DNA of 64,000 bases from an uncultured Azospirillaceae bacterium (GTDB lineage Bacteria > Pseudomonadota > Alphaproteobacteria > RF32 > CAG-239). The notes beneath the pieces were generated by a model. The model made no database searches and was not told where the DNA came from. It saw nothing but the letters and a program-made list of their open reading frames with translations. The translations under genes and the position numbers were made by a program. This document shows positions 1 to 64,000 of this stretch, one piece after another; position 1 is the stretch's first letter; each line of letters opens with the position of its first letter. The stretch spans positions 18,664 through 82,663 of the forward strand of contig CAZZNV010000004.1 of the NCBI GenBank assembly GCA_964655915.1, in the 5' to 3' direction.

Positions 1-1355
1 CAGATATAAACCGGAATTCCCAGCGCAATGATAACGGCGGCCAACATCAAATATTTTAATCCGGCGGCGTAGATTAGCCACAGTGCGTAAAAAGCGCCGA
101 TAATTGCGGTGAAAAGTGCGTTTGAGCGGCGTGTTACCATGTTGTCGGGATATTCGCCATCTTCGCAGATTTTCCATAGGTAGGCGCAAGAGGTGAAATA
201 AGCCGGTAAAACCATGACACTGGTGATGCTCAACATGGTGTTCCATGCATTATTGGAGAAGTAGACCAATAATAAAAACAGCTGCATGGCTATGCTGGTT
301 ATCCATAAAGAAACAGATGGAGAGCCGTTTTTATTTTCTTTGGCGAATGCTTTAGGAAAAGTGTTGTTTTCTGCGGCGGCTTGTGGAATTTGAGCGGTAA
401 CCATTGTCCAAGCCAGCCAACTTGTTAAAACGGACACAAGCAGGCCGATGTTCATTAACCAAGCGCCCCAGCGTCCGACGACCATTTCAAGGATTCCTGC
501 GGTTGACGGATTAGCCACCTCGGCCAGTTGTTCTTGTGACATATAACCGAACGGTAACAAGGACAGAAGGACGTAGATAATCAGGCAGGAAATAAAGCCT
601 AAGAAAGTGGCTTTTCCGATAATTTCCGGACTTTTAGCACGATTAGACATGACAACGGCGCCTTCAATACCGATAAAAGACCAAAGGGTTACCAGCATGG
701 TGCTTTTTATTTGAGTGCTTAAGTCGCCGAGTTTGATTTTTGTGGCAACATTTTCACCCCAAAAATTGAAATCAAATTTTGAAAAATGAAAGACAAACAG
801 CATGATTAAGATAAACAAAATCAGTGGTACGATTTTAACGATTGTGCCGATAAGGTTGACGATGCTGGCTTGTTTTACGCCTTTTAAAACCAAATAATTA
901 AAACCCCAAATAATTATAGACCCGCCGATAATGGAGGCAAAGGTGTTGCCGCCAGCGAAGTATGGCGGAAAGAAGTAGTTGAGCGCGTCCATAGTTATGA
1001 CGGCATATCCGACGTTTCCGCACACCTGACAAAGCCAGTAAGACCACCCGATTGTGAAGCCGACATAGGGGCCAAATCCGGCTCGGCTGTAAGAATATAT
1101 TCCGGTTGTCAGATTGGGTTTGGCTCTGGATAAGATGGAAAAAGTGTTTGCAATAAAATAAATTCCTATTCCGGTGATTATCCAAGCCAGCAAAACAGCT
1201 CCGGCAGAAGCTCCGGCAGCCATGTTTTGCGGTAAGGAATAAATGCCGCCGCCAAGCATAGAGCTGACGACAATGGCGGCCAGTGCGAAAACACCCAAAC
1301 CATTCGGATTTTCCGAAGATTGCGTGTTTGTTATTTTCTGATTTTTATCAGCCAT
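1..1355 (-). CDS. APC-family amino-acid antiporter, arginine/agmatine (AaxC/AdiC-like). N-terminal 451 aa only; the 3' end runs past the window edge.
   Basis: Minus-strand frame is open from ATG (complement 1353-1355) to position 1; it is absent from the ORF track because it has no in-window stop. GAGGA RBS 9 nt upstream. Hand translation [52 protein letters not shown]... shows about 12 TM-like hydrophobic blocks and APC-like motifs. Sits immediately downstream of the AaxB-like decarboxylase, as in chlamydial aaxB-aaxC. Confidence 0.7.
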
Positions 1356-1436
1356 TATTTTTTTCCTCACGAAAAGTTATCATTATGTTTTTAAGGCGAA
1401 ATATGTGTATATTTCGCCTTAAGGGAAGGGAATAAA

Positions 1437-2021
1437 TTAGATTTGTGCCGGAGCGGCATGTTCAAAGTTCAAAAATCCCATAGCGGTTAAGCTATAACCG
1501 AATTGTTGGGTAATGTTGACATAGTTATGCCACATTTGAAATTCGGAGTGTTTTTCAACACCGCGGATTGAGAGCTCGTGGTTAAGTGACTTGTTCAGCC
1601 ACATCTCAGCGTGTCCCTTGGCTATATCGTCGTCAATTTGAGTGTCAAAAAACTCTACATATTCAGCCGCCCAACCACCGATGAGTTCGCCATTTTTGTC
1701 TTTACCCCAGCAAACACCTAAACCAGTGGCAATGGCTTTATGGTCATCACGGCTGGCTCCATGACCGGCCATGATAACTTCTAAAACGGCACCGTGTTTG
1801 AACTGATTGACTATTTTATCGTTTAAGGGAACAATTTTACCATATAATTCTTTGGGCAAAACAGACGTGTAGGGGACAACGTTGAAGTTTTCAATTCTGG
1901 CCTGCATCAGCGCGGAATCGTAACAGAATGTTTCAAACGGTTGAGGGGGAATGCCGTCATCAGCTTGTCCGGCACCGCCTGTGATGAATGCAAAAGTAGG
2001 ATAACGAACGCCTTCGGTCAT
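1437..2021 (-). CDS. aaxB: Pyruvoyl-dependent arginine decarboxylase, chlamydial AaxB type (194 aa)
   Basis: Track ORF 1437..2129 trimmed to the internal ATG at complement 2019-2021, which has a perfect AAGGAGA RBS 6 nt upstream. Sequence [18 protein letters not shown]...[10 protein letters not shown]...[14 protein letters not shown] matches my recollection of chlamydial AaxB, including the Thr52-Ser53 self-cleavage pair and the roughly 195-aa length. Confidence 0.65.
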
Positions 2022-2130
2022 TTTAAATCTCCTTAAAAAATTAAAATTACAGCCGTAGTGGTCAGCTTCGTTATATCTAATTGCTGTTGAGTTTTTTTCA
2101 ATGTTATTTGATGAAATATGTACGCGCATA

Positions 2131-2158
2131 AAAAAAGCTCCGGTTTGGAGCTTTTTTT
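2131..2158. terminator. Rho-independent terminator hairpin (AAAGCTCC-GGTTT-GGAGCTTT plus T-run)
   Basis: Perfect 8-bp stem followed by TTTTTTT; lies between the PH-domain gene and aaxB. Confidence 0.6.
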
Positions 2159-2160
2159 AA

Positions 2161-2619
2161 TCAGGAATGGATAACATCTTCCATTTGGCTTTTTATTTCT
2201 CGAGGATTTGCTATTATCGGGAAGTTAACTTTTGCAGATCCCGTTCCGGAGAAGTTAATATTGCCAAAATTAAAAACTCTGCCAATGACGGATTGGTCAA
2301 GTTCAACGGACTCTATTTTGGAAATCAGGAGCTCGTCTGTTTGTACGCTGATGATGCCATATTTGAACACCACACGTTTGTTGGTGATGACGAGTTCTGT
2401 TGTGAGAATGCGCAGAATACTGACAATCATGGTGACGATAAAAAACTCTGTCAGATAAAGAAAAAATCTGTCGGTTGCTTCTTCTCCGACATAGTAGCAG
2501 AGCAGCGTAAACAACGCACAGAATGTGAAGATGACCGTTCCGGCGTAGTTTATCCAATGAAGGTGTGCTCTTACTTTTATTTCTTCTCCTTCGGAGAGTG
2601 TTTTTTCCAGATAGCTCAT
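2161..2619 (-). CDS. Membrane protein with bacterial PH domain (bPH_2 / YdbS-YdbT-like)
   Basis: 152-aa ORF with two N-terminal TM helices and a C-terminal LVITNKRVVFKYGIISVQTDELLISKIESVEL segment typical of bPH_2/DUF304. Confidence 0.55.
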   Translation of the reverse strand: MSYLEKTLSEGEEIKVRAHLHWINYAGTVIFTFCALFTLLCYYVGEEATDRFFLYLTEFFIVTMIVSILRILTTELVITNKRVVFKYGIISVQTDELLISKIESVELDQSVIGRVFNFGNINFSGTGSAKVNFPIIANPREIKSQMEDVIHS

Positions 2620-2636
2620 GATATTATCCTTAAAGA

Positions 2637-2666
2637 AAGACCGGATTTTGTCCGGTCTTTTTTTTT
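2637..2666. terminator. Hairpin terminator downstream of pfk (GACCGGA-TTTTG-TCCGGTC)
   Basis: 7-bp GC-rich stem. Perfect T-run on the plus strand; UCUUUCUUU follows on the minus strand, which is the transcribed one. Confidence 0.5.
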
Positions 2667-3747
2667 ATTTCGTTTCGCCAATATACATTCCTAATTGGTG
2701 TGCCGCTTTAACATAATCACTCTCGGGGTTGAGAAGGGTTGTTCCGGCTTTGACGACATCAGCCAAATCAACATAATCGACATGACCGTTTTTCCAGATA
2801 ACCATTTTGTTGTTTTCTCCCTTATCCAGAAGCTCTACTGCTTTGGCGCCATAGACAGCCGCCAGCATGCGGTCAAAAGCAACAGGTGTTCCGGAGCGTT
2901 GAACATGTCCCAGTGTGGTAACGCGAATTTGAAATTCGTTATAACGAGAGCTGATTTCATTGCACAAATATTGACCGATACCGCCGTAAACGGCTTCTCC
3001 AACCATATTTTGTTTGTTAGACAAGTGAGAACCCATTTCAGTTTTGATCCCTTCTGAAACAACAATAACGGCGTGATTTCTACCGCTGGCTTTGATTTCT
3101 TTTAAGCGATTGATGACGCCGTCAATTGTGTAAGGAATTTCAGGAACCAAGCAAACATCGGCCGCTCCTGAGAGAGCTGAGTGCATAGCTAAGTGTCCGG
3201 CGTCGCGCCCCATAACCTCTAAAATCAGAGCGCGTCCATGAGAACGGGCTGTCCATTCCAAGCTGTCAATCGCGTTAGTGCATTGCTGAACGGCGGTTTC
3301 AAAACCTACTGAAAATTCCGTTATGGGTGTATCATTGTCGATTGTTTTAGGAATACCGACAATTTGAACATTGCTACCTTTGCAGAAGTTTGAAACGATA
3401 TTCATGCTTCCGTCACCGCCCACAACGACAATGGCGTCAAGTTCAAGGTCTTTAACACCTTGAGCGAAACGTTTAGACATCTCTTCCAAAGATTCCATTT
3501 TGACACCTTTGTTTAATGAGCCTAAATAAGAACCGCTCAATCTGGGCCATGGCGAATCGGAAAAATTATGTACGGTCAATACCTCAAAACTGTGAGGGGT
3601 GTTTGTAATGCCGTCTGTTCCGTTGTGGATACCATAAACTTCCCAACCTTTTCGGGAAGCAGCTTCTACAACTGAGCTGATGATAGCATTTAATCCGGCG
3701 CAATCTCCGCCGCTGGTTAAAATGCCAATTCTTTTCTTTTTGCTCAT
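2665..3747 (-). CDS. 6-phosphofructokinase (PFK-A family). Has GGDGS but Lys at the position before TIDND (PKTIDND), which suggests PPi-dependence.
   Basis: 360-aa ORF MSKKKRIGILTSGGDCAGLNA...VVVGGDGS...GIPKTIDND. The classic ATP/PPi discriminator residues are mixed (Gly104-type plus Lys124-type). Confidence 0.85.
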   Translation of the reverse strand: MSKKKRIGILTSGGDCAGLNAIISSVVEAASRKGWEVYGIHNGTDGITNTPHSFEVLTVHNFSDSPWPRLSGSYLGSLNKGVKMESLEEMSKRFAQGVKDLELDAIVVVGGDGSMNIVSNFCKGSNVQIVGIPKTIDNDTPITEFSVGFETAVQQCTNAIDSLEWTARSHGRALILEVMGRDAGHLAMHSALSGAADVCLVPEIPYTIDGVINRLKEIKASGRNHAVIVVSEGIKTEMGSHLSNKQNMVGEAVYGGIGQYLCNEISSRYNEFQIRVTTLGHVQRSGTPVAFDRMLAAVYGAKAVELLDKGENNKMVIWKNGHVDYVDLADVVKAGTTLLNPESDYVKAAHQLGMYIGETK

Positions 3748-3878
3748 TATTATGCTCCAATAGATTATTTAAGTTGATTTCTGATTTATTTTACTGTATA
3801 ATCTATTACAAATTTATTAAAATAGTTTCCAGTAAAAATTTTTGTTTAATAAGACTTTTTTAGAAAGGACCTTTACTT

Positions 3879-4091
3879 ATGTTTAATCAGGACCAAATGA
3901 GTAAGCTGCAGCATCAACTTTGTGAGTTAAAGCTGGAGGAACGTAGGGTTTGTTCTGATATAAGGCATTTAGTTTCCAAAAGTAAGACGATTGATTTTTA
4001 TCAGGCTAAGCAGCTGAACGTTTTGCGTACGGGTGTTAAGAGCAAGATTAAAAAGGTTGAGGCTAAGATTATGCCTAACATTATTGCCTGA
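3879..4091 (+). CDS. Small hypothetical protein (70 aa, Lys-rich, coiled-coil-like)
   Basis: AAAGGA RBS 8 nt upstream; followed by a strong terminator at 4116-4146. No family recognised. Confidence 0.4.
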   Translation: MFNQDQMSKLQHQLCELKLEERRVCSDIRHLVSKSKTIDFYQAKQLNVLRTGVKSKIKKVEAKIMPNIIA

Positions 4092-4115
4092 TGGAGATTG
4101 CGTGACGGATTCTTG

Positions 4116-4146
4116 AAAACACCGGAAAAGTCCGGTGTTTTTTTTG
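4116..4146 (+). terminator. Rho-independent terminator (AACACCGGA-AAAG-TCCGGTGTT plus T9)
   Basis: 9-bp stem and T-run immediately after the small ORF. Confidence 0.7.
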
Positions 4147-4189
4147 GGCGCAGAAATTGTGAAACTTTTTTTACAATAAGCTGATTTTG

Positions 4190-4218
4190 TTGACACATTA
4201 TAAAATGTAAGTTACAAT
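4190..4218 (+). promoter_or_regulatory. Sigma-70-type promoter TTGACA-N17-TACAAT for the Cys-rich protein gene
   Basis: Consensus -35 TTGACA (4190-4195), a 17-nt spacer, then TACAAT (4213-4218), about 50 nt upstream of the ATG at 4270. A near-identical promoter precedes the paralogue at 56557-56585. Confidence 0.6.
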
Positions 4219-4269
4219 GGAAATTGGGTTATAACTAAATTATATTTCGAAATAACAATGAGGTTTCCT

Positions 4270-6372
4270 ATGAAAAAATTATTGCTTGCGGTCAGCGCGT
4301 TGGCTACCGTTTGTATCTCTGAGGCGAGAGCCGAGGCAGATATTTATCAGGAGAACAATTTAGCGTCATTAACGATTAATCTGCCGGACATTCAGGGGCT
4401 TAGAGTTGCCGGGGTTCAATGGATGCCGGACTACTTTGGCAGTAATTTGACGCGTTCATCTTCATCAAACTTGGAAAAAACAGCGACCTGTGCGCAATAT
4501 AAATTGTATTCGGCGTCAGATTGCCCTGAGGGCAGGGAACCTTCTGATTTGAGGGAACCGAAACCCGGTTTGAGGTGTTATGCCCGATGTGTTTGTAGCA
4601 AAACAAAATACCCTTACACAATTGCTAACTGTGTTTTGCCTAATTCTGTTGGTGGTGATTATTGTTCTGATGCAAACTACACTCTTTCTAATGAGGGTAA
4701 AGTCTTAGCTTTTGCCGATGTTGTGTCGGTTCAAAATTCGTTTGCCCTTAACAATCCTAGTCTTGCCAGTAGTGTTGCATGGGCAGAGAATAAGGTTGTG
4801 GTTTCAGGTGGAACATCAGGAAACGGTAGCTCGCCATCGAGTACGGGGAGCGTGTATGTATCTGGGTTTAGTCCGACGGGGATGTCAGCATCTGTTTCTC
4901 AGAATATGACCAATCAATATGCTGTAACTATGGTAGATAAAGTTGATGTCTCTGGTGGTTCCACAGGAAACGATGGTTCATCATCGGGGACAGGGGGTGT
5001 TTATGCTTCAGGACTTGCAAGTGGTGTAACTGTAGCAGGACTCTCTTCTAACGTTGCTCATCAGAATCTATATCTATCGTCGGCGGCTGTGACATCTGTG
5101 CAAACATCGGGAGTTCATCAGACTTTAGAAGAGAATAATGTTCCCAAATCAGCCGCGTATCGCTATACCAAATGTTCGCAAACGGTGTTTTGTAGTACGT
5201 ATGGTTACACAACAAGTTCTACGGTAACCAACAAAACTTGTACTAAGGTTGCGCCGGAATCTGTCGGCAACTTAGATAATTGTTATAACTGTATGTGTAA
5301 ATCTGAGTTTAAGTATTCTGAAGAAGAATATAACAGACTGAGACAAGTTGCAGGTTGTATTAATGGTCGCGTTTCTTGTGAAGACAGCAACGGTCTGCAT
5401 TATAAAATAGTCCTTAATGATGGTTTCTTAAATGATTGTGCTTTTGCTCCCTGTGCAGAAGGCTATACTCCGGGGTTGGCAAAAGTTACTTGTAGCAGCG
5501 ATGGAGATAAGTATGAATCTCAAGGTTACCACGGTCCGTTAATATGCGGAAAATGTACGCATCGTGCTTGTCCACAGGGATATTCCGTAGATACCGCGAC
5601 TTGTCCGAGAGGGTATCAGCTTGAAACAAACAGCACGTCAGGTGGTAAAGCTTGTGGAAAGTGTGTGGTGGCACTGTGTCCGACAGGATATGATGTAAAT
5701 ACGACTTCTTGTTCAAATGGATATAAGTTAGAAACAAACGGATATTCGGCAAGTAAGCCTTGCGGAAAATGTACCGCAACGACATGTCCGACGGGATATA
5801 ATGTAAATACGACCTCTTGTTCAAATGGGTATAAGTTTGAAACAAGCGGATATTCAGCAGGTAAGGCTTGCGGAAAATGTACCGCAACGACATGTCCGAC
5901 GGGATATGATGTAAATACGACCTCTTGTTCAAATGGATATAAGTTTGAAACAAGCGGATATTCAGCAGGTAAGGCTTGCGGAAAGTGTGTACAGATGAGT
6001 TGTTCTGATGGCGGGTATGTGGATAGTTGTCCTAGCGGTTCATCGGGCACCTCCATTGTCTTTGGTGGAAAGACATGCTATAAAGATTGTAAAGCAACTA
6101 GTGGTAGTTCAAATCAGGGAAAGACCGGTGATTGTGGAGGTTGCGTAGCCTCGGGTATGAAGATCATGACGGTTAATGGTCAGCGGAAATGTTGTCCGAT
6201 GAATTATACACCATCTAGCAATAGTACCAGCAATAATGGTTTGGGAAATTTGGGGTCCAATCCAGAAGGTACCAAAGGTTCGTTGCTTGGTTCGATTGGT
6301 GGCAGTACTATCTCGCCAGCAGACCCATGTTATCATTGTGAGGCCAGCACAGCTTTAGATACTTTATATTGA
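4270..6372 (+). CDS. Secreted cysteine-rich tandem-repeat protein (paralogue 1). Signal peptide, a Ser/Gly/Thr-rich middle, then 4 x 36-aa Cys repeats and a Cys-rich C-terminal domain.
   Basis: Track ORF 4258..6372 trimmed to ATG 4270 (GAGG 7 nt upstream). Starts MKKLLLAVSALATVCISEARA|EA. Repeats read CPTGYDVNTTSCSNGYKLETNGYSASKPCGKCTATT. The C-terminal CGKCVQMSCSDGGYVDSCPSG...CYKDCK is homologous to the 54601..56523 protein. Confidence 0.8.
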   Translation: MKKLLLAVSALATVCISEARAEADIYQENNLASLTINLPDIQGLRVAGVQWMPDYFGSNLTRSSSSNLEKTATCAQYKLYSASDCPEGREPSDLREPKPGLRCYARCVCSKTKYPYTIANCVLPNSVGGDYCSDANYTLSNEGKVLAFADVVSVQNSFALNNPSLASSVAWAENKVVVSGGTSGNGSSPSSTGSVYVSGFSPTGMSASVSQNMTNQYAVTMVDKVDVSGGSTGNDGSSSGTGGVYASGLASGVTVAGLSSNVAHQNLYLSSAAVTSVQTSGVHQTLEENNVPKSAAYRYTKCSQTVFCSTYGYTTSSTVTNKTCTKVAPESVGNLDNCYNCMCKSEFKYSEEEYNRLRQVAGCINGRVSCEDSNGLHYKIVLNDGFLNDCAFAPCAEGYTPGLAKVTCSSDGDKYESQGYHGPLICGKCTHRACPQGYSVDTATCPRGYQLETNSTSGGKACGKCVVALCPTGYDVNTTSCSNGYKLETNGYSASKPCGKCTATTCPTGYNVNTTSCSNGYKFETSGYSAGKACGKCTATTCPTGYDVNTTSCSNGYKFETSGYSAGKACGKCVQMSCSDGGYVDSCPSGSSGTSIVFGGKTCYKDCKATSGSSNQGKTGDCGGCVASGMKIMTVNGQRKCCPMNYTPSSNSTSNNGLGNLGSNPEGTKGSLLGSIGGSTISPADPCYHCEASTALDTLY
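5569..6000 (+). repeat. Intragenic tandem repeat: 108-bp period, about 4 copies (3 near-identical)
   Basis: TGTCCGAC(A/G)GGATAT(G/A)ATGTAAATACGAC recurs at 5677, 5785 and 5893, with a diverged copy at 5569. The period of 108 bp equals 36 aa. Confidence 0.85.
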
Positions 6373-6390
6373 CCTAATCTAACCTAAACA

Positions 6391-6426
6391 AAAAAACCGC
6401 GGTGGATTTATCCGCGGTTTTTTTTG
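6391..6426 (+). terminator. Rho-independent terminator (AAACCGCGG-TGGATTTAT-CCGCGGTTT plus T-run)
   Basis: 9-bp stem plus T8. About 40 nt including the hairpin are near-identical (1 mismatch) to the element 3' of the paralogue at 54556-54592. Confidence 0.75.
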
Positions 6427-6477
6427 TGGCCTATTTTACAGGGATACAGAGCTTAGGTTTTATGAGTCTGAATGATT

Positions 6478-6493
6478 TGGCACGACTTTTGCA
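6478..6493 (+). promoter_or_regulatory. Sigma-54 (RpoN) promoter TGGCACG-N4-TTGCA upstream of flgF
   Basis: Exact -24 GG / -12 GC consensus (TGGCACGACTTTTGCA) about 50 nt upstream of the flgF ATG. Alphaproteobacterial class-III flagellar operons are sigma-54/FlbD dependent. Confidence 0.65.
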
Positions 6494-6543
6494 TATATAA
6501 TGGCAACAAGTTTTAATTATCCAAAACTATTGGGGAGAATATA

Positions 6544-7287
6544 ATGGATAATACAAATTATATTGCTTTGTCGCGCCAGATGGCTTTGTGGAAACAGATG
6601 GATATTGTTTCCAACAACATGGCAAACATGAATACATCCGGTTTTAAGCAAGATGAAGCGGTGTTTACGTCTTATTTGGTGCAAACGCCGGAGGCTTTGG
6701 GGCTTGGTCGTCAGCCGTTGTTTTTTACTGAAGATTTCGGTAGCTTTCAGGACTTTTCAGAAGGACCTATTATGGTAACGGGCAATACATTTGACGTTGC
6801 TTTGCAGGGTGATGCTTTCTTTTGTATTGAGACAGATGCCGGTGAGCGCTACACGCGCAAGGGACAGTTTTCTTTAGATGCTGACGGTAAGATCGTTACT
6901 AATGACGGTGCGGTTGTTTTATCTGAAAATGATGAACCGTTTTTTATTGCTCCGGGGGAGAAGGAGATTGTTATTTCTGAAAGCGGGGAAATTATTACCG
7001 AAAACGGTTCTATCGGTCGTCTGAAACTGGCATTTTTTGAAAATAATCAAAAACTTTTAAAGGTGGCAGGAACAATGTTTGAAAATGTTGCCGACAATCC
7101 TATCACCTATGGTAATAATAACGCCCGCGTTGTTCAAGGGGCGATTGAAAAGTCTAATGTGGAACCAATTCAAGAAATGACAAGGTTGATTAATCTGCAA
7201 CGTTCTTACGAATATATTCAGCAGATGATTGATGAAGAACACGACCGAATTTCTAACACTATTTCAACCTATGCACAGCTGGCATAG
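6544..7287 (+). CDS. flgF: Flagellar basal-body rod protein FlgF
   Basis: N-terminal rod motif MDNTNYIALSRQMAL...VSNNMANMNTSGFK and C-terminal rod domain ...LQRSYEYIQQM. Confidence 0.85.
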   Translation: MDNTNYIALSRQMALWKQMDIVSNNMANMNTSGFKQDEAVFTSYLVQTPEALGLGRQPLFFTEDFGSFQDFSEGPIMVTGNTFDVALQGDAFFCIETDAGERYTRKGQFSLDADGKIVTNDGAVVLSENDEPFFIAPGEKEIVISESGEIITENGSIGRLKLAFFENNQKLLKVAGTMFENVADNPITYGNNNARVVQGAIEKSNVEPIQEMTRLINLQRSYEYIQQMIDEEHDRISNTISTYAQLA

Positions 7288-7309
7288 TATTTTAGGGGAG
7301 TAAAATAAT

Positions 7310-8098
7310 ATGAGAACATTACAAATTGGTGCGACGGGGATGTTGGCGCAACAGACTAATGTTGATGTTATTTCCAACAACATTGCAAATATGAACACGA
7401 CCGCTTACACCAAGAGACGAGCCGAATTTAACGATTTGCTGTATCAAAACGTTATTCGTCCGGGGTCGACTTCCACCGCGGAAGGCACGATTGTTCCCTC
7501 CGGTATTCAACTGGGATTGGGCGTTCGGACAGCCGCTGTTTATCGCGTTATTGAAGGCGGCGGGTTGACCAAGACAGACGGTACTTTGGATTTGGCTATT
7601 CGGGGGCGTGGTTATTTTCAGATTGAGCTTCCGGAAGGTAAGGGGATTGGCTATACCAGAGACGGTTCTTTCCAGCGTAATGCCGACGGGACGATTGTTA
7701 CGCATGACGGTTATACGGTGCAGCCGGAAATTACTATTCCTGACGATGCCGTTGAGATTTATGTCAATAACTCCGGTGAAGTTTGGGTTAAACAAGACGG
7801 TGAAACAGATGAAGTTAACGTCGGGCAGTTGGAATTGGCTACTTTCCCGAATGAGGCCGGTTTGGAGGCGATTGGCGATAATATGTTTACGGAAACAGAG
7901 GCTTCCGGAGCACCTATTTTGGATAATCCGGATACGGAGGGTTTTGGCTCTTTATTACAAGGTTGGTTATCCACATCAAACGTTAATCCGGTAACGGAAA
8001 TTACCGAGCTTGTATCAGCACAGCGCGCGTATGAACTTAATTCTAAAGTGATTTCGACCGCAGACCAAATGCTTAATACAATCAATCAGTTGAGATAG
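7310..8098 (+). CDS. flgG: Flagellar distal rod protein FlgG
   Basis: MRTLQIGATGMLAQQTNVDVISNNIANMNTTAY...ELVSAQRAYELNSKVIS. Confidence 0.9.
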   Translation: MRTLQIGATGMLAQQTNVDVISNNIANMNTTAYTKRRAEFNDLLYQNVIRPGSTSTAEGTIVPSGIQLGLGVRTAAVYRVIEGGGLTKTDGTLDLAIRGRGYFQIELPEGKGIGYTRDGSFQRNADGTIVTHDGYTVQPEITIPDDAVEIYVNNSGEVWVKQDGETDEVNVGQLELATFPNEAGLEAIGDNMFTETEASGAPILDNPDTEGFGSLLQGWLSTSNVNPVTEITELVSAQRAYELNSKVISTADQMLNTINQLR

Positions 8099-8111
8099 CA
8101 CGGGAAAGCTT

Positions 8112-8846
8112 GTGAATATGCGTAAAACGGGGAAAATAATTTTATGGGCGGTTTTGTTTTGGCTGGCGACGACTGAACAGACTTGGGCGGCGGTCATTTC
8201 CGAAAGTGATATGATAGACGCGGTTAAGAAGGAGTTTGTTGAGCAAGGGGTTGACGAAACACTTGATGTCGAATTTTTCGGAGGTCAAAGCAATTTTTCC
8301 ATTGAAGAAGCGAACAGTCTGAAAGTTATGATTTCCCGTTTGAAGTATGATGCCGGTGCAAACAAGTTTTCTGCTGATGCGGAAATTTTTGCCGATGGTC
8401 AAGTTTATGCCAAAACAACACTCAGCGGACGTTATTATGTTTTGGAAGAGGCGTGGGTTCCGGTTCGGAATATCGAAAAAGGCGACGTTATCACAAAAGA
8501 TAAATTGCAAAAAATTCAGGTGCGGGCAAATCGTTTGAAAGGGCAGCATATTACAGATGCGGAAAAGCTTGACGGAATGGAAGCAAAGCGTTCATTGAAA
8601 GCGGGAAAGCTTATAAGCGACAGAGATGTCGGCGCGGTTATTGTGGTGAAAAAAGGCAAAGTTGTTACGTCTGTTTACAAGGCGTCAGGGTTGCAAATTA
8701 CGGCACAGGCAGAGGCTTTGGAAGACGGAGCAAAGGGGCAGAATATAGAATTGTTCAATACCAAAAGCGGAAAGAAATTTGTGGCTCGAGTTATTGATGC
8801 GGAAACTGTGGAAATTGATGCTCAGGCTGAACAGCGGAAGGAATAG
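8112..8846 (+). CDS. flgA: Flagellar P-ring assembly chaperone FlgA
   Basis: Signal peptide and SAF/FlgA-like C-terminus. Sits between flgG and flgH. The start could instead be ATG 8118. Confidence 0.7.
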   Translation: MNMRKTGKIILWAVLFWLATTEQTWAAVISESDMIDAVKKEFVEQGVDETLDVEFFGGQSNFSIEEANSLKVMISRLKYDAGANKFSADAEIFADGQVYAKTTLSGRYYVLEEAWVPVRNIEKGDVITKDKLQKIQVRANRLKGQHITDAEKLDGMEAKRSLKAGKLISDRDVGAVIVVKKGKVVTSVYKASGLQITAQAEALEDGAKGQNIELFNTKSGKKFVARVIDAETVEIDAQAEQRKE

Positions 8847-8850
8847 AAAA

Positions 8851-9612
8851 ATGAAAAACAACCAAAGACAATTCGGATATACGGTTATGTTGCTGATGAT
8901 GGCGACTTCGTTGTCGGGCTGCGGAATGTGGTCCAGACTGCAGCAGGTTGGAGAAGAGCCGAAGCTTACACCGATTGATAATCCGGTAGATGCTCCCAAT
9001 TATGTTCCGGTTTCAATGCCTATGCCTCAGGTTGTAGAGGCAAAAGGAGGGGCTAATTCTTTGTGGAAGCCGGGAAGCAGCGGGTTTTTCAAAGATCAGC
9101 GCGCTTCTAAAGTAGGTGATATTATCACGGTTAAGGTTTCCGCAAAAGACAATGCTTTGATGGAAAATGAAACGGAACAGAACCGCGATGATAATAAGGA
9201 CTCTATGGGAATTGGCGGTTTGTTCGGTTATGAAGATTACATTAAGGACGTTTTGCCTGATGCTGTGAAACCCGCCGCAATGTTAGATGTTACTTCAAAT
9301 CGTGAAATTTCGGGTGACGGCAAAATAGATCGTAAAGAAAAAATTGATATGACGATGGCCGCTATTGTTACACAGGTTTTACCGAATGGAAATTTGGTGA
9401 TTGAAGGTACGCAGGAAATTCGGGTGAATTATGAACTGCGGCAGTTGATGGTTCGCGGGGTTATTCGTCGGGCAGATATTAGTTCCGATAATACGATAGA
9501 ATCAAGCAAAATCGCCGAGCTTCGCGTTTCTTACGGTGGAAAAGGTGTTATTTCAGACGTGCAGCAGCCACGTTACGGACGGCAAATTTTAGATATTATT
9601 GCTCCGTTCTGA
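8851..9612 (+). CDS. flgH: Flagellar L-ring lipoprotein FlgH
   Basis: Track ORF trimmed to MKNNQRQFGYTVMLLMMATSLSGC (lipobox LSGC). ATG lies 5 nt after the flgA stop. Confidence 0.85.
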   Translation: MKNNQRQFGYTVMLLMMATSLSGCGMWSRLQQVGEEPKLTPIDNPVDAPNYVPVSMPMPQVVEAKGGANSLWKPGSSGFFKDQRASKVGDIITVKVSAKDNALMENETEQNRDDNKDSMGIGGLFGYEDYIKDVLPDAVKPAAMLDVTSNREISGDGKIDRKEKIDMTMAAIVTQVLPNGNLVIEGTQEIRVNYELRQLMVRGVIRRADISSDNTIESSKIAELRVSYGGKGVISDVQQPRYGRQILDIIAPF

Positions 9613-9827
9613 TAAGTTCCCTTATTATTATGTATCCCCATTTTTAAGGAAAAATCTCCCCATTTTTTCTTAAAAAAACACTTCTAAACGGAGTGTCGTT
9701 CTAAAAGGCCTGCCTGCGTATTTCCCCATACAAGGGCAGGCTATGAACGAGAATTTTTTGAAGCTGTTTATTTTGGGGAAAATGAAACTATATTAAATAT
9801 TAAGATGTTTAAAATCAGGTGAGGAAG

Positions 9828-10511
9828 ATGCGTAACCCAAGAGAAAACAGGTTAATGAACCAAATAAAAAGCACAGAGGAAGAAGCTGCTGTGTTGCTTA
9901 ATCAGGCTATGAAAATTTCAAAGGCTTTTGAAGGTAACGATGATTATTTGAAACTGGAAGCTCTTGATGATAATTTGAAATTGTGGGTCGAAATTGAAAC
10001 TACTTTGAAAAACACTAAAAATCTTCTTCCCGAAGAAACGAAGGTTAATTTGACAAAGCTTTCAAAATATGTTGAATTTTTGACACTCTCCAAGGGTGTG
10101 AAAATGAGCAAATCAGATTGCGATATCCTTATCAATATTAATATGCAGATTTCAGAAGGTTTATTGGATGCTATAAAGAATTTTGTGGTTAAGGAAGAAG
10201 CTGTTTCTTTGTTGAAATGCGCGCTTGATCTTTCAAATGCTCGTGAAAAAAGAAATGTGGAAGAATTGGTAACCGCATTAGATAACAATATGAAAACATG
10301 GATTTATCTTAAGACTTTGGTTAGCGCTAAAGATAGTGAGCTTCCTGAGGAGACAAAAGGAAATCTGGTTAAGTTGGCCGACTATGTTTCATATAAAACG
10401 TTGGAAGTCGGACGAGATATTGTTCATTTAAACGATAGGGTGTTGGACAGCATGATTATGACTAATTTGCAGATTACAGAGGGTTTGCTCAGCAACCAGA
10501 TGGCGGCTTGA
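9828..10511 (+). CDS. flaF: Tandemly duplicated FlaF-like flagellar regulator (two FlaF domains in one 227-aa protein)
   Basis: Both halves carry the FlaF-style motifs L.ALDDNLKLW...LPEETK.NL.KLS.YV and ININMQISEGL / IMTNLQITEGL. Start is uncertain (ATG 9828 versus GTG 9819 or ATG 9855). Confidence 0.55.
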   Translation: MRNPRENRLMNQIKSTEEEAAVLLNQAMKISKAFEGNDDYLKLEALDDNLKLWVEIETTLKNTKNLLPEETKVNLTKLSKYVEFLTLSKGVKMSKSDCDILININMQISEGLLDAIKNFVVKEEAVSLLKCALDLSNAREKRNVEELVTALDNNMKTWIYLKTLVSAKDSELPEETKGNLVKLADYVSYKTLEVGRDIVHLNDRVLDSMIMTNLQITEGLLSNQMAA

Positions 10512-10527
10512 GTTTTGTTTTTGTTGC

Positions 10528-10562
10528 AAAACCCCGCCTTGTTTGTGCAAGCGGGGTTTTGG
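10528..10562 (+). terminator. Hairpin terminator (AAACCCCGC-13 nt-GCGGGGTTT)
   Basis: 9-bp stem; the T-run is short (4 T). Confidence 0.5.
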
Positions 10563-10644
10563 TATGTTATACACACTGTTTTAAGAGGTGTTGTAAAGCG
10601 TGAGCAAAAACATTATAAAGTTAGGCATATATGGAGTGAAAAAT

Positions 10645-11892
10645 ATGCTGTTTTCAAAATTTGAACGGTTGGTTGCCGGAAGGTATTTACGAGCTAAGCG
10701 CAAAGAGGGATTTATCTCGGTTATTACCGGATTTGCTTTTACCGGAATAGCTCTCGGTGTGGCGACACTGATTATTGTGATGTCGGTTATGAATGGTTTT
10801 CGGCATGAGTTGCTATCCAGAATATTAGGGCTTAACGGGCATATGGGTATTATGTCGCCGGCGGGTTATCCGTTTAATAATTATAAACAAGCCATACAAG
10901 ATTTGGCAGATATCGACCATGTTGAACTGGTTATTCCGATGATTGAAACACAGTTGTTGGTTACAGCGGGAAAGGCCGCTGAAGGGGCTATGATACGCGG
11001 CGTTTCTGCAGAAGATTTGGTTAAAAAATCTATTCTTGAAAAAGCGGTGAAAAATGTCGATATGGCCGATTTTCAAGGGGATAATGTGATAATGGGCGTG
11101 CGTTTGGCCAGAAAAATGGGGGTCATTCCCGGAGATAAGATTACGCTGATTTCTCCTAACGGGAAAGTAACGGCTTTCGGTACGGTTCCGCGGATGAAGT
11201 CTTATGTAGTGGTTGGTACGTTTGATGTCGGTATGTTTGAATATGACTCTAACTTTATTTTTATGCCGTTAGAGGCGGCGCAGAAATATATGGGGCTGAA
11301 AGACGCCGTAACGCATATTGATGTTACTTTGGACGATGATAAAGAGCTTAATCGCGTGCGTAAGGTTATTGAACAGAGCGTCGGTGCCGGTGCTTATGTT
11401 TATGACTGGAAACAAACGAATGCCGCGTTTTTTAACGCAATTGATGTTGAGCGAAACGTGATGTTTTTGATTTTGACGCTAATTATTTTGGTGGCGGCGT
11501 TTAACATTATTACGGCATTAATTATGTTGGTTAAGGATAAAGGGCGTGATATTGCTGTTTTGCGCACCATGGGGGCGACAAAAGGTATGATTATGCGTGT
11601 CTTTTTTATGGACGGAGCTTTTGTGGGTGTGGTCGGAACGGCTATCGGCATAGCTTTGGGTTTGCTCTTTTGCTACAATATTGAAAATATTCGCCAGTTT
11701 TTACAGAGTCTGGCGGGAAGAGATTTGTTTTCTGCGGAAATTTATTTTCTTTCACAACTTCCGGCACGTGTGGATGTTGCCGAGGTTGTTATGGTGGCGG
11801 TAATTTCGCTGTTGCTGTCATTTTTGGCAACGTTGTATCCGGCATATCGTGCTGCAAAATTTGATCCGGTGGAGGCTTTGCGTTATGAATAA
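10645..11892 (+). CDS. Lipoprotein-releasing system permease LolC/LolE (FtsX/MacB family)
   Basis: Track ORF trimmed to MLFSKFERLVAGRYLRAKRKEGFISV (GGAG RBS 8 nt upstream). Has MacB periplasmic and FtsX TM domains. Confidence 0.85.
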   Translation: MLFSKFERLVAGRYLRAKRKEGFISVITGFAFTGIALGVATLIIVMSVMNGFRHELLSRILGLNGHMGIMSPAGYPFNNYKQAIQDLADIDHVELVIPMIETQLLVTAGKAAEGAMIRGVSAEDLVKKSILEKAVKNVDMADFQGDNVIMGVRLARKMGVIPGDKITLISPNGKVTAFGTVPRMKSYVVVGTFDVGMFEYDSNFIFMPLEAAQKYMGLKDAVTHIDVTLDDDKELNRVRKVIEQSVGAGAYVYDWKQTNAAFFNAIDVERNVMFLILTLIILVAAFNIITALIMLVKDKGRDIAVLRTMGATKGMIMRVFFMDGAFVGVVGTAIGIALGLLFCYNIENIRQFLQSLAGRDLFSAEIYFLSQLPARVDVAEVVMVAVISLLLSFLATLYPAYRAAKFDPVEALRYE

Positions 11893-12607
11893 AAAAACAC
11901 CGACTTTGGAACTAAAAGATGTGTGCCGCGGGTTTAAGCAAGGCGGTCAGGTTTTGGAGGTTTTGCGCGGAATTAATTTGGATATTGAAAAGGGCGAGGT
12001 TGTTGCGCTTGTCGGGCCTTCGGGGTCCGGAAAATCTACGTTGTTGCAAATAGCTGGCTTATTGGAGCGTCCGGATAACGGTGAAATTTATTTGGACGGG
12101 CAGTGTTGCAGCAAGCTTAATGATGCAATGAGAACATTGTTGCGACGTGATTATTTGGGGTTTGTGTATCAATATCATAATCTGTTGCCGGATTTTGATG
12201 CGGTTGAGAATGTTATGTTGCCGCAGTTGATTGCCGGCATTAAAATGAAAGCCGCCAGAGAAAAAGCTGAATGGCTGTTGCGGCGCTTGGGGTTGGAGCA
12301 GCGTTTCGGGCATCGTCCGGCTGAAATGTCGGGCGGAGAGCAACAGCGTGTGGCGATTGCGCGAGCCTTAGCAAATTCACCTAAGTTGCTGTTGGCTGAT
12401 GAACCGACAGGGAATCTTGACCCTAAAACATCAGAAACCGTCTTTACAGAACTGATGTCTATTGTTAAAGAGACAGGCTTGTCTGCATTGGTTGCCACGC
12501 ACAATTTTGAGTTGGCAGACAGAATGGATAGGAAGGTTAAGCTTCAAGACGGGAAATTAATTGATTTGCGGGCGGCTAAGTTTGCATCGGGTGTTAATTT
12601 TTATTAG
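11885..12607 (+). CDS. lolD: Lipoprotein-releasing ABC ATPase LolD
   Basis: MNKKTPTLELKDVCRGF...GPSGSGKST...LSGGEQQRVAIARAL...LLADEPTGNLD. Overlaps lolC/E by 8 nt. Confidence 0.85.
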   Translation: MNKKTPTLELKDVCRGFKQGGQVLEVLRGINLDIEKGEVVALVGPSGSGKSTLLQIAGLLERPDNGEIYLDGQCCSKLNDAMRTLLRRDYLGFVYQYHNLLPDFDAVENVMLPQLIAGIKMKAAREKAEWLLRRLGLEQRFGHRPAEMSGGEQQRVAIARALANSPKLLLADEPTGNLDPKTSETVFTELMSIVKETGLSALVATHNFELADRMDRKVKLQDGKLIDLRAAKFASGVNFY

Positions 12608-12660
12608 TAATCCGCTCTGAAATTTGTTTTGAGGTTTAGTAAAAAAATTAAAGAAAATAC

Positions 12661-12689
12661 TTGCATTTGGGGGATTTAAATAGTATAAA
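12661..12689 (+). promoter_or_regulatory. Sigma-70-like promoter TTGCAT-N17-TATAAA upstream of rpmI
   Basis: Read by eye. The leader then contains the hairpin CCGAAC-AGGGTG-GTTCGG, which could be an L20 autoregulatory site. Confidence 0.45.
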
Positions 12690-12774
12690 TCCGCCGAACA
12701 GGGTGGTTCGGGCTAATTGGCATGCCTGACGACTCGTTAGAAAATCCAAGTTTTGAATAATGAAAGGGATTGAA

Positions 12775-12972
12775 ATGCCTAAATTAAAGACAAAAAGTGC
12801 CGTAAAGAAACGCTTTGGCGTTACCGGAACCGGCAAATTGAAAAGAAATCACGCTTTTAAGAGACACTGCCTCTTTTGCAAAACTCCGAAGATGAAGAGA
12901 AATGCTCGCGGCACAACTTTGCTTGCGGATGTTGATGTTCAGATCGTTAAAAAGTTTTTACCATATTTGTAA
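12775..12972 (+). CDS. rpmI: 50S ribosomal protein L35
   Basis: MPKLKTKSAVKKRFGVTGTGKLKRNHAFKRH... Confidence 0.9.
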   Translation: MPKLKTKSAVKKRFGVTGTGKLKRNHAFKRHCLFCKTPKMKRNARGTTLLADVDVQIVKKFLPYL

Positions 12973-12983
12973 GGAGAAAATAG

Positions 12984-13340
12984 ATGTCTCGTATTAAAAG
13001 AGGTGTTACGGCTCACGCTCGCCATAAAAAAGTTTTCTCTATGGCTAAAGGCTACAGAGGACGCAGCAAAAACGTTTTCCGCGTTGCTATTGAAAAAGTT
13101 GAAAAGGCTTTGCAATATGCTTATCGCGACAGAAGAACAAAGAAGAGAAATTTCCGCACTTTGTGGATTCAGAGAATTAATGCAGCTACTCGCTTGCATG
13201 ATATGACTTACTCCCGATTTATCAGCGGGCTCAACAAAGCCGGCGTTGAATTGGACCGTAAGGTTTTGGCTGATATCGCCGTTAGAGAGCCCGAAGCTTT
13301 TGCTAAGCTGGTTGAACAGGCCAAGGCTGCTCTTAACTAA
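12984..13340 (+). CDS. rplT: 50S ribosomal protein L20
   Basis: [17 protein letters not shown]...[16 protein letters not shown]. Confidence 0.95.
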
Positions 13341-13394
13341 GCTTTATGACGGAATATTTTTCAGATTAAAGTTTTGAAAACGCAAAAATATGAA

Positions 13395-13429
13395 GAGTCG
13401 CTCTTAGGTTGGCGGCTCTTTGTGTTTTT
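13395..13429 (+). terminator. Hairpin plus T-run between rplT and pheS; possible terminator or attenuator
   Basis: GAGTCGC-10 nt-GCGGCTC (7 bp with one G-U pair), then TTTGTGTTTTT. Confidence 0.4.
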
Positions 13430-13462
13430 AAACTTTATTGGCGTTTATGGGAATGGTGGAAT

Positions 13463-14566
13463 ATGGAAAATTTGCAAAATATCAAAAATGAACTGAAAAC
13501 TCTTATTGAAAAGGCTGAAAATACCAAAAATTTGGAAGAAATCAGAGTATCCGTTTTGGGTAAGAAAGGCCGCATTACTGAAATGATGAAGGGAATGGGC
13601 GCTCTTTCTCCTGAAGAAAGAAAGGAAGTCGGCAAGGAGCTAAACTTGTTGAAAGGGGAGATTGAACAGCTTTTAGAGGCTAAAAAAGCCGAGATGGAAG
13701 TTCAAGAGATGAATGTTCGTTTGGCTGGTGAAAAGATAGATGTTACATTGCCAATTCGTTCGGAAACGCAAGGACGTATTCACCCTGTGACACAGATTTA
13801 TGAAGAGGTTGTCGCTATCTTCGGGCAGATGGGTTTTGAGGTTGCCGATGGTCCGGACATTGAGGATCAGTTCCATAATTTTAACGCCTTGAATACGCCG
13901 GCAAACCATCCGGCACGCCAAATGCAAGATACTTTCTATATTCCTAATCCGGACAGCACGAGTTTTGACGATAGTTATGTTGTGCGGACACAGACTTCTG
14001 CTGTTCAAATTCGTACGATGGAAAATAAGCAACCGCCTATTCGCATTATTGCTCCGGGGCGCACTTATCGTTCCGATTATGATGCAACACATACTCCGAT
14101 GTTTCATCAGGTTGAGGGGTTGGTTATTGATAAAGCGACGACAATGGCTCATCTGAAGGGGTGCCTTTATGATTTTATCAAAATGTTTTTTGAATTAGAT
14201 GAGATTCCGGTTCGTTATCGTCCATCTTATTTTCCGTTTACAGAGCCTTCTGCGGAAATGGATATCGGTTGTTTGAAAAGTAAAAATGAATTGAAAATCG
14301 GTGCGGGACACGACTGGCTTGAGATTTTGGGATGCGGTATGGTTCATCCGAATGTTTTGAAGGCTTGCGGGATTAATCCCGATGAATATCAGGGGTTTGC
14401 CTTTGGATTGGGGCTTGATCGTCTGGCTATGTTGAAATACGGCATTCCTGACTTGCGCAATTTCTTTGATGCGGATGTGCGTTGGATGAAACATTACGGG
14501 TTTGTACCGCTTGAATCGGCCTCTATGACCGGTGGTTTGAGCAATAACGGCGGTTTGGCGAGATAG
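13463..14566 (+). CDS. pheS: Phenylalanine--tRNA ligase alpha subunit
   Basis: Track ORF trimmed to MENLQNIKNELKTL...; class II motifs ...FTEPSAEMDIG...GLGLDRLAML. Confidence 0.9.
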   Translation: MENLQNIKNELKTLIEKAENTKNLEEIRVSVLGKKGRITEMMKGMGALSPEERKEVGKELNLLKGEIEQLLEAKKAEMEVQEMNVRLAGEKIDVTLPIRSETQGRIHPVTQIYEEVVAIFGQMGFEVADGPDIEDQFHNFNALNTPANHPARQMQDTFYIPNPDSTSFDDSYVVRTQTSAVQIRTMENKQPPIRIIAPGRTYRSDYDATHTPMFHQVEGLVIDKATTMAHLKGCLYDFIKMFFELDEIPVRYRPSYFPFTEPSAEMDIGCLKSKNELKIGAGHDWLEILGCGMVHPNVLKACGINPDEYQGFAFGLGLDRLAMLKYGIPDLRNFFDADVRWMKHYGFVPLESASMTGGLSNNGGLAR

Positions 14567-14577
14567 GAGTTTGAAAC

Positions 14578-16977
14578 ATGAAATTTACGGTATCATGGTT
14601 AAAAGAACATCTGGATACAACAGCTTCGGTTGATGAAATTTCAGAAACATTGACGCGTATCGGTTTGGAAGTTGAGGAAGTTATCAACCCAGCCGCGCAG
14701 TTAGAGGGATTTATTACAGCAAAGGTTGAAGAATGTGACATGCACCCTGATTCAGATCATTTGCATTTGTTGAAAGTTAATGACGGCAAACAGATGTTGC
14801 AGGTTGTTTGCGGTGCTCCGAATGTGTGCAAGGGAACTATCGGCATTTTTGCTCCGGTCGGAACGTTAATTCCGTGTTATAACGAGAAACTGAAAGTTGG
14901 AAAAATTCGCGGAATAGAAAGTTTCGGTATGCTTTGCTCAGAAAAAGAACTGGGTATCGGTAATGACCATGAGGGTATTATCAGCTTACCGGAAGGAACA
15001 CCGATTGGGGTGAAAGCCGCTGAAATTTTGTCGGTTGATCCGGTGATTGATATTTCAATTACGCCAAATCGTGCCGAATGTTTGGGGGTTAGAGGAATTG
15101 CCAGAGATTTGGCTGCTGCCGGGCTCGGAAAACTAAAGCCGTTGAATATATCCAAGAAAAACGGCACATTCAAATCTTCAATTAAAGTAAAGATTGAAAA
15201 TTTTGATGCTTGCCCAACCTATGTCGGGCGTTATATTCGCAATGTTGATAACAAGGCTGAAACTCCGAAATGGATGAAAGATCGTTTAACGGCTATCGGG
15301 TTGCGTTCTATCTCACCATTAGTCGATATTACCAACTACATCAATTATGATATGGCTCGTCCGTTGCATGTGTTTGATGCGGACAAAATTAAAGGCGATA
15401 TTTGTGTGCGTATGGCGCGTGAAGGCGAAAAATTTGTTTCGTTGGAAGAAAAAGAATATATTTTGGATGATAAATCGTTGGGAATTTGCGATGGTGAAGG
15501 TATCCAGTGTTTGGGCGGTATTATGGGCGGCGTGGAAAAGGGCTGTTCTTCAGATACGAAAAATGTATTTTTGGAATGTGCTTTATTTAAACCGGAATGT
15601 ATAGCGCGAACAGGACGAAAATTTCAAATTGATTCTGACTCTCGTTATCGTTATGAGCGCTGGGTTGATCCGAAGTCTAATTTGTCGGGCTCTGATTATG
15701 CAACGCAGATGATTTTGGATATTTGCGGGGGTGAAGTTTCAGATGTGGAAATGGCCGGAAGTGAAGATTTTACACCGGCTACGGCTTATATTCGTCCGTC
15801 TCGTTTGAAAGATTTTATCGGGATTGATGTTTCAAAAGAGAAGATTGTTGAGATTTTGAGCAATCTCGGTTTTACGGTTACAGATGAAGGCGATAAGATT
15901 AAGGCTGTTTCTCCAAGTTGGCGTGGCGATATTGAAGGCGAACATGACTTGGTTGAAGAGGTTGTGCGTATGATCGGGCTGGATAATATTCCGGCGGAAT
16001 CTTTACCGAATGATAAATTTCCTAAACAAACTTTGTCTTCGGCTCAACGTCGTTTGGTTACGGTTAAACATGAGCTTGCCAATCGCGGTATGTTTGAGGC
16101 TGTTACTTGGAGCTTTACGGATTCTAAGTTGGCGGGTGATTTCCGACGTTCTGCCGAGGCGGTTAAGTTGTATAATCCGATTGCGGCGGATTTAGATGAA
16201 ATGCGTCCGTCGGTGTTGCCTAACCTGTTGATGGCGGCGCGTAATAATATTGTTCGCGGTTATGCTAATGCTTCTATTTTTGAAGTAGGACCTGAATTTT
16301 ACGGTCGTAAGCCGGGGGAACAGACTTTGGTGGCGGCGGGTGTTCGTACGGGTATGACTTCTAAAAAGCATTGGCTGTCTGATGTTCGTGCTTATGATGT
16401 TTTTGATGTTAAGGCTGATGCTTTGGCGGCGGTAGCTGCTGCGAACGGTCCGTTTGACAGCGCTCAGATAAGTACAGACGCACCGGCTTATTATCATCCC
16501 GGACGTAGCGGTGCTTTGCGTCTGGGTAAGAATGTTATCGCTTATTTTGGCGAAATCCATCCGTTAATTTTAAAGAAATTCGCTCTTAAACAACGGGTTG
16601 TGGCTTTTGAGGTCTTTCTTGATAATATTCCGTTGCCGCGTGTTGCTTCGGGAAAGGGGCGTAAAAAATTGGAATTATCAGCTTTTCAGCCGATTGATAA
16701 AGATTTGGCTTTTGTGTTGGATAAAACAGTTCCTGCCGCAGATGTTATAGCAGCCGCTCGTACGGCAGATCGTGAGAATATTTCTGATGTGCGAATTTTT
16801 GACGTTTATGAAGGTGAAAATCTTCCGGAGGGTAAAAAGTCTTTAGCTTTATCTATAACTTTCCAGCCACGGGAAGGCACATACAGCGACCAAGATATTG
16901 AGATCCTCATGCAAAAGGTTGAGCAGGCAGTGGAAAAGAAATGCGGTGCCGAACTTCGTGACGGAAAAAGCATGTAG
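14578..16977 (+). CDS. pheT: Phenylalanine--tRNA ligase beta subunit
   Basis: 799 aa. Starts MKFTVSWLKEHLD and has a C-terminal FDVYEG... anticodon-binding domain. Confidence 0.95.
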   Translation: MKFTVSWLKEHLDTTASVDEISETLTRIGLEVEEVINPAAQLEGFITAKVEECDMHPDSDHLHLLKVNDGKQMLQVVCGAPNVCKGTIGIFAPVGTLIPCYNEKLKVGKIRGIESFGMLCSEKELGIGNDHEGIISLPEGTPIGVKAAEILSVDPVIDISITPNRAECLGVRGIARDLAAAGLGKLKPLNISKKNGTFKSSIKVKIENFDACPTYVGRYIRNVDNKAETPKWMKDRLTAIGLRSISPLVDITNYINYDMARPLHVFDADKIKGDICVRMAREGEKFVSLEEKEYILDDKSLGICDGEGIQCLGGIMGGVEKGCSSDTKNVFLECALFKPECIARTGRKFQIDSDSRYRYERWVDPKSNLSGSDYATQMILDICGGEVSDVEMAGSEDFTPATAYIRPSRLKDFIGIDVSKEKIVEILSNLGFTVTDEGDKIKAVSPSWRGDIEGEHDLVEEVVRMIGLDNIPAESLPNDKFPKQTLSSAQRRLVTVKHELANRGMFEAVTWSFTDSKLAGDFRRSAEAVKLYNPIAADLDEMRPSVLPNLLMAARNNIVRGYANASIFEVGPEFYGRKPGEQTLVAAGVRTGMTSKKHWLSDVRAYDVFDVKADALAAVAAANGPFDSAQISTDAPAYYHPGRSGALRLGKNVIAYFGEIHPLILKKFALKQRVVAFEVFLDNIPLPRVASGKGRKKLELSAFQPIDKDLAFVLDKTVPAADVIAAARTADRENISDVRIFDVYEGENLPEGKKSLALSITFQPREGTYSDQDIEILMQKVEQAVEKKCGAELRDGKSM

Positions 16978-16995
16978 TTGCCAATTAATGTAAAA

Positions 16996-17050
16996 GTCGT
17001 GAGCAGGGCGTAAGGTGTTGCGTGTTTGCTCACGATTTTTTTATTTTTTG
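16996..17050. terminator. Bidirectional terminator (TCGTGAGCA-loop-TGCTCACGA plus T-run) between convergent pheT and the GT2 gene
   Basis: 9-bp stem, then TTTTTTTATTTTTT. Confidence 0.6.
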
Positions 17051-17073
17051 ATAATCGGCAAAATAATGCGGAT

Positions 17074-18093
17074 TTATTCAAAAAAAATGAAGTTTAGTAT
17101 ATTGAACATTAGTCTGTGCGGTTTTGAGATGACGGCATCATATTGTTTTAGCAGGCTGTTGTTGTAGAGTTTCTTTGCGCTGCGACAAGAGAAAAAACAA
17201 TAGTTGACACAACGTTTATGAAAATATTTTCCGCAGATGTTGTTGAACGTTTCCGTATCAAAGCAATTTGTTTGTGTGTTGGCGTTAATAAATATCAGCA
17301 GGAGTTCTTCAATCTGTTTGAGGATATTTTTTTCTTTTATTCTGGCGCGCCCACGGAACAAATAGTTGTCTGCGATTTCAAGTTGTTTGTCGTTTAATTT
17401 AATATTTAAACGCTCGTAAATAACATGGCGTAATTTGGTAGCTTCTTTTTGCACGATGCTTTTTTTTGTTTGGGAAACCATGTTTTTGTGTATGCGATAT
17501 TTAAGCAAAATTTCCGGTAAGTTGTGAAATTTTGTGTAGGGGCCGGCATCTATCCAAAGTTTTCGGTCATTAGAAGCTTGAAAAGTTTCATCATATGACA
17601 AATTGTGTTGTTGCAGCAATTCTTTGCGAATTAAGCTTGTTTGATGCGCCAGAGCGCACTTAAAAAGTAAATACGCCTTAATTGAAGCATCATCTTGCGG
17701 ATGAATAACCGTTTTGTGTTTTTTTCCAAAAGTTCTAAAACCTGTTCCACAAACGCCAATATCGGGATGAGCCTCCATATATTCGTATTGTTGTTGCAAG
17801 CGGTTAGGGAGCGCTATATCATCATGATCGTGTCGGGCGATATATTTGCCCTTGGCCAAAGAAATTCCGAGATTGGAAGAGGCTGAAATTCCCAGATTGC
17901 GTGTGTTTTTTATGTAACGTATTCTGGAATCCGTATAGCTTCTAACGATTTCGTCCGTGTTATCCGGCGAATTATCGTTGATGATGAGAAGCTCAAAGTC
18001 CTTAAATGTTTGTGCCAGCACAGAATCAATAGATTTGCGTATATGCGCAGCCCCTTTATATGTCGGCATCAAAACAGTAATTTTCGGACTCAT
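17074..18093 (-). CDS. Family-2 glycosyltransferase (rhamnosyltransferase-type), translationally coupled to rfbB
   Basis: Trimmed to MSPKITVLMPTYKGAAHIRKSIDSVLAQTFKDFELLIINDNSPD. The ATG lies 1 nt after the rfbB stop. Confidence 0.8.
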   Translation of the reverse strand: MSPKITVLMPTYKGAAHIRKSIDSVLAQTFKDFELLIINDNSPDNTDEIVRSYTDSRIRYIKNTRNLGISASSNLGISLAKGKYIARHDHDDIALPNRLQQQYEYMEAHPDIGVCGTGFRTFGKKHKTVIHPQDDASIKAYLLFKCALAHQTSLIRKELLQQHNLSYDETFQASNDRKLWIDAGPYTKFHNLPEILLKYRIHKNMVSQTKKSIVQKEATKLRHVIYERLNIKLNDKQLEIADNYLFRGRARIKEKNILKQIEELLLIFINANTQTNCFDTETFNNICGKYFHKRCVNYCFFSCRSAKKLYNNSLLKQYDAVISKPHRLMFNILNFIFFE

Positions 18094-18094
18094 T

Positions 18095-19147
18095 CTAAGC
18101 CGCTTTTTGCTTGATTTTTTGGATATACCAATCAACAGTCTGTATAATTCCGCTGGCGAAGTTTTCATCAGCTTTCCAGCCCAGCTTTGTTTCAAGCTTG
18201 GTGGCGTCTATGGCATAGCGCTTGTCGTGTCCGGGGCGGTCCTTAACAAAAACAATTTGCTTTTTATAAGACTGTTTATCGGCGCGGGGAAGTTCTTTAT
18301 CCAAGATGGTGCATATAGCATCAACGATTTCAAGGTTATTTTTTTCATTGCGACCACCGACGTTATAGGTTTCTCCGGTGATGCCTTTATGAAAAATGAG
18401 GTCAATGGCTTTGCAGTGATCCAAAACGTAGAGCCAATCGCGAATGTTTTTTCCATCACCATAAATTGGAATATCTTTTCCAGAGAGGGCATTGGAAATA
18501 ATTTTTGGTATGAGTTTTTCAGGATGTTGCTTCGGACCATAGTTGTTTGAACAATTGGATACCGTGCAATTTAATCCATACGTGTGAAAATAGGCGCGCA
18601 CCAACAAATCTGAACTGGCTTTAGATGCCGAGTATGGAGAGTTTGGGGCGTAAGGTGTGGTTTCTTCAAAGAAACCGGTTTCACCCAAGGTGCCATAAAC
18701 TTCATCTGTGGAAATATGGTGGAAACGCGCGTCTTCATATCCGGATTTGATTGTGTGTGGTGCAGACAGCCAGTAGTTTCTGGCAACATCTAACAGGGTA
18801 AATGTGCCCAAAATGTTGCTCTCGATAAAGGCTTTCGGTCCTGTGATGGAATTATCGACATGACTTTCGGCCGCAAAGTGAACCACTCCTTTAACATCAT
18901 AATCTTTGAATATTTTTTCAATGAGAGAACGGTCGCAGATGTCACCTTGTATGAAGGTGTAGTTTGCATTTTGTTCAACTTCTTTGAGATTGTCCGGATT
19001 TCCGGCATAAGTCAGCTTATCCAGGTTAATAATGTGGTAATCCGGATATTTGTTTGCAAAATAAGGTACAAAGTTGGAGCCTATAAAGCCGGCGCCACCG
19101 GTAACTAAGATAGATTTTTTAGACATGAACTTAAACTTTCCTTCCAA
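18095..19147 (-). CDS. rfbB: dTDP-glucose 4,6-dehydratase
   Basis: ILVTGGAGFIGSNFV...; SDR YxxxK motif. Confidence 0.95.
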   Translation of the reverse strand: MEGKFKFMSKKSILVTGGAGFIGSNFVPYFANKYPDYHIINLDKLTYAGNPDNLKEVEQNANYTFIQGDICDRSLIEKIFKDYDVKGVVHFAAESHVDNSITGPKAFIESNILGTFTLLDVARNYWLSAPHTIKSGYEDARFHHISTDEVYGTLGETGFFEETTPYAPNSPYSASKASSDLLVRAYFHTYGLNCTVSNCSNNYGPKQHPEKLIPKIISNALSGKDIPIYGDGKNIRDWLYVLDHCKAIDLIFHKGITGETYNVGGRNEKNNLEIVDAICTILDKELPRADKQSYKKQIVFVKDRPGHDKRYAIDATKLETKLGWKADENFASGIIQTVDWYIQKIKQKAA

Positions 19148-19932
19148 TGGTTAATGGATATTCCGAATAAATTTTTGATTTTGCTCTTATTCAGAACGGA
19201 GTAGTGCGGTCGCACTGCCGGAGTTGGGTAGTCTTTACTTTCTATCGGCAGAACTGTGCAAGAAAGGCCGGACTGTTGCATGATTTCGATGGCAAAATCA
19301 TACCAAGAACATACGCCCTCATTTGTAAACTGGACGAGCTCTTTCATTCCGGATTTTATTTGCGGTAAAATATCAACGATGGCCTGAGCCAAATCGGCGG
19401 CGTAAGTCGGTGTGCCGATTTGGTCAAAAACAACGTTCAGGTTTGGACGTTCAGCACCTAATCGGCGCATGGTTTTAACAAAATTGTTGCCATATTCGGA
19501 ATAAAGCCAAGCTGTGCGAATAATAACGGCGGCAGAGGCTTTTTCAAAAACCAACCGTTCACCTTCAAGTTTTGTTTTTCCGTAAACAGATACGGGGGAC
19601 GGGATGTCATCTTCCGTGTAGGGGCGAAAATTATGTCCGTTAAAAACATAATCCGTTGAAATATGAACGAGCGGAACGCCTGTTTCGGCCAGATTTGCGG
19701 GACCAACAGCGTTTATCTTGCGAGCCAGCTCTTCGTCGGTTTCAGCTTTATCGACCGCGGTATAAGCTGCGCAGTTGATGATAGCCGTAAAGTTTTTGTT
19801 GCGGCAAAATTCCAAAACAGCCTGTTTGTCGGTGATGTCCAGTTCATCGCGGTCAACATAAAAGGCCGCGTTCTGCAACAGCTTTCTCAAACAGTTGCCC
19901 AGTTGTCCGTTAGCTCCGGTTACCAAATACAT
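19105..19932 (-). CDS. rfbD: dTDP-4-dehydrorhamnose reductase
   Basis: MYLVTGANGQLG... Confidence 0.9.
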   Translation of the reverse strand: MYLVTGANGQLGNCLRKLLQNAAFYVDRDELDITDKQAVLEFCRNKNFTAIINCAAYTAVDKAETDEELARKINAVGPANLAETGVPLVHISTDYVFNGHNFRPYTEDDIPSPVSVYGKTKLEGERLVFEKASAAVIIRTAWLYSEYGNNFVKTMRRLGAERPNLNVVFDQIGTPTYAADLAQAIVDILPQIKSGMKELVQFTNEGVCSWYDFAIEIMQQSGLSCTVLPIESKDYPTPAVRPHYSVLNKSKIKNLFGISINHWKESLSSCLKNLS

Positions 19933-20468
19933 TGAACATCCTCCAAAAGCGGAAGCAATTTATCTTTATCTGATAAAATGGCTTTGCTCATGTCTATTTT
20001 CCAATCAATACCAAGCTTAGGGTCATCAAAGCGGATGCCGCCTTCAGAGGCTTTATTGTAGACATTGTCACATTTATAGGCGAAGGTGGCTCGTTCGCTC
20101 AAAACGGCAAAACCATGGGCAAAACGTCTGGGAATCATCAATTGACGATTGTTTTCTGCCGACAGTTCCACTGCAACATGTTTGCCGAAGGTCGGAGATT
20201 CAGGTCTTAGGTCAACAGCCACATCAAGAACGCAGCCTTCCAAAACGCGAACTAGCTTGGCTTGTGAAAATTCACCTTTTTGAAAATGAAGACCACGCAC
20301 AGTTCCGTAGACGGACTGAGACTGATTGTCTTGAATAAAATTATAGCTCAATCCCGCTTCTCTAAATTTGGCCTCATTGTAGCTTTCAAAGAAATAGCCT
20401 CGAGCATCTTTAAAAACTTGAGGTTCTATGATGAGAACATCTTTAATCGGTGTATCAATAATCTTCAT
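19920..20468 (-). CDS. rfbC: dTDP-4-dehydrorhamnose 3,5-epimerase
   Basis: Trimmed to MKIIDTPIKDVLIIEPQVFKDARGYFFESYN. Confidence 0.9.
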   Translation of the reverse strand: MKIIDTPIKDVLIIEPQVFKDARGYFFESYNEAKFREAGLSYNFIQDNQSQSVYGTVRGLHFQKGEFSQAKLVRVLEGCVLDVAVDLRPESPTFGKHVAVELSAENNRQLMIPRRFAHGFAVLSERATFAYKCDNVYNKASEGGIRFDDPKLGIDWKIDMSKAILSDKDKLLPLLEDVQCIW

Positions 20469-21339
20469 GATATTCCTCAAAAACTGTTTGCAAATATTTT
20501 TTATAGTCAATTCCGTCTTTTAGGGAATTGATTATTTCAGTCATGCGTTCATCACTGATGAAACCGCGGCGGTAGGCGATTTCTTCAATACAGGCGATTT
20601 TCAGGCCTTGCCGCATTTCAATGATTTCGATGAAGTTTGATGAATCGAGCAATGATTGCGGTGTTCCGGCATCGAGCCATGCGTTTCCTCGTTTCATAGT
20701 GACAACTTTAAGTCTGTTTTCCGCCAAATAAGCCTTGTTAATGTCTGTAATTTCTAATTCTCCGCGAGCAGAAGGCTTCAAGTTACGGGCTTTTTCAACA
20801 ACATCCGATTTATAAAAGTAAAGTCCGACGACGGCATAATTTGATTTGGGATTTTTGGGTTTTTCTTCAATCGATAGTACATTGTGTTGTTTGTCAAACT
20901 CAACAACACCAAACCTTTGCGGGTCAGAAACATGGTAACCGAAAACCGTGCCTCCGGGGTTGTTGGCAACTTCTTCACGGAAGCTTTTCAACTGGTCGCC
21001 CATGTAGAAAATATTATCACCCAAGATGAGGCACACTTCATCATTGCCGATGAAGTCGGCACCGAGAATAAAGGCTTCGGCAATTCCGCGCGGTTGTTCC
21101 TGAATTTTGTAACTGATATTAAGGCCCAGTCCCGAACCATCACCGAAAAAACACTCGATGTTGGGTGTATCTTCCGGAGTGGAAATTATCAAAATGTCCT
21201 TTATGCCAAAAAGCATGAGTGTGGACAAAGGGTAATATATCATAGGTTTATCATAAACAGGCAACAGCTGTTTACTGGTGGTTTTTGTGAGGGGATAAAG
21301 TCTTGTTCCGCTCCCTCCGGCAAGGATTATTCCTTTCAT
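20455..21339 (-). CDS. rfbA: Glucose-1-phosphate thymidylyltransferase
   Basis: MKGIILAGGSGTRLYPLT... Confidence 0.95.
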   Translation of the reverse strand: MKGIILAGGSGTRLYPLTKTTSKQLLPVYDKPMIYYPLSTLMLFGIKDILIISTPEDTPNIECFFGDGSGLGLNISYKIQEQPRGIAEAFILGADFIGNDEVCLILGDNIFYMGDQLKSFREEVANNPGGTVFGYHVSDPQRFGVVEFDKQHNVLSIEEKPKNPKSNYAVVGLYFYKSDVVEKARNLKPSARGELEITDINKAYLAENRLKVVTMKRGNAWLDAGTPQSLLDSSNFIEIIEMRQGLKIACIEEIAYRRGFISDERMTEIINSLKDGIDYKKYLQTVFEEYHEDY

Positions 21340-21465
21340 GGCGTTCTCCTAAATAAATATGTATGCTTTTGTTATAAATTATTCCGGCTTATAATTCAAG
21401 CATGGTATTTTTTTCAAAATTCGGTTGTGGACAATTGCCGGAACAAATAAAAACTAATTTGAGGA

Positions 21466-21508
21466 TATAAAAAACGCAGTCCGATTTTTGGGGACTGCGT
21501 TTTTTATT
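21466..21508. terminator. Bidirectional terminator (AACGCAGTCC-loop-GGACTGCGTT, flanked by an A-run and a T-run)
   Basis: 10-bp stem between the terC-family gene end and the rfb operon. Confidence 0.6.
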
Positions 21509-21519
21509 ATGAGATTGTC

Positions 21520-22476
21520 TTAGTTCGCTTTGGTTGGTTTCTTCATCAGAGATAAGATTATTCCTCCGCTGATAAGAACGAATGTGACAACCAAAGAGGC
21601 CTTAGGACTGACTTCCAAACCGACATACGGCAAGAAGATTTTTGCTCCGATAAATATCAGAATGATAGATAAAGCCGGTTTGAGGTATGTGAAGCTGTTA
21701 ACCGCGGCGGCTAACAGAAAGTACAATGCTCGCAGACCTAAAATGGCAAAAATATTGCTGGTGTAAACCACAAAAACATCTTGGGTAATCAGGAAAATGG
21801 CGGGTATGCTGTCGAGAGCAAAAATCACATCCATTATTTCGATGATTATTAGGGCAAAAAACAGCGGCGTGATAAAGAAATGGTTATTTTCTTTTACAAA
21901 AAAGTGTTCTCCGCGGATTTCGTGAGTGACGTGAAAATATTTGCTGATAAAAGTATACAACTTACTGTCGCGAATGTCCGTGTTTTCCTCTTCCTGATGA
22001 AACGACATTTTGATTCCCGTGTAAATCAGGAATGCGGAGAAGACGTAAAGAACCCAATGGAAGTTGGAAATCATAACTTCGCCAAGACCAATCAATATTC
22101 CGCGCATGATGATGGCGCCTAAAATTCCCCAAAACAAAACGCGATGTTGATATTTACGTTCTATTCCGAGGCTGGTGAAGATGACGGACATAATGAAGAT
22201 GTTATCCAGTGACAAACTTTTTTCCACTAAAAATCCCGTGTAGTAAAGCATGCCGATTTCTTGTCCGCGTTCGTAGATGACAAAAACTCCAAAAATGAGG
22301 GCCATGGCAATGTAGAAAATACAGGCAGCCAATGTTTCTCCGATTTTGGGTTCGGCGGCATGACGATGAAATACAAATAGATCCAGATAAAGTAAAGTGA
22401 TTACCAGAATCCCAAAAATCGTCCACATCCAAGTGCCTGAAAGTATGGTGTGCGGTGCAGTTAAAAGTCCTTCCAT
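21520..22476 (-). CDS. TerC-family integral membrane protein (Alx/YkoY-like)
   Basis: 318 aa, multi-TM, with TerC motifs ...EKSLSLDNIFIMSVIF... and ...ALDSIPAIF... Confidence 0.75.
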   Translation of the reverse strand: MEGLLTAPHTILSGTWMWTIFGILVITLLYLDLFVFHRHAAEPKIGETLAACIFYIAMALIFGVFVIYERGQEIGMLYYTGFLVEKSLSLDNIFIMSVIFTSLGIERKYQHRVLFWGILGAIIMRGILIGLGEVMISNFHWVLYVFSAFLIYTGIKMSFHQEEENTDIRDSKLYTFISKYFHVTHEIRGEHFFVKENNHFFITPLFFALIIIEIMDVIFALDSIPAIFLITQDVFVVYTSNIFAILGLRALYFLLAAAVNSFTYLKPALSIILIFIGAKIFLPYVGLEVSPKASLVVTFVLISGGIILSLMKKPTKAN

Positions 22477-22565
22477 GTTATCCTCGCAAAATAGGTAATT
22501 ATTCTGCGCCTATCTCATCATATTTATCGTTTATGTTCAAGGGTAAAGCTTTTAATGTGCATAGC

Positions 22566-23165
22566 TTATCCGTTAAATATTTTTATACGCTTCGAAATTG
22601 GTAAAAATGTTTTTGCATCGGGGTTTTTTTCAATGGAACCGAATGGCATTTGCGCAATTAATCTCCACGATGTCGGAGTTTTGAATTGTTTGTGTACTTC
22701 ATCGTCTATCAATGGAGTGTAATGTTGCAAAGATGCCCCGATATGATGTTCAGCCAACAAGGTCCAAATGATGTATTGTAAAATACCGGAGGCTTGTTCA
22801 GCCCATATCGGGAATTTATCGGCGTATAATGGAAAATCTTTTTGCAATTTTTTCGTGGTGTGGTCATCAATAAAGTAAAGAACGGTTCCGCTTCCGGCGG
22901 CAAAAGATGCTATTTTTTCTTTAGTGGTTGAAAGCTTTTTCGGAGGAATACTTTTTTCCAGTTCTTGTAAGGTGAGCAGCCAAAGTTTTTGATGCGCTTC
23001 CTTATATAACAACACCAAGCGGTTAGCCTGGGAGTTGAATGGCGTGGGGCTTTGCTTCAGAGCTTGTTCAATTAAACGGGATATTTCATTTTCGGGTAGG
23101 GGAGCGGGGTTTCCTAAATGATATATTGAGCGGCGAATGGAAATCAGTTCTTCAAAACAATCCAT
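22566..23165 (-). CDS. Nitroreductase-family protein
   Basis: ISIRRSIYHLGNPAPLPENEISRLIEQALKQSPTPFNSQ is the typical RRS.R.F N-terminal motif. Confidence 0.7.
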   Translation of the reverse strand: MDCFEELISIRRSIYHLGNPAPLPENEISRLIEQALKQSPTPFNSQANRLVLLYKEAHQKLWLLTLQELEKSIPPKKLSTTKEKIASFAAGSGTVLYFIDDHTTKKLQKDFPLYADKFPIWAEQASGILQYIIWTLLAEHHIGASLQHYTPLIDDEVHKQFKTPTSWRLIAQMPFGSIEKNPDAKTFLPISKRIKIFNG

Positions 23166-23174
23166 TTTTTTATC

Positions 23175-23207
23175 CTGAAAAAAGGCGCTTTGATTGTTAA
23201 AGCGCCT
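23175..23207 (-). terminator. Terminator for the BOF gene (AGGCGCTTT-loop-AAAGCGCCT, then a U-run on the minus strand)
   Basis: 9-bp stem. Confidence 0.55.
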
Positions 23208-23225
23208 GTATGATTATTCACTTTT

Positions 23226-23579
23226 TTACTGGTTGGCTAAGGCAACTTCATCGACATCAATTTCTACAATATCGCCGTTTTTATCAATTTCACCGGTGAT
23301 AATGATGACGTCATTTACGCCGACGTTAATCCCATTCCAGTCATCATCGTCAATTTCCACGGTGATGTCGCCGGTGCTGTCTGTGAAGATGTACATGTCA
23401 TCACCCAAGTTTTTGGTTATGCTTCCTTCGATAATGACCATTGTTTCGTCAGGCATGTTTTTGGCTTTGTCAACAGTTGTTTTAGATGCGTTTGAGGGGC
23501 CTGTGAAGCCGGCAAAGGTTGCAGAACCAAACATTATGATACCGGCAGCCAAAATAGTCAGTATGTTTAATTTTTTCAT
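23226..23579 (-). CDS. Periplasmic OB-fold protein (YgiW/YdeI BOF family, DUF388)
   Basis: Signal peptide plus ...IIEGSITKNLGDDMYIFTDSTGDITVEIDDDDWNG...ITGEIDKN...VEIDVDEV. Confidence 0.7.
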   Translation of the reverse strand: MKKLNILTILAAGIIMFGSATFAGFTGPSNASKTTVDKAKNMPDETMVIIEGSITKNLGDDMYIFTDSTGDITVEIDDDDWNGINVGVNDVIIITGEIDKNGDIVEIDVDEVALANQ

Positions 23580-23826
23580 AAAACTTCTCCTTTAATTGCA
23601 GATGGACTTAAAAAATATAGTGGTGACAGGCGTTATTGCATTAATACTTTAGTTTATCTTGCAACCAAAGTTTTTGGATGATGTGAGTGATAATAAAAAA
23701 GTGTCGGAAGAAGATGGTTGCTTATTTGAACTTTTTCAATTAAACTGCCGAAGTCAAAGAAAGTAAAAACTTTGAATTTTTATATTTCTTTGGTGAAAAT
23801 ATTAATCATTTTACCAAGGGGAAAAG

Positions 23827-24912
23827 ATGAAAGTCTTAGTCGGATTAAGCGGTGGCGTAGATTCATCTGTGACGGCTTGTTTGCTGAAAGAGGCCGGTCA
23901 TCAGGTGATTGGCGCGACCATGTCTATTTGGGACAAAAAACAGACCTACAAATTAATGTCGCAGAAAGATGCCTGTTTTTCACCACATGAGGAACAAGAT
24001 ATTGAAGAGGCCAGAGCTTTATGTGAACAGTTGGATATTCCATATCATGTTATTGATTGTACAAAGCAGTATCAACAACTGGTTTTGCAAAATTTTAAAA
24101 ATGAGTACTTATCGGGAAGAACGCCTAATCCTTGTGTGTGGTGCAATTCAACCATAAAGTTTGAGGCTTTGCCACGCGGAGCAAAAGCGGCAGGAATTGA
24201 GTTTGATAAGTTTGCAACAGGGCATTATGCGCGTTTGTCGTTTGATGAAGTCGGCGGGCGTTATCGTTTACGGCGTGCTGTTGATGAGCGCAAAGATCAG
24301 AGCTATTTTATATATCGCTTAAAGCAAGAGCAACTTGCAAAAATTATGTTGCCTTTGGGAGAAATGACAAAGAATGATGTGCGAGAAATTGCCCGTAAAT
24401 ATGGTTTGAAGGTGAGTGATAAACCCGATAGTCAAGATTTTTACTCCGGAGATGTTAATGACTTGTTGCAGGCGGAACCTAAGATTGGAAATATGGTTGA
24501 TAAAAATGGTAAAGTTTTGGGACAACATCAAGGAATTTGGAATTTTACCGTCGGTCAGCGGCGTGGTCTCGGTGTGGCCGGAGCAGAGCGCCCTCTTTAT
24601 GTTATTGCACTGAATGCGGAAAAAAATGAAGTGGTTTTGGGATATGAAGAAGACGGCTATCGTGAGGCTTTGACCGTGTCCGGAGTGACTTGGCTTTCGG
24701 TTGCCGCCTTTGATAAACCGACAGAGGTTTGGGTTAAAATTCGTTCAGCGCAAAATCCGGTGAGAGCTACCGTTAATGTGCTTAATGATGAACGCGCGGA
24801 AGTTGTTTTTTATGAGAAGCAAAAAGCGGTGGCGGCAGGGCAGTCGGCCGTGTTTTATGATGAAGACGGTTTTGTTCTGGGCGGAGGCATAATTGAAAGC
24901 CATGTCGAATAA
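23827..24912 (+). CDS. mnmA: tRNA-specific 2-thiouridylase MnmA
   Basis: MKVLVGLSGGVDSSVTACLL (PP-loop) ...TPNPCVWCN... Confidence 0.9.
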   Translation: MKVLVGLSGGVDSSVTACLLKEAGHQVIGATMSIWDKKQTYKLMSQKDACFSPHEEQDIEEARALCEQLDIPYHVIDCTKQYQQLVLQNFKNEYLSGRTPNPCVWCNSTIKFEALPRGAKAAGIEFDKFATGHYARLSFDEVGGRYRLRRAVDERKDQSYFIYRLKQEQLAKIMLPLGEMTKNDVREIARKYGLKVSDKPDSQDFYSGDVNDLLQAEPKIGNMVDKNGKVLGQHQGIWNFTVGQRRGLGVAGAERPLYVIALNAEKNEVVLGYEEDGYREALTVSGVTWLSVAAFDKPTEVWVKIRSAQNPVRATVNVLNDERAEVVFYEKQKAVAAGQSAVFYDEDGFVLGGGIIESHVE

Positions 24913-25903
24913 GCTCAGTCGCTCGGATATTATTTCTCTGTTGTCAAACGAAGCTGATCAAGAGGATTTGTTTGGGCGAGCAGACAGGGTGCGGCGGCAA
25001 TATGTCGGTGATGCGGTGCATTTGCGCGGGTTGATAGAGTTTTCCAATATTTGTCGCAACAATTGTTTGTATTGCGGTATCAGGCGGGGAAATAATAAAG
25101 TTACGCGTTATCATATGCAGCCGGAAGAAGTGATTGAAACGGCACATAAAGCGGCAGATATGGGATTTAAAACCGTGGTGTTGCAATCCGGTGAGGATAT
25201 GTTTTACAGCGCGGCGGTAATGTGTCGGATTATTGAGACCATAAAAAAATTCGACGTGGCCGTGACATTGAGCATTGGTGAACGAGATTACACGGATTAT
25301 AAAGCTTTTCGCGAGGCCGGAGCAGACAGGTATCTCATGCGGATAGAAACGACGGATAGAGATTTATATCATGAACTTGACCCCGGAATGAGTTGGCAGC
25401 GGCGTTACGAATGCCTGTTGATGATTAAGGAGCTGGGATATGAACTGGGGTCAGGAATAATGGTCGGTTTGCCGCGGCAAAGTGTGGAGTCTATCGCTGA
25501 TGATTTGTTATTTTTGCGTGACTTAGAGGTGGATATGGCCGGTATCGGTCCGTTTATTCCGCATCAGGATACGCCGTTAGCCGATGAAAAGGGCGGGACG
25601 TTGTATTTGGCGTTGCGTGCGATGGCCGTTATGCGTCTTTTAATGCCGGATATTAATATTCCGGCAACAACGGCGATGGAAAGTTTGCACCCGAACGGGC
25701 GTTTGGTGGCATTGAAAAGCGGTGCTAATGTGGTGATGCCGAATGTGACGGAAGGCGAATATCGCAAACTCTATGAATTATATCCCGGAAAAATATGCGT
25801 TAACGATACTCCGTTGCATTGCAAAAGCTGTATTGGTCTGAAAATAATGAGTATCGGACGGACAATCGGTGAGGGGTATGGCGGACATATAAAACGCTTT
25901 TAA
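24893..25903 (+). CDS. Radical-SAM enzyme of the HydE/PylB/BioB subfamily (HydE-like), overlapping the mnmA 3' end
   Basis: CRNNCLYCGIRRGNNKVTRYHMQPEEV closely resembles the HydE CxxxCxYCG.RR box. Its start overlaps the mnmA stop by 11-20 nt. Could also start at ATG 24902. Confidence 0.6.
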   Translation: MKAMSNKLSRSDIISLLSNEADQEDLFGRADRVRRQYVGDAVHLRGLIEFSNICRNNCLYCGIRRGNNKVTRYHMQPEEVIETAHKAADMGFKTVVLQSGEDMFYSAAVMCRIIETIKKFDVAVTLSIGERDYTDYKAFREAGADRYLMRIETTDRDLYHELDPGMSWQRRYECLLMIKELGYELGSGIMVGLPRQSVESIADDLLFLRDLEVDMAGIGPFIPHQDTPLADEKGGTLYLALRAMAVMRLLMPDINIPATTAMESLHPNGRLVALKSGANVVMPNVTEGEYRKLYELYPGKICVNDTPLHCKSCIGLKIMSIGRTIGEGYGGHIKRF

Positions 25904-25915
25904 TCGGTTTTTATT

Positions 25916-26188
25916 TTAGTCTTCAAAGCGTTCAAATAACTTTTTTAACTCTTCGATTTTTTTGTTCTTATCTTCGCCAGAGGCAAAAGATTGGGCAACG
26001 CAATGTTGCAAGTGTTTTTGAAGAATGTTTGATTCCACGGCTTTAACCGCAGAGCGGACAGCTCGCAGCTGGCTTAAAATTTCAGGACAATAGCGCCCGT
26101 CTTCAATCATTTTTTTTATGCCTTCAACTTGTCCGGCGATACGATTGAGACGGGGAATGTTGTCTGCGTGGCAGGGATGTGTACTCAT
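25916..26188 (-). CDS. CsoR/RcnR/FrmR-family metal-sensing transcriptional repressor
   Basis: Trimmed to MSTHPCHADNIPRLNRIAGQVEGIKKMIEDGRYCPEILSQLRAVRSAV...HLQHCV. Has the His/Cys fingerprint positions of an RcnR/CsoR-like sensor. GGAGAA RBS. Confidence 0.7.
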   Translation of the reverse strand: MSTHPCHADNIPRLNRIAGQVEGIKKMIEDGRYCPEILSQLRAVRSAVKAVESNILQKHLQHCVAQSFASGEDKNKKIEELKKLFERFED

Positions 26189-26238
26189 TTCATTCTCCAA
26201 AAGAATCAGACGGCGCTTGGTTAGGCGCCGTCGATAAG

Positions 26239-26412
26239 TTATTTGTTTTTACCGCAGTTGCATTCCGGACAGCATTTATTTTCTTCTGTGCAGTGGCAGT
26301 TTTCACCACAGGTGCAGTGCTCACCACAATGGCATTCGCCATTTCCGCATTGACAATTTTCGCCACACTGGCAGTTTTCGCATTTACAGTTGGGATTTGT
26401 GCATTTGGTCAT
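26239..26412 (-). CDS. Cysteine-rich metallothionein-like small protein (57 aa, 17 Cys, 3 His). Not in the ORF track because it is under 60 aa.
   Basis: Hand translation of the minus strand: MTKCTNPNCKCENCQCGENCQCGNGECHCGEHCTCGENCHCTEENKCCPECNCGKNK*. AAGGAGAAAAAAATG RBS. Sits immediately upstream of the CsoR-family repressor on the same strand, separated by the hairpin GACGGCGC-8 nt-GCGCCGTC. Confidence 0.6.
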   Translation of the reverse strand: MTKCTNPNCKCENCQCGENCQCGNGECHCGEHCTCGENCHCTEENKCCPECNCGKNK

Positions 26413-26565
26413 TTTTTTCTCCTTATTGATTTCTTATGCATACATATACCATGTATGGGTATGTGTCAAGCCATATTTTTATTTGCTTGTTGATATGTTG
26501 TAGCCCGTGCTTGACAAAAAACTGTTCGCAATAGCATGATTTTATGGTTGGAACGGAGTAATTTT

Positions 26566-28266
26566 ATGGTCAAAATTAGCATAGTGATGCCGGTATATAA
26601 TACCGAAAAATACTTGTCAGAAACGTTAGATGCTGTTTTAGCACAAACTTTTGCAGATTTTGAGGTTATATGTGTTGATGACGGAAGCACAGACGGTAGT
26701 TTAAGGATTCTTGAAGAGTATCGAGATAAAGATGAACGCATAAAAATTGTCGTTCAGGATAATCAGGGTGTTGTGGCGGCAAGGAACAATGCTATTGCTT
26801 TAGCAAAAGGGGAATTTATTTATCCGTTGGATAGTGATGATGTGATAGCCCCGAATTGTCTGGAAAGGTTGTATGAAGTTATCACTACGACGAATAATCG
26901 AGTTGTGGCCAGTGAGGCTTGTTGTTTTGGTGAATGGAACGGTAGCTTCAGGCAACCAAAATTTACAAAATATGAAATGTATGGTTGGCACGAGCAATGT
27001 GTTGTATCTGCCTTATTTTATAAAGAAGATTTTGAGCGTTTTGGCGGGTACCGTCTTGCTTTTAACGGGTTTGGCGGTGATGACATGGATTATTGGCTGA
27101 ATTACATGGATAATGGTATGCCAATGTTTCGTGTTAAAGACTGTTTGTTTTTTTACAGGCAGAAGCTACAACAAGAAAGTGTATGGAAAAATTATAGTAA
27201 AAGCGAGTTTAAGAAAAGATTTGATTATAAAGAATCAATGTTACGCAAATATCATCCTAAAATGAAAAAGTGGGTGTTGTTGTGGAAACTGGCTAAAATG
27301 CAGTCAATCCTTTTTCAGATAAAGAGAACTGAAAATAAAATGAGCATTAGGCTGTTGAAGCTAACCCTTTTCAAAGTTAAACGTGTAAAAGGCAAGAAGC
27401 TTTATTTACTGCTAGGATTTATTCCTGTTTGGCTGAAAAAAGTTTCATCTCTTTTTTGTTATTATTTTGATTCGGTTTTAAATTTTGGAGATTTGTTAAA
27501 TCAGGATTTATTCAATTTTTTTGGAAAAAATTGTATTCGCTCTGGTATATATGATGCTGACGTCATGGCTATCGGTTCATTGCTACAAACGTTATTTCAA
27601 GAAAAAAAGCTGTCATTAATTAAACGTTTCAGGTTGCATTCTAAAAAAGCGCTTATTGTGTTGGGGAGTGGTTTTATATCTGATATGCCAGTCAATTCGT
27701 ATGTCTTAAGAAGGTTAAATGTGAAAGCTGTCAGAGGGTATCATTCATTAAATAAATTGAAGCAATTTAGTAATGTTCATATAGCGTCTGATGTTGCTAT
27801 TGGGGACCCCGGTTTGTTATCTAAATATATTGTTGATGTTTCCAAAGTTGAAAAGAAATATGATTTGGGTATTATTCCTCATTATGTAGATAAAGATAAC
27901 CCATTGTTGAGAAAAATACAGGTTAAGAATTCTATTGTTATTGATGTTCAGCAAAAACCGGAAATGTTCTTACGTCAAGTTGCCGAATGTAGACATATAA
28001 TATCTAGTGCTATGCATGGGCTTGTTGCCGCAGATTCATTGGGAATACCGAATATTAGAATGGTTTTATCGGATAAGATTATTGGCGGTGATTATAAATA
28101 TAACGACTATTATTCTGCATTTGGTTTGAGCAAACATGCAGTTATTGATTTATCGAAGCGTGATTTTTCTGAAAAAGATATACCGGATATTGTCGGGAAT
28201 TACAAAATTAAGATACAACAGGTGGAACATATCTGTAGAGATTTGATAAAAGTCTTTCCACATTAA
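26566..28266 (+). CDS. Bifunctional GT2 glycosyltransferase (N-terminal) / polysaccharide pyruvyl transferase (CsaB/WcaK-like, C-terminal)
   Basis: Trimmed to MVKISIVMPVYNTEKYLSETLDAVLAQTFADFEVICVDDGSTDGS (GGAG RBS). C-terminal half has ...NFGDLLNQDLF... and ...SSAMHGLVAADSLGIPNI..., the pyruvyl-transferase motifs. Confidence 0.65.
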   Translation: MVKISIVMPVYNTEKYLSETLDAVLAQTFADFEVICVDDGSTDGSLRILEEYRDKDERIKIVVQDNQGVVAARNNAIALAKGEFIYPLDSDDVIAPNCLERLYEVITTTNNRVVASEACCFGEWNGSFRQPKFTKYEMYGWHEQCVVSALFYKEDFERFGGYRLAFNGFGGDDMDYWLNYMDNGMPMFRVKDCLFFYRQKLQQESVWKNYSKSEFKKRFDYKESMLRKYHPKMKKWVLLWKLAKMQSILFQIKRTENKMSIRLLKLTLFKVKRVKGKKLYLLLGFIPVWLKKVSSLFCYYFDSVLNFGDLLNQDLFNFFGKNCIRSGIYDADVMAIGSLLQTLFQEKKLSLIKRFRLHSKKALIVLGSGFISDMPVNSYVLRRLNVKAVRGYHSLNKLKQFSNVHIASDVAIGDPGLLSKYIVDVSKVEKKYDLGIIPHYVDKDNPLLRKIQVKNSIVIDVQQKPEMFLRQVAECRHIISSAMHGLVAADSLGIPNIRMVLSDKIIGGDYKYNDYYSAFGLSKHAVIDLSKRDFSEKDIPDIVGNYKIKIQQVEHICRDLIKVFPH

Positions 28267-28275
28267 GGTAAAAAA

Positions 28276-29214
28276 ATGAGCATAAAAGTTAGCATCATTG
28301 TTCCAGTCTATAATGTAGAGCCATATTTGAGTAAGTGTATGGAGTCATTGTGCAATCAATCTCTACAAGATATAGAAATTATTGCAATAAACGATTGTTC
28401 ACAAGATGATAGTTTGAAAATATTAAAAAGATATGCAAAACACGACAAAAGAATCAAAATAATAAATAAAAAGAAAAATGTTGGTACGGCTAACGCGCGC
28501 AATTCAGGTTGCTCTATAGCGACAGGTGAGTACATTGCTTTTATTGATGGTGACGACTATGTTGATAAAGATTTTTATGAAAAATTGTATAAACTAGCAG
28601 TAAAAAATAATGCAGATGTAGCAAAAGGTGTAACAAAAACATTTAACGTTGATGGTTCAGTTGTTATTGCAAAGGATAATGATGATATTGTGAAACAGGG
28701 AAAGTTTGCTTTTATGGGGCATCTTTTGACTGCAATATATAAAAATAATTTAATAAAAGAAAATAATATAAGGTTTTATATAGATTTTTTCTGTTTTCAG
28801 ATACAGGTTGTTTATTTTGCAAATAAAATCGTCTGCTTAAATGATACTTTTTATAACTATGTACGCCACATCGACAGTTGCGATAGCGATATTTTCACCC
28901 TAGAGAAATGGCAAAGATTGAATTTAGGGCATGGAAATTTTATGTATGATTGGATTATGAACCATAGCACGCCTTCAGATATTAAAATATTATATCTGGA
29001 TCGCATAAAGAGTTTATATTTTTATGGGTTCAATAAGTTGGAATTAATAGATGTTCCTTTGGCATGTCGTATACTAGCATCCACTATGAAGAAAAACTAT
29101 GATTGCGGTTTTAATATAGCCGATGATAAATCGTTTATACGCAAATTGTATAGGAAAAATAAAAATACAACGTTGTTTACATATATCATTGATGTTTTAA
29201 AAGGTAGAATATAA
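28276..29214 (+). CDS. Family-2 glycosyltransferase
   Basis: MSIKVSIIVPVYNVEPYLSKCMESL...AINDCSQDDS...FIDGDD. Very AT-rich. Confidence 0.8.
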   Translation: MSIKVSIIVPVYNVEPYLSKCMESLCNQSLQDIEIIAINDCSQDDSLKILKRYAKHDKRIKIINKKKNVGTANARNSGCSIATGEYIAFIDGDDYVDKDFYEKLYKLAVKNNADVAKGVTKTFNVDGSVVIAKDNDDIVKQGKFAFMGHLLTAIYKNNLIKENNIRFYIDFFCFQIQVVYFANKIVCLNDTFYNYVRHIDSCDSDIFTLEKWQRLNLGHGNFMYDWIMNHSTPSDIKILYLDRIKSLYFYGFNKLELIDVPLACRILASTMKKNYDCGFNIADDKSFIRKLYRKNKNTTLFTYIIDVLKGRI

Positions 29215-29215
29215 G

Positions 29216-30766
29216 ATGTTTAAGATAAAAAATACTGATAAAATATTAATTATTGCACCACATCCAGACGATGAGGCCCTTGGTTGTGGGGGATTTATGT
29301 TAAAATACGCAAAAAATATAGATAGTTTTTGTTTTTTATCTAGCGGTATATCTCCTGATGCAAAAGAGAAATCTGATATTCGTATTTTTGAATGGAATAC
29401 GGTACAAAAAGCTATTGGGTGTAACAATCTTGGGATTATAGAACTTTATGGTGACAGACCTTTGTTGCCAAGAATTATAGATAATATGCAAAAATATTTA
29501 AGGATTTTGAATACAAAAAAATATGATTATATTTTTATGCCTCACTTAAACGATAATCATCCTGAACATCAATATATTTCTAGAACAATAATGAGACAAA
29601 TTTTGTTACATAATGGCTATAAAAAAAAGCTTAAAATTTGTTTTTATGAAGTGTGGTCACTACTAAGTAGTCCTGATATTTATTTTGAAATAGATGCGGA
29701 TAAAAAAAGTAAGTTGTTGTCTTTATATAAGACACAATGGAATATTTGCAATCTTCCTAAGAAAATTATTGGTTTAAATTGTTATCGAGGTGTTGATGCT
29801 GGTTTTAAAGAATATGCAGAGGCATTTGAGGTAATCGGTATAGATGGTTATTTAACAAGTACAAAACCGATTGAAGAAATACTAGGGGGGGAAGAGAAAA
29901 AACTTGTATTATCAAATCGTTTATATCCAAACTTCATAAGTAACAGATTTGATTTACTATACGATGATTACGAATTATACGATTTAGGTACAGGTGTTGT
30001 TCCTGTAAAAATTGATGGTAAAGTGGCAAAGCTGGGAATGACACTGCAGATTTATTCTGATGAAACTTTACATAAATTTTATAATTTATTATTTGCAAAA
30101 CACCCATCTCTTGAAACAATAATAATAAAACATTCTTTATCGTCCTATGGAATAACTAGCAAAAATAATCAATTTTATCATTATCCGTACTGGCATATAG
30201 AACTTCCCGTAAGTGTAGAAGATTTTAGCAATAAATTATCAGCTCGTGTTCGTTATAATACAAAATGGTATCCGAAGAAAATTAGTGAGGATATTGGTGA
30301 TTTAAAAATTAGTCGAATTTCTGCTCAAGATACTACCGAAAGTATGGGTAAACAATTTTTTGCATGGAAAAAAGAAAGTCATAATTGTGATTATAATATG
30401 TCAACTAAAGAATACTTAAAAACATACGGCGTAACGGAAACCTATTTAATGTATATTGGTTCTGATTTGCTCGCAATTGGATTTATTTGTACAACAGGTG
30501 AAAATGTATATTTTGAGCAATTTGCTTATTCTCAAGAAGCAAAATATAAAAAGTATTCATTAGGGATGGTGCTTTATTATCACATAATATGTGATTTAAT
30601 AAGGTTAAAAAAGAAAAATTTCTATTTATCTGGTGGTTATTTAGATTATAAAAAAAGATATAATGGTGTATGTCAGTATACATATTCAGGGACAATTTCC
30701 AGAAAGAATAAACTTGAGCATAAACATCACTCATTTTGGTGGCATTTGAGGCATATGAAGTTTTAG
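29216..30766 (+). CDS. Fusion protein: N-terminal LmbE/PIG-L-family deacetylase plus C-terminal GNAT/FemAB-like acyltransferase fold
   Basis: N-terminus ILIIAPHPDDEALGCGGFML...HLNDNHPEH is the LmbE zinc-site motif. The C-terminal 250 aa resemble the BioF2/CelD-type GNAT fold. Very AT-rich. Confidence 0.55.
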   Translation: MFKIKNTDKILIIAPHPDDEALGCGGFMLKYAKNIDSFCFLSSGISPDAKEKSDIRIFEWNTVQKAIGCNNLGIIELYGDRPLLPRIIDNMQKYLRILNTKKYDYIFMPHLNDNHPEHQYISRTIMRQILLHNGYKKKLKICFYEVWSLLSSPDIYFEIDADKKSKLLSLYKTQWNICNLPKKIIGLNCYRGVDAGFKEYAEAFEVIGIDGYLTSTKPIEEILGGEEKKLVLSNRLYPNFISNRFDLLYDDYELYDLGTGVVPVKIDGKVAKLGMTLQIYSDETLHKFYNLLFAKHPSLETIIIKHSLSSYGITSKNNQFYHYPYWHIELPVSVEDFSNKLSARVRYNTKWYPKKISEDIGDLKISRISAQDTTESMGKQFFAWKKESHNCDYNMSTKEYLKTYGVTETYLMYIGSDLLAIGFICTTGENVYFEQFAYSQEAKYKKYSLGMVLYYHIICDLIRLKKKNFYLSGGYLDYKKRYNGVCQYTYSGTISRKNKLEHKHHSFWWHLRHMKF

Positions 30767-30783
30767 CGGATATATCTTGGAGA

Positions 30784-30816
30784 TAAAAAAACACTCCGTG
30801 AGGGAGTGTTTTTTTA
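30784..30816. terminator. Bidirectional terminator (ACACTCC-GTGAG-GGAGTGT, flanked by A7 and T8, inside a longer inverted repeat)
   Basis: 7-bp stem immediately after the LmbE-GNAT gene. Confidence 0.6.
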
Positions 30817-30956
30817 TCTCCAAGATGGGGAGGGATTACTTCGCTAACGCTTCGTTTTCTGCGGTAATCGGCTACGCCGACCGGCATACTTCCGTCTGTC
30901 TTTGCCTGGTAGTCAAACCCACTCCTCGTGGGTTCAAATCCGCTTCTTACAGATAC

Positions 30957-30987
30957 AAAAAAAAGACCACAAAAGTGGTCTTTTTTT
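30957..30987. terminator. Bidirectional terminator (A8-AGACCAC-AAAA-GTGGTCT-T7), 3' of tRNA-Met
   Basis: Perfect 7-bp stem with symmetric A and T runs. Confidence 0.65.
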
Positions 30988-30988
30988 A

Positions 30989-31064
30989 TGGTAGCGAGGG
31001 AGGGATTCGAACCCACGACACAAGGATTATGATTCCTCCGCTCTACCGACTGAGCTACCCCGCC
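30989..31064 (-). tRNA. tRNA with CAU anticodon (elongator tRNA-Met, or tRNA-Ile2 if lysidinylated); CCA encoded
   Basis: Minus-strand read: GGCGGGG-TA-GCTC-AGTCGGTA-GAGC-G-GAGGA-ATCATAA-TCCTT-GTGTC-GTGGG-TTCGAAT-CCCTC-CCTCGCT-A-CCA. Cloverleaf closes with two G-U pairs in the acceptor stem and one U-U mismatch in the T stem. Confidence 0.8.
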
Positions 31065-31194
31065 ATCAAATTCAGCTAACTTAATAGACTTTTGAACTTG
31101 TGTTGTCAATAGATTTTTGCGAAATCTTATGTTTTTTTGTGTATATCCATTTAAAATCTAAAATTAAATAAAATAATTGTTTGTTTGTACGAAA

Positions 31195-31240
31195 AATCGT
31201 ATTGACTTTTATCTGTTGTTGGTGTACGAAATATCGTATG
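31195..31240 (+). promoter_or_regulatory. Operator/promoter copy A: TCGTATTGACTT-N17-TACGAAATATCGTA palindrome overlapping the ATG of the 31238 gene
   Basis: TACGA-N4-TCGTA inverted repeat at about 31225-31238; -35-like TTGACT at 31202-31207. Near-identical to copy B at about 32570-32615. Confidence 0.5.
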
Positions 31241-31519
31241 AATGAGAGTAAGGAAATATCAAAAACAAAAATGGCCGAGGCTGCAAACAGGCTTTTATAC
31301 AGTTTTGAAAATGAGTTGTTTGTGAACGATTTTGTTTATCCGTACAGATTGGCGTTGGTTTTAGCTTTTGATGATTATGTGAAGGGGCTTAATGATTGGG
31401 AGCTTTCCGATTTGCTGAATACTGAAGACGAGGATTTTGTTTCTGCGTTTCGAGAGATGATTAATCAGGGGGTTAGCGCTTGGTTAGACAGTTGCGAACT
31501 TAAAACTTTAATGATGTAA
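31238..31519 (+). CDS. Phage hypothetical protein (93 aa, acidic)
   Basis: Track ORF 31181..31519 trimmed to the ATG that overlaps the operator palindrome. No family recognised. Confidence 0.4.
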   Translation: MNESKEISKTKMAEAANRLLYSFENELFVNDFVYPYRLALVLAFDDYVKGLNDWELSDLLNTEDEDFVSAFREMINQGVSAWLDSCELKTLMM

Positions 31520-31773
31520 GGGAAAAATATGGAAATTTGCGGAATAAAGGTTTTTCAGGAGATTATTTTTGAACCATTGCTTAATAAGGACGGGGTGCAA
31601 TGTATCGGGGGTGGTGCCGCAGAGAAAGAAGGTGTTGACGCTGATGAAGATTGCTCGCAGTAAAATCTTCTCCTTCGCTGTGTCGGGGAGTCTGTGGCTA
31701 TTCAAAGCCCTTGTCCTTGAGATGGCGCTGTTGGCGGTGATTTTGGGTTATGTGAATATAAATCTGCTATCTC

Positions 31774-32487
31774 TTACAATCTTTTGATTACTCCGGCAGC
31801 GCGTCCGATAATAATGCATTCGTCAATAGTTCGTTCGTAGATGCTGTGTTTAGGATTGTCGGAAATAATTTTTAGGGTTGTTGGCTCTGAATTTGGAATG
31901 ATTTCTAAGCGCTTGATGGCGATGCCGACGCCGTCCCAAATTGCAAAAATTCCGGCGGGGGACGGGCGTTTGCCCTTGGGTGATGTGTCAATGATTACTT
32001 TGTCGCCGGAGGAAACTGTCGGGTACATGCTGTCTCCCAAAGCTTCAATAATATAAACGTTGCTGTTATTGACTTTGATTTCGTTAAGGTATTCAGACGG
32101 AATATTCCAAGTGTGGCGAATATTGTCTGTTTGTATGGTGTTGCCAAAATGATCGGTGGTGTTAAATATTCTGGCCTCTTCTGCGCATCCGCATCCGCCA
32201 TAGACATCGATTTCCGGAATTTTGTGAGTGTTGTCTTCAAGGGGGGGGAGCTCTGCATAACTTAAATTGTTTAATTTTATGTCAGTCAGTTCTTGTTCGT
32301 TAACATTTAGTATTTGGGATAGTTTTTTGCGATCAAGCTCACCTAATCTTACGGGGGATCCTGTTTTGATGTATTGTTGGATATAGGCTATTCCTTTGTG
32401 GAGAGATTTTGATACGCCGGCGTAGGTGAGACCGCGTTCGGTAATTAAACGATCTATTTTTTTGCGGATGCTTTCCGGTGTTTCCAT
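31774..32487 (-). CDS. Phage CI/LexA-type repressor: N-terminal HTH plus C-terminal S24 peptidase domain
   Basis: METPESIRKKIDRLITERGLTYAGVSKSL (HTH) ... IIEALGDSMYPTVSSGDKVIID ... IIGRAAGVIKRL (S24 Ser/Lys dyad context). Confidence 0.8.
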   Translation of the reverse strand: METPESIRKKIDRLITERGLTYAGVSKSLHKGIAYIQQYIKTGSPVRLGELDRKKLSQILNVNEQELTDIKLNNLSYAELPPLEDNTHKIPEIDVYGGCGCAEEARIFNTTDHFGNTIQTDNIRHTWNIPSEYLNEIKVNNSNVYIIEALGDSMYPTVSSGDKVIIDTSPKGKRPSPAGIFAIWDGVGIAIKRLEIIPNSEPTTLKIISDNPKHSIYERTIDECIIIGRAAGVIKRL

Positions 32488-32640
32488 GGTTTTCTCCTGA
32501 ATGATTTTTAAAATGTTTCGTACGATATGGACTATTATATATGAAAAAAACTATTTTGCAAATATGAAAATTCGTATTGACTTGAGTAATAATTTGATGT
32601 ACGAAATATCGTACGATGAATTAAGGAGGTGAATATGAAT
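32488..32640. promoter_or_regulatory. Divergent switch region: leftward repressor promoter (TATATAAT with a TCGTACGA half-palindrome at +1) and rightward operator/promoter copy B (TTGACT-N17-TACGAAATATCGTA)
   Basis: Copy B (about 32576-32613) matches copy A in sequence and spacing. It is followed by a 2-codon ATG-AAT-TAA mini-ORF, then AAGGAGGTG and the ATG at 32635. Confidence 0.5.
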
Positions 32641-33120
32641 TTGAGATATGAAGATTTTCAACCGCAAGACTGGCAAGAGAGGCATTCTCCCACTGAATCG
32701 GTGGTTGTAAAAGGGGATGGTGGCGAGGTTTTTGGGATTTGTCGCCGCAGAATCAAAGATTCCAGAATCTGGGATAAAGTTGAATATTGGCATTTGGAGC
32801 GCGAGGCAATACGAATCTGCAGAGCTTTCCACTTTATTACTTTCGGCAGAGGGTGTAGAACCTCGAAAATGACGGAAAGCTTTGAAAGAAGCGGATTGGA
32901 ATCGTTTTTAAGTGATTTGGATTTTTTGCACTATTTAATACGTTGTCGGAAAGATTATTTAAAGTGGGCGGAAGAATGCGGTCGCCAGGGGGTTAATCGT
33001 GCGGCAGTTGTGGATTTGCTTTATTTTAATATGACGATTGCGCAGGTCGAATCGAAATTTCATAAAAAACACGGTTGGGCAATTAAGAATTTGATTAAGG
33101 GGTTGCGTCTTTATATCTAA
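32635..33120 (+). CDS. Phage early protein (161 aa, Cys/His-containing, basic)
   Basis: Track ORF 32629..33120 (GTG) trimmed to ATG 32635, which sits 6 nt after AAGGAGGTG. No family recognised. Confidence 0.5.
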   Translation: MNLRYEDFQPQDWQERHSPTESVVVKGDGGEVFGICRRRIKDSRIWDKVEYWHLEREAIRICRAFHFITFGRGCRTSKMTESFERSGLESFLSDLDFLHYLIRCRKDYLKWAEECGRQGVNRAAVVDLLYFNMTIAQVESKFHKKHGWAIKNLIKGLRLYI

Positions 33121-33162
33121 TGTATTGAATATTATTTATATTTTCTATTTATCCACAGGCGC

Positions 33163-33191
33163 TTGACAAACGGGGATGATTAGGGTATATA
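33163..33191 (+). promoter_or_regulatory. Sigma-70-like promoter TTGACA-N17-TATATA in the 370-bp intergenic region
   Basis: Read by eye: GCTTGACAAACGGGGATGATTAGGGTATATATATTGG. Confidence 0.45.
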
Positions 33192-33489
33192 TATTGGCAT
33201 AATCGGAGTTTTTTGTCTTTGCGGGCAGAAAACTCTTTTTTTATCTCTTTGATTATGAACGGGGCAGGGTTCTTTTTTATGTCTTTGTAAGATGAGTTGG
33301 AACGGGTCTGATAAAGCTTTATGTTGGTGAGGAAGTGGTTTTGTTCATGAAGAGTGGGGTTGGTTGTAAATTTTAATTGATTGTACTCTTTTTTTTTGTA
33401 TTATTGTCTTACTATGTGAGTTTGAAAAATATCTTTAATCTGAATACCAAGATGTTCGCAGGGGTTTAATTGTAGAAAAGAGGGGTGGT

Positions 33490-33888
33490 ATGGTGGATAA
33501 CAAAACGGGGGAACCGGAAAGCTTGATCGGGTATTTAAACTGGTTGGCCAAATATGCGTTTGTTGGCGGTTGGTGGTTCTTTTTGATGATTGTTGCTTTG
33601 CACCTTTTTTATGATATGTATTTGTTGTTGACATCAAAGTTGATAATTTTGAAAGTCGTTATTTCTTTGTGGCTGGCCGGAACAACCTCTTGGGGTTATT
33701 CATTCTTTATGAAGAAAAAAAGTGTTTTTGATGAAGATGACTTGAAGAAAAAATGGAAGATTAACGGTTTGGCTTTGTTATATTGCATTTTAGTTTGGAG
33801 CAGTACGAATATTTTTAACGATATGGCTGATGATTACAAATTTAATGAATATGCCAAGTATTACGTGATACAAAGGTATAATAGTTAG
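33490..33888 (+). CDS. Phage membrane protein (3-4 TM helices)
   Basis: Hydrophobic segments WWFFLMIVALHLF... and LIILKVVISLWLAG. No family recognised. Confidence 0.45.
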   Translation: MVDNKTGEPESLIGYLNWLAKYAFVGGWWFFLMIVALHLFYDMYLLLTSKLIILKVVISLWLAGTTSWGYSFFMKKKSVFDEDDLKKKWKINGLALLYCILVWSSTNIFNDMADDYKFNEYAKYYVIQRYNS

Positions 33889-33916
33889 TAAGCTTATAGT
33901 TTAAGACGTTTTGTTT

Positions 33917-33950
33917 AGAGGGCTTCTTTTCGGAGAAGCCCTTTTTGTTT
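33917..33950 (+). terminator. Terminator (GGGCTTCT-TTTCGG-AGAAGCCC plus T-run)
   Basis: 8-bp stem. It overlaps the first 40 nt of track ORF 33911..34156, which argues that the real start is ATG 33965. Confidence 0.55.
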
Positions 33951-33964
33951 TGGAGAGAAGATGT

Positions 33965-34156
33965 ATGGAGATTGGTATAGAAAATATTATTGAAGAGCTT
34001 GAAGAGGCAAGGCAATTGGCAATGGAATCTAAATCTCCATCTGCGGCAATCACCGCCACGATGGGAAAAGCCAAGTTGCTGGGATTGTCTTTGGGCAAAA
34101 ATGGCGATGATGAAAATGAGGAAGCGCCTAAGGAGGTTCGGGTGAAGTTTATATAG
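33965..34156 (+). CDS. Small acidic phage protein (63 aa) immediately upstream of large terminase; possible small terminase subunit or DNA-binding accessory protein
   Basis: MEIGIENIIEELEEARQLAMESKSPSAAITATMGKAKLLGLSLGK... Position only. Confidence 0.35.
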   Translation: MEIGIENIIEELEEARQLAMESKSPSAAITATMGKAKLLGLSLGKNGDDENEEAPKEVRVKFI

Positions 34157-34165
34157 AGGGGAATT

Positions 34166-35518
34166 ATGGCAAAAAGGTTGAAAAAGGAGACAGCTGAGGC
34201 TGTGACTATTCCGATAGCACAGAAGTTTGCACCGTTGTTGAAGGAAAAGAAACGGATAAAATTTTATTATGGCGGACGTGCCGGTGGAAAATCATATGCT
34301 TTTGCGGATAGCTTGCTTTTGTTGGGGCGGCAGAAAAAAATTTTGGTGGCATGTTTGAGAGAAATTCAGGAGAGTATCAAGGATTCAGTGCATAAATTGT
34401 TGTCTGACAGAATAGCGTTGTTCGGGTTGTCAGATTATAAAGTTTATGAAACACGAATTGAAAATAAAATAACAGGGAGCAAATTTATTTTTAAGGGGTT
34501 GCGTGATCAAGATATTCAAAAAATAAAGTCTTTGGAAGGTGTGGACATAGCTTGGATAGAAGAAGCGCAAACAATAACAAAAAAATCCTGGTCTATTTTA
34601 GAGCCGACCATCAGAAAAGACGGCAGCGAGATTTGGATTTCCATGAACAGGGAAACCGAAACCGATGCTCTATGGCATCTGTTAGCCGAAAAACCCGATG
34701 AACGGACATTTGTTTGCAGGGTTAACTATGATGATAATCCGTTTTGTCCGGAGGAGATAAAAATTCAGGCGGAAAAGTGCAGAAAAGAAAGCCCTGAGGA
34801 TTATGCCCATATATGGTTGGGCGCTCCGGTGAGTCAGGCGGCTTGTCGGTTGATTGATGCGGCGGATATTCGTTCGGCTTTTGAAGAAAAGATAGATGAA
34901 TGCGGCAGTCCGTTGCTTATCGGGTTGGATATAGCTCGTTTCGGTGATGACAAAACATCTTTTTGTTTTCGGCGAGGGCGATTGTGTCAACGTTTTGAAA
35001 CATTCAGCAAGTTGGACAATGTAGAGGTGGCTGATAAAGCCGCCTTTTATATTAAACAATATCAGCCTAAACGTGTTTTTATGGATATTGGAGGGCAAGG
35101 TGCCGGCGTGTTTGATATTCTGAAAGACAGGGGGTTCGGTGAAGTGATACGCAGTGTTTGTTTTGGCGGAAAGGCCCGTGACAGCGAGCGTTTTATTAAT
35201 CGGCGAGCAGAGATGTGGGGAAATCTATGCGAGTGGCTTAAATCCAAACCGGAAGTTCAATTGCCTTATGATGAGGAGTTGTTTGAGGAGTTGGCGGCTG
35301 TTCAAAAAAAGTATGATAAATACGGGCGTTTGCAATTAGAGGATAAAGATGAATTAAAAAAACGTTTGGGGCGTTCACCCGATAAGGGAGACGCATTAGC
35401 CCTTACGTTTGCGGAACCCGTTTATGATGACGCTGTTCCGCGTTTGTACGGTAATGGAAAGGTTTCTGTGGAAGATATGTTTTTTGAAAATGAAAAAAGG
35501 AGAAGTAAAGAATGGTAA
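34166..35518 (+). CDS. Phage terminase large subunit
   Basis: Walker A YYYGGRAGGKSYAF; C-terminal nuclease-like acidic residues; 450 aa. Confidence 0.8.
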   Translation: MAKRLKKETAEAVTIPIAQKFAPLLKEKKRIKFYYGGRAGGKSYAFADSLLLLGRQKKILVACLREIQESIKDSVHKLLSDRIALFGLSDYKVYETRIENKITGSKFIFKGLRDQDIQKIKSLEGVDIAWIEEAQTITKKSWSILEPTIRKDGSEIWISMNRETETDALWHLLAEKPDERTFVCRVNYDDNPFCPEEIKIQAEKCRKESPEDYAHIWLGAPVSQAACRLIDAADIRSAFEEKIDECGSPLLIGLDIARFGDDKTSFCFRRGRLCQRFETFSKLDNVEVADKAAFYIKQYQPKRVFMDIGGQGAGVFDILKDRGFGEVIRSVCFGGKARDSERFINRRAEMWGNLCEWLKSKPEVQLPYDEELFEELAAVQKKYDKYGRLQLEDKDELKKRLGRSPDKGDALALTFAEPVYDDAVPRLYGNGKVSVEDMFFENEKRRSKEW

Positions 35519-35769
35519 AATGCAGGGCTGTGGGGGATAGAGTGTTTATTCGTTTGGAGGTTGAGGATAAAATATCTCAAGGGGGAATTATTATGCCTGA
35601 TTGTGTGGTTAATGAGCAAAACAGCGGTGTGGTCGAAAGTGTGGGAGAGAAGGTAACTTTGGTTAAAAAAGGCGACAAAGTTCTTTTTCATATATTTGAT
35701 GATTTGCCGGCTCCCGATGATGATATGGTTGTGGTTAGGGAAAACAGCATACTCGGTGTGTGGGAATAA
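35512..35769 (+). CDS. Phage-encoded GroES-like co-chaperonin (85 aa)
   Basis: VGDRVFIRLEVEDKISQGGIIMPDCVVNEQNSGVVESVGEKV...KKGDKVLF parallels GroES (L.DRV.V...E.....GGI.LP......G.V.AVG.G...V..GD.V.F). Overlaps the terminase stop by 7 nt. Confidence 0.6.
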   Translation: MVKCRAVGDRVFIRLEVEDKISQGGIIMPDCVVNEQNSGVVESVGEKVTLVKKGDKVLFHIFDDLPAPDDDMVVVRENSILGVWE

Positions 35770-35814
35770 TTTGAGTTTTAAGAGCTTTGAAGCGCTTTTT
35801 TATGGAGAAAACGA

Positions 35815-37644
35815 ATGAATGAACAAGTTGATAATATTGAAAATTGGATAAAAAAAATAAACAAAGCTGAAGGGTGTTACCAGAAATATTATGGAGTGAT
35901 TAAGAAAACTCGAGATGCGTATAAGGGGAAAGGGCTGTCTTTTGCCGGAGAAGAAAAATACAATATTTTTTGGTCGTCGGTCGAGACGTTAAAGCCGTTT
36001 TTGTATTTTAAGCAGCCTAAACCCTTTATTCAACGCAAAGGGCAAAATAACGGAGAGGCCGAACGCTTGGCTTGCAAAATTCTGGAAAATGCGCTGGAAT
36101 GGGATTTGGAGCAGTTTGATTTTGACAGTGTTATCAAATATGCCCGTAACGATTTTTTGATTTCCGGTTTGGGTTTGGTGTGGGAACAATATAAACCGGA
36201 GTTCATTGAAATAGCTAATCCGGAAACGGTATCCGGAAAAGAGGAGGAAAATAATCAAGGCGGTTTTTGGGCAATTAAAACCGGTGAAAAAGTTGAAAGT
36301 GTCTATATTGATCCGGCAAATTTTATTTGTGATTGTGATAAGGTTGGAATTTGGGAAGATGTAGAGTGGATTGCCCGCAAAGTGTATATGAATCGAGCGA
36401 AAGCGATTGAATGTTTCGGTTTGGCTGCGGAAAATTTGTTTCCTGCAATTTTGGCTGAACGAAATGACGGGCGGGAAATTTGCATTTATGAAATTTGGGA
36501 TAAGCCATCACGTAAAGTTTATTGGTTGTCTAAAGAAGCTCCTTCTGCGTTTTTGCGGGTATCTGATGATCCGTTGAAGCTGAGCGGATTTTTTCCTTGT
36601 CCTAAACCGATTATGGCGACAGTTACTAATGACAGTATAATTCCAGAGCCTGATTATTGCATGATTCAGGGAATGATTAATGAGCTTAACGGTATCACAA
36701 CCAGAATGAGGCTTACAATGCAGGCTTTGAAGGTGAGCGGTGCGTATGATAAGTCATTTCCGGAACTGCATTCTATTTTGGACAAGGATATTACATTAGT
36801 TGCGGTCAGTGATTTTCAGAAACTTAAAGATTGCGGTGGTATTAGAGGTATTATTGATTTTGCACCGATTGAACAATATATCGCGGCGCTGGAGGCATTG
36901 GCCAGACGGCGTGATGATATTGTGGAGGATATTTTTGAAGTTACCGGTGTGTCGGATATTATGAGAGGAAACTCAAATGTTGCGGAAACGGCGACGGCTG
37001 TTGCCAAAAAAACAAATTTCGGTACATTGCGCAATCAAGACCGCCAAAACGATATGCAACGATTTATTCGTGATTTGTATAAAATTAAGGCGGAAATTAT
37101 ATGCGAGCAATTTTCAACAGATGTATTGGCAAGCTTTTTAAGTGAAGAGGAACGTGAAAATACGGCGGTTGTTTATCAGGCAATTGCGTTGCTGAGGGAA
37201 GATAAAATGCGCGGTATGGTGTTGGGTATTGAAACAGATACCGTGATAAATCAGGAGGAAGAAAACGCTAAGGTTATGAATGGTATAAACGCTGTTAACG
37301 GGTTGATTGCTTCGGCTTTTGATAAGGTTTCGTCACAACCAGCGTTGCTTCCGCTATATAAACAAATGATTCATGTTGTTGTTTCTTCTTTGCCAAAGGC
37401 TCGACAGTTTGAAGGTGTTTTGGATATGGTCTTTGACGAAGTGGAGCGCGAATTAAACAAGCCTGAAGTCGGTGTTCAGCCGTTGCTTCAAAATAATCCG
37501 CAGATGGATTTGGCGCACAAGCAACTGGATATGAATTATGAAATCAATCGCGAGAAAAATATGCTCAAAGCCAGAGAACTTGACTTGAAGGAAAGAGAAC
37601 AAAATTTAGAAACGGTAAAAGAGTTTAACAAAGGTAATAAATAA
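35815..37644 (+). CDS. Putative portal protein (609 aa)
   Basis: Size and position after large terminase; C-terminal coiled-coil. No motif-level confirmation. Confidence 0.5.
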   Translation: MNEQVDNIENWIKKINKAEGCYQKYYGVIKKTRDAYKGKGLSFAGEEKYNIFWSSVETLKPFLYFKQPKPFIQRKGQNNGEAERLACKILENALEWDLEQFDFDSVIKYARNDFLISGLGLVWEQYKPEFIEIANPETVSGKEEENNQGGFWAIKTGEKVESVYIDPANFICDCDKVGIWEDVEWIARKVYMNRAKAIECFGLAAENLFPAILAERNDGREICIYEIWDKPSRKVYWLSKEAPSAFLRVSDDPLKLSGFFPCPKPIMATVTNDSIIPEPDYCMIQGMINELNGITTRMRLTMQALKVSGAYDKSFPELHSILDKDITLVAVSDFQKLKDCGGIRGIIDFAPIEQYIAALEALARRRDDIVEDIFEVTGVSDIMRGNSNVAETATAVAKKTNFGTLRNQDRQNDMQRFIRDLYKIKAEIICEQFSTDVLASFLSEEERENTAVVYQAIALLREDKMRGMVLGIETDTVINQEEENAKVMNGINAVNGLIASAFDKVSSQPALLPLYKQMIHVVVSSLPKARQFEGVLDMVFDEVERELNKPEVGVQPLLQNNPQMDLAHKQLDMNYEINREKNMLKARELDLKEREQNLETVKEFNKGNK

Positions 37645-37690
37645 TTTGGCTTTGAGAAATCAAAGCCTTTTTTATATCTGAAAACCGGAG

Positions 37691-37930
37691 GTGAGTATGA
37701 CGAATTTTAGCCGTGAATGGATTGAAGAGATTGTTTTGCCGGATGGAACGACAGCGACTTCCGCTGCGGACGTTGATCGTTATATGCGGCAAAACGGGGT
37801 GGTGTTGGCTAGTGATTATTCCAAAGATTATTACCGCACCGTGAGATGGAAGAAACAGCAGCGGGAAAAGGACGAAGCGTTTAAATGTTTTGTAGAAGCT
37901 TATAAAAGGAGTGTTTGGTGTAATGACTGA
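37691..37930 (+). CDS. Phage hypothetical protein (79 aa)
   Basis: SD-like GGAGGTGAG upstream; overlaps the next gene by 20 nt. Confidence 0.4.
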   Translation: MSMTNFSREWIEEIVLPDGTTATSAADVDRYMRQNGVVLASDYSKDYYRTVRWKKQQREKDEAFKCFVEAYKRSVWCND

Positions 37931-38735
37931 GAAAAGTGAAACCAGAAAAATTTTAGAACAAAAATTTGCCGAGTTGGCGGAAACAGAAGAAGAAAAAACA
38001 GATGAAAAGGAAGAGGTAAAAGATGAGGTCGAAGAGCTGAATTTCAGCTCGCTTCCAAAATCTTTTAGGTTGGAAATGGCCGAATTGTTTGGTCAACTTC
38101 CGGAAGAAATGCAAAAGTATTTGCATGAAAAAGACAAAGAAGATGAACAGAAGTTTGCAGAGCTTCAACGAAAAATTGATGAAAAAAAGTGGATTGATGA
38201 AATTTGTGAACATCACATGTCTCGTCTGCAAAAATGCGGAATTAATGATGTTCAAAAATGGCTGAAAAATATAACCGATATAGATGAAGCTTTGGAGTGC
38301 AATCCGCAGGCTATGCTGTCTATTTTATTTGATGTTTACGGGGGTGGGGTGCCGACAAATAGTGATAAAGAGGCAACACCAGAAGAGGATAAAATGCAGG
38401 ATGCTTGGCGAATTGTCGGCGGTTTTATGCAGGCTGCCGATGATGAAGGCAATGTTCGTTACCCTTATGCGGATATTGTTAAAGAACAAATGGCTGGGCT
38501 GCTGAAATGTGGAGCTTCCCGCAATTTGGAAGATGCATATGAGAAAGCAATTTGGCTTGATGGTCGGATACGTACAAAATTGATTAAAGAAAAAGCTGAA
38601 GCCGTGCTTAAAGAAAAAGCTCTGGAAGCAGAAAAGGCCAAACAGGCCGGATTTGCTCCTAAAGGGCGTTTATCGCAAGCCGACATGAGCAAACTGTCAA
38701 CAAGAGAGTTGTTGCAACGTTTGATGGACCAGTAA
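37911..38735 (+). CDS. Putative scaffolding protein (acidic, coiled-coil)
   Basis: EEEKTDEKEEVKDEVEEL... and a long helical KEKAEAVLKEKALEAEKAKQ. Sits between portal and capsid and is followed by a strong terminator. Confidence 0.5.
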   Translation: MFGVMTEKSETRKILEQKFAELAETEEEKTDEKEEVKDEVEELNFSSLPKSFRLEMAELFGQLPEEMQKYLHEKDKEDEQKFAELQRKIDEKKWIDEICEHHMSRLQKCGINDVQKWLKNITDIDEALECNPQAMLSILFDVYGGGVPTNSDKEATPEEDKMQDAWRIVGGFMQAADDEGNVRYPYADIVKEQMAGLLKCGASRNLEDAYEKAIWLDGRIRTKLIKEKAEAVLKEKALEAEKAKQAGFAPKGRLSQADMSKLSTRELLQRLMDQ

Positions 38736-38764
38736 GGTTTTAAATTGTTTGTTTTTTGATGAGG

Positions 38765-38792
38765 GGACTCCGTTGGATAACGGAGTTTTTTT
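38765..38792 (+). terminator. Terminator (ACTCCGTT-GGAT-AACGGAGT plus T7)
   Basis: 8-bp stem. Confidence 0.65.
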
Positions 38793-38816
38793 ATAATTTG
38801 TTGAGAAGGAAATAAA

Positions 38817-39791
38817 ATGGCTAATTCTAATTATAATGATATATTCACAACAACTTTGGAAAATCGTGCCGGAAATTTGGCTGATAATGTTTCCAAAAAT
38901 AACGCGTTGTTGTTAAAGCTGAAAGAGAAGGGAAATCTTCGTTCTATCAGCGGTGGTTCCAAAATCTTGGAAGAACTGGAATATGGTGAAGGGGATTTAA
39001 CGTGGTATAGCGGTTATGATACAATTACTTATACTCCGAAACAACTTTTTACGGCTGCGGAATACAGTTGGAAAATGTGTGCGGTTCCGGTTGCCGTTTC
39101 CGGTGAAGATTTGCTGAAAAACTCTGGTAAGGAACGGATTGTGGATTTGTTTGAAAAGCGTATTGATAACGCTATGAAAACCATGTCAAACAAAATGGCA
39201 TCTGCTTTATATGGTGATGGTACAGGCTCTTCTGGAAAGGCTATCGGCGGTTTGGCCTTGTTGGTGGCTGATAATCCGGCAACCGGTACGGTTGGCGGTA
39301 TTAATCGTGCAACCACAGGCAATGAATTTTGGCGCAATAAATCAACCACGGCTACCGCAGCTTTAACGAAGGATACTATTCGTCCGGCCATGGATAAAAT
39401 GTATATTTCATTGTGTCGCGGAACAGATAAACCTGATTTGATTGTGGCCGGAGATTCTATGTATTCTCTATATGAACAATCATTGGTTCAGTTACAACGC
39501 TTTACGGAATCAAAAATGGCAGATGCCGGTTTTGAGGCTTTGAAATATAAAGGTGCTGATGTTATCTTTGACGGCGGTCAGGGTGGTAGTTGTCCTGATG
39601 GTAAAATGTATTTTCTGAATACGGATTATTTGTATTTGCGTTCGCATGATGAAAGAAACATGAAAGTTATCGGCGGCGAAAGAATGGCCGTTAATCAAGA
39701 TGCTTTATACAAAATTATCGGTTGGGCTGGAAATATGACAATGTCTAATGCAAGTTTGCAGGGTGTGTTGTCTGATAAAGCCAGCTCTTAG
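38817..39791 (+). CDS. Putative major capsid protein (324 aa)
   Basis: Position after the scaffold, followed by a strong terminator. No motif-level confirmation. Confidence 0.5.
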   Translation: MANSNYNDIFTTTLENRAGNLADNVSKNNALLLKLKEKGNLRSISGGSKILEELEYGEGDLTWYSGYDTITYTPKQLFTAAEYSWKMCAVPVAVSGEDLLKNSGKERIVDLFEKRIDNAMKTMSNKMASALYGDGTGSSGKAIGGLALLVADNPATGTVGGINRATTGNEFWRNKSTTATAALTKDTIRPAMDKMYISLCRGTDKPDLIVAGDSMYSLYEQSLVQLQRFTESKMADAGFEALKYKGADVIFDGGQGGSCPDGKMYFLNTDYLYLRSHDERNMKVIGGERMAVNQDALYKIIGWAGNMTMSNASLQGVLSDKASS

Positions 39792-39804
39792 TTTTGAAAT
39801 AAAA

Positions 39805-39841
39805 GAAAAAATGGGCAGCCAATTATTTGGCTGCCTTTTTT
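39805..39841 (+). terminator. Terminator (GGGCAGCCAA-TTATT-TGGCTGCC plus T6)
   Basis: 9-bp stem. Confidence 0.7.
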
Positions 39842-39855
39842 AGAAAGGGAAAATA

Positions 39856-40416
39856 ATGGATTTTGCAACATTTGAACGGATTGCCCAAGATGCCAATCCG
39901 GAAGAGGGCGTGTTTGCCAGATTTTACGATCGAGTCGTTAAAACCGGTGAGGTTGATGAAAACGGCTTTCCGGAATTTGAGACGGTATGTTTTGTTGAAA
40001 TCAGGCTGAAGGACAATAACTCCGAGGTTTTTGACCAACCGGCTTCTTCTGATAAAATAAAACGTTTTCCGGCAGAATATGCCCGCTATCAATTGGCTAA
40101 AAAACAGTGTGAAAAAGGTACGCCTTTGGAACAGTTCGCTTTTTTGACCGCTGCTGAAATTGAGAGTTTGAAAATGCGCGGTATTTTTACGGTTGAAGCT
40201 TTGTCCGGTTTAGATAAAGAAAAGGTCGGATTGCTTAAACTTGAAAGAGAACAAGACTTGGCAAAACGCTTTGTTCAAAAAGCAAAAGATAACAGTGTGT
40301 TGATTGAATGGCAAAAGAAAGAGGAGGCTTATAGGGAGCAGATAGATGTTTTGCAGAATAAGGTTGCGCAATTAGAAGCAGATTTGAAAAAAATTAGAAA
40401 GAAGGAGAAGAACTAA
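39856..40416 (+). CDS. Phage structural/accessory protein with C-terminal coiled-coil
   Basis: 186 aa. No family recognised. Confidence 0.4.
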   Translation: MDFATFERIAQDANPEEGVFARFYDRVVKTGEVDENGFPEFETVCFVEIRLKDNNSEVFDQPASSDKIKRFPAEYARYQLAKKQCEKGTPLEQFAFLTAAEIESLKMRGIFTVEALSGLDKEKVGLLKLEREQDLAKRFVQKAKDNSVLIEWQKKEEAYREQIDVLQNKVAQLEADLKKIRKKEKN

Positions 40417-41129
40417 TGAAGTCTATTTTGCAAATTTGCCAAGATGCAGCCAGTTTGGCAGCCGCGCAAAGGCCTGAAAATTTGTTTAACACAGACAGTC
40501 AGCAAGAAGCTGTTTTTTTGAGTGTTGCTAATGACACCTTAGATAGTTTGCTGCGCTATGGAGATTGGCCGGAATTGGTGCGTGACGGTTGCCTGATTAC
40601 GGTATCGGGTAAGATGTCCTATTTAATCAGCGACTTTTGTCCTGATTTTTATGCCCTCATTAATAATACTGTTTATGTTAAAGACAGCTCTGAAAAGGTT
40701 ATGGGGTCTATTACTCCGGAAGAGTGGGCAAGGGATAAATGTTTTAACATTAGCTCACTTAATTTAAAATTTGTTATCCAAAACGGGATGTTTCGGTTTC
40801 TGACTCCTCCGCCGGACGGGGTACGGATTTTATTTCAGTATCGTTCGGCTGCCATTGTTTATGATGCCGACTGCGGTTTTGAAGAAAAAACAATTTTGGA
40901 TAAGAACAGCGATGTTCCTATTTTTGATGAGTATTTAGTCAAAAAAGGAATTTTATGGCGTTGGTACAGGCGCAACGGTATGCCGTATGAAGAAGAATTT
41001 AATGAGTATGAACGCGAAGTCAAAAACAGGTTTGGCACATCATTGTCCACAAAAGATATTGTGCTGGGCGGTGGTGCATTTGTGCCAATAGATGATGGGG
41101 TGGTGGTTTATGCAAAATCGGTTAAATAA
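40416..41129 (+). CDS. Phage hypothetical protein (head-tail joining region?)
   Basis: 237 aa. No family recognised. Confidence 0.4.
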   Translation: MKSILQICQDAASLAAAQRPENLFNTDSQQEAVFLSVANDTLDSLLRYGDWPELVRDGCLITVSGKMSYLISDFCPDFYALINNTVYVKDSSEKVMGSITPEEWARDKCFNISSLNLKFVIQNGMFRFLTPPPDGVRILFQYRSAAIVYDADCGFEEKTILDKNSDVPIFDEYLVKKGILWRWYRRNGMPYEEEFNEYEREVKNRFGTSLSTKDIVLGGGAFVPIDDGVVVYAKSVK

Positions 41130-42660
41130 TCGCAGAGGGTTTTCTGTTAACTATACATTACCGTCTCCGGTCGGTGGTTTGAATGTTCGTGATAGTTTAG
41201 ATATGATGAATGCTTCTGATGCTATCGTTATGGATAATTATTTTCCGGCGGAAACAAAAGTTTCTTTGCGGCGCGGATATATCAAGTTTGTTGATTTTGC
41301 GTCTCCGGTAAAGACGCTTATTGAATATAAAAGTCCGGAATTTCCGAGACTGTTAGCTTGTTGCGGAGGACATATATATGACGTTACATCTAAAGATGTT
41401 GTTAAGGATTTGGCGGCAGGTTTTTACAGCAATTCGTGGCAATATTGTTTGTTTAAGAACAGGGTGTTTATGGTTAACGGAATTGACAAACCGCAAACTT
41501 ATTACAACAAAGATGGCGAGATGGTTTTGGAGGAGGACGGATTTTCGGGAGAAGGATTAATAACGGCTAAATTAGTCAATGTTTGTGTTTCAAAACAGAG
41601 ATTATTTTTTATTGAAAAATCATCTCTTAATGTGTGGTATTCCGAGCAGGCTGGAGAGGTACAGGGCAAATTATTGAAGTTTGATCTATCGACTATTGCT
41701 CGTGACGGCGGGGAACTTCGAGCTGTTGCTTCATGGACGCAAGATGGCGGACAAGGCATGGACGATATGACTGTTTTTCTGACTTCTGAAGGAGAGGCTA
41801 TTGTTTATTCCGGTTCAGACCCGAGCAATCCGAATGACTGGGTGTTGAAGGGCGTTTATCGTATCAGCCGTCCCATAGGTTACAGGTGTGTGTTGCAATA
41901 TCAGGGAGATATTGTTGTGATTGCCGAGGATGGTTATTTGCCGTTATCCAGAGTTTTGCCTTTAAACAAGGCTTCCGGCGCTCAGGTTGCGTTTAGCGAT
42001 AAAATAAGAGGGTTGGTTCTGGAACGAACAAGGCTAAATCGTCAGAAAGAAGGTTGGCAGGCTATTATATACGGGCGTGGCGGTTATGCTATTTTTAATG
42101 TTCCCGTAGCGCAACAGTTTGAACAACACGTTATAAATATCAGCACCGGTGCGTGGTGTCGTTTTACCAATATCAGGGCTTTTTGTTGGGGAGGACTCAA
42201 TGACCGAATTTATTTCGGTTCAGATGACGGCGTATTTTTGTTTGATGAAGGATATTCTGATAACAAAACGCATATCATGGGGCATATTGAGCAGGCGTAT
42301 TCTAATTTGGGAAGCGAAAATTTGAAGAAAATACAACTTATTAACCCGCGTACGACTTCTTCCGCAAAATATGCTTTGGTGGTTTATACCAATATGGATT
42401 TTAACAGTCGTGACGTGCAATATGCCGAAAATATCGGTTCAGTCGGCACAACAAAATGGAACGTTAACAAATGGAGCTCTAAACAAATGCCGACAGGTAC
42501 CAAATGGGCAACGCTGAAGGGAAAAATACGTTCCCAATGGATTGCCAATTCAGCAACGGGTTTTAAAGCCAGTTTGGTGTTTAAGACCAAAACTCGAGGT
42601 AATCTGATTGAGTGGTATGACACGGGGTTTCGCTATGAGCAAGGAAACGGAATTTTGTAG
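41092..42660 (+). CDS. Large virion protein (522 aa), function unknown
   Basis: Overlaps the upstream gene by 38 nt. No family recognised. Confidence 0.45.
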   Translation: MMGWWFMQNRLNNRRGFSVNYTLPSPVGGLNVRDSLDMMNASDAIVMDNYFPAETKVSLRRGYIKFVDFASPVKTLIEYKSPEFPRLLACCGGHIYDVTSKDVVKDLAAGFYSNSWQYCLFKNRVFMVNGIDKPQTYYNKDGEMVLEEDGFSGEGLITAKLVNVCVSKQRLFFIEKSSLNVWYSEQAGEVQGKLLKFDLSTIARDGGELRAVASWTQDGGQGMDDMTVFLTSEGEAIVYSGSDPSNPNDWVLKGVYRISRPIGYRCVLQYQGDIVVIAEDGYLPLSRVLPLNKASGAQVAFSDKIRGLVLERTRLNRQKEGWQAIIYGRGGYAIFNVPVAQQFEQHVINISTGAWCRFTNIRAFCWGGLNDRIYFGSDDGVFLFDEGYSDNKTHIMGHIEQAYSNLGSENLKKIQLINPRTTSSAKYALVVYTNMDFNSRDVQYAENIGSVGTTKWNVNKWSSKQMPTGTKWATLKGKIRSQWIANSATGFKASLVFKTKTRGNLIEWYDTGFRYEQGNGIL

Positions 42661-43087
42661 AGCCATTGAAGGAAAGTTTCCGTCTTTAGCCAGATGGGTG
42701 AGCCTTGGTTTAGGGGAAACTGATTTGTCATGGATGGGAGAAAATTATTATACATCAGCTTTTATTTGTGGAAGTGAACTTGTCGGAGGAGTGGTTTATC
42801 ATGATATTCGCCCGGGCAGAGATGTGTGGCTCACCATTTATACAACCGACAAAAAATGGTGCAACCGCAAAAACTTAAAACACATTTTTCAACTGGCATT
42901 TGAATATTTTAAGTGTCAAAGGGTAAGTGTCGGAGTTTCCGAAGATAATTTGAAAAGTTTAAAACTGGTGAGGGGGTTGGGTTTTCACTCGGAGGGGTGT
43001 TTGCGCAACTATGATGATAACGGCAACGATTATATCGTATTTGGAATGTTAAAACAAGAATGTAAATGGAGAAATAAACATGAGTAA
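42608..43087 (+). CDS. GNAT-fold N-acetyltransferase-like protein within the structural module (start uncertain: ATG 42608, 42617 or 42635)
   Basis: ...VYHDIRPGRDVWLTIYTTDKKWCNRKNLKHIFQLAFEYFKCQRVSVGVSEDNLKSLKLVRGLGFHSEG... is a RimJ/RimL-like GNAT core. Confidence 0.45.
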   Translation: MSGMTRGFAMSKETEFCRAIEGKFPSLARWVSLGLGETDLSWMGENYYTSAFICGSELVGGVVYHDIRPGRDVWLTIYTTDKKWCNRKNLKHIFQLAFEYFKCQRVSVGVSEDNLKSLKLVRGLGFHSEGCLRNYDDNGNDYIVFGMLKQECKWRNKHE

Positions 43088-43739
43088 ATCTATTGGAAAA
43101 ATTTTTGGTTCAGGCAATACGGGAATGTATGGCAGTGAAAATGAAGTTTTGAATTATCTCAATAATTATGATACGTCAAATTATGATAATTCTCTTAAAA
43201 ATATGACGTCACAGGCTTATTCGATATCTCAAAATTTGGAAAATCGTCCGGATTATGTTTTTCGTGTCGATGGTTCTGATGATGCCAGACGACGCATGGA
43301 GCAGGCGACTTATGACAGCGTGGTTGATAAGGTGATGCCGCAGTATGAGCAACTCCGCAGTGATTTGAACACGCGTTTGCAAAATCAGGGGCTGAGTGTT
43401 GGGAGCGAGGCTTATCAACGCGCTATGAATGATTTGGAACAACAGCAAAACTCGGCTCTGAACCAAGCGGCTTATCAGAGTGTGGGAGCCGGACAAAGCG
43501 CCTTTAGCAACAGCTTGCAAAATGCCATAGTCAGCGGTCATTTTTCGAATGAGGCCCGTTCGTATCCGATTCAGGAAATAATTTCTCTTTTATCGTTATC
43601 CCCCAGCGGATATCAGGTGAATATGGATAAGTACAATGTGGCTAATCAGGTTAACGGTCGCAGAGAGGCTGCGCAACAATCCGGATGGAACAATATGTTT
43701 AGTACAGCCAACACAATTGGCAAATTTATGAAAAAATAG
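43080..43739 (+). CDS. Gln/Asn/Ser-rich virion protein (219 aa)
   Basis: No family recognised; may be an internal or ejection-type protein. Confidence 0.35.
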   Translation: MSKSIGKIFGSGNTGMYGSENEVLNYLNNYDTSNYDNSLKNMTSQAYSISQNLENRPDYVFRVDGSDDARRRMEQATYDSVVDKVMPQYEQLRSDLNTRLQNQGLSVGSEAYQRAMNDLEQQQNSALNQAAYQSVGAGQSAFSNSLQNAIVSGHFSNEARSYPIQEIISLLSLSPSGYQVNMDKYNVANQVNGRREAAQQSGWNNMFSTANTIGKFMKK

Positions 43740-43749
43740 GAGAAAAATT

Positions 43750-44547
43750 ATGCCTTTTGACAGTGAGGGAAAATTCAGTCGACTTCATAATTGGGAAGAC
43801 GACAGAATAAATGATATAGATATTGTAACGGACCATCATGATGAAGAAGATGATAATTTGGCAGATGGTCTCAGCCAAACATTGTTGCGTGACGGGCGAG
43901 TTCCGTTAAAGGGAAATCTTGATGCCGGAAACTTTTTAATAAAAAATCTGGCCGCAGCAATTTCAGGAAACGATGCCGTTAATAAAGCGCAGCTTGATAC
44001 GGCAGTTAGTATCATGAAAGAAAGTCTGATTGAAATGCTTAACGGGACATTTAATGTCGGAGATATAAAAGCATCTGCATTGCAAGATGACCACGAAAAC
44101 TGGTTGTTGTGTGACGGACGTGAACTCAGCCGTACCGAGTATGAAGATTTGTATGCGGCGATAGGCACCGCTTTTGGGGACGGAAACGAAGTAACGACAT
44201 TTAATATTCCGGATTGTCGCGGTTTGTTTTTACGTGGTGTTGATAATAATCGCGGATTAGACAGCAATCGCGTGTTGGGAAGCTATCAGGCCGACGCCAC
44301 TGCTGAGCATCATCATTGGGTGGCTAATACAACAAATCAGGGGATCAATAATGATATTTCTCCGGATAAAACGCTGACAGGAAACTCTACCGGTGAATGG
44401 TATGGTGCTTTTTTACGCGGTTCAACAGAAGGGGCAACCGGTGGCAAGAGCAGTGGTGTTAAAGGTGTAGAAGTTGAAAATGTGGCTTCGGAAACGAGGG
44501 TTAAGAACTTGGCCGTCAATTACTTTATTAAGGTGAGAAAGGAGTAG
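43750..44547 (+). CDS. Tail fibre protein with phage tail-collar domain
   Basis: LLCDGRELSRTEYEDLYAAIGTAFGDGNEVTTFNIPDCRGLFLRG matches the Collar/MdpB consensus. The N-terminal LRDGRVPLKGNLDAGNFLIKNLAAA...DAVNKAQLD is a typical fibre N-terminus. Confidence 0.7.
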   Translation: MPFDSEGKFSRLHNWEDDRINDIDIVTDHHDEEDDNLADGLSQTLLRDGRVPLKGNLDAGNFLIKNLAAAISGNDAVNKAQLDTAVSIMKESLIEMLNGTFNVGDIKASALQDDHENWLLCDGRELSRTEYEDLYAAIGTAFGDGNEVTTFNIPDCRGLFLRGVDNNRGLDSNRVLGSYQADATAEHHHWVANTTNQGINNDISPDKTLTGNSTGEWYGAFLRGSTEGATGGKSSGVKGVEVENVASETRVKNLAVNYFIKVRKE

Positions 44548-44549
44548 GC

Positions 44550-44903
44550 ATGTCTGGCAAAATGAATTCTTCCGTGATTGTGGTACGAAAAGGGGATAGT
44601 TTCTCCATTCGTCTGCAGCTGAGAAAGAACAATAAGGCGGTTGACTTTTCCGGAACAACGCCAAGTATGCAGGTTCGCGGAAAAGATGACGATAGTTTGT
44701 TGTGGGAACTTGAAGCTGTACCGGTTGATGTCCAAAACGGATTGTTTGTTTTCCAAATAACTCCGGAACAAACGGGATTGGAAATCGGAGATTATAAAAC
44801 GGACATTCAGTTGAAATTTGATGACGGTTCCGTTCATACTATTTTTCCGGCTGATGTCTATAAAACAGGAATTTTTCGCATAACAGAACAGGTTACGAGG
44901 TAA
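44550..44903 (+). CDS. Phage hypothetical protein (117 aa, beta-rich)
   Basis: Start 3 nt after the upstream stop. Confidence 0.4.
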   Translation: MSGKMNSSVIVVRKGDSFSIRLQLRKNNKAVDFSGTTPSMQVRGKDDDSLLWELEAVPVDVQNGLFVFQITPEQTGLEIGDYKTDIQLKFDDGSVHTIFPADVYKTGIFRITEQVTR

Positions 44904-44906
44904 GCT

Positions 44907-45761
44907 ATGGAAGATAATGTTTTAGCCGTCAATATTGATGACGGCGGTCATATAGAGGTCTATTGGCAAGATGCGGCATCAATTTCGGTTGATGCCGCTT
45001 TGTTGTATATCCAATCCGGTCAGAAAGAGATTGAAGAATATGTTGACGGGGTTGCTAAGCCTGAAATTGAAAACTTCAGTAAAACAGCGGTTAATACAGA
45101 TTTGGCAGCCGCAATGGCTGTTATTCATACAACGGTTGACACAGCTGTTGAAGAAACGAAAACGGCGGCCGAGAGTGCGGCTCTTTCAGCGCAAGAGGCG
45201 GAGAATGTGTTGAATGATTTAGGAGCGGTGGCCGACTGTGATTTATCAAATTTAACGACTGTCGGGCAAAGCAAATTTGACGTAAAAGCGAATGCGGCAG
45301 ATGTTTATACGAAGGAAGAAACAGATGCTAAAATATCTTCGGTTTACAGATATTGCGGTTCAGTTGACACATATGAAAGTCTGCCTCTTTCCGCTGTAAT
45401 CGGCGATGTTTACAATGTTGATGATACGGGAGCAAATTATGCTTGGACAGGAAGTGTTTGGGATAAGCTGAGCGAGACGGTTGATTTGACACCGTATCTG
45501 ACGAAATCTTCCGCGGCGGAAACATATGCTACACTGTCTTCTTTGTCGACGGCTGCTTTTTCCGGAAATTATGCCGATTTGAACGGAAAGCCTGAAAATG
45601 TGTCAGAATTTGTAAATGATGCCGGATATTTGCAGGCAGAGGAAGAGCCTTTGTATAATGCGGAAAAAGCGCAGTATGCCTTAAAGTCTGAATTTGTGGT
45701 TGTTTCAGAATTGCCTGAGAATCCTGATGCCAACACATTCTATTTTATACCGGAGGCTTAG
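44907..45761 (+). CDS. Putative tail fibre / receptor-binding protein
   Basis: 284 aa, Ala/Thr/Asp-rich, sitting between two fibre-like genes. Confidence 0.4.
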   Translation: MEDNVLAVNIDDGGHIEVYWQDAASISVDAALLYIQSGQKEIEEYVDGVAKPEIENFSKTAVNTDLAAAMAVIHTTVDTAVEETKTAAESAALSAQEAENVLNDLGAVADCDLSNLTTVGQSKFDVKANAADVYTKEETDAKISSVYRYCGSVDTYESLPLSAVIGDVYNVDDTGANYAWTGSVWDKLSETVDLTPYLTKSSAAETYATLSSLSTAAFSGNYADLNGKPENVSEFVNDAGYLQAEEEPLYNAEKAQYALKSEFVVVSELPENPDANTFYFIPEA

Positions 45762-45764
45762 TGT

Positions 45765-46637
45765 ATGACTATTACATTTAACGGAAGCAATATCGGCGAA
45801 ATTTGTTTTGGGGCTGACAAAATATCCGAAGTGTATAAGGGAAATACTCTTGTTTGGAGCGGGGTTTCTTTTTCGGAAGACCCAGTTCGTTTTGATTATA
45901 CGGGAAGTGTTCAGACTTATGTGGTTCCCAAAGGGGTTAAAAAACTTAAAATTGACTGTGTAGGCGCAGCTGGTTGTCCTAATACGGGAGGCAGAGCAAC
46001 AAAGGGAAAGGGAGGAAGAGTAGAATGTGTTTTGAAGGTTAATTCTAATCAGACCCTTTATCTTTATGTCGGGCAGGAGGGCGGAGATTATGAAGCCTTT
46101 AACGGTGGTTTAAAAGGAAGAAATTACGGAGGAGGAGGCGCTTCTGATATTAGGCTTGTTCCGGCAACAGAGGGAAGTTGGTATGATGTTGCTCATGACA
46201 GTTGGGATGGAGATGCTTCCTTATTGTCACGAATTGTTGTCGCTGGTGCCGGCGGGACGGCGTGGTCAAACAACTCGACAGCATATTATGGTGGTAACGG
46301 AGGGGGACTGGTCGGTAGTAATGGATCTGATCCTCAAGGATATAGCGGCAAAGGAGGAACCCAAACTTCAGGAGGAAGTGCCGGAGCAAGCAGAGCTTAT
46401 ACTGGTAAACCCGGAGGATTTGGATATGGTGGACAGGGAGAAGCTAGCGGATATGGCTATGGCGGTGGTTCCGGTTGGTACGGAGGTGGCGGATCTGCTG
46501 GTTTGGGTACTTATGTCGGCTCTGGCGGCGGAGGATCGTCTTATACCCATCCTGATTTATGTACGGAAGTTGTCCATACACAAGGTTATTCTGAAGCTAG
46601 CGGCAATGGTTGGATTGTTATCACGCCAACGAAGTAA
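45765..46637 (+). CDS. Glycine-rich fibre-like protein
   Basis: Long GGx runs (GGGGASDIRL...GGNGGGLVGSNGSD...GYGYGGGSGWYGGGGSAGLG) like the Gly-rich C-termini of phage fibres. Followed by a terminator. Confidence 0.45.
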   Translation: MTITFNGSNIGEICFGADKISEVYKGNTLVWSGVSFSEDPVRFDYTGSVQTYVVPKGVKKLKIDCVGAAGCPNTGGRATKGKGGRVECVLKVNSNQTLYLYVGQEGGDYEAFNGGLKGRNYGGGGASDIRLVPATEGSWYDVAHDSWDGDASLLSRIVVAGAGGTAWSNNSTAYYGGNGGGLVGSNGSDPQGYSGKGGTQTSGGSAGASRAYTGKPGGFGYGGQGEASGYGYGGGSGWYGGGGSAGLGTYVGSGGGGSSYTHPDLCTEVVHTQGYSEASGNGWIVITPTK

Positions 46638-46651
46638 ATTCTTACGGTTAA

Positions 46652-46678
46652 ACAAGGGAGGAAAACCTCCCTTTTTTT
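46652..46678 (+). terminator. Terminator (AAGGGAGG-AAAAC-CTCCCTT plus T7)
   Basis: 8-bp stem. Confidence 0.65.
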
Positions 46679-46683
46679 AGGAG

Positions 46684-46971
46684 ATGAAAATGTTTGATGA
46701 TTGGAAAATTATATTTGGTTTGGCGTTGACGGCTGTTTTATCAGCTATTGTGCGATTTACAACTTTTTCGCAATTGTGTTTTGACGCCGTTTTGGGATTT
46801 GTGATGGGATATTCGTTTTACGGTTTGTTGGATTATTTTTCGTTGAGCGGAGAAACCCGCAGCGGTATTGCCGGTATGGTTATTTTGTGTTCACGTCCGC
46901 TTTATGAAACTTTGAATAAGATGATTATGACGAAGCTTGGAGAGATTTTAGAAAAAAGGATAGATAAATGA
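46684..46971 (+). CDS. Putative holin (95 aa, 2-3 TM)
   Basis: Hydrophobic helices, charged C-terminus, immediately upstream of the lysozyme. GGAG RBS. Confidence 0.55.
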   Translation: MKMFDDWKIIFGLALTAVLSAIVRFTTFSQLCFDAVLGFVMGYSFYGLLDYFSLSGETRSGIAGMVILCSRPLYETLNKMIMTKLGEILEKRIDK

Positions 46972-47438
46972 TAGATGAAACAGATGTTTTACAAAGATTG
47001 TGTTTTCATGAAGGAATTAAACTTTCGCCTTATTATGACAGCCGAGGGTTGCTGACAATCGGGGTGGGCAGATGTGTGGAGACAAATCCCATAACTCAGG
47101 CGGAAGAAAAGGTTGTAGGTGACTGGCGGCATGGAATTACAAAAAATGCCGCTTTTTATTTGCTGCGCAATGATGTGGCCAGAGTTAAAAAAATGTGCAA
47201 GGAGCTTATTCCTTTTTGGAAAGAGCTGGACGATGAGCGACAATACGCTTTGTTGGATATGGCTTTTCAATTGGGAATGAACGGCGTGTTGAAATTTAAA
47301 AAAATGTTGAGCTATCTGGCTGTCGGAAATTATCGTCAGGCGGCGGAAGAATGTTTGCACAGTGCTTATGCCAGACAAACGCCTAATAGAGCCAGACGTA
47401 TTGCCCAAACTATAAAAACCGGAAAGTTTGTTATATGA
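46968..47438 (+). CDS. Endolysin, GH24 (T4-lysozyme-like) muramidase
   Basis: CFHEGIKLSPYYDSRGLLTIGVGRCVE is the E..D..T catalytic motif context. 4-nt overlap with the holin. Confidence 0.8.
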   Translation: MIDETDVLQRLCFHEGIKLSPYYDSRGLLTIGVGRCVETNPITQAEEKVVGDWRHGITKNAAFYLLRNDVARVKKMCKELIPFWKELDDERQYALLDMAFQLGMNGVLKFKKMLSYLAVGNYRQAAEECLHSAYARQTPNRARRIAQTIKTGKFVI

Positions 47439-47638
47439 AAATACGCTTGGATTTAGTTTTTTTAGCGATGGCTATCGTCAGCGCATATTGGCTGGGAAGA
47501 GCACAGGCAGAAGTAAAAATAATTAAGGAACAAGTGGAGGTGGTACGATATGTTGAAAAGCAAGTCAGGCAGATACGTTCGCGTCCTAATACCGGTCGCG
47601 ATGAGTTGCTTAGGCGGATGCACGACAACAAATTATAG
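47435..47638 (+). CDS. i-spanin (Rz-like): N-terminal TM plus coiled-coil
   Basis: MKIRLDLVFLAMAIVSAYWLGRAQAEVKIIKEQVEVVRYVEKQVRQIR... Confidence 0.6.
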   Translation: MKIRLDLVFLAMAIVSAYWLGRAQAEVKIIKEQVEVVRYVEKQVRQIRSRPNTGRDELLRRMHDNKL

Positions 47639-47780
47639 TTATTGTCCGGTATATCCGGTCGCCGGTGAAAAGGTGGCGCAGGAATTGGAACAAGTGAGCT
47701 TTGATAAAGCTCCTTATTTTTGGCAGTGGTTGGGGCAAATTGACAAACTGAGGGAAGAATTGGAAGTTTGTGGCGAGTGA
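47550..47780 (+). CDS. o-spanin (Rz1-like) outer-membrane lipoprotein, starting inside the i-spanin gene in the +1 frame
   Basis: MLKSKSGRYVRVLIPVAMSCLGGC has lipobox LGGC, and the mature part is Pro/Cys-containing. Confidence 0.55.
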   Translation: MLKSKSGRYVRVLIPVAMSCLGGCTTTNYSYCPVYPVAGEKVAQELEQVSFDKAPYFWQWLGQIDKLREELEVCGE

Positions 47781-47839
47781 AGGTACGACTGTTCAACGAA
47801 AAACAAAGTGTTTTTATTGTTAAGTGTCGGCGTGTTTAA

Positions 47840-50149
47840 CTAGAAGTCATCATCAACTTTAGTGAGATAATTTGACATAACTTTTTTCAAACTTCCATCT
47901 TCAAACATAACAGCATATTTATTCCCCTCAACACCCATGATTTTTCCATGGCCGAAAGTTTCGTGATATACTTTTGTGCCCACTAAACTTGCATGAACAG
48001 ATGAATAACCGCTATACCGATTGTTGTTGCCACCAGAACGCCAGTCATCGACATAATTTTCCCCCTTGTTATAGTTGTTTTTATAGTAATCATTTTTGGG
48101 GTTTGAGGAATAACCGTTGTCTCCGTAACCGCCGCCATAAAAGGTAGTGCATTTATTACAGATTTCAATAGATGAGGGCGGAAGCTCATTTATAAAACGT
48201 GAGGGGAGGTTGTTTTGCCATTGACCATAAACACGGCGGTTATGCGCCATCAGAATATAGAGTTTACGACGAGCGCGTGTTATGGCTACATAGGCCAAGC
48301 GTCGTTCTTCTTCCAGAGCCTCGCTACCGCCTTCATCCAACGCGCGTTGGTGAGGAAACAGACCTTCCTCCCATCCGGGAAGGAATACGGTGTCAAACTC
48401 TAACCCTTTGGCGGAGTGCAGGGTTATGAGGGTGACCTTGTTGTCATTAGTCATATCATCTTTATCCATCACTAAGCTGACGTGCTCCATAAAGTCGGTA
48501 AGTGTCGGATATTTTTCATGGTCGCTCATTACATTCAGAAGTTCTTTCAGGTTTTCAATACGTCCGGCGGCTTCAGGTGTTTTATCGACTTTTAACATTT
48601 CCAGATAGCCTGTGTCGTCTAATACTTGAGCGGCGATTTCATCGGGTGACAACGCATTTAGGTTGCGTCGCCACTCAGCGAAATTGCGGAACAATCCTCC
48701 TAAAGAATTTTTTGCTTTGCTGCTTAAAGAACCGTCTGCGAGCATTTTTTCAACAGCCATATACATGGATATGTGGTGGGTTCTTGCCTCTGTCTGGAAT
48801 TTTTCAATTGATTTTGCGCCGACGCCGCGTGTCGGTTTGTTAATGATACGTCCGAGGGCCAGATCGTCATGAGGTTGAAGAATAACTCTAAAGTAGGCCA
48901 ATGCATCACGAATTTCTGCACGTTCATAGAACTTGAGTCCGCCGATAACTTGGTAAGGTATGGCTTCTGAAATAAATTTTTCTTCAAATTCGCGGGTTTG
49001 AGCAGCGGTGCGCACCAAAATGGCCATTTGCGAATAAGGGCAAGACTGGCGCATCAGGTTGTCGATTTCATCGGCAACAAATCGGGCTTCTTCTTCTCCG
49101 TTGTATGTGCTGATGATTTTTATTTTTGAATTTTCACTGCGGCAAGCCGGTGAATTTTCCGCGACTTTAAGAGTTTTGCCCAAACGGTCTTTGTTGTGGC
49201 TAATGAGGCTGGATGCTGCGGATAAAATATTTGCTGTTGAGCGGTAGTTGCGTTCAAGACGAATGATTTTTGCGTCAACAAAGTCTTTGTTAAAACGCAA
49301 GATATTTTCAATTTCAGCTCCGCGCCAGGAATAAATGGATTGGTCATCATCTCCGACACAACACAGGTTGCGGTGCTTTTGGCAAAGCAAGCGGATAAGC
49401 AGATATTGTGTTGTGTTGGTGTCCTGATACTCATCGACCATTATGTAGCGAAAACGATTTTGATATTTTATTAAAATGTCTTTATCAGACATCAGAATAG
49501 TGAGCGTGTGCAGGATAATGTCTCCGAAATCAACACAATTCAGCTCTACCAGACGTTGTTGGTAGAGTTTGTAAAGGTGAGCAGAGATGTTGTTTGCGCT
49601 GTCGGTATTTATTTTGTCAATCGTTAATCCTTTGTCTTTCCAGCGTCCGATTACGTCAACCACAGACTGCGGTGTGTATTTTTGCGAATCTATATTTTCC
49701 GCCTCCATAATTTGTTTAATCAGGCGTTTTTGATCATCTTCATCAAGAATAGTAAAGTTCGAGTGCAAACCGACCAATTCGGCGTGGTTGCGCAAAATTT
49801 TTACGCAAATGCTGTGAAACGTGCCAAGCCATACGGAATTGGCCGTATTGCCAATCATTTTTTCTACACGTTCTTTCATTTCGCGGGCGGCGCGGTTTGT
49901 GAAGGTTACAACCAAGCATTCCCAAGGGTTTGCCAAGTGTTTCGATAAAATATAAGCCAGACGGGTGGTCAGTACCTTGGTTTTTCCGGTTCCGGCACCG
50001 GAGAGAACTAAAATCGGACCTTCGGTCGTTTCAACAGCTTGGCGTTGCTCCGGATTGAGAACGTCAAGCCAAGGACAAGTCGGCATAAGGGCGGAAATGT
50101 TGTCATAGACCGGTGCAGCGGTCTCTTCAAAGTCAAATATATCACTCAT
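47840..50149 (-). CDS. uvrD: ATP-dependent DNA helicase UvrD/PcrA family
   Basis: GAGTGKT (motif I), DEYQDTN (motif II), TLHSAKGLEFD, VAITRAR. C-terminal Gly/Tyr/Asn-rich tail and a Tudor-like end. Confidence 0.85.
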   Translation of the reverse strand: MSDIFDFEETAAPVYDNISALMPTCPWLDVLNPEQRQAVETTEGPILVLSGAGTGKTKVLTTRLAYILSKHLANPWECLVVTFTNRAAREMKERVEKMIGNTANSVWLGTFHSICVKILRNHAELVGLHSNFTILDEDDQKRLIKQIMEAENIDSQKYTPQSVVDVIGRWKDKGLTIDKINTDSANNISAHLYKLYQQRLVELNCVDFGDIILHTLTILMSDKDILIKYQNRFRYIMVDEYQDTNTTQYLLIRLLCQKHRNLCCVGDDDQSIYSWRGAEIENILRFNKDFVDAKIIRLERNYRSTANILSAASSLISHNKDRLGKTLKVAENSPACRSENSKIKIISTYNGEEEARFVADEIDNLMRQSCPYSQMAILVRTAAQTREFEEKFISEAIPYQVIGGLKFYERAEIRDALAYFRVILQPHDDLALGRIINKPTRGVGAKSIEKFQTEARTHHISMYMAVEKMLADGSLSSKAKNSLGGLFRNFAEWRRNLNALSPDEIAAQVLDDTGYLEMLKVDKTPEAAGRIENLKELLNVMSDHEKYPTLTDFMEHVSLVMDKDDMTNDNKVTLITLHSAKGLEFDTVFLPGWEEGLFPHQRALDEGGSEALEEERRLAYVAITRARRKLYILMAHNRRVYGQWQNNLPSRFINELPPSSIEICNKCTTFYGGGYGDNGYSSNPKNDYYKNNYNKGENYVDDWRSGGNNNRYSGYSSVHASLVGTKVYHETFGHGKIMGVEGNKYAVMFEDGSLKKVMSNYLTKVDDDF

Positions 50150-50223
50150 TACTAATCTTCTTGTTTTTTTTTATGTTAAGCCATATATATATTATTATCG
50201 GACGAATGAAAAGGAGAATCTTT

Positions 50224-51162
50224 ATGCCCAGAACAAAACAGGGAAAGTTTGTTACCGAAGCTTCTGAATTTTTTCAAAAGGCAGATGATTTTTGGCGAGC
50301 CGGTGACAGCGACAAGGCGTGTGAGTTTTATAGGAGGGCCGCTGATTTGTATCATCAAAATGATGATGAAGAAGGAGAAGCTTTTGCTTTGGGGCGTTTG
50401 GGTGAGCTTGAGCTGAGTCTGGAAAACTATGATGAGGCGGAAAAGGTTTTGAAAACCGCGGCTAAACTGCTTAAATCAGTTGATTATGCGCAAAATACTT
50501 ATGGCGAAATACTTATCAGGCAGGCGCAAGTAGAGATTGCTCGTGAGAATTATTCTTCGGCTTTGAAGTATTTGCAGTCGGCGGATAAGGTTTTGTCTGC
50601 GATTGGCAGTCATGGTTTGTTGGGCGATGTTTATGATCAAGAAGCCTATGTCCACTTGCTTGAAGGAAGAGATGCGACAGCTTTGGCTGCATATAGGAAA
50701 GCGGCGGAGGAGTTCCATAGTGGAAGAGTTGAGCAGAAAGAGGCTTCAACATTGCGGGCAATTGCGCGAATCGAAATGAAAGAGCGTAATTATGATGAAG
50801 CTCACGATGTTTTGGAGCGTTGCCGCAAGATATATCGTGAGATTGGGGATTTGCTGGGGGAGGCTTCCGTATTGTCCGCAATCGGATGTTTGCGTTTTGT
50901 TATCAGAGATATTGTAAATGCGCGCAAAGCTTTGAGGAAATCTGTCTATCTATACAGCAAAGCTTCTCATCATTATGCACAGGCTGAGGCTTTGTTGTAT
51001 TTGGCGCGAGTAGAAGCTTTTGATAAACAACTGGGGGACTTTGATTTGGCAAAAGCTCATTATAAGCGTTCTGCAGAGTTATTTGATTTTATGGGTAATG
51101 AGATTATGAAAAAATCAGTTGTTGATGAGTATTATAATTTTTTGAACAGAATAAGCTGTTAG
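50224..51162 (+). CDS. TPR-repeat protein
   Basis: Trimmed to MPRTKQGKF (AAAGGAG RBS). Repeated A..Y.....D..A...L.A..E motifs. Confidence 0.6.
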   Translation: MPRTKQGKFVTEASEFFQKADDFWRAGDSDKACEFYRRAADLYHQNDDEEGEAFALGRLGELELSLENYDEAEKVLKTAAKLLKSVDYAQNTYGEILIRQAQVEIARENYSSALKYLQSADKVLSAIGSHGLLGDVYDQEAYVHLLEGRDATALAAYRKAAEEFHSGRVEQKEASTLRAIARIEMKERNYDEAHDVLERCRKIYREIGDLLGEASVLSAIGCLRFVIRDIVNARKALRKSVYLYSKASHHYAQAEALLYLARVEAFDKQLGDFDLAKAHYKRSAELFDFMGNEIMKKSVVDEYYNFLNRISC

Positions 51163-51185
51163 CAGTAATAAAAAAGGGTGATAAA

Positions 51186-52148
51186 ATGACAGAGGTGTTG
51201 AATAAGATTATTAAGCTGAAAAAATTTATGGATAGTCGAATTATCGGGCAATCCGATTTGGTCAACAAATTGATAATTACATTGTTGGCTGATGGAAATG
51301 CGTTGGTGGAAGGGGCTCCCGGATTGGCAAAGACAAAGGCGGTTAAGACACTGGCTTCTTCTATTAAGGCGACATATAACCGTATTCAATTTACGCCTGA
51401 TTTGTTGCCTTCAGATGTGACCGGCAGTGAAATTTATGTGGCATCACAGGGAAAGTTTGAATTTAGAAAGGGGCCTATTTTTGCCAATTTGATTTTGGCT
51501 GATGAAATCAACCGTGCTCCGGCGAAAGTTCAATCGGCGCTTTTGGAGGCGATGGCGGAAAGACAAGTGAGTGTCGGGGGACGTTGCTATGCTTTGCCGG
51601 AATTGTTTATGGTTTTGGCAACGCAAAATCCGATTGAGCATGAGGGAACCTATAACCTTCCCGAAGCGCAGCTTGACCGTTTTTTGATGTATATAAAAAT
51701 TGACCAACCTGAGGCGGAAGACGAGAAGAAGATTTTGCGTCTGGTTCGGCAGGAAACAGTTTCGGGAAGTGAAAAGACCGAGTTTGGGCTTGAAACGTCA
51801 GACATTTTGGCGGCCAGAAAGGAAGCTTTGCAAATACATATGAGCGAGGCGGTTGAGGAATATTTGGTGCAATTGGTTATGGCCACCAGACATCCTGAAA
51901 AATATGATGACAAGCTTTCGGGCTATGTGATGTACGGGGCGTCTCCGCGTGCGACTTTGGCGTTAGATCGTTGCGCCAGAGTTCATGCCTGGTTGAGTGA
52001 AAAAAGTTTTGTTTCTCCCGATGATATTCAGCAGGTGGTTTTCGATGTGTTGCGTCACCGCATTATTTTGTCGTTTGAGGCGCAAGCCGAAGGGGTGACC
52101 ACAGACGATATTATTCGCAAACTTCTGAAACTGGTGCCTCTGCCATAG
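51186..52148 (+). CDS. MoxR-family AAA+ ATPase
   Basis: ALVEGAPGLAKTKAVK (Walker A), ILADEINRAPAKVQSALLEAMAERQVSVGG. Confidence 0.9.
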   Translation: MTEVLNKIIKLKKFMDSRIIGQSDLVNKLIITLLADGNALVEGAPGLAKTKAVKTLASSIKATYNRIQFTPDLLPSDVTGSEIYVASQGKFEFRKGPIFANLILADEINRAPAKVQSALLEAMAERQVSVGGRCYALPELFMVLATQNPIEHEGTYNLPEAQLDRFLMYIKIDQPEAEDEKKILRLVRQETVSGSEKTEFGLETSDILAARKEALQIHMSEAVEEYLVQLVMATRHPEKYDDKLSGYVMYGASPRATLALDRCARVHAWLSEKSFVSPDDIQQVVFDVLRHRIILSFEAQAEGVTTDDIIRKLLKLVPLP

Positions 52149-52164
52149 GTAAAGGAATGAGCAT

Positions 52165-53100
52165 ATGCTGCGCGGTTTGTTCAAAAAAAAGAGAAAGGAA
52201 AACGCAGGGCAGGGGCTTTATGCCTCGTTAGAGGATTTGGTTTCTATGCGTCGCTATACGGTTTATCTTAGCGCGATACCCCGAAGGAAGAATTTTTCCA
52301 GACAGGCGGGGGATATAAAGTCTGTTTTTAAAGGACGCGGCATAGAGTTGGAAGAAGTCCGAGCCTACAATTTCGGTGATGATGTCCGAGATATTGACTG
52401 GCGGGTTACAGCGCGGAAAGAACAGCCCTACACCAAGTTGTTTGCCGAAGAAAAAGACCGTGAAATATTTGTGTGGCTTGATTTGTCTGCTCCGATGGCT
52501 TTTGGCACTAAGAGAGAGCTTAAAAGTGTGACCGCATCTAAGATTGCAGCGCTCATCGGGTGGTTGGCTTTGGTGCATAAAGACCGCTTCGGTTGTGTGA
52601 TTTATGACGGGCAAAATTCTTTTTTGTTTAAATCGCAAAGCAGTCGAGGACCGGTTATGGCGGTTTTCAAAAAAATCTCTGAAATGTCTGAGGCTCTGTT
52701 GACGTTGAAAAGGGCTGACGGACAGGGCTTGCACAAATCGTTTAAGATGTTGGAGCAAAATGTTCGGCAGCAGGCGGAAGTCTTTGTGATAAGTGATTTT
52801 AATGCTCTTGATGCCGCTGAATTTAAACAGTTGGCGGCAATTGCGCGGAAAACAAGTTTGCATTTATTGAATGTTTATGATGTGTTGGAGGAAAATCCGC
52901 CCAAAGGCGGCGAATATATGGCTGAATATTTTAACAAAAAGCTTGTTTTTGACAGTTCTTCTAAAAACTATCGGCGTGCCTATCATGGTTATTTTGAGGA
53001 AAAGAGGAACAAATTAAAGGAATTTTGCAAAAAGTTTGATTGCCAGTTGATGGAGTTTCGGACAGATACAGACATTGTCGATAACTTAAAAATTTTATAG
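52165..53100 (+). CDS. DUF58-family protein (MoxR partner, vWA-like)
   Basis: FGDDVRDIDWRVTARKEQPYTKLFAEEKD is the DUF58 signature. Confidence 0.8.
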   Translation: MLRGLFKKKRKENAGQGLYASLEDLVSMRRYTVYLSAIPRRKNFSRQAGDIKSVFKGRGIELEEVRAYNFGDDVRDIDWRVTARKEQPYTKLFAEEKDREIFVWLDLSAPMAFGTKRELKSVTASKIAALIGWLALVHKDRFGCVIYDGQNSFLFKSQSSRGPVMAVFKKISEMSEALLTLKRADGQGLHKSFKMLEQNVRQQAEVFVISDFNALDAAEFKQLAAIARKTSLHLLNVYDVLEENPPKGGEYMAEYFNKKLVFDSSSKNYRRAYHGYFEEKRNKLKEFCKKFDCQLMEFRTDTDIVDNLKIL

Positions 53101-53181
53101 GCGAAACTTGACAATTTATGGAGGTGGTGGTACTTTACGAATGAATTATTCTGTAACTTATCATTGATAAAGAGAAAAAAT

Positions 53182-54165
53182 ATGGTTAAATCTAACGATA
53201 ATACTGCTTATAAAAGAGGGCAAGAACTGCTTGATCAAGGGATGTATAAGGAAGCCATTGATCAGTTTGATGCTGCAATTTCCGAACAGCCTGATTCATG
53301 GAAATCCATGAACTCGAAGGGGTTTGCGTTTCAGAAGCTGAGCCGTTATACGGAAGCTGTGGAATGTTTTGATAAGGCGCTGACTTTGAACCCGACATCG
53401 GTTGAGGTTCTGAACAATAAGGGCGTTACTTTGAGTATGCGCGGATTGTACAAAGATGCTATTCAGTGTTTTAATGAGGCTGTTGCCATTGATAAAACAT
53501 CGCTTGAAGCTCTAAATGGCAAGGCTATTGCTTTGCAACACATGTTTGCTTATAAAGAAGCCTTGGATGTGTTAGAAGATGCCATGAAGATTGACAATAA
53601 ACATGCTCAAACATTGTTGAGTGTAGCCGTGACGTTGCAGAAACTTAAGCAATATGACAGGGCTATCGCTTTCTTTAAAAAGGTTTTGTCGAATGACAAA
53701 AACAATATTAAGGCATGGAACGGTGTCGGTGTGACTTATCAATTGATGGGGGATAATAATTCCGCAATTAAGTGTTTTACTAAAATTCTCAATATTGACA
53801 GCCGTGAGATTCAGGCTTGGATTAGTATCGGCTTTGTTTATCAAAAGATGATGAAGTTTAATGATGCGCTCAAATGCTATAAGAAAGCGCAGATGATTAT
53901 AGGTAATCGCTATCATCACAAACTGTTTGATGGTTTGGCCAGCTGTTTGACCAAACTTTCGGAGTTTGATCAGGCGATTGAAGTTTATCAGACAATTTTT
54001 CAGCGTGAAGAGGGCAAGAAAAAGTGGGATGCTCAGCGTTCTATGAAGTTTGTCAACAAGCTGAAGCGTAAAAAAGCTATCGGAACATTGCAGAGCTTGG
54101 TGCCTGCTGATGCTCCGGCGGGGGAGAAAACAAGCGAGATACTTCCTTCCGGTGAGGATGATTAG
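53182..54165 (+). CDS. TPR-repeat protein (BatC-like position after MoxR-DUF58)
   Basis: Seven or more 34-aa TPR units (...AIDQFDAAI...AVECFDKALTLNP...AIQCFNEAVAIDK...). Confidence 0.7.
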   Translation: MVKSNDNTAYKRGQELLDQGMYKEAIDQFDAAISEQPDSWKSMNSKGFAFQKLSRYTEAVECFDKALTLNPTSVEVLNNKGVTLSMRGLYKDAIQCFNEAVAIDKTSLEALNGKAIALQHMFAYKEALDVLEDAMKIDNKHAQTLLSVAVTLQKLKQYDRAIAFFKKVLSNDKNNIKAWNGVGVTYQLMGDNNSAIKCFTKILNIDSREIQAWISIGFVYQKMMKFNDALKCYKKAQMIIGNRYHHKLFDGLASCLTKLSEFDQAIEVYQTIFQREEGKKKWDAQRSMKFVNKLKRKKAIGTLQSLVPADAPAGEKTSEILPSGEDD

Positions 54166-54325
54166 GGATTGTATTAGGGTGTTTGTTTTGGGGCGGCGAG
54201 GGTGTCGCCCCTATTTTTTGTATAATAAGATAAAATAAACTTGTTTTCGGTTTGTTTGCCATATCTTGAAATCCGGAGGAAAGCGATTACCTTCAGAAGG
54301 AATACGCTTAATAGGAGGATTTGTT

Positions 54326-54553
54326 ATGGGAACATTTTTGAAGTATTTATTCTATTTACTGTTGTTGGTGGTGATTTTTTTGGTCGCCAAAGGAATTTAT
54401 GACGGAAATATTGACAGGGAAACAACCGTCGGAGAAGTTGTGTCGCAAGTTGAAGATGGCACGCAAGAAATGGCTAAAGATGCCGGAAACGCTGTTGACA
54501 AAGCGGTTGATAAATATCGCTCCTCTCCAAAGAAAGATATTGAGCTTGATTAG
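54326..54553 (+). CDS. Small membrane protein (75 aa, one TM)
   Basis: Trimmed to MGTFLKYLFYLLLLVVIFLVAKGIYDG... with a strong TAGGAGGA RBS 6 nt upstream. Confidence 0.5.
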   Translation: MGTFLKYLFYLLLLVVIFLVAKGIYDGNIDRETTVGEVVSQVEDGTQEMAKDAGNAVDKAVDKYRSSPKKDIELD

Positions 54554-54555
54554 AA

Positions 54556-54592
54556 ACAAAAAACCGCGGATAAATTCACCGCGGTTTTTTGT
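54556..54592. terminator. Bidirectional terminator (AAACCGCGG-ATAAATTCA-CCGCGGTTT). On the minus strand it is the 3' element of Cys-rich paralogue 2 and is near-identical to 6391-6426.
   Basis: Read on the minus strand: AAACAAAAAACCGCGGTGAATTTATCCGCGGTTTTTT. Paralogue 1 reads AAACAAAAAAACCGCGGTGGATTTATCCGCGGTTTTTTTT. Confidence 0.75.
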
Positions 54593-54600
54593 TTGTTGGT

Positions 54601-56523
54601 TTAGGATCGTACAGCAAAATAATACTGAAATTCAACATCAACCCCATCCACGTTAATTGAACCACTTGGCTCATGATCTTGATCCCAGAATTTAGTACCT
54701 TGATTGACGTTCTTGTGAGATGTCTCTATACAATTACTTTGCTTCCAAGTCTCAAAATTATCACCGTAACAGCATTTGAAGGCGGTATAACCCAATTGGG
54801 TAGATGAACACCCATTACTGAGGGTAATCTCTGTTCGGGCGCTGTTATCATTCATGGATGCACTCAGATGGTCTGTCTGGGTGGCTATGTAATAACTATT
54901 ACCATAAGTAAAATACATATTAGGCACAGTGATATCAAAACTATGGTTATCTCTAAATGCTGCCAGAGATGCCTTCTGATCGGCAGTATATTCGGAAACA
55001 TCCCACCACTCAAATTCGAATTTCATAGGAATTATTGTAGTGTTGTTTCCACCATTACGAGCAGCGCCTTGATTAAGATAACCCTTAACAACAAGATGAG
55101 GGTTAATACAGCCTTTGACGCAAGATTGTCCGTTATAATTATATGATTTACCATACTGACCAACGGGGCACTTATCTAAATATCCGCCTGTTGCACAAGT
55201 TGCATTTGACTTACAATCCTTGTAACAGGTTAACCCGCTCCTCGGTGTGACAGGTGTACAGGTTTGCCCACTGGGGATGGTTGTTTTGTAAGAACTGTTA
55301 TAATCTGTACAGGTTTTCAAAGTACAACCCTTGTAGCATGTCAAACCGCTTCTTGGTGTAACAGATGTACATTTGTAGTCTGTTGGAATAGAAGTCTTGT
55401 AGGAGCTATTATAATCTGTACAGGTTTTCAGAGTACAACCTATATAGCATTTCTTTCCACCATAGCTAATGGGGCTGCTGGTTGGCTTGTAGTCTTCACT
55501 GCAATTCTCAACATACCCACCTTCAGAACAACTCTTCTGTACACACTTTTTGCATACCTTACCTGCTGAATAATATTGGGTATTTTCTAACTTATAGCCT
55601 GTTGAGCAGGTTTTATTTGTAGATTGTCCTTCCGGACATGGCGTCACAGTACATTTTCCGTCAGTTGAATAGCCTGCTGTCCACTCGGTTACCTTATAAC
55701 GGGTCACCAAATTACTACCGCAACCGGTCGAACAACTATCTGCAGATCTAGCACAAGTCGGCGGAGTAGAATAAGGATAATTACTTGCCGTACAACTTGC
55801 ATCATTGTTCAGACAAAGACATCGACAACATTCGGAAGTAGGACACTCTCTTGTCGGAGCAGTGTTTGGACAAGAAGGTATATTTGCATATCCGTTAAGA
55901 CAACATGTTCCATTCGCCTGCCTGTTATAACCGCTTTTACAACCGGTTTGCTTATATTTACCCTCACACACATCGCATAGAGCACCATACGGACATGACG
56001 ATAAAGTAAAATCAGAACCGCAACCGCAATCGGAATAATAAGTTCCACTCGGTGCTGATGACGGAGCCATCATAGACACCTCACTAACAGTCGCTTTCGC
56101 ACCGACCGTCGCGCTGGTCAGCTTTTTGCAACTCGTACCTCCGATAAGCTTGGGAGATGTACAGTTGCCTTTGTGATAGGTAAACAAATCCATGTTACAA
56201 TCACAAGCTTTATAACAAGTAACTCCCGGTGCGGGTTGAGTTTTACCGACACCAACCGTGCCGCTTGGACATTCGCTGAAATAGTTTCCGTATGAGGCGC
56301 AGGTCTTGGTATTTCCTCCGCCGTTTGATTGAGAGGTGCGACCTGTTAAAGCAGCCTGATAATCCGGCAAGAAATGTGATCTCGCCAGTTTATAAGCTCC
56401 GTCTTGCGACGGTTCGGAAAGCATTATCTCCTCACTTAATAAACCCGTGTTAATTTCCAATGTTTTGGCGTTTGCGCTATAAGCCGCAACAGCCGAACAA
56501 ACGACTACTAATAATTTTAACAT
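54601..56523 (-). CDS. Secreted cysteine-rich tandem-repeat protein (paralogue 2)
   Basis: Trimmed to MLKLLVVVCSAVAAYSANA|KT (GAGGTG RBS). Two 37-aa repeats CTLKTCTDYNSSYKT.IP....CT.VTPRSGLTCYK. The region ...CKKCVQKSCSEGGYVENCSEDYKP...CYKDCK aligns with paralogue 1. Confidence 0.8.
   Translation of the reverse strand: MLKLLVVVCSAVAAYSANAKTLEINTGLLSEEIMLSEPSQDGAYKLARSHFLPDYQAALTGRTSQSNGGGNTKTCASYGNYFSECPSGTVGVGKTQPAPGVTCYKACDCNMDLFTYHKGNCTSPKLIGGTSCKKLTSATVGAKATVSEVSMMAPSSAPSGTYYSDCGCGSDFTLSSCPYGALCDVCEGKYKQTGCKSGYNRQANGTCCLNGYANIPSCPNTAPTRECPTSECCRCLCLNNDASCTASNYPYSTPPTCARSADSCSTGCGSNLVTRYKVTEWTAGYSTDGKCTVTPCPEGQSTNKTCSTGYKLENTQYYSAGKVCKKCVQKSCSEGGYVENCSEDYKPTSSPISYGGKKCYIGCTLKTCTDYNSSYKTSIPTDYKCTSVTPRSGLTCYKGCTLKTCTDYNSSYKTTIPSGQTCTPVTPRSGLTCYKDCKSNATCATGGYLDKCPVGQYGKSYNYNGQSCVKGCINPHLVVKGYLNQGAARNGGNNTTIIPMKFEFEWWDVSEYTADQKASLAAFRDNHSFDITVPNMYFTYGNSYYIATQTDHLSASMNDNSARTEITLSNGCSSTQLGYTAFKCCYGDNFETWKQSNCIETSHKNVNQGTKFWDQDHEPSGSINVDGVDVEFQYYFAVRS
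55250..55480 (-). repeat. Intragenic tandem repeat, 111-bp period, 2 copies
   Basis: TTATAATCTGTACAGGTTTTCA(A/G)AGTACAACC at about 55298 and about 55409. Confidence 0.75.
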
Positions 56524-56556
56524 GTCGCACCTCATTTGTGTTTTGAAACATCTTTT

Positions 56557-56585
56557 ATTGTAATCTACATTTTGCAACGTGTCAA
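56557..56585 (-). promoter_or_regulatory. Sigma-70-type promoter TTGACA-N17-TACAAT for paralogue 2
   Basis: Minus strand reads TTGACACGTTGCAAAATGTAGATTACAAT. Paralogue 1 has TTGACACATTATAAAATGTAAGTTACAAT. Confidence 0.6.
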
Positions 56586-56634
56586 CAATACATTACACCG
56601 GTGCGACAAAAATTTGATGGATTACGACATAACT

Positions 56635-56666
56635 AAAAAAGCACCAAATTCTCTTGGTGCTTTTTT
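56635..56666. terminator. Hairpin terminator (GCACCAA-ATTCTC-TTGGTGC plus T6) downstream of aas
   Basis: 7-bp stem flanked by A6 and T6. Confidence 0.6.
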
Positions 56667-56683
56667 AGAAAAAGGGAAACAGA

Positions 56684-59023
56684 TTAGTTGTTCGCTAAGC
56701 GTTCCAAAACCTGTTTCTTTAAGGTTACATTGTCGGCTTTACCCGTGGCGAAGACCGGCAGACTCTCCTGATAGAGGATAATCCTCGGTAAGTAGAGTTC
56801 CGACATTCCGTTAGCACGAATATAGTTGTGAAGACAGTCTTGTGTTACCTCTTTATTATTGGTAACAAGGACAATCTGTTCGCCTTTGCTTTCGTGCGGA
56901 ATAGCAACAATGCCGTAAGAATATTCGGCACCGCTTTTTTCATAAGCCATACGAACCATCTCGTCAACAGCGTTCAGAGAAACCATTTCGCCACCGATTT
57001 TTGCAAAGCGTTTAATGCGGTCTTTAATGTAAACAAAGCCGATTTCATCAATTTCAACAACATCTCCGGTATGATACCAGTTGTCTTTCAGAGGTACCAA
57101 AACCCCCGGATTGTCAGGCATAATATATCCCATCATGATATTGGGGCCTTTAACAACAAGCTCACCGCCTTTTTCAATGCCAGGAACCGGTTCAATTTTA
57201 TGCTGGATTTTGGGTAAAAGCTTTCCGATGGAGCCGAAACGATTGAAAATTCGATTGTTTGCGGTTAGAACCGGAGAACATTCCGTTGATCCATAAGCTT
57301 CCATAACACGAATTCCCATGCGTTCTGCCCACATATTACGGGTATCCGGTTTAATGGCTTCTGCGCCGCCAAACATAAAACGAATGTTGTGGAAGTCTAT
57401 CGGGTGAGCAATTTTTCCATAGCCACGGAAAAACGTGTCTGTACCAAACATAATGGTAGCGCCGATTTCATAAACAATTTCAGCGATGACACGATAGTGC
57501 AGGGGAGACGGGTATAAAAACAGCTTTCCCCCTTCAAACAACGGGAATAATGTGCCCACGGTCAAACCAAAGCTATGGAACATCGGCAAAGCATTAAACA
57601 CGGTGTCTGTTATGTTGATTGTCTCAATCGTGGACAATTGTTTGATGTTAGAGATAATGTTTGCATGGCTTAAAACAACCGCTTTCGGGGCACCTTCGGA
57701 ACCGGAAGTGAACAAGATAACAGCCTTTTTGTCACCGCCTTCCTTGTGAGGGATACGCTTGATTTTGTAGCGCAAAAAAGCGTTGATTTTGTGCCAAAGG
57801 CTGATTTTGTGGCGCAAGTCTTCCAAATAGTGAATTTCAAGGCCGCATTTTTCCATTTCTTCCACCACGTTTTCCATTTTGGCATTGCGAATGAACAAAC
57901 GCGAAGTGATAACTTTTTTGACGACGGCGGTTCTGCACATGGAAACCATATTTTTGGCGCCGACCGAAAAGTTAAGCATAACAGGAATGCGGTCATACGC
58001 CGACAAACCGAAAAACGTGCAAAGAGTTGCTATGGAGTTCGGCAAAAACAACGCGACGGGTTCTTCCGGTTGGGTTAATTTTTTGAAGTATTTGCCCAAA
58101 ACGAAAGATTTTATGATGATGTCTTTATAGGAATTAGGCTGGCGGTTAATATCCTCAACAAAAGCCGGACGATGGAAAAAACCTCTTTTGGAGTGGACTT
58201 TTGCCGTTTTCATCAATTGGGCAAAAAGAGAAATGTTGTCATTGTATGATGCCTCAAAACTCATTTCCCGCATAATCATGTAAACTTCATTGCTGATGTG
58301 GTCACGCTGGCGGCGTAACTCATCTTTCAATTTGAATTTTACGGGTTTTTTGACCGTGATACGGATTTTGGGGAGCGGGCGGTGCGGTAATTTTCCTTTA
58401 GTTTTGGAAAAATATCCGTACTGCGGGCCGCTTATCCAGACCGGAATAATCGGGGCTTGAGATTTATCCGCCAACAAGCCGGGGGCTTCGTAAATTTTCA
58501 TCAGGCCGCCGTTTTCGGTGATACGTCCTTCCGCAAAGATGACACAACGGCGTCCGCTGTCAATTTTGGCGATTAATTCTTTCAAATCTCCGGGTTCAAT
58601 CGGATTAAACGGCATAATGTCTGCTGTTTTCATTAAAAAGCGTATCCATTTGCTGCGATACAAATGTCCGTTCAGAACAAATACGGGGTTTCCCGGAAGA
58701 AACGCAAACAATAAAATAGGGTCAAGGTAGGAAACATGGTTTGATACATAGACGGCCTTGGCCGGAAGTTTTTTTTCATCAAAGGCTATATTACAACGAG
58801 TTTTGAAACAAGTGAAAAAAGCCCTGAGGCAAAATCTGACAAAGTCTCTCAAGATAAATCTCCGAGTAGTTACAACATAATTTAAATTTTTACTCCAAAA
58901 ATTAATGCTTTGTAAAGATTTAAGGTGAGGGAAGCCGGATAGTCTTCTGTAACAATCTGTAATATTTTGAAAAACATAGAATTTTATGCCATTTTGCAAT
59001 GGGGATAAAATCGCGCTTGTCAA
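56684..59023 (-). CDS. aas: Bifunctional 2-acylglycerophosphoethanolamine acyltransferase / acyl-ACP synthetase (Aas): PlsC-type acyltransferase plus AMP-binding domain
   Basis: N-terminal HVSYLDP (H(x)4D acyltransferase box); C-terminal TSGSEGAPKAVVLSH adenylation motif. The only in-frame start is TTG 59023. Confidence 0.75.
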   Translation of the reverse strand: MTSAILSPLQNGIKFYVFQNITDCYRRLSGFPHLKSLQSINFWSKNLNYVVTTRRFILRDFVRFCLRAFFTCFKTRCNIAFDEKKLPAKAVYVSNHVSYLDPILLFAFLPGNPVFVLNGHLYRSKWIRFLMKTADIMPFNPIEPGDLKELIAKIDSGRRCVIFAEGRITENGGLMKIYEAPGLLADKSQAPIIPVWISGPQYGYFSKTKGKLPHRPLPKIRITVKKPVKFKLKDELRRQRDHISNEVYMIMREMSFEASYNDNISLFAQLMKTAKVHSKRGFFHRPAFVEDINRQPNSYKDIIIKSFVLGKYFKKLTQPEEPVALFLPNSIATLCTFFGLSAYDRIPVMLNFSVGAKNMVSMCRTAVVKKVITSRLFIRNAKMENVVEEMEKCGLEIHYLEDLRHKISLWHKINAFLRYKIKRIPHKEGGDKKAVILFTSGSEGAPKAVVLSHANIISNIKQLSTIETINITDTVFNALPMFHSFGLTVGTLFPLFEGGKLFLYPSPLHYRVIAEIVYEIGATIMFGTDTFFRGYGKIAHPIDFHNIRFMFGGAEAIKPDTRNMWAERMGIRVMEAYGSTECSPVLTANNRIFNRFGSIGKLLPKIQHKIEPVPGIEKGGELVVKGPNIMMGYIMPDNPGVLVPLKDNWYHTGDVVEIDEIGFVYIKDRIKRFAKIGGEMVSLNAVDEMVRMAYEKSGAEYSYGIVAIPHESKGEQIVLVTNNKEVTQDCLHNYIRANGMSELYLPRIILYQESLPVFATGKADNVTLKKQVLERLANN

Positions 59024-59077
59024 TCTATTGGTTATTTGTTATTAGTCAATAAGTATTAGTGGTTGAGGATAGGTCAG

Positions 59078-59713
59078 GTGAAAAAAGATTCTAAAAACGA
59101 GCTTTTGTACAGCGCTTTTTGCGAGTTTGCCAAAAATGGCTTTTTTGGGGCGACAACGCGTGATATTGCCAGCCGCGCCGGTGCCAATATCTCCTCAATA
59201 TTATATTATTTCGGCGGTAAAAAAGGGATTTATACCGCGGCGCTGGAAAGTATTGTCGACGCCGTTAATAAGGAAACCGCTGCGCTGGTAACGGAATATG
59301 ACCGAGTGATGAAAGATAAAGACAGCGTCGAGGCGAGGGATGTTCTGAAAAAATTTACCAAGGCGTTTCTTTATTTGAGCTGCGGTGATACGCTTTCTGA
59401 GGATATGAAGGCCGTTTTTTTGAGTGAATATTTTAAGCCGACCGAAGATTTCAGTATTCTTTATGAAGGGCTGATTTTGCCTTTTTATCAAAAAATGGCG
59501 AATTTGTTGGAATTGTCCAGCGGCGGCAAGATCTCAATGAAGGATGCTTATTTATATATGTTTCCGTTTTTTGCACAGATGTTTGTGTTTAGCTCCAGAC
59601 AGGAAAGTATTTGCAAATTTATGGAATGGAAAAGCTATGATGAGCCCGAAAAGCAAAAGCTTTTGGACTATATGTATCATCAGGTTGATTTTCTGATTGA
59701 CGGGCGAAAATAG
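59078..59713 (+). CDS. TetR/AcrR-family transcriptional regulator, divergent from aas
   Basis: GTG start (GAGGATAGG RBS). MKKDSKNELLYSAFCEFAKNGFFGATTRDIASRAGANISSILYYF is the TetR HTH. Confidence 0.75.
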   Translation: MKKDSKNELLYSAFCEFAKNGFFGATTRDIASRAGANISSILYYFGGKKGIYTAALESIVDAVNKETAALVTEYDRVMKDKDSVEARDVLKKFTKAFLYLSCGDTLSEDMKAVFLSEYFKPTEDFSILYEGLILPFYQKMANLLELSSGGKISMKDAYLYMFPFFAQMFVFSSRQESICKFMEWKSYDEPEKQKLLDYMYHQVDFLIDGRK

Positions 59714-59807
59714 CTTTTGGGAAAAAATAAATCAATCAATTGATTGACTTTTTGTTTTTTTTAGGTACTGTGGTTATGTTCGTATTAACTACAGAAGAGA
59801 CTTTTTT

Positions 59808-61073
59808 ATGAAAAAAATTCTTACATTGACTGCGTTAGGCACAATTTTAATGGCTTCTAACGCTATGGCTGCCGGTTTTCACTTGCGTGAACAATCAGCC
59901 GCTGCTCAGGGTAACGCTTTTGCCGGTGCTACTGCCGGTGCTGAAAACGGTTCGTATGCTTATTATAACGTTGCGGGTTTGACTCGTCAGAAGGGAACAC
60001 AGGTTAACGCTGGTGTGACTTATATTGCACCACGTGCAGAGGCTTCTGAAGTTAAAGATGCCGCAGGAACGTCCCAACTTGATGTTGATAATATAGTACA
60101 TGCCGCTTGGGCGCCAAACGGTACTGTTTCTTACCAGTTAGATGATAAAACAACATTCGGTATGGCTTTGAATGTTCCGTTCGGAATGATTACAAAATAT
60201 GATTCCCGTTGGGCCGGTTCTGACCACGGAAACCTTTCTAAGGTGACAGCAATTGATATGACACCGATGGTGGCTTACAAAGTTGATGATAAGTTGTCTG
60301 TCGGTGCCGGCTTACCGATTCAATATGTTAAAGCTCGTCTGACGAACAGTTCTTCAGCCGCTGATGCAGATGATGTTAAGTTGGAAGGTGATACGGTTGA
60401 TGTGGGTTATCAGTTGGGCGCAATGTATGAATTTAACGATAAAGCCCGTGTCGGTATGGGATACCGTAGCGAGATTCGCCACAAGCTGAAAGGTGAAATC
60501 GAGGCTCCGTCTAAGCAAGGACATCCTGTTTTTGGTCCTTTGTTAAACCAAGATATTCATGCTAAGTTAAATACACCAGCAATGTTTTCATTGGGTGGCT
60601 TTTATAAGCTGAACGATAAATGGGAACTTATGGCAGAATATCAACGCGTTTTCTGGAGTTCGTTTGAATCTTTGGACATTTATGGTACGGGAGCTAAGCA
60701 TCCTCTAACGGGTGATTTGATTTCTTCCACTAAAGAAAATTGGCGCGATACCAATTTTTATGCCGTTGGTGCAAGTTATCAGCTTGACCCTCAGTGGAAA
60801 GCGCGTTTCGGTGTTGCTTTTGACGAAGCGGCCGTAACCATTTCTGACAGAACACCCCGTATTCCGGATTCTGATCGTATTTGGTTTTCCGGTGGTTTGA
60901 ACTATCAATATAGTGAGAATTTGAGCTTTGATGTGGCCTATACTTATATCAAGGCCAAAAAAGCGACGGTTGATACTTCTTTGACGGGAAACAAAGACAA
61001 CGGTAAGAATTTCTCAGCCGAGTATTCAAATTCTGTTAAACTTTGGGGCTTGTCGCTCAATTACAAGTTCTAA
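59808..61073 (+). CDS. fadL: Outer-membrane long-chain fatty-acid transporter, FadL/OmpP1/TodX family
   Basis: Signal peptide plus AAGFHLREQSAAAQGNAFAGATAG (the FadL N-terminal hatch motif); C-terminal beta-barrel ending ...LSLNYKF. Confidence 0.8.
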   Translation: MKKILTLTALGTILMASNAMAAGFHLREQSAAAQGNAFAGATAGAENGSYAYYNVAGLTRQKGTQVNAGVTYIAPRAEASEVKDAAGTSQLDVDNIVHAAWAPNGTVSYQLDDKTTFGMALNVPFGMITKYDSRWAGSDHGNLSKVTAIDMTPMVAYKVDDKLSVGAGLPIQYVKARLTNSSSAADADDVKLEGDTVDVGYQLGAMYEFNDKARVGMGYRSEIRHKLKGEIEAPSKQGHPVFGPLLNQDIHAKLNTPAMFSLGGFYKLNDKWELMAEYQRVFWSSFESLDIYGTGAKHPLTGDLISSTKENWRDTNFYAVGASYQLDPQWKARFGVAFDEAAVTISDRTPRIPDSDRIWFSGGLNYQYSENLSFDVAYTYIKAKKATVDTSLTGNKDNGKNFSAEYSNSVKLWGLSLNYKF

Positions 61074-61089
61074 TCGTTTAATAGAAAAG

Positions 61090-61125
61090 AAAAATCTCCG
61101 TTTCTTAGGGACGGAGATTTTTTTG
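61090..61125 (+). terminator. Terminator (AATCTCCGT-TTCTTAGGG-ACGGAGATT plus T8)
   Basis: 9-bp stem. Confidence 0.7.
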
Positions 61126-61183
61126 TTGCTAAAACAATGATGAACTGTTATAATGACAAAAACTCGACAAAACGGAGGCGCCC

Positions 61184-62431
61184 GTGGAAGAGCGACAGAA
61201 CAGGCAGGCAAATGCATTTGTTGATTTAATAGTTCATTATTGCCGGAACAAAGAACTTGATGAAAACTATCAAGTGGCGGGGAGTACTTTGCGGCACTTT
61301 TTGGATAGAGAGCAACTTCCGGCTGTTGAAGGGGGCGAGTATATACGTTTGGAAACCGGATTGATTAACTCCATAAACAGTTTTTTGGAAGGGGTGAAAA
61401 ACAAAAAACAGGTGTCGGGAAATGTGCTTTGGAAGATGGTTAAGAGTGTTTCCAGACAGGTGGTTGAGGATCGCCGCGTGCAGGGGCGTTTTCAAAAAGA
61501 TATGTTCCGAATTTTGTCCCTTTTGAATTTGGAGCCTTCGGCAAAAGATAAAATCAATTTTTTGGATTTCATAAATTTTAGGTATAAAACACCGGAGTTT
61601 CGCGCGGCTTATGACATGGCCGGAGCTTTTAAAATTGGCGAAAATCCAGATGATTTTGATTATGAACGGCAACACACGGTCAAGGTTTTCGGGGAGCTTT
61701 TGCGAGAGGCAAAAAAATCTACCGGAAAAGATAAAATAGTTTCGGCAAGAGCGTTTTTAGAGACGGTTGCCGCTAACGGAGATTTGTTGGACGGGGTAGT
61801 TTATGAAGAGGGCGATGAACGTTTTGAAATTGATAAACAAGCCAGACTTCAAATGAAAAAATATATGGAAAAGTCAAAAGATATCTTTTCAGAAAGCTGT
61901 TTGAGTTATTTTTCGGAAGGAAATACTCTTCCACAGCCGCCCGGCAGAGCCTTGCTCGACAAGCCGATTAAGGATTATGCCGTTTTGTTGTTTGACTATG
62001 CCTCTCGTCATTTCGAAAATGAAAATATCCGTACGGATGCTTTGGAAAAATTGTTACTGGAAAACGCGGAGTTTAAAAATAAGCGCAAGAAAAATGAGAG
62101 CCTGTTTCCTGAACTTGTTACGGATAAGGAATTGATAAAAATAGATAAAAATCTTTTGCAAGATATTGCTGAAAAATATGCCTCTTCTTTTTCCATAAGC
62201 GATTGGCAGGCGGAAGAGTTTAATTCAGATTTTCATAAACGTATGACAGGTATGTTATTGCGGCTTACTCAGCAAGCCAAATACACAACGGCTGAAAAAG
62301 AAAAGCTGTGTCAAGCCATGAGGGCACACAATTCAGACAAAGAGATTGCGTGTATGTGTCATGCCATTATGATTGCCGGAGAGAACGGCGGTGTGCCGTT
62401 TTCTAAAAACGCAGGGCTTGACAGACGTTAG
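61184..62431 (+). CDS. Orphan hypothetical protein (415 aa, soluble, Lys/Glu-rich)
   Basis: GTG start in the track; no signal peptide, no TM, no recognisable motif. 3' end overlaps the convergent uvrA stop by 4 nt. Confidence 0.45.
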
Positions 62432-64000
62432 AGTTTTGTTTTCAAATATTTTGCCGTATAGCTGTTCGGGCATTCAGCCACTTGTTCGGGCGTGCCTTGA
62501 GCGATAATTTTTCCGCCGCCGTCGCCGCCTTCGGGGCCAATGTCTACAATATAATCTGCGGTTTTAATAACGTCTAAATTATGTTCAATAACAATGATGC
62601 TGTTTCCTTGGTCTACCAGTGTTTGCAAGACTTTGAGCAGGCGATTAATGTCTTCAAAGTGCAATCCGGTAGTCGGTTCATCAAGAATATATAAAGTTTT
62701 TCCCGTGGCGCGTTTGGAGAGTTCTTTGGAAAGCTTTATTCGTTGCGCTTCGCCTCCGGAAAGCGTGGTTGCGGATTGCCCCAGATGGATATAGCCCAAT
62801 CCAACCTTGCGCAGCAAATCAAGGCGGCTACGAATGGAGGGAATGGCTTCAAAAAAGTTGTATGCCTCATCAACGGTCATGTCCAGAACATCGGCAATAG
62901 ATTTATCTTTGTATTTAATCTCCAGAGTTTCGCGATTAAAACGCTTGCCTTTGCAGACATCGCAAGCCACATAAACATCGGGTAAAAAATGCATTTCAAT
63001 TTTGGTGACGCCATCGCCTTTGCAGGCCTCGCATCTTCCGCCGGCAACGTTAAAAGAAAAACGTCCGGCAGTGTAGCCGCGGGCTTTTGCTTCAGGAAGC
63101 CCAGCAAACCACTCGCGAATATAGGTGAACAATCCGGTATAAGTGGCGGGGTTTGAACGAGGCGTGCGCCCGATGGGGGACTGGTCGATATTGATGATTT
63201 TATCAATATTTTCGGCTCCGATAAGCTTGTCGTATTTTCCGGCAGGTTCGCGCGAATTATTAATTTCTTTGTTGAGGGCTTTGCACAAAGTTTCTAAAAT
63301 TAAAGATGATTTTCCACCGCCGGAAACACCGGTTACGCAAGTCATAACTCCCAATGGAATTTTGAGGTTTACGTTTTTCAGGTTGTTGGTTTTGGCACCT
63401 GTAACACCTATAAATTTTCCATTTCCTTTGCGGCGTGTTGCGGGAACGGCGATTTTTCGTTCACCATTTAAGTATTGTGCGGTTAAACTACGGGTTTTCA
63501 GAACATCTTTAACCGTGCCTGAGGCGACGACATTGCCGCCCAATTGACCCGCTCCGGGACCCATATCTACCAGATAATCAGCGGCGCGGATAGCGTCCTC
63601 ATCGTGTTCCACAACAATAACCGTGTTACCAATATCACGCAAACGGGTGAGCGTTTCCAACAGGCGGTCATTGTCGCGCTGGTGGAGGCCGATAGAGGGT
63701 TCGTCCAACACATAAAGCACTTCGGTTAGTCCGGAGCCGATTTGGCTTGCCAATCGAATGCGTTGTGCTTCTCCGCCGGACAGGCTTCCGGACATGCGGG
63801 ATAAGGTTAAATATTCCAGCCCGACATTATTCAAAAAGCTCAGACGTTCACAAATTTCTTTGAGTATTTTAGCCGCTATTTCTTGTTTTTTAGGAGATAA
63901 TGTCGGGCCAATTCCTCTAAACCAAGCGAGTGCTTTTTTGATGGACATGTCAGAAACATCCATGATGTCTAAGCCGCCGATTTTGACGGCTAACGCTTCC
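62428..64000 (-). CDS. uvrA: Excinuclease ABC subunit A, C-terminal 524 aa; the N-terminus lies beyond the window
   Basis: [37 protein letters not shown] (ABC signature 1), [10 protein letters not shown] (second Walker A), CEACKGDG (zinc finger). The frame stays open to position 64000. Confidence 0.9.

Follow-up and report, generated by a model that had tools for sequence, protein, structure and literature searches.

The left end of the window, by which we mean the whole stretch of 64,000 nucleotides analysed here, probably carries two genes for an arginine:agmatine exchange module, chlamydial AaxB/AaxC in type and lacking the AaxA porin, in a gut alphaproteobacterium. The decarboxylase gene and then the antiporter gene lie on the minus strand with an 81-nt spacer between them, and the features of the locus are as follows.

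1..1355, minus strand: aaxC-like gene for an APC-superfamily basic amino acid/amine antiporter, 5' 451 of 496 codons (translation, TIGR00905, homology)
1391..1422, minus strand: intercistronic stem-loop in the 81-nt spacer, with a 14-bp stem and a 4-nt loop (folding against shuffles)
1437..2021, minus strand: aaxB-like gene for a 194-aa pyruvoyl-dependent arginine decarboxylase proenzyme (translation, PF01862, homology)
2029..2034, minus strand: Shine-Dalgarno sequence AAGGAG, 7 nt ahead of the start codon ATG at 2021 (by inspection of the sequence)
2130..2158, minus strand: terminator-like hairpin A7-GCTCC-AAACC-GGAGC-T7, immediately past the stop codon of the upstream bPH gene (by inspection of the sequence)

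The list of open reading frames gives 2129..1437 (230 aa) for the decarboxylase; the ATG at 2021, which yields 194 aa, was chosen as the start because the ribosome-binding site fits and the N-termini of all homologs agree. A sequence-only reading of this DNA had described a 194-aa ORF with Thr52-Ser53, followed on the same strand by an APC permease running off the window edge, and both translation and residue count bear this out, with Thr52-Ser53 inside [10 protein letters not shown]. The antiporter gene leaves the window at the left edge, and the full-length identical protein P0121 has 496 aa. The same reading had taken the host for a flagellated alphaproteobacterium, which agrees with the FlgF, FlgG, FlgA, FlgH and FlaF proteins confirmed at 6.5-10.5 kb of the window and with the gut relatives CAG:495 and Ca. 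Scatocola.

Upstream of the aaxB-like gene are a bPH-domain gene and pfk. The terminator-like hairpin at 2158..2130, which a consensus terminator scan missed because the A and T runs lengthen its stem, closes these upstream genes, and the decarboxylase/antiporter pair is therefore its own transcription unit; a sequence scan upstream of the aaxB-like gene found no sigma-70-like promoter. The bPH gene was considered as a part of the module and rejected, as it stands beside the pair in none of 80 related loci (E<=1e-10; best 80 of 581 loci). The 81-nt spacer folds with an MFE of -19.8 kcal/mol (z = -5.1 against shuffles), and a hairpin of at least 8 pairs, unrelated in sequence, is present in 69 of the 77 related spacers that reach 25 nt, 42 of these 69 having a T-rich tail after it. 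An intrinsic terminator between the two genes of the window was also considered, and the stem-loop at 1391..1422 is without a U tract. The conserved intercistronic stem-loop probably sets the relative expression of both genes.

By its sequence the pair is of the chlamydial AaxB/AaxC type, as distinct from archaeal PdaD, AdiC and ArcD. Over its full length the decarboxylase shares 71% identity (85% positives) with AaxB of C. felis, as compared to about 18-20% with archaeal PdaD, and the antiporter shares 60-64% identity with C. felis AaxC (60% over 487 aa), as compared to 44-46% with ArcD from genuine arc operons, so that both assignments of the earlier reading, AaxB and not PdaD for the enzyme and AaxC-like for the permease, were upheld. 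An AaxB query sequence served as a search probe only, and the comparisons rest on database AaxB proteins from C. felis, C. suis, C. pecorum, C. muridarum and C. trachomatis. Chlamydial AaxB is about 195 aa long, and its Thr52-Ser53 and Gly115 align with the window decarboxylase, the former column for column in C. felis, the C. suis cluster and other AaxB; the window protein has Gln in place of chlamydial AaxB Trp128, a position that varies among gut homologs. In neighbour-joining trees a tight AaxB clade including the window decarboxylase is set apart from divergent PvlArgDC with 100% bootstrap; all trees and bootstraps in this study were neighbour-joining only, computed with our own code. The gene order, decarboxylase then antiporter on the same strand, is also that of Chlamydia (C. 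pneumoniae CPn1033-1031 and the C. felis CF0286 locus), but the spacer is about 9 nt in C. felis as compared to 81 nt with a stable hairpin in the window, and the gene for the AaxA porin (OprB family), which adjoins the pair in Chlamydia, is missing from the window.

The decarboxylase belongs to Pfam PF01862 PvlArgDC (83.7 bits, cut-off 22.7) and falls far below the cut-offs of the PdaD equivalogs TIGR00286 (33.4 bits, cut-off 107) and NF009064 (30.6 bits, cut-off 207). Its Asp35, Asn47, Ser53 and Glu120 are invariant among 14 relatives and correspond in the alignment to D35, N47, S53 and E109 of the M. jannaschii enzyme. The sole significant PDB fold matches of its AF2 model, which is moderate (pLDDT 67) and poor in the cleavage-site region, are M. 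jannaschii PvlArgDC (Foldseek, E ~1e-6, probability 1.00) at 18-20% identity. A phmmer search with the decarboxylase against PDB sequences gave no match at E<=1, a profile search matched M. jannaschii PvlArgDC weakly (E = 0.018), and a search of 50%-identity representatives returned 160 matches, among which fragments were common. Archaeal PdaD (M. jannaschii MJ0316 PvlArgDC; PDB 1n2m, 2qqd) thus shares fold and Pfam family with the window enzyme but is only about 165 aa long, has a Ser52-Ser53 site instead of Thr-Ser, and has a biosynthetic role without a linked antiporter.

The mechanism proposed here is modelled on the characterised proteins of Chlamydia pneumoniae and Chlamydia trachomatis. 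Self-cleavage at Ser53, arginine:agmatine exchange and a pH optimum near 3.4 have been described for the chlamydial AaxABC system, in which AaxA is merely stimulatory (PMC2720952). By analogy, the 194-aa proenzyme would cut itself between Thr52 and Ser53, the predicted cleavage site, and Ser53 would become the pyruvoyl cofactor of the large subunit. The antiporter would bring in L-arginine, the decarboxylase would convert it to agmatine and CO2 with the use of one cytoplasmic proton, and the antiporter would send out agmatine against the next arginine. The net result, removal of protons and export of charge, would protect the cell from acid, during gastric passage or in acidic gut niches, and the exchange could contribute to the proton-motive force. 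In this model the acid optimum and the specificity for arginine/agmatine are carried over from chlamydial proteins to which the window proteins are 71% and 60% identical. The predicted logic of arginine in, proton-consuming decarboxylation and agmatine out is also that of E. coli AdiA/AdiC (AR3), although AdiA is a large PLP-dependent enzyme non-homologous to PvlArgDC, and the window holds no AdiY-type regulator. Arginine-in/agmatine-out proton consumption for acid tolerance, possibly with a contribution to the proton-motive force, is the most likely function.

PF01862 enzymes in archaea are biosynthetic, and the decarboxylase of the window might likewise chiefly feed agmatine to the synthesis of polyamines (putrescine/spermidine), with the permease as a mere arginine importer. 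In the literature on gut bacteria, arginine decarboxylases are given a part in polyamine synthesis as well as in acid resistance (PMC12484125). We consider this role unlikely, because an exchanger-type APC antiporter is strictly paired with the decarboxylase in 80/80 loci (best 80 of 581), the enzyme resembles the acid-optimum AaxB closely (71%) and the biosynthetic PdaD equivalogs only distantly, and neither agmatinase nor agmatine deiminase was seen adjoining the pair in the gene tables examined.

Within the clade of gut alphaproteobacteria to which CAG:495 and Ca. Scatocola also belong, the pair has been inherited vertically and under strong purifying selection. This follows from four observations: the pair is present in the same arrangement in 80/80 related species genomes (best 80 of 581 loci, all of them from the clade of the window itself), decarboxylase identity and pfk identity rise and fall together (Spearman 0.83, n=25), the dN/dS estimates are about 0.02 (decarboxylase) and about 0.06 (permease), and the base composition is ordinary, with a GC of 0.45 and a GC3 of 0.45-0.50 for the pair against window means of 0.41±0.05 and 0.40±0.06. 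The synteny and the co-divergence with pfk therefore make the pair older than the radiation of the clade. They speak, together with the GC and GC3 values, against a recent horizontal import marking an intracellular, Chlamydia-like lifestyle, as do the flagella, pfk and polysaccharide genes also encoded in the window, which are typical of a free-living gut bacterium. The aas/fadL module at 56.7-61 kb, which the sequence-only reading had counted as the same signal, loses that meaning, because it matches general proteobacterial models of bifunctional Aas and of FadL. A recent import is accordingly very improbable, even though the inter-phylum identity of AaxB requires horizontal transfer at some point and the aaxABC genes of Chlamydiaceae were themselves inferred to have been gained by transfer (PMC2720952). 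Horizontal acquisition, as it had been proposed, survives in its ancient form only: AaxB proteins of different phyla are 72-80% identical, and an ancient inter-phylum transfer of the pair is likely on that account. The lifestyle that had been suggested fared in a similar way, as acid exposure is plausible, all close relatives being from animal guts, whereas nothing supports the reading of the pair as an intracellular marker, and gut Elusimicrobiota and other gut MAGs have the same system.

The antiporter, predicted from its sequence to swap arginine for agmatine, matched the basic amino acid/polyamine antiporter model TIGR00905 with 543-572 bits (cut-off 409). Like chlamydial AaxC, it remained below the cut-offs of the ArcD, AdiC and HdcP equivalogs: 494-522 bits for ArcD (TIGR03810, cut-off 591), the second-best NCBIfam model, 161-168 bits for AdiC (NF007929, cut-off 574) and 440-476 bits for the histidine-histamine antiporter HdcP (NF040512, cut-off 725). 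The NCBIfam profile of C. felis AaxC is nearly the same, with 507 bits against the ArcD cut-off of 591. The closest solved structure is AdiC (E = 5e-36, 128 bits), and alignment to 5j4i showed that AdiC Y74, Y93, N101, W202, I205, E208, W293 and Y365 are kept, while the GSG motif of AdiC TM1 is GGG and AdiC C97 and M104 also differ. Trp293 and Asn101 of AdiC have a role in binding the guanidinium group. Their retention argues against the handling of another amino acid by the pair, such as histidine/histamine or another basic amino acid. The NF040512 score does lend some colour to such a substrate, and in some gut bacteria aaxC-annotated antiporters adjoin pyruvoyl histidine decarboxylases (PMC8465708). 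But that score is far under its cut-off, the enzyme is in the PvlArgDC family and not in the HdcA family, and the decarboxylase is 71% identical to an enzyme proven to decarboxylate arginine (PMC2720952), so that we hold a substrate other than arginine to be highly unlikely. That the permease is instead an ArcD arginine/ornithine antiporter of the arginine deiminase pathway with an incidental decarboxylase neighbour is scarcely credible, despite the second-best rank of TIGR03810 and the JGI label 'arginine:ornithine antiporter/lysine permease' on some homologs, because the score stays below the cut-off just as that of chlamydial AaxC does, the identity is 44-46% to ArcD of real arcDABC operons (50% to the best plasmid-borne antiporter) against 60% to AaxC, the linkage to the decarboxylase is invariant (80/80; best 80 of 581 loci), and none of the arcA, arcB and arcC neighbours of arc-operon ArcD, also of the TIGR00905 subfamily, adjoins the gene in the window or in locus L001.

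The predicted arginine:agmatine exchange module has relatives that carry the porin. In gut Elusimicrobiota (Ca. Avelusimicrobium faecicola), a second clade of MAGs named 'Alphaproteobacteria bacterium' and the 201-aa group, the order of decarboxylase and antiporter is as in the window, and these aaxABC-like clusters, also gut-derived, have AaxB proteins 77-78% and AaxC proteins 62-67% identical to those of the window. An AaxA-like porin stands beside aaxB in these clusters and is missing from the window clade. The porins are 34-43% identical to C. felis AaxA, and their sole NCBIfam match is NF051888, at 247-348 bits with a cut-off of 600. With C. felis AaxA and four AaxA-like porins as tblastn queries, no AaxA homolog was found at E<=1e-2 in the 64-kb window or within ±6 kb of each of the loci L001-L081. 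The sequence-only reading had expected aaxA beyond the left edge of the window, where the end of the antiporter gene and then atpC were found instead; in Chlamydia aaxA lies upstream of aaxB, which corresponds here to the right side, holding bPH and pfk. The split of the window clade from the Chlamydiae, Elusimicrobiota, 201-aa group and second alphaproteobacterial clade received 100% bootstrap for AaxB, AaxC and both combined (neighbour-joining). On these trees the window clade, porin-less as judged at the window and ±6 kb of the loci, is sister to the aaxABC group comprising Chlamydiaceae, gut Elusimicrobiota and the second alphaproteobacterial clade.

Rooting with divergent PvlArgDC or with ArcD placed the Chlamydiae in a sister position to the gut groups and not inside them, with a weak neighbour-joining support of 53-73% and with long-branch attraction possible in the rooted AaxB and AaxC trees, and a firm claim on the direction of transfer was rejected on these grounds. 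A tentative and somewhat doubtful scenario is that an aaxABC cassette, with the chlamydial AAX system as one of its branches, is in circulation among bacteria of the animal gut (Elusimicrobiota, two alphaproteobacterial clades and at least one further group), that the ancestor of the Chlamydiaceae drew on that pool, and that the window clade kept aaxBC and lost the linked porin. If true, an origin in a gut pool would explain why a pH optimum of 3.4 is retained by the decarboxylase of an intracellular pathogen. A search of the literature for RF32 alphaproteobacteria gave no results.

Discussion of the AAX system mostly treats it as a peculiarity of the Chlamydiaceae, whose inclusion is near neutral. 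Our results show that a large clade of uncultured gut Alphaproteobacteria has near-identical aaxBC pairs among its core genes, under strong selection, and that gut Elusimicrobiota and other gut MAGs have complete aaxABC clusters that include AaxA-like porins; the results also point to candidate relatives of the chlamydial genes. The system is thereby placed in the acid exposure of the animal gut, a setting where an acid optimum makes sense. The pair is an old, lineage-wide trait common to other gut bacteria, and neither a recent import nor a sign of intracellular life. The window clade is a porin-less branch of a family spread over several phyla, because no aaxA was found in the window or within ±6 kb of the 80 loci and porins stand beside aaxBC elsewhere. 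For the genome of the window itself the gain is mostly one of annotation, namely a predicted arginine-dependent acid tolerance and agmatine excretion in a little-known gut lineage, and, more speculatively, agmatine from gut bacteria could matter to the host.

The sequence-only reading described a 194-aa ORF with Thr52-Ser53, followed on the same strand by an APC permease leaving the window, and both genes were confirmed. Thr52-Ser53 was located by residue count on the translation, the product is assigned to Pfam PF01862 (pyruvoyl-dependent arginine decarboxylase) with a score of 83.7 bits, and a public collection holds a full-length 496-aa protein (P0121) identical to the window's permease. 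The features of this region are as follows.

2158..2130, minus strand: hairpin A7-GCTCC-loop-GGAGC-T7, directly after the stop of a gene for a bPH-domain membrane protein and upstream of the decarboxylase gene
2034..2029, minus strand: ribosome-binding site AAGGAG, 7 nt before the ATG at 2021
2021..1437, minus strand: decarboxylase gene, 194 aa, its start backed by the ribosome-binding site and the N-termini of all homologs
1422..1391, minus strand: stable stem-loop between the decarboxylase and permease genes (spacer MFE -19.8 kcal/mol, z = -5.1)
1355 to the left edge, minus strand: APC permease gene, 451 codons inside the window

The ORF tool called a longer decarboxylase frame (2129..1437, 230 aa). 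On the short contig carrying P0121, the last 45 codons of the permease lie beyond the left edge and are followed by atpC on the opposite strand. A 6-phosphofructokinase gene (pfk) precedes the bPH-domain gene, and because the hairpin directly follows the stop of the latter, the decarboxylase-permease pair looks like a separate transcription unit.

The curated models by themselves are insufficient to settle whether the pair is of chlamydial type. The decarboxylase scored 33 and 31 bits with the archaeal-type PdaD equivalogs (cut-offs 107 and 207, respectively), and the permease passed the broad subfamily TIGR00905 only, the ArcD, histidine-histamine and AdiC equivalogs all being sub-threshold; the NCBIfam score lists of C. 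felis AaxC and the window's permease were nearly alike. A chlamydial AaxB sequence was used as a search probe only, and all comparisons were made with database proteins. The probe matched the named AaxB of C. felis (P0414) and Chlamydia sp. 17-3921, and a cluster look-up added those of C. suis, C. pecorum, C. muridarum and C. trachomatis. At the C. felis locus, aaxA (OprB family; NF051888, 804 bits), aaxB and aaxC follow one another as published. The decarboxylase is 71% identical to C. felis AaxB from end to end (85% positives), with Thr52-Ser53 and Gly115 aligned; replacement of Gly115 inactivates the serovar D AaxB (PMC2720952). Against C. felis AaxC the full permease shows 60% identity (77% positives over 487 residues), as compared to 44-46% for ArcD of genuine arcD-arcA-arcB-arcC operons (Azospirillum, Bacillus) and 50% for the best plasmid-borne relative (n=367), and its closest solved structure is AdiC (128 bits). 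The best matches of the decarboxylase were neither Ser-Ser archaeal enzymes nor histidine decarboxylases, and the permease did not group with non-arginine transporters, so the AaxB/AaxC assignment stands on these comparisons. The NCBI label already in place is generic, i.e., pyruvoyl-dependent arginine decarboxylase and amino acid permease; the pair is a member of a known system, in a porin-less, clade-level variant. Next to this best plasmid-borne permease relative (L094 1795-4657, Photobacterium damselae plasmid NZ_CP063048.1), the gene immediately downstream is annotated 'phosphatidylserine decarboxylase family protein', and the two may form a further decarboxylase/antiporter pair.

A profile of 14 relatives was aligned with the M. 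jannaschii pyruvoyl-dependent arginine decarboxylase (PvlArgDC; 1n2m, 2qqd). Asp35, Asn47, Ser53 and Glu120 are invariant across the family alignment and align with M. jannaschii D35, N47, S53 and E109, whose catalytic roles were reportedly described by Tolbert et al. in 2003 and in later mutant structures. The AlphaFold model of the decarboxylase was moderate (pLDDT 67; poor at about residues 29-79, with a shallow alignment), and its only significant PDB matches were to the M. jannaschii enzyme (E about 1e-6, TM 0.5-0.65, 18-20% identity). Among the AdiC residues acting in arginine binding and gating, alignment with 5j4i showed that Y74, Y93, N101, W202, I205, E208, W293 and Y365 are kept in the permease, and that S26, C97, M104 and S357 are replaced by Gly, Gln, Tyr and Thr, respectively. 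Divergent PvlArgDC homologs (P0253, P0254, P0257, P0267 and P0275, 226-257 aa; P0256, P0258 and P0265, 387-479 aa) are 35-53% identical to the window's decarboxylase and carry hydrophobic, signal-peptide-like N-terminal extensions or make up the C-terminal region of far longer proteins, which suggests exported or fused pyruvoyl decarboxylases.

The aaxB-aaxC gap of C. felis is about 9 nt, whereas the window has an 81-nt spacer with a hairpin. The loci of the best 80 of 581 species (L002-L081) include 77 spacers of 25 nt or longer, of which 69 contain a hairpin with 8 or more pairs. The hairpin sequences are unrelated, and in 42 of these 69 spacers a T-rich tail follows, terminator- or attenuator-like; the window's stem-loop has no U tract. 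The stem-loop is thus conserved in structure and not in sequence, and we infer that it may set how much of the abundant soluble enzyme is made relative to the membrane transporter.

The expected flagellated alphaproteobacterial host was borne out, as FlgF, FlgG, FlgA, FlgH and FlaF were confirmed at 6.5-10.5 kb. A scan limited to a single genome per species recovered a decarboxylase relative in 581 genomes, and the best 80, which were analysed, are all gut "Alphaproteobacteria bacterium" MAGs (human, mouse, deer, rabbit, chicken), including Proteobacteria bacterium CAG:495 and Ca. Scatocola, placed by NCBI in Rhodospirillales. The permease lies directly downstream of the decarboxylase on the same strand in all of these best 80 loci (80/80). 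Identities among the 80 species were 85-97% for the decarboxylase, 75-88% for the permease and 71-92% for the neighbouring pfk, and the decarboxylase and pfk identities rise and fall together (Spearman 0.83, n = 25, p = 3e-7). The dN/dS, about 0.02 in the decarboxylase gene and 0.06 in the permease gene, is a rough estimate because dS is saturated. The pair has a GC of 0.45 and a GC3 of 0.45-0.50, inside the spread of the other window genes (0.41 ± 0.05 and 0.40 ± 0.06). The synteny, the tracking of pfk, the low dN/dS and the ordinary GC together show the pair to be a vertically inherited and strongly constrained trait of the window's clade and not a recent import, so the earlier proposal of horizontal acquisition needs correcting.

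A low-GC island lies at 26536-30766 (GC 0.29-0.34, GC3 0.20-0.31, vs about 0.41 and 0.40 outside it). Its genes specify two family-2 glycosyltransferases and one protein that weakly matches a deacetylase, and the island has the look of a surface-polysaccharide or glycosylation cassette gained horizontally. From 4000 to 47000 the GC skew is persistently and strongly positive on the plus strand, at 0.18-0.36 in 2-kb windows, and that strand carries most of the genes; aaxBC, bPH and pfk lie on the opposite strand in the near-zero-skew left end. Between pfk and the flagellar rod genes, a 704-aa cysteine-rich protein (4258-6372, plus strand) has an N-terminal signal-like sequence and tandem repeats of about 35 aa, CPTGY[DN]VNTTSCSNGYK[LF]ETxGYSAxKxCGKC, with no Pfam or NCBIfam match.

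We infer the mechanism of the pair from the characterised chlamydial system (PMC2720952). Self-cleavage at Ser53 would yield the pyruvoyl enzyme, the antiporter would import arginine, its decarboxylation would use up one cytoplasmic proton, and agmatine would exit by exchange with a further arginine. For gut bacteria the pair would most simply be an acid-tolerance device, possibly also generating proton-motive force. As a lifestyle marker, acid exposure is plausible because all close relatives are of gut origin, and an intracellular habit found no support. The following module had been taken to point the same way as the pair.

56684-61073: Aas-type fusion (acyltransferase and AMP-binding, 779 aa), divergent TetR/CecR-type regulator and FadL

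Its best NCBIfam matches are the proteobacterial acyl-ACP-phospholipid O-acyltransferase/Aas models (840 and 615 bits, under the cut-off in each case) and, for the fadL product, E. coli-type FadL. The module is an ordinary one for lysophospholipid/fatty-acid recycling with no chlamydial signature, and has no bearing on intracellular life.

The porin gene aaxA, which the sequence-only reading proposed to look for beyond the left edge, would be expected upstream of aaxB, and is absent there. No AaxA match was found in the 64-kb window or in the loci of the best 80 of 581 species by tblastn with C. felis AaxA, nor with the AaxA-like porins of three further groups as queries. AaxA merely stimulates the chlamydial system (PMC2720952), so a porin-less version is plausible. 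The gene tables of distant AaxB homologs unexpectedly showed an OprB-family gene adjoining aaxB-aaxC in these three groups (L089-L091, listed here with L084).

L089 3739-4938: AaxA-like porin gene, Ca. Avelusimicrobium faecicola, gut Elusimicrobiota
L090 3687-4982: AaxA-like porin gene, group with a 201-aa AaxB
L091 3482-4768, minus strand: AaxA-like porin gene, second "Alphaproteobacteria bacterium" MAG clade, divergent from aaxB
L084 4406-5965: AaxA-like porin gene, NF051888 its sole NCBIfam match, 471 bits, below the 600 cut-off

The sole NCBIfam match of the L089-L091 porins is the chlamydial AaxA model NF051888 (247-348 bits; cut-off 600), and their identity to C. felis AaxA is 34-43%. 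The aaxABC layout is thus not restricted to Chlamydiae. Neighbour-joining trees of AaxB, AaxC and both concatenated split the window's clade, with 100% bootstrap, from the Chlamydiaceae-like lineages, Elusimicrobiota, the 201-aa group and the second alphaproteobacterial clade, where every sampled member has a linked porin, so the window falls in a porin-less branch that is sister to the aaxABC group. Across these phyla AaxB is 72-80% identical, which is irreconcilable with the species phylogeny, and by this measure ancient horizontal transfer certainly took place in the family. When the trees were rooted with divergent PvlArgDC relatives or ArcD, Chlamydiae came out as the sister of all gut lineages, but the support was weak (53-73%) and the chlamydial branches were long, so no transfer direction is read from the rooted trees; if so rooted, the window's clade would have lost the porin. 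It was previously inferred that the Chlamydiaceae ancestor gained aaxABC horizontally after its split from Parachlamydiaceae (PMC2720952), and genes annotated aaxB/aaxC are recorded in gut Bacteroidota and other phyla (PMC8465708). The chlamydial AAX system may derive from a cassette circulating among gut bacteria.

Follow-up and report, generated by a model that had tools for sequence, protein, structure and literature searches.

What kind of protein does the long, cysteine-rich reading frame at 4270..6372 (+) encode, and how does it relate to a similar frame at 54601..56523 (-) in the same 64-kb window (the whole stretch of DNA analysed)? Both frames lie where the original prediction had placed them. 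The first specifies 700 aa plus stop (protein 1) and is identical to database protein P0001, and the second specifies its 640-aa paralogue (protein 2). Our preferred reading, to which we assign a probability of about 0.55, is that they belong to a multigene family that undergoes recombination and whose members are disulfide-stapled proteins of the cell surface or the extracellular space.

The protein 1 gene is monocistronic. ORF inspection gave an alternative ATG upstream at 4258, which would extend the product to 704 aa; the start at 4270 is preferred because of a GAGG ribosome-binding site at 4260..4263 (+), 6 nt before that ATG, in a context (AAATGAGGT) common to the protein 2 gene. A predicted sigma-70-type promoter, TTGACA-17-TACAAT, is located at 4190..4218 (+) and matches the consensus at 11/12 positions. 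The TTGACA-17-TACAAT promoter of the protein 2 gene, at 56557..56585 (-), has 25/29 bases the same, and the pattern TTGACACRTTNNAAAATGTARRTTACAAT occurs at these two sites only in the window, with 0 expected. At the other end of the gene is an intrinsic terminator at 6390..6425 (+), composed of an A-run, a CCGCGG stem, a 9-nt loop, CCGCGG and a T-run. The terminator pattern AACCGCGGTGRATTTATCCGCGGTT has two window matches, also with 0 expected, at 6395-6419 (+) and as the same element behind the protein 2 gene at 54562..54586 (-); this shared terminator had no match in a scan of metagenome contigs. The exact sequences of both proteins are present in a public protein collection, and no second copy of protein 1 was found in the databases searched. 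Promoter, ribosome-binding site and terminator together suggest a real, expressed-looking gene. A link to the adjoining flagellar genes was considered and rejected, given that the protein 1 gene has its own promoter, terminator and Sec signal.

Sec-type signal peptides, as originally predicted, could be read on both proteins by eye, as MKKLLLAVSALATVCISEARA with cleavage before EA in protein 1 and as MLKLLVVVCSAVAAYSANA with cleavage before K in protein 2. In protein 1 the signal peptide covers aa 1-21 (4270..4332, +), with MKK, then LLLAVSALATVCI, then SEARA ahead of the mature E, and has no lipobox. The Cys within the signal peptide follows A-T-V in protein 1 and V-V-V in protein 2, and an A-x-A signal peptidase I site comes after it; a lipoprotein was rejected on these grounds, in agreement with the earlier view that this is not a typical one. 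We found no hydrophobic segment beyond the signal peptide in either protein (highest 19-residue hydropathy 1.05 and 0.79 in proteins 1 and 2, respectively), and Pfam, hydropathy and neighbouring genes revealed no membrane anchor, beta-barrel, sorting signal or dedicated secretion gene for the two. Pfam domains of the SLH or S-layer type, the autotransporter beta-domain (PF03797) and the chlamydial OMP families are likewise absent from both.

Protein 1 is a chain of distinct segments, all on the + strand. An N-terminal linker (aa 22-72, 4333..4485) contains the family motif as ..AGVQ-WMPDY (aa 51-55, nt 4420-4434); the motif [FWY][LM]PDY occurs near the mature N-terminus in 46 of the 208 family proteins fetched. 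The N-terminal Cys-rich domain that follows (4486..4665) is common to proteins 1 and 2 and consists of B unit 1 (aa 73-107; 23.6 bits with the B-unit HMM in protein 1) and a CxC...Y.Y...C...GG..C module (aa 108-132). Unique to protein 1 is a Cys-free spacer rich in Ser, Val, Gly and Thr (aa 133-301, 4666..5172), which is internally duplicated at an offset of 49 aa (VSGG[TS][ST]GN...VY[VA]SG) and contains 21% S, 15% V and 12% G over aa 150-295; this is the low-complexity stalk that had been recognized before. Next is a middle Cys-rich region (aa 302-390, 5173..5439) with 10 Cys and one degenerate B-like unit (6 bits), which has no significant similarity to anything else, the N-terminal domain included. 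The array of five A units (5440..5997) occupies aa 395-430, 434-466, 470-502, 506-538 and 542-574. B unit 2 (aa 577-607, 5998..6090; SCSDGGYVDSCPSG...GGKTCYKDC; 36.5 bits) is where protein 1 aligns with protein 2. In the C-terminal region (aa 608-700, 6091..6369), CGGC..CCP is followed by a loop rich in Gly, Ser and Asn and, at the end, by CYHC+10, a pattern shared with the paralogue P0004 only.

Protein 2, on the - strand throughout, begins similarly with a signal peptide, an SHFLPDY motif and a B unit plus CxC module, followed by a Cys-rich middle. It has a single A unit (aa 296-328, 55540-55638) and four further B units (aa 330-472, 55108-55536); its C-terminal region (aa 473-640) is poor in Cys. 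Protein 1 contains 47 Cys, 46 of them after the signal peptide (6.7% Cys), and protein 2 contains 51, with 50 after the signal peptide (8.0%); CXXC occurs eight times in the former and three times in the latter.

The A unit follows the pattern CPxGY..10..C..16..CGKC, and the five copies in protein 1 score 36.8-57.6 bits each with the A-unit HMM. Four Cys per unit of about 36 aa are invariant across 45 diverse units, in place of the four to six per unit originally counted. AlphaFold modelled each A unit as a long two-stranded beta-hairpin, and the array, with repeated hairpin strands of 8-9 residues, has a mean pLDDT of 90.3, a value that may be inflated by an MSA made up partly of register-shifted repeats. 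The model of protein 2 is poor outside aa 200-470, and its N-terminal motif-linker region has a pLDDT of 30-39. CGKC is modelled inside a strand with its two Cys facing opposite sides, a geometry easier to reconcile with two separate disulfides than with a zinc knuckle, and the four invariant Cys of each A unit most likely form two disulfides. The mature Cys count is even in 4/4 paralogues with manually assigned cleavage sites, which suggests internal pairing; a family-wide tally of 83 even and 48 odd counts was not used because automatic cleavage calls cut too early.

Searches for known relatives agree with the original statement that neither protein could be assigned to a family. Pfam gave no match for proteins 1 and 2 at E <= 1 with whole proteins or at E <= 10 with segments, and NCBIfam at E <= 1 returned one spurious match alone and no Myxococcus cysteine-rich repeat or other Cys-rich repeat family. 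Foldseek, which had been proposed as a check, gave no significant structural match. There were no family matches in phage and plasmid collections, and literature searches, in which motif strings were also tried, turned up no account of the family. Judged by these searches, the two modules of about 36 residues, A and B, are previously undescribed. The A unit is rare, occurring in 157 clusters among 1.84 billion representatives, and all matches in a genome scan, which used a narrow A-unit-family alignment and did not recover the source genome, belong to MAGs of uncultured Alphaproteobacteria, and several of these MAGs come from the human gut. These figures support a narrow, lineage-restricted distribution, and on balance we regard the proteins as a lineage-restricted, multigene, exported and previously undescribed family of uncultured Alphaproteobacteria with largely gut-metagenome relatives.

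In at least five relatives (P0043, P0053, P0070, P0080 and P0166), A units lie on the N-terminal side of a Pfam Autotransporter beta-domain (PF03797) that scores above the cut-off, which indicates that the A module works outside the cell. Because the A unit sits in these classical autotransporter passengers, the most likely destination of protein 1 is the cell surface or the surrounding medium. The surface-exposed role first suggested is plausible on the same grounds; an adhesin, which that suggestion included, is one possible role alongside a coat and others.

The original prediction described a paralogous pair. Paralogy is evident from BLASTP between proteins 1 and 2, whose two alignments, one of 120 aa spanning the CGKCVQ(M/K)SCS(D/E)GGYV junction and one of the first 137 aa, have identities of 45% (E 4e-18) and 34% (E 8e-12), respectively. 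They are more than a pair, as the 117-kb source contig holds at least four paralogues, the other two being P0004 (673 aa) and P0188 (670 aa), both outside the window. Comparison of these proteins and their relatives revealed a mosaic. The first 35 aa of proteins 1 and P0004 are identical. Protein 2 and P0004 share 97-100% over aa 86-145 and 265-324 against 57% overall, and protein 2 and P0105 are about 100% identical over aa 1-90 and 209-298, 30-43% over 358-477 and unrelated at their C-termini. Blocks at 97-100% beside diverged blocks among paralogues point to gene conversion. In five contexts, a family gene is surrounded by housekeeping genes and not by other members of the family.

A second source of variation may lie in the repeat array. 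The five 36-aa units at aa 395-574 correspond to a 108-nt tandem DNA repeat, of which four copies were delimited at 5569..6000 (+), the last three at 5677-6000; this unit was the sole repeat found by TRF within the gene. Pairwise DNA identities of the three youngest units are 91.7%, 88.9% and 84.3%, with 60-66% to the next unit, so the 96-98% first reported was too high; only the core of units 4/5 nears 97%, and the longest exact run is 47 nt. The protein 2 gene has a 111-nt repeat in two copies at 55212-55433 that are 76% identical. A change in unit number was seen only in the P0002 orthologue cluster of a related species, whose proteins have 5, 6 or 7 A units in 36-aa steps, counts that should be read with the caveat that short-read assemblies can collapse repeats. 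The comparison with contingency loci fails in its strict sense, as neither the promoter spacer nor the 5' end of the protein 1 gene contains an SSR or homopolymer (longest tract <=6).

In the mechanism that we propose, the protein 1 gene would be transcribed alone, starting at its strong sigma-70-type promoter and stopping at a terminator of its own, and the product would be exported via Sec with removal of the signal peptide, as its sequence implies. Beyond the cytoplasm, the Cys-rich modules could take the form of long beta-hairpins that are stapled by four invariant Cys apiece, and the five consecutive A units would then make up a stiff, protease-resistant rod, linked to the N-terminal Cys-rich domain by the Cys-free Ser/Gly/Thr/Val segment as a flexible spacer. 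The protein would most likely reach the surface of the cell or the medium around it and serve there as an adhesive, spacer or coat protein. Unit number may change through unequal exchange between near-identical 108-nt units, and paralogues may swap whole blocks by gene conversion, aided by conserved promoter, ribosome-binding site and signal-peptide ends and by conserved terminator ends.

Other roles can be envisaged for exported proteins of this kind. They could be periplasmic or envelope structural proteins that remain in the periplasm or line the outer membrane on its inner side and give the envelope stiffness, perhaps by disulfide bonds between molecules, as in chlamydial cysteine-rich envelope proteins. 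This would suit proteins 1 and 2 in that they have a signal peptide yet lack an outer-membrane translocation device or anchor, and several abundant-looking paralogues have strong predicted promoters. However, the even mature Cys counts in four paralogues suggest internal pairing, the A unit is found in extracellular autotransporter passengers, it is more typically exposed proteins that diversify as mosaics, and Pfam gave no chlamydial OMP match; we consider an envelope role unlikely. More doubtful is a metal-binding repeat, in which the four Cys per unit (C..C..CxxC) would hold zinc or another metal in metal-stabilized hairpins or as a metal store. The presence of four Cys including CxxC is compatible with this, the PDB profile search gave a single match, to an A20-type zinc finger, which at E 0.29 lacks significance, and the host is apparently a gut bacterium, with no Dsb gene found within the 64-kb window. 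Nevertheless, Cys4 zinc sites are uncommon in Sec-exported proteins, CGKC is modelled in a beta-strand and not in a knuckle turn, conserved His or Asp co-ligands are absent, and zinc-finger families gave no match at E up to 10.

We rate slightly lower still the chance that these are secreted, host-directed effectors or receptor mimics, whose Cys-rich repeats would imitate TNFR- or ephrin-receptor-like domains and bind a host ligand. The weak top Foldseek matches include OX40, GITR and Argos (E 0.9-2), and family member P0131 has genuine Ephrin_rec_like (PF07699) repeats (best E 5.6e-30), but none of the structural matches is significant, hhalign gave a probability of only 16% for the A unit against the P0131 repeats, and there are no Pfam matches for proteins 1 and 2. 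It is very improbable that the genes are artefactual or non-functional, that is, mis-assembled repeat-rich ORFs or decaying pseudogenes. The contig probably comes from metagenome assembly, which can collapse repeats, and the housekeeping proteins of this genome are database singletons; yet the ORFs are long and intact with promoter, ribosome-binding site and terminator, the Cys are invariant over about 150 clusters, the fold is predicted confidently, and the frames judged spurious in the ORF listing are the antisense ones at 5486-5953 and 5616-6056. Our preferred reading remains that of recombining, disulfide-stapled proteins on or outside the cell.

If so, the family would give a first handle on the surface that these uncultured alphaproteobacteria, known from metagenomes alone and in several cases from the human gut, present to host, phage and proteases. 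Neither the two repeat modules nor the fold that they probably bring with them is covered by any protein-family library or solved structure, and the conserved motif at the mature N-terminus may be the sign of a step in sorting or anchoring that is new to the literature. Exchange of blocks within one genome while the expression cassettes stay conserved is a design known from antigenically variable pathogens and not described for this lineage.

Several known systems resemble this family in part. Mycoplasma Vlp/Vsp proteins are encoded by several paralogues whose promoter and signal-peptide ends are highly conserved while the repetitive interiors vary, and their size changes with the gain or loss of repeats; they belong to wall-less bacteria, are lipoproteins and are switched by poly-A tracts in the promoter or by site-specific inversion. 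The paralogues described here have similarly conserved 5' ends and variable repeats, but no lipobox, poly-A tract or invertible element. The knottin-like fold once suggested, an inhibitor cystine knot with six Cys and three knotted disulfides in 30-50 aa, was rejected in view of the 4 Cys per 36-aa unit and the two-stranded hairpin model. Ephrin_rec_like (GCC2_GCC3, PF07699), TNFR and furin-like repeats are short disulfide-rich units with a C-P-x-G-[TY]-[YF] signature and form elongated rods of small beta-hairpins, a build that the A array would share; membership in Ephrin_rec_like was rejected on the absence of a profile match for proteins 1 and 2 and the low hhalign probability. As in type Va autotransporter adhesins with repetitive passengers, relatives combine A units with PF03797 and repeat number may vary, although proteins 1 and 2 have no beta-domain. 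Known classical autotransporter passengers are Cys-poor beta-helices (PMC9769942), unlike the Cys-rich hairpin arrays found here, and the presence of such modules in passengers of relatives challenges the view of passengers as Cys-poor.

[quoted passage not shown] Giardia VSPs resist gut proteases (PMC6341118; bioRxiv 10.1101/2022.03.07.483299) and are defined by a single C-terminal transmembrane domain followed by a CRGKA tail (bioRxiv 10.1101/2022.03.07.483299). Proteins 1 and 2 lack the transmembrane domain, the CRGKA tail and GGCY, contain 7-8% Cys as opposed to 10-13%, are bacterial and not eukaryotic, and have no sequence or profile similarity to VSPs and no Pfam VSP match. Tentatively, and with the odds against it, we suggest that the family could be a bacterial counterpart of the protozoan variant-surface-protein system, namely a recombination-diversified, protease-resistant coat of disulfide-stapled proteins with a new hairpin-repeat fold, interchangeable cassettes with conserved promoter/signal-peptide and terminator ends, and an as yet undescribed surface routing that would read the mature N-terminal motif x-I-[YC]-[WF]-L-P-D-Y.

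The reading best supported by the sequence is that protein 1, a 700-residue product, would be an exported, disulfide-stapled and modular member of a recombining multigene family. Its gene forms a single complete transcription unit (4190-6426), with a near-consensus sigma-70-type promoter (TTGACA-17-TACAAT; 4190-4218(+)), a GAGG 6 bases 5' of the ATG at 4270 (4260-4263(+)), an ORF of 700 codons (4270-6372(+)) and an intrinsic terminator (6390-6425(+)). A 70-codon ORF located 5' of the gene ends with its own hairpin and T-run (~4118-4147), and the flagellar rod genes begin at 6544, downstream of the protein 1 terminator. With terminators both before and after it, the gene is a separate unit, and membership in the flagellar operon is ruled out. 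Two antisense ORFs of 155 and 146 aa called within the tandem repeat (5486-5953(-) and 5616-6056(-)) have repetitive sequences of their own, and are almost certainly repeat by-products rather than genes.

Protein 1 is clearly related by sequence to protein 2, encoded at 54601-56523(-). BLASTP aligned them with 45% identity over 120 residues (E 4e-18), spanning the junction CGKCVQ(M/K)SCS(D/E)GGYV...CY..C, and with 34% identity over the first 137 residues (E 8e-12). The original prediction of a paralogous pair was thus right about relatedness and wrong about there being just two copies, as two further paralogues, P0004 (673 aa) and P0188 (670 aa), occur on the same contig outside the window. 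The first of these alignments is the shared region that had been placed at the C-terminus; it actually covers the boundary at which the last A unit meets a B unit, A and B being the two repeat modules of the family. Both proteins have predicted Sec signal peptides, as had been proposed, with n/h/c layout, A-x-A sites and no lipobox, and neither has a second hydrophobic segment outside the signal peptide. Proteins 1 and 2 contain 47 and 51 cysteines, respectively, one of them in each signal peptide, leaving an even number in both. The low-complexity stalk reported earlier is real, a Ser/Val/Gly/Thr-rich, Cys-free stretch with an internal duplication at a 49-aa offset. The exact sequence of each protein is a singleton database entry, both from one 117,484-bp NCBI contig.

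The A and B units were defined by iterated HMM searches over collected relatives. The A unit comprises 33 residues (C-P-x-G-Y-s-T-s-x-T-S-C-x-x-G-Y-x-L-x-T-N-G-Y-S-G-x-x-a-C-G-K-C) plus a 3-4-residue linker; its four cysteines are invariant across 45 diverse copies, and it occurs five times in protein 1 (aa 395-574) and once in protein 2 (aa 296-328). The B unit (~31-37 residues; K-[TS]-C-x-[DE]-Y-x-x-x-Y-...-C-...-G-x-T-C-Y-K-D-C) is present twice in protein 1 (aa 73-107 and 577-607), five times in protein 2 and eight times in P0188. Proteins 1 and 2 share the order signal peptide, motif-bearing linker, B unit and CxC..Y.Y..C..GG..C module. When the six-frame translation of the window was scanned with both HMMs, matches were confined to these two genes. 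TRF and a repeat finder identified a 108-nt tandem repeat at 5569-6000, the last two units of which have a 47-nt exact run in common. The three youngest units are pairwise 91.7, 88.9 and 84.3% identical (60-66% for the next unit), so the 96-98% given originally was too high. The sequence DVNTT in A units 3 and 5 (5689-5703 and 5905-5919) matches the extended bacterial N-glycosylation sequon D/E-x-N-x-S/T; this is probably chance, because homologues do not conserve the sequon and no oligosaccharyltransferase was recognised among the genes of the window.

The proposed exchange within the family draws on blockwise identity. P0004 is 57% identical to protein 2, and its first 35 residues are the same as those of protein 1. 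Relative to protein 2 it shows 97-100% identity at aa 86-145 and 265-324, 57-87% in adjoining blocks and unrelated C-termini. Likewise, P0105, a relative from another assembly, is ~100% identical to protein 2 at aa 1-90 and 209-298, 30-43% identical at aa 358-477 and unrelated beyond. A run of 60 identical residues within the 57%-identity pair excludes uniform divergence of the paralogues; the pattern is the signature of segments exchanged, or genes converted, both inside one genome and from one genome to another. Protein 1 itself has no second copy against which its unit number could be compared. In the cluster of the relative P0002 (at least 90% identity), the number of A units is 5, 6 or 7, members differing by exact multiples of 36 residues, and a different module is present in an additional copy in one member. 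These differences in A-unit number are consistent with unequal exchange; the sequences come from short-read assemblies, which may collapse repeats. Classical contingency-locus switching, the analogy drawn initially, is not indicated, because the promoter and 5' end of the protein 1 gene are free of simple-sequence tracts.

The ends of the two window genes are conserved, a feature that the original prediction did not mention. A 29-nt promoter element, TTGACAC[A/G]TT..AAAATGTA..TTACAAT (4190-4218(+) and 56557-56585(-)), is the same at 25 of 29 bases; both genes also have the RBS context AAATGAGGT and a near-identical terminator, AACCGCGGTG[G/A]ATTTATCCGCGGTT (6395-6419(+) and 54562-54586(-)). 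Each pattern occurs exactly twice in 64 kb, at these two genes, with none expected by chance. Conserved ends and a variable interior would be expected for a co-regulated, segment-exchanging family. The relatives P0002 and P0008 (loci L012 and L015) are preceded, at a distance of ~60-130 nt, by repeated GCCACA[AT]TT motifs (TTGCCACATT...). These resemble the -35 sequence TTGACACATT of the window genes, and may represent a family-specific promoter or operator.

The linker motif is WMPDY in protein 1 (VQ-WMPDY; 4420-4434) and FLPDY in protein 2 (SH-FLPDY; 56359-56373). The general form, x-I-[YC]-[WF]-L-P-D-[Y], was found in 76 of the 208 fetched family proteins (46 LPDY, 30 CFLP), at or near the mature N-terminus and often immediately past the signal-peptidase site. 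The region is disordered in the predicted model; we speculate that the motif may direct sorting or anchoring.

No known family could be assigned to either protein, in agreement with the original prediction: Pfam (whole proteins, E <= 1; six segments, E <= 10) and NCBIfam gave nothing meaningful, and PDB sequence searches with single proteins and three profiles gave no match below E 0.29. AlphaFold, given an alignment of 26 multi-unit segments, modelled aa 391-612 of protein 1 with a mean pLDDT of 90.3. In this model every unit starts with a loop and continues as a long hairpin of two 8-9-residue strands, the second of which contains CGKC. For full-length protein 2, the prediction is confident at aa 200-470 only, the Cys-rich modules, and had no PDB match. 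Any Pfam match was found in 3 of 47 long family members. In the relative P0131 (864 aa), the LPDY module at the N-terminus, B units and a single A unit share the chain with eight canonical repeats of Ephrin_rec_like (PF07699), a mainly eukaryotic domain, located elsewhere in the protein; profile-profile comparison of the A unit with these repeats gave a probability of 16%.

When the A-unit profile was run with HMMER exhaustively against 1.84 billion cluster representatives, 157 clusters matched at E <= 1e-3, of which 70 reached E <= 1e-10. Eight of 10 loci from a genome scan are in MAGs titled uncultured Alphaproteobacteria (HGM16787/16788, UMGS241, UBA2903 and others); the other two share one bin, which bears the title Limosilactobacillus gorillae and probably reflects an error of binning or naming. 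One family record bears the database name of an 'Acetobacter sp.' MAG and one is labelled gut metagenome. The window encodes FlgH, which indicates a diderm envelope, and FlaF, consistent with an alphaproteobacterium. At 90% identity, the housekeeping proteins of the window all cluster as singletons, so the host species is rarely sampled. Phage and plasmid collections contained no family match, and in five contexts the family genes are solitary, flanked by housekeeping genes and not by genes for secretion. Elsewhere in the window, rmlABCD with a GT2 glycosyltransferase (17074-21339) and an island encoding glycosyltransferases, a pyruvyl transferase and a PIG-L/GNAT protein (26536-30766) are probably a surface-polysaccharide locus; the low GC of the island (0.30-0.37) suggests horizontal acquisition. 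A prophage-like block (~31774-47438) encodes an S24 (CI-like) repressor, large terminase, SU10-adaptor-like protein, tail-collar protein, ALK/LTK glycine-rich-domain protein and phage lysozyme, with many ORFs lacking a Pfam match. Protein 2 is preceded by MoxR, DUF58 and TPR genes, and a FadL-type porin is at 59.8 kb.

Five A-unit representatives (P0043, P0053, P0070, P0080 and P0166) end in an Autotransporter beta-domain (PF03797, above the Pfam cut-off) and carry many A units in the passenger, with 4-7% Cys overall; the module is therefore used beyond the outer membrane. Neither this domain nor a recognisable anchor is present in proteins 1 and 2, and a periplasmic envelope role for the family is a rival explanation. 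Two others concern what the modules do: the four cysteines of the repeat unit might bind metal, or the family might mimic a host receptor. Protein 1 most likely serves as a coat, spacer or adhesive protein that resists proteases and is either exposed on the cell or shed from it, and we rate the family as variable repetitive surface or extracellular proteins built of undescribed modules.

The Cys-rich passengers of the relatives are unusual, as such passengers normally contain few cysteines and translocation is blocked by large disulfide loops (PMC9769942). Although proteins 1 and 2 have no homology to Giardia VSPs and lack the transmembrane domain and CRGKA tail that define them, the VSP coat is the nearest functional analogy. 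The analogy lies in a gut organism, a signal peptide, a variable ectodomain rich in CXXC and resistance to proteases (PMC6341118; bioRxiv 10.1101/2022.03.07.483299).

Follow-up and report, generated by a model that had tools for sequence, protein, structure and literature searches.

A metallothionein-like peptide gene linked to a CsoR-family repressor gene in uncultured gut and rumen Alphaproteobacteria

The locus described here lies in a window of 64,000 nucleotides, by which we mean the whole stretch of DNA that was analysed, and comprises two short genes on the minus strand with a putative promoter, an operator, and an intervening hairpin (Table 1). The first gene encodes a peptide of 57 aa, MTKCTNPNCKCENCQCGENCQCGNGECHCGEHCTCGENCHCTEENKCCPECNCGKNK, that has 17 Cys and 3 His residues and is devoid of aromatic and aliphatic residues; this translation exactly matched the minus-strand ORF, with its good ribosome-binding site, that had been picked out in the first-pass annotation. 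The gene that follows encodes a 90-aa repressor, and its PF02583 match confirmed the CsoR/RcnR-family assignment made earlier. An ORF of 104 aa is also present on the opposite strand.

Table 1. Coordinates of the features at the peptide/csoR locus (positions are those of the window).
Feature	Position	Strand	Details
-35 hexamer TTGACA	26464..26469	minus	TTGACN conserved in related promoters
CsoR-box operator TACCCATACATGGTA	26447..26461	.	TAC-N9-GTA palindrome; fills the 17-bp spacer from the -35 to the putative -10
Putative -10 TATGTA	26441..26446	minus	17 nt after TTGACA; alternative TATATG at 26448-26443
Shine-Dalgarno AAGGAGA	26418..26424	minus	5 nt before the peptide ATG
Metallothionein-like peptide gene	26239..26412	minus	ORF and translation; ATG at 26412, stop TAA at 26241-26239
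GC hairpin GACGGCGC-ctaaccaa-GCGCCGTC with T-rich tail TGATTCTTTT	26199..26232	minus	Stem-loop 26232..26209, tail 26208..26199
csoR ribosome-binding site GGAGAA	26198..26193	minus
csoR, 90-aa CsoR-family repressor	25916..26188	minus	ATG at 26188; PF02583 E=1.5e-28, 99.4 bits (cut-off 22.8)
104-aa antisense ORF (artefact)	26179..26493	plus	Codon for codon complementary to the peptide ORF

A DNA-level scan of species-representative genomes (one genome per species) identified 113 relatives of the peptide gene, nearly all of them from uncultured gut or rumen Alphaproteobacteria according to the titles of the NCBI records, and 80 of these were fetched as genome loci for the analysis of ORFs, synteny, and neighbourhoods. 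The homologous ORF was intact in every case (80/80), and a GGAG-type ribosome-binding site occupied the equivalent position in almost every related locus. Among the relatives, the sense frame gave pN values of 0.08-0.17 against pS values of 0.71-0.98, substitutions were concentrated at the third codon position (for example, 1, 7, and 34 changes at positions 1, 2, and 3), and the non-Cys residues N6, P7, E12, and G17 were conserved. The relationship was reversed in the antisense frame, where pN (0.22-0.33) exceeded pS (0.04-0.20), as anticipated by the earlier description of the 104-aa ORF as spurious; that frame is open because the Cys, Asn, Glu, Gly, and Lys codons of the peptide yield no stop codons in the complement. 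On the basis of the intact ORFs and these substitution patterns, we conclude that the 57-aa peptide gene is real and is under selection, far beyond what chance would produce.

The members of the family range from 28 to 72 aa in length. Cys makes up 28% of their residues, whereas F, W, and L do not occur and Y, V, and I reach no more than 0.1% each; C-x-C and C-x-x-C motifs are present, and the number of His residues varies from 0 to 6 per peptide. Metallothioneins are defined operationally by a low molecular weight (∼3.5-14 kDa), a high Cys content arranged in C-x-C, C-x-x-C, and C-C motifs, few or no aromatic residues, and metal-thiolate clusters, and the peptide shows the size, the Cys motifs, and the scarcity of aromatic residues that belong to this definition. 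These features support its designation as metallothionein-like, with metal binding predicted. Neither Pfam nor NCBIfam models matched the peptide at E values up to 1, no literature match was found for the family, seven of eight sequences that were looked up were absent from a collection of 15 billion proteins, and searches of protein databases with single sequences returned a misleadingly sparse 1 and 5 matches; it was the DNA-level scan that revealed the family. Its near absence from protein databases, which we attribute to genes that are short and of odd composition, bears out the view that annotation misses such genes, here in more than a hundred species of gut and rumen bacteria.

A sequence search of the PDB at E values up to 10 matched only the snail Cd-metallothionein 6QK5 and the sea-urchin metallothionein MTA (1QJL), which share with the peptide a repeated C-x-C-G-x-x-C-x-C spacing, the lack of aromatic residues, and a Cys content of ∼30%. 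The profile match to 6QK5 (E=0.002) was dominated by composition (bias ∼26 bits), and the N-terminal block M-x-K-C-N-N-P-N-C-K-C-E-N-C-Q-C-G is specific to the bacterial family. A relationship to SmtA/BmtA, which the first-pass annotation had put forward for comparison, was not borne out: PF02069 did not match the peptide, and the same PDB search did not return SmtA (1JJD). AlphaFold modelling from an alignment of 25 sequences gave a pLDDT of 58.6, with no apo fold and no predicted secondary structure. Judged from these searches, the peptides apparently constitute an undescribed bacterial metallothionein family that matches no curated metallothionein model.

Of the 80 genome loci, 66 had a csoR gene linked to the peptide gene; it lay directly 3' on the same strand in approximately 53 of them, with a gap of 2-17 nt in approximately 30. 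The peptide and CsoR were fused in frame in L081, L083, and P0034, and the peptide domain was also found fused in frame to ferredoxins. The linkage of the two genes thus extends over more than 60 species, and both are real and under selection. The promoter region of the peptide gene provided a further connection. A TAC-N9-GTA box was present in 66 of the 67 csoR-linked promoters, in 4 of the 15 that lacked csoR, and in 1.6% of background windows, and the first such box began 2-4 nt after the -35 hexamer in 61 of 70 loci. By these counts, the operator is specific to the peptide/csoR promoter and co-varies with csoR. The same form of box is found in published CsoR sites of Streptomyces lividans (PMC3902906), in RicR sites (PMC3944814) such as TACCCCGCTGGGTA, and in the CsoR box TATACCCnnnnnGGGTATA of the alphaproteobacterium Bradyrhizobium liaoningense (PMC5057107). 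The operator of the window is weak by comparison, as TACCCATACATGGTA is a single copy with one mismatch to TACCC-N5-GGGTA. The -10 element went uncalled in the scan for consensus promoters, and its placement is therefore deduced from its position and from the conservation of GGTATAT in the relatives. Candidates for other regulon members in the window were rejected: with up to two mismatches allowed, TACCC-N5-GGGTA occurred 11 times, the number expected being 10.9, and the two other sites with one mismatch fall inside pheS and an ORF of unknown function. Taken with the synteny and the natural fusions, the co-varying operator upholds the earlier proposal of a two-gene metal-buffering unit, and these same findings, along with the coding selection, sustain the claim of an unannotated metallothionein-like gene.

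The 50-nt spacer between the two genes has a folding energy of -19.5 kcal/mol and contains the GC hairpin, which a terminator scan scored as terminator-like. The first-pass annotation had noted a hairpin without a U-run; the hairpin is present, but the second part of that statement is only partly right because a weak T-tail follows (TGATTCTTTT has 5 T in 8) and the scan calls the structure terminator-like. In approximately 20 related loci, the corresponding site is taken by a strong hairpin of unrelated sequence, in some of them a full terminator, and the approximately 30 loci with a gap of 2-17 nt have none. The hairpin of the window thus belongs to a conserved class of hairpins within these operons, and it probably acts as a partial terminator or stabilises the 3' end. 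The succession of 17 Cys codons and a terminator-like hairpin could also be read as that of a leader peptide for attenuation, and the radical-SAM gene that adjoins csoR in the window and in L086, and that neighbours the module in L065, L066, and L004, could suggest a modified (SCIFF-like) precursor. We regard either reading as extremely improbable and reject both the leader peptide and the RiPP precursor, which are already largely refuted by the short gaps without a hairpin, by the conservation of N6, P7, E12, and G17 with low pN, and by the in-frame fusions of the domain to CsoR and ferredoxins. In addition, the downstream gene is that of a repressor and not of a cysteine pathway, and the radical-SAM gene of the window is a HydE equivalog (374 bits, cut-off 254.6) that is convergent and absent from most loci.

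The residues of the repressor were compared with those of characterised sensors. The product of csoR was matched best among NCBIfam models by RicR (74.7 bits versus 37.8 for RcnR), and its best relatives of solved structure are Cu-CsoRs. It possesses an RLNR DNA-binding motif (RLXR type) along with Tyr33-Cys34, His59, Cys63, and Glu80; Y33, C34, H59, and C63 were invariant in 70 of 70 CsoR sequences and E80 was retained in 69 of 70. In the alignment, Cys34, His59, and Cys63 fall on the RYC and H-x3-C motifs seen in the Geobacillus and S. lividans CsoRs, and they supply the X-Y-Z ligand set Cys, His, Cys that corresponds to Cys36, His61, and Cys65 in the Mycobacterium tuberculosis (Mtb) protein. 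The second-shell residues Tyr33 and Glu80 are also present, equivalent to Tyr35 and Glu81 of Mtb CsoR, where they have an allosteric role. Two allosterically important second-shell residues, unnamed in the passage concerned, are described for MtCsoR (PMC8643695). By its residues and its operator, the repressor is thus of the C-H-C CsoR type with a CsoR-box, rather than of the RcnR or NreA type.

An additional His residue near the N terminus, His7, was conserved in 63 of 63 CsoR sequences and could be combined with C34-H59-C63 to give the H-C-H-C arrangement of the Ni(II)/Co(II) sensors NreA, NcrB, and InrS, in which case the peptide would buffer Ni or Co. InrS scored 55.4 bits against the repressor of the window, near the 55.9 bits of S. 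lividans CsoR, NreA-type sensors occur in Alphaproteobacteria, and DmeF-type cation diffusion facilitators (CDFs), which export Co and Ni, matched the CDF of related operons at 101 bits. We nevertheless consider a Ni/Co system highly improbable. The operator is TAC-N9-GTA and not the TCC-N9-GGA (TATCC...GGATA) of NreA, the RYC motif and the second-shell Glu are kept as in Cu-CsoRs whereas InrS has RPC, the RicR score is far above that of RcnR, and the CDF is better described as ZitB (179 bits) than as DmeF. Metallothioneins with thiolate ligands only are, moreover, poor ligands for Ni and Co.

The metal choice, given previously as Cu/Ni/Co or Zn, is now a choice of Cu(I) or Zn/Cd. Cu(I) is favoured by the residues of the sensor, by the operator, and by a distantly related peptide gene of actinobacterial type (P0060), located directly after copZ and a Cu-type copA. 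A neighbourhood with CopA and/or CopZ genes is one criterion for Cu(I)-sensing CsoRs, but P0060 alone has this linkage: the 64-kb window and the alphaproteobacterial loci lacked any copA or copZ, the neighbours being a CDF, FeoAB, and a P1B-2 ATPase, and no linked exporter was found among the large ORFs of the window. A ZitB-like CDF exporter (TIGR01297, 240 bits) occurs between or after the two genes in approximately 20 of the 80 related operons, where it is packed with gaps of 14-17 nt and without a separate operator, and its presence favours Zn or Cd. The same architecture might therefore serve to sense and buffer the divalent ions Zn(II) and Cd(II), or more than one metal, with a Zn/Cd-thionein working beside the CDF exporter and with a C-H-C site that His7 would complete to bind a tetrahedral ion. 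Zn/Cd-type P1B-2 ATPase genes upstream in L005, L013, and L017, which are among the closest relatives of the window, count with the CDF as pointing to divalent metals, as do the up to six His residues in the peptides and the Cd-metallothionein that was the best match among solved sequences. Cu sensors are described as having no conserved N-terminal ligand (PMC8643695), which makes His7 unusual for that group, and the B. liaoningense CsoR, which uses the same box, was induced ∼90-fold by Zn and ∼135-fold by Cd (PMC5057107). We hold this Zn/Cd reading to be possible but doubtful, as a CDF is lacking in the window and in many of the other loci, the operator is absent from the P1B-2 and FeoAB neighbours, Cu is the best inducer of those C-H-C sensors with this box that have been characterised, and the actinobacterial-type relative is copZA-linked. 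When aligned with InrS and Thermus thermophilus CsoR, His7 falls ∼5 residues to the C-terminal side of their W position, so that this residue does not decide between the metals. Pfam searches of recurrent unknown neighbours (u32, u47, c15, and a 100-aa ORF) gave no matches.

We consider the most likely mechanism, with a probability of roughly 80%, to be that of a two-gene, self-regulated operon of metal sensor and metal buffer. At low metal concentrations, tetramers of apo-CsoR would occupy the TAC-N9-GTA box, which fills the spacer between the -35 and -10 elements of the single promoter, and would thereby block RNA polymerase. A rising concentration of a thiophilic metal, in the window most probably Cu(I), would load the Cys34/His59'/Cys63' site and cause CsoR to leave the DNA. 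The strong ribosome-binding site would then direct synthesis of the 57-aa peptide, which, having no fold of its own, may wrap around metal-thiolate clusters and lower the level of free metal. The hairpin with its weak T-tail would pass only part of the transcription on to csoR, or protect the short upstream mRNA, and either partial read-through or mRNA protection would lead to an excess of peptide over repressor. Freshly made apo-CsoR, together with the competition of the peptide for metal, would shut the promoter again. Which metal is bound and in what stoichiometry, what the hairpin does, and how the feedback behaves in time are inferred.

Control of a metallothionein by the CsoR family is not a new principle, being known from RicR of M. 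tuberculosis, which controls the Cu(I) metallothionein gene mymT. That system resembles the present one in its small, Cys-rich, originally unannotated peptide and in its repression by an autoregulated C-H-C CsoR paralogue acting via a TACCC...GGGTA palindrome. Here, by contrast, the peptide gene would head the repressor's own operon and the hosts are gut Alphaproteobacteria, not Actinobacteria; we take mymT and ricR to be separate loci and MymT to have far fewer Cys residues and some hydrophobic ones. No curated metallothionein model matched the peptide, and no mycobacterial protein was present among the 42 clusters and five representatives examined. The CsoR-cueA divergon of B. liaoningense also has a C-H-C repressor of ∼90 aa (Cys33/His58/Cys62 there, Cys34/His59/Cys63 here) and, as here, autoregulation and a box that overlaps the promoter, but the regulated partner is a P-type ATPase exporter and not a metallothionein. 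Because Cu, Zn, and Cd all act on the B. liaoningense CsoR, the shared box leaves the metal unfixed. The pairing of SmtA/BmtA, the Zn/Cd metallothioneins of cyanobacteria and Pseudomonas, with SmtB likewise places a small bacterial metallothionein beside a repressor that is released by metal, although that repressor is of the ArsR/SmtB family rather than CsoR, and the Cys content here is 30%, with no hydrophobic residues, versus the 15.7% quoted for the SmtA-type domain. The copper storage proteins Csp3 and Ccsp are further Cys-rich cytosolic metal sinks, some of them under a Cu-sensing repressor, and Ccsp of Streptomyces is reportedly under CsoR. The Csps, however, assemble as tetramers of four-helix bundles that are folded in advance, whereas the peptide described here lacks predicted secondary structure.

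Bacterial metallothioneins are regarded as rare and were listed as late as 2026 as essentially the SmtA/BmtA type and MymT. The family described here is probably new and widespread, eukaryote-like in composition, coupled to a sensor, and standard in gut and rumen Alphaproteobacteria; it would add a third family, apparently unrelated in sequence, in a poorly known uncultured clade. Its near absence from protein databases means that metal buffering in gut microbiomes may be under-counted, which matters because copper and zinc are feed additives and are also deployed by the host. The view that the C-H-C CsoR with its extra N-terminal His is, in the CDF-containing operons, a Zn/Cd-responsive member of a clade regarded as sensing Cu(I) is speculative, and we put forward with considerable reservation the joint reading of a new, widespread, sensor-coupled metallothionein family with a Zn/Cd-responsive CsoR in the CDF operons. 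Within that joint reading, the natural peptide::CsoR fusions suggest a direct hand-off of metal from buffer to sensor. The operon, for its part, would be a compact and portable metal-inducible module, with promoter, operator, peptide, and repressor in ∼560 bp, and the natural CsoR and ferredoxin fusions provide a way to ask how buffer and sensor share metal.

The candidate metallothionein-like ORF on the minus strand is a gene. Its translation was identical to the 57-residue, 17-Cys product described in the first-pass annotation, and comparison with eleven relatives gave proportions of nonsynonymous differences (pN) of 0.08-0.17 versus 0.71-0.98 for synonymous ones (pS), with the changes concentrated at the third codon position (e.g., 1/7/34 at positions 1/2/3). 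The antisense codon-complement frame gave the opposite pattern (pN 0.22-0.33 versus pS 0.04-0.20). Because of this reversal, the overlapping 104-residue ORF, already suspected to be spurious, is a by-product of the peptide coding sequence, which contains none of those Leu or Ser codons that would put stops in the antisense frame. The finding is real and its original interpretation is supported.

Over 76 distinct family sequences, Cys made up 28% of the residues, followed by Asn, Lys, Gly, Glu, and Asp; Phe, Trp, and Leu were absent and Tyr, Val, and Ile almost absent. A near-invariant N-terminal block (M-x-K-C-N-N-P-N-C-K-C-E-N-C-Q-C-G) is followed by a variable number of C-x-C-G-x-x-C units. 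In composition and motifs the family fits the operational definition of a metallothionein, in agreement with the label first given to it. The peptide matched none of the curated families of Pfam and NCBIfam. When all solved structures were searched with a profile, the only matches were the snail Cd metallothionein 6QK5 (E=0.002, with strong composition bias) and sea-urchin metallothionein 1QJL; SmtA was not among them. The feature that defines SmtA/BmtA membership was absent from the peptide, which is not a member of that family. AlphaFold predicted no fold (pLDDT 58.6), as would be expected of a metal-free thionein.

Single-sequence protein searches were almost empty, yielding one match in 5.8 billion clusters and five in 1.84 billion representatives, yet a second peptide copy followed by csoR was already visible among these few (L001, L002, L003). 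A DNA-level scan of one genome per species, with a small alignment as the query, gave 246 pattern matches. tblastn confirmed 113, and 80 of the confirmed loci were fetched; all 80 copies had an intact ORF with 7-22 Cys. According to record titles, the carriers were nearly all uncultured Alphaproteobacteria, "Azospirillum sp.," or Rhodospirillales MAGs, with human, mouse, rabbit, and ruminant gut sources. The suspicion that annotation misses such genes was borne out: seven of eight free-standing peptide sequences looked up were absent from a 15-billion-protein collection, no gene was called at the peptide locus of a Logan contig identical to the window, and the family profile matched just 42 clusters, for which "hypothetical protein" was the most specific name.

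A csoR homologue was present in 66 of the 80 genome loci, directly downstream on the same strand in ∼53, with one intervening gene in eleven, and fused in frame in two. The fusion P0034 is a third, independent case, and fusion occurred in at least two separate events; NCBI labels the fused protein only "metal-sensitive transcriptional regulator" (MBR4106921.1). The junction is of two kinds. In about 30 loci the gap is 2-17 nt, so the two genes must be co-transcribed there, and in about 20, including the window's clade (fifty bases in the window), the spacer measures 47-107 nt. A strong hairpin was present in every such spacer, with energies from -12 to -29 kcal/mol and unrelated sequences; some of these hairpins are full terminators. 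The window's hairpin had been described as lacking a U-run; the hairpin was confirmed, and it is directly followed by TGATTCTTTT and was classed as terminator-like by a terminator scan. Because structure is conserved at this position while sequence is not, we argue that the hairpin is functional, probably acting by partial termination or 3' stabilization to give more peptide than repressor. In three loci (L065 5264-5578, L066 5229-5582, and L067 5224-5610) the peptide gene and csoR are separated by a gene whose small, membrane-bound product has the motif HF[VI]CCG[VL]P and another Cys cluster further along (CCC in L065, CNGCC in L067); it resembles MerF or MerT and has no Pfam match.

Features of the peptide-csoR locus and of related loci (L-numbers, loci with relatives of the peptide gene; P-numbers, protein-level relatives)
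Feature	Position	Strand	Details
-35 TTGACA	26469..26464	minus	window promoter
CsoR-box TACCCATACATGGTA	26461..26447		TAC-N9-GTA type; fills 17-bp spacer between -35 and -10
Putative -10 TATGTA	26446..26441	minus	17 bp from TTGACA
RBS of peptide gene, AAGGAGA	26424..26418	minus	five bases ahead of ATG
Peptide ORF	26412-26239	minus	ATG start, TAA stop 26241-26239; 57 residues, 17 Cys, 3 His
GC hairpin between genes	26232..26209	minus	eight-pair stem GACGGCGC/GCGCCGTC
csoR	26188 (ATG) to 25916	minus	90 residues; own GGAGAA; PF02583 (metal-sensitive transcriptional repressor), E=1.5e-28
104-aa antisense ORF	26179..26493	plus	exact codon-complement register with peptide ORF
MT::CsoR in-frame fusions	L081 5001-5384; L083 5001-5384; P0034		Cys-rich domain N-terminal to CsoR; 127 and 125 aa
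ZitB-like CDF, often with MBL-fold hydrolase	L010 5181-7195; also, e.g., L014, L015, L018, L020-L022, L048, L050, L051, L058, L059, L071		

Upstream of the peptide gene, related loci share a fixed layout in which TTGACA is followed after 2-4 nt by a TAC-N9-GTA palindrome, usually TACCC-N5-GGGTA, that leads into a TAT-rich -10, and in many loci a second box lies ∼26 bp further on. At least one box was found in 66 of 67 csoR-linked promoters, and two or more in 40, against a background of 1.6% of 95-nt windows. Only four of 15 csoR-less loci had one, two of these being contigs that end just after the peptide. In these promoters the stricter TACC-N7-GGTA occurred 67 times; of the eight other occurrences in 715 kb, five were in the same promoters, displaced by over-extended ORF starts. 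Together with the csoR linkage and the natural fusions, this shared layout upholds the proposed two-gene unit of peptide and CsoR-family repressor. The sole csoR-linked promoter without a box, L084, precedes a peptide truncated to 28 aa. The boxes have the same form as the Streptomyces CsoR box ATATACCCCTNAGGGGTATAT and its general TAC-X9-GTA rule (PMC3902906), the RicR site TACCCCGCTGGGTA (PMC3944814), and the B. liaoningense CsoR box TATACCCnnnnnGGGTATA (PMC5057107). They are unlike the TCC-N9-GGA operator of the Ni sensor NreA (PMC12724321), and a response to Ni/Co is very improbable for the window's copy.

The best solved relatives of the csoR product were Geobacillus CsoR (1e-16) and S. 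lividans CsoR, with InrS close behind, and RicR was its best NCBIfam match (74.7 bits versus 41 for FrmR and 38 for RcnR). The DNA-binding motif RLXR is present as RLNR. Tyr33, Cys34, His59, and Cys63 were invariant in 70 sequences and Glu80 was conserved in 69, so that the predicted ligands follow the C-H-C arrangement described for Cu(I) sensors. An additional His7 was conserved in all 63 sequences that include the N-terminus; a conserved N-terminal ligand is said to be absent from Cu sensors, and His7 aligns off the W position. A distant, actinobacterial-type relative, P0060 (L088 1404-4186; high-GC, 61 aa, two CSNPNC...CTCGPDCSCG units), is immediately preceded on the same strand by copZ and a Cu-type copA (TIGR01511, 515 bits, above cut-off). 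We favor Cu(I) for the window's copy, with a probability of about 0.6, because of the ligand set, second-shell residues, operator type, RicR-MymT precedent, and this copZA-linked relative. A Zn/Cd or multi-metal response is the more doubtful reading. It draws on ∼20 loci in which a ZitB-like CDF exporter lies within the operon (MT-csoR-CDF(-MBL) or MT-CDF-csoR) at gaps of 14-17 nt and without its own operator, an arrangement that suggests divalent-metal control by a C-H-C CsoR. In addition, three close relatives carry a Cd/Zn-type P1B-2 ATPase a short distance upstream, with a few genes in between, and the Bradyrhizobium CsoR, which has the same box, is responsive to Zn and Cd as well as to Cu (PMC5057107). 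None of these metal partners was found in the window, where all 64 kb are taken up by housekeeping genes. The system is present twice in MAG RUG10873 (L021 and L083) and twice, 28 kb apart, on one RUG13362 contig (L033 and L084); two systems per MAG would fit paralogues with different metals.

The anatomy of genes and operator, and the way the two co-vary, were observed directly; metal binding, a role for the hairpin, and feedback we infer. CsoR would repress at the promoter spacer until metal drives its release, the translated thionein would lower free metal, read-through into csoR would be limited, and repression would then return. The closest functional analogue is RicR-MymT and the closest regulatory analogue the alphaproteobacterial CsoR-cueA divergon. 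Reviews and a 2026 paper list only SmtA/BmtA-type proteins, MymT, and a few others as bacterial metallothioneins, and no description of this family was found in the open-access literature. We rate it as a new family of metallothioneins whose self-contained operon layout is also new and whose working principle is known, a greater surprise to annotators than to metal biologists; it offers a widespread, testable bacterial family and raises the question of CsoR metal specificity.

Several other Cys-rich proteins were encountered. The top match of the exhaustive search, P0002 (645 aa), has 11 tandem NPCGNPSCKCPTCECGTGCTCG… repeats and resembles a eukaryote-like multi-domain metallothionein. Single-cluster ferredoxins (PF13370/PF13459) with a C-terminal C-x-C-G-x-x-C tail (P0039, P0044, P0057, and P0061, the last at L091 778-1119) are ferredoxin::metallothionein-like fusions. 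A 292-aa protein with a long Cys/His-rich tail (…CCGGSCGCGGHHHEEHECACGHSHSEEHECCGGHHH…) at its end is encoded convergently with csoR at L067 5965-6843 (minus strand). The [FeFe]-hydrogenase maturase gene hydE adjoins the peptide-csoR module in three arrangements (window 24893-25903; L086 4476-5501; L065/L066 3869-4870; L004 2-211), one of them in a genome labeled Gastranaerophilales; coincidence, shared ancestry, or block transfer could account for this adjacency. Pfam gave no match (E up to 1e-5) for three large window ORFs (4258-6372, 35815-37644, and 54601-56577; 704, 609, and 658 aa). At 28001-30000 the GC content falls to 0.30 versus ∼0.42 elsewhere. The dip lies within a series of genes for glycosyltransferases, a PIG-L deacetylase, and GNAT proteins (26536-30766), with tRNA-Met next in line (30989-31064), and may mark an acquired surface-polysaccharide island.
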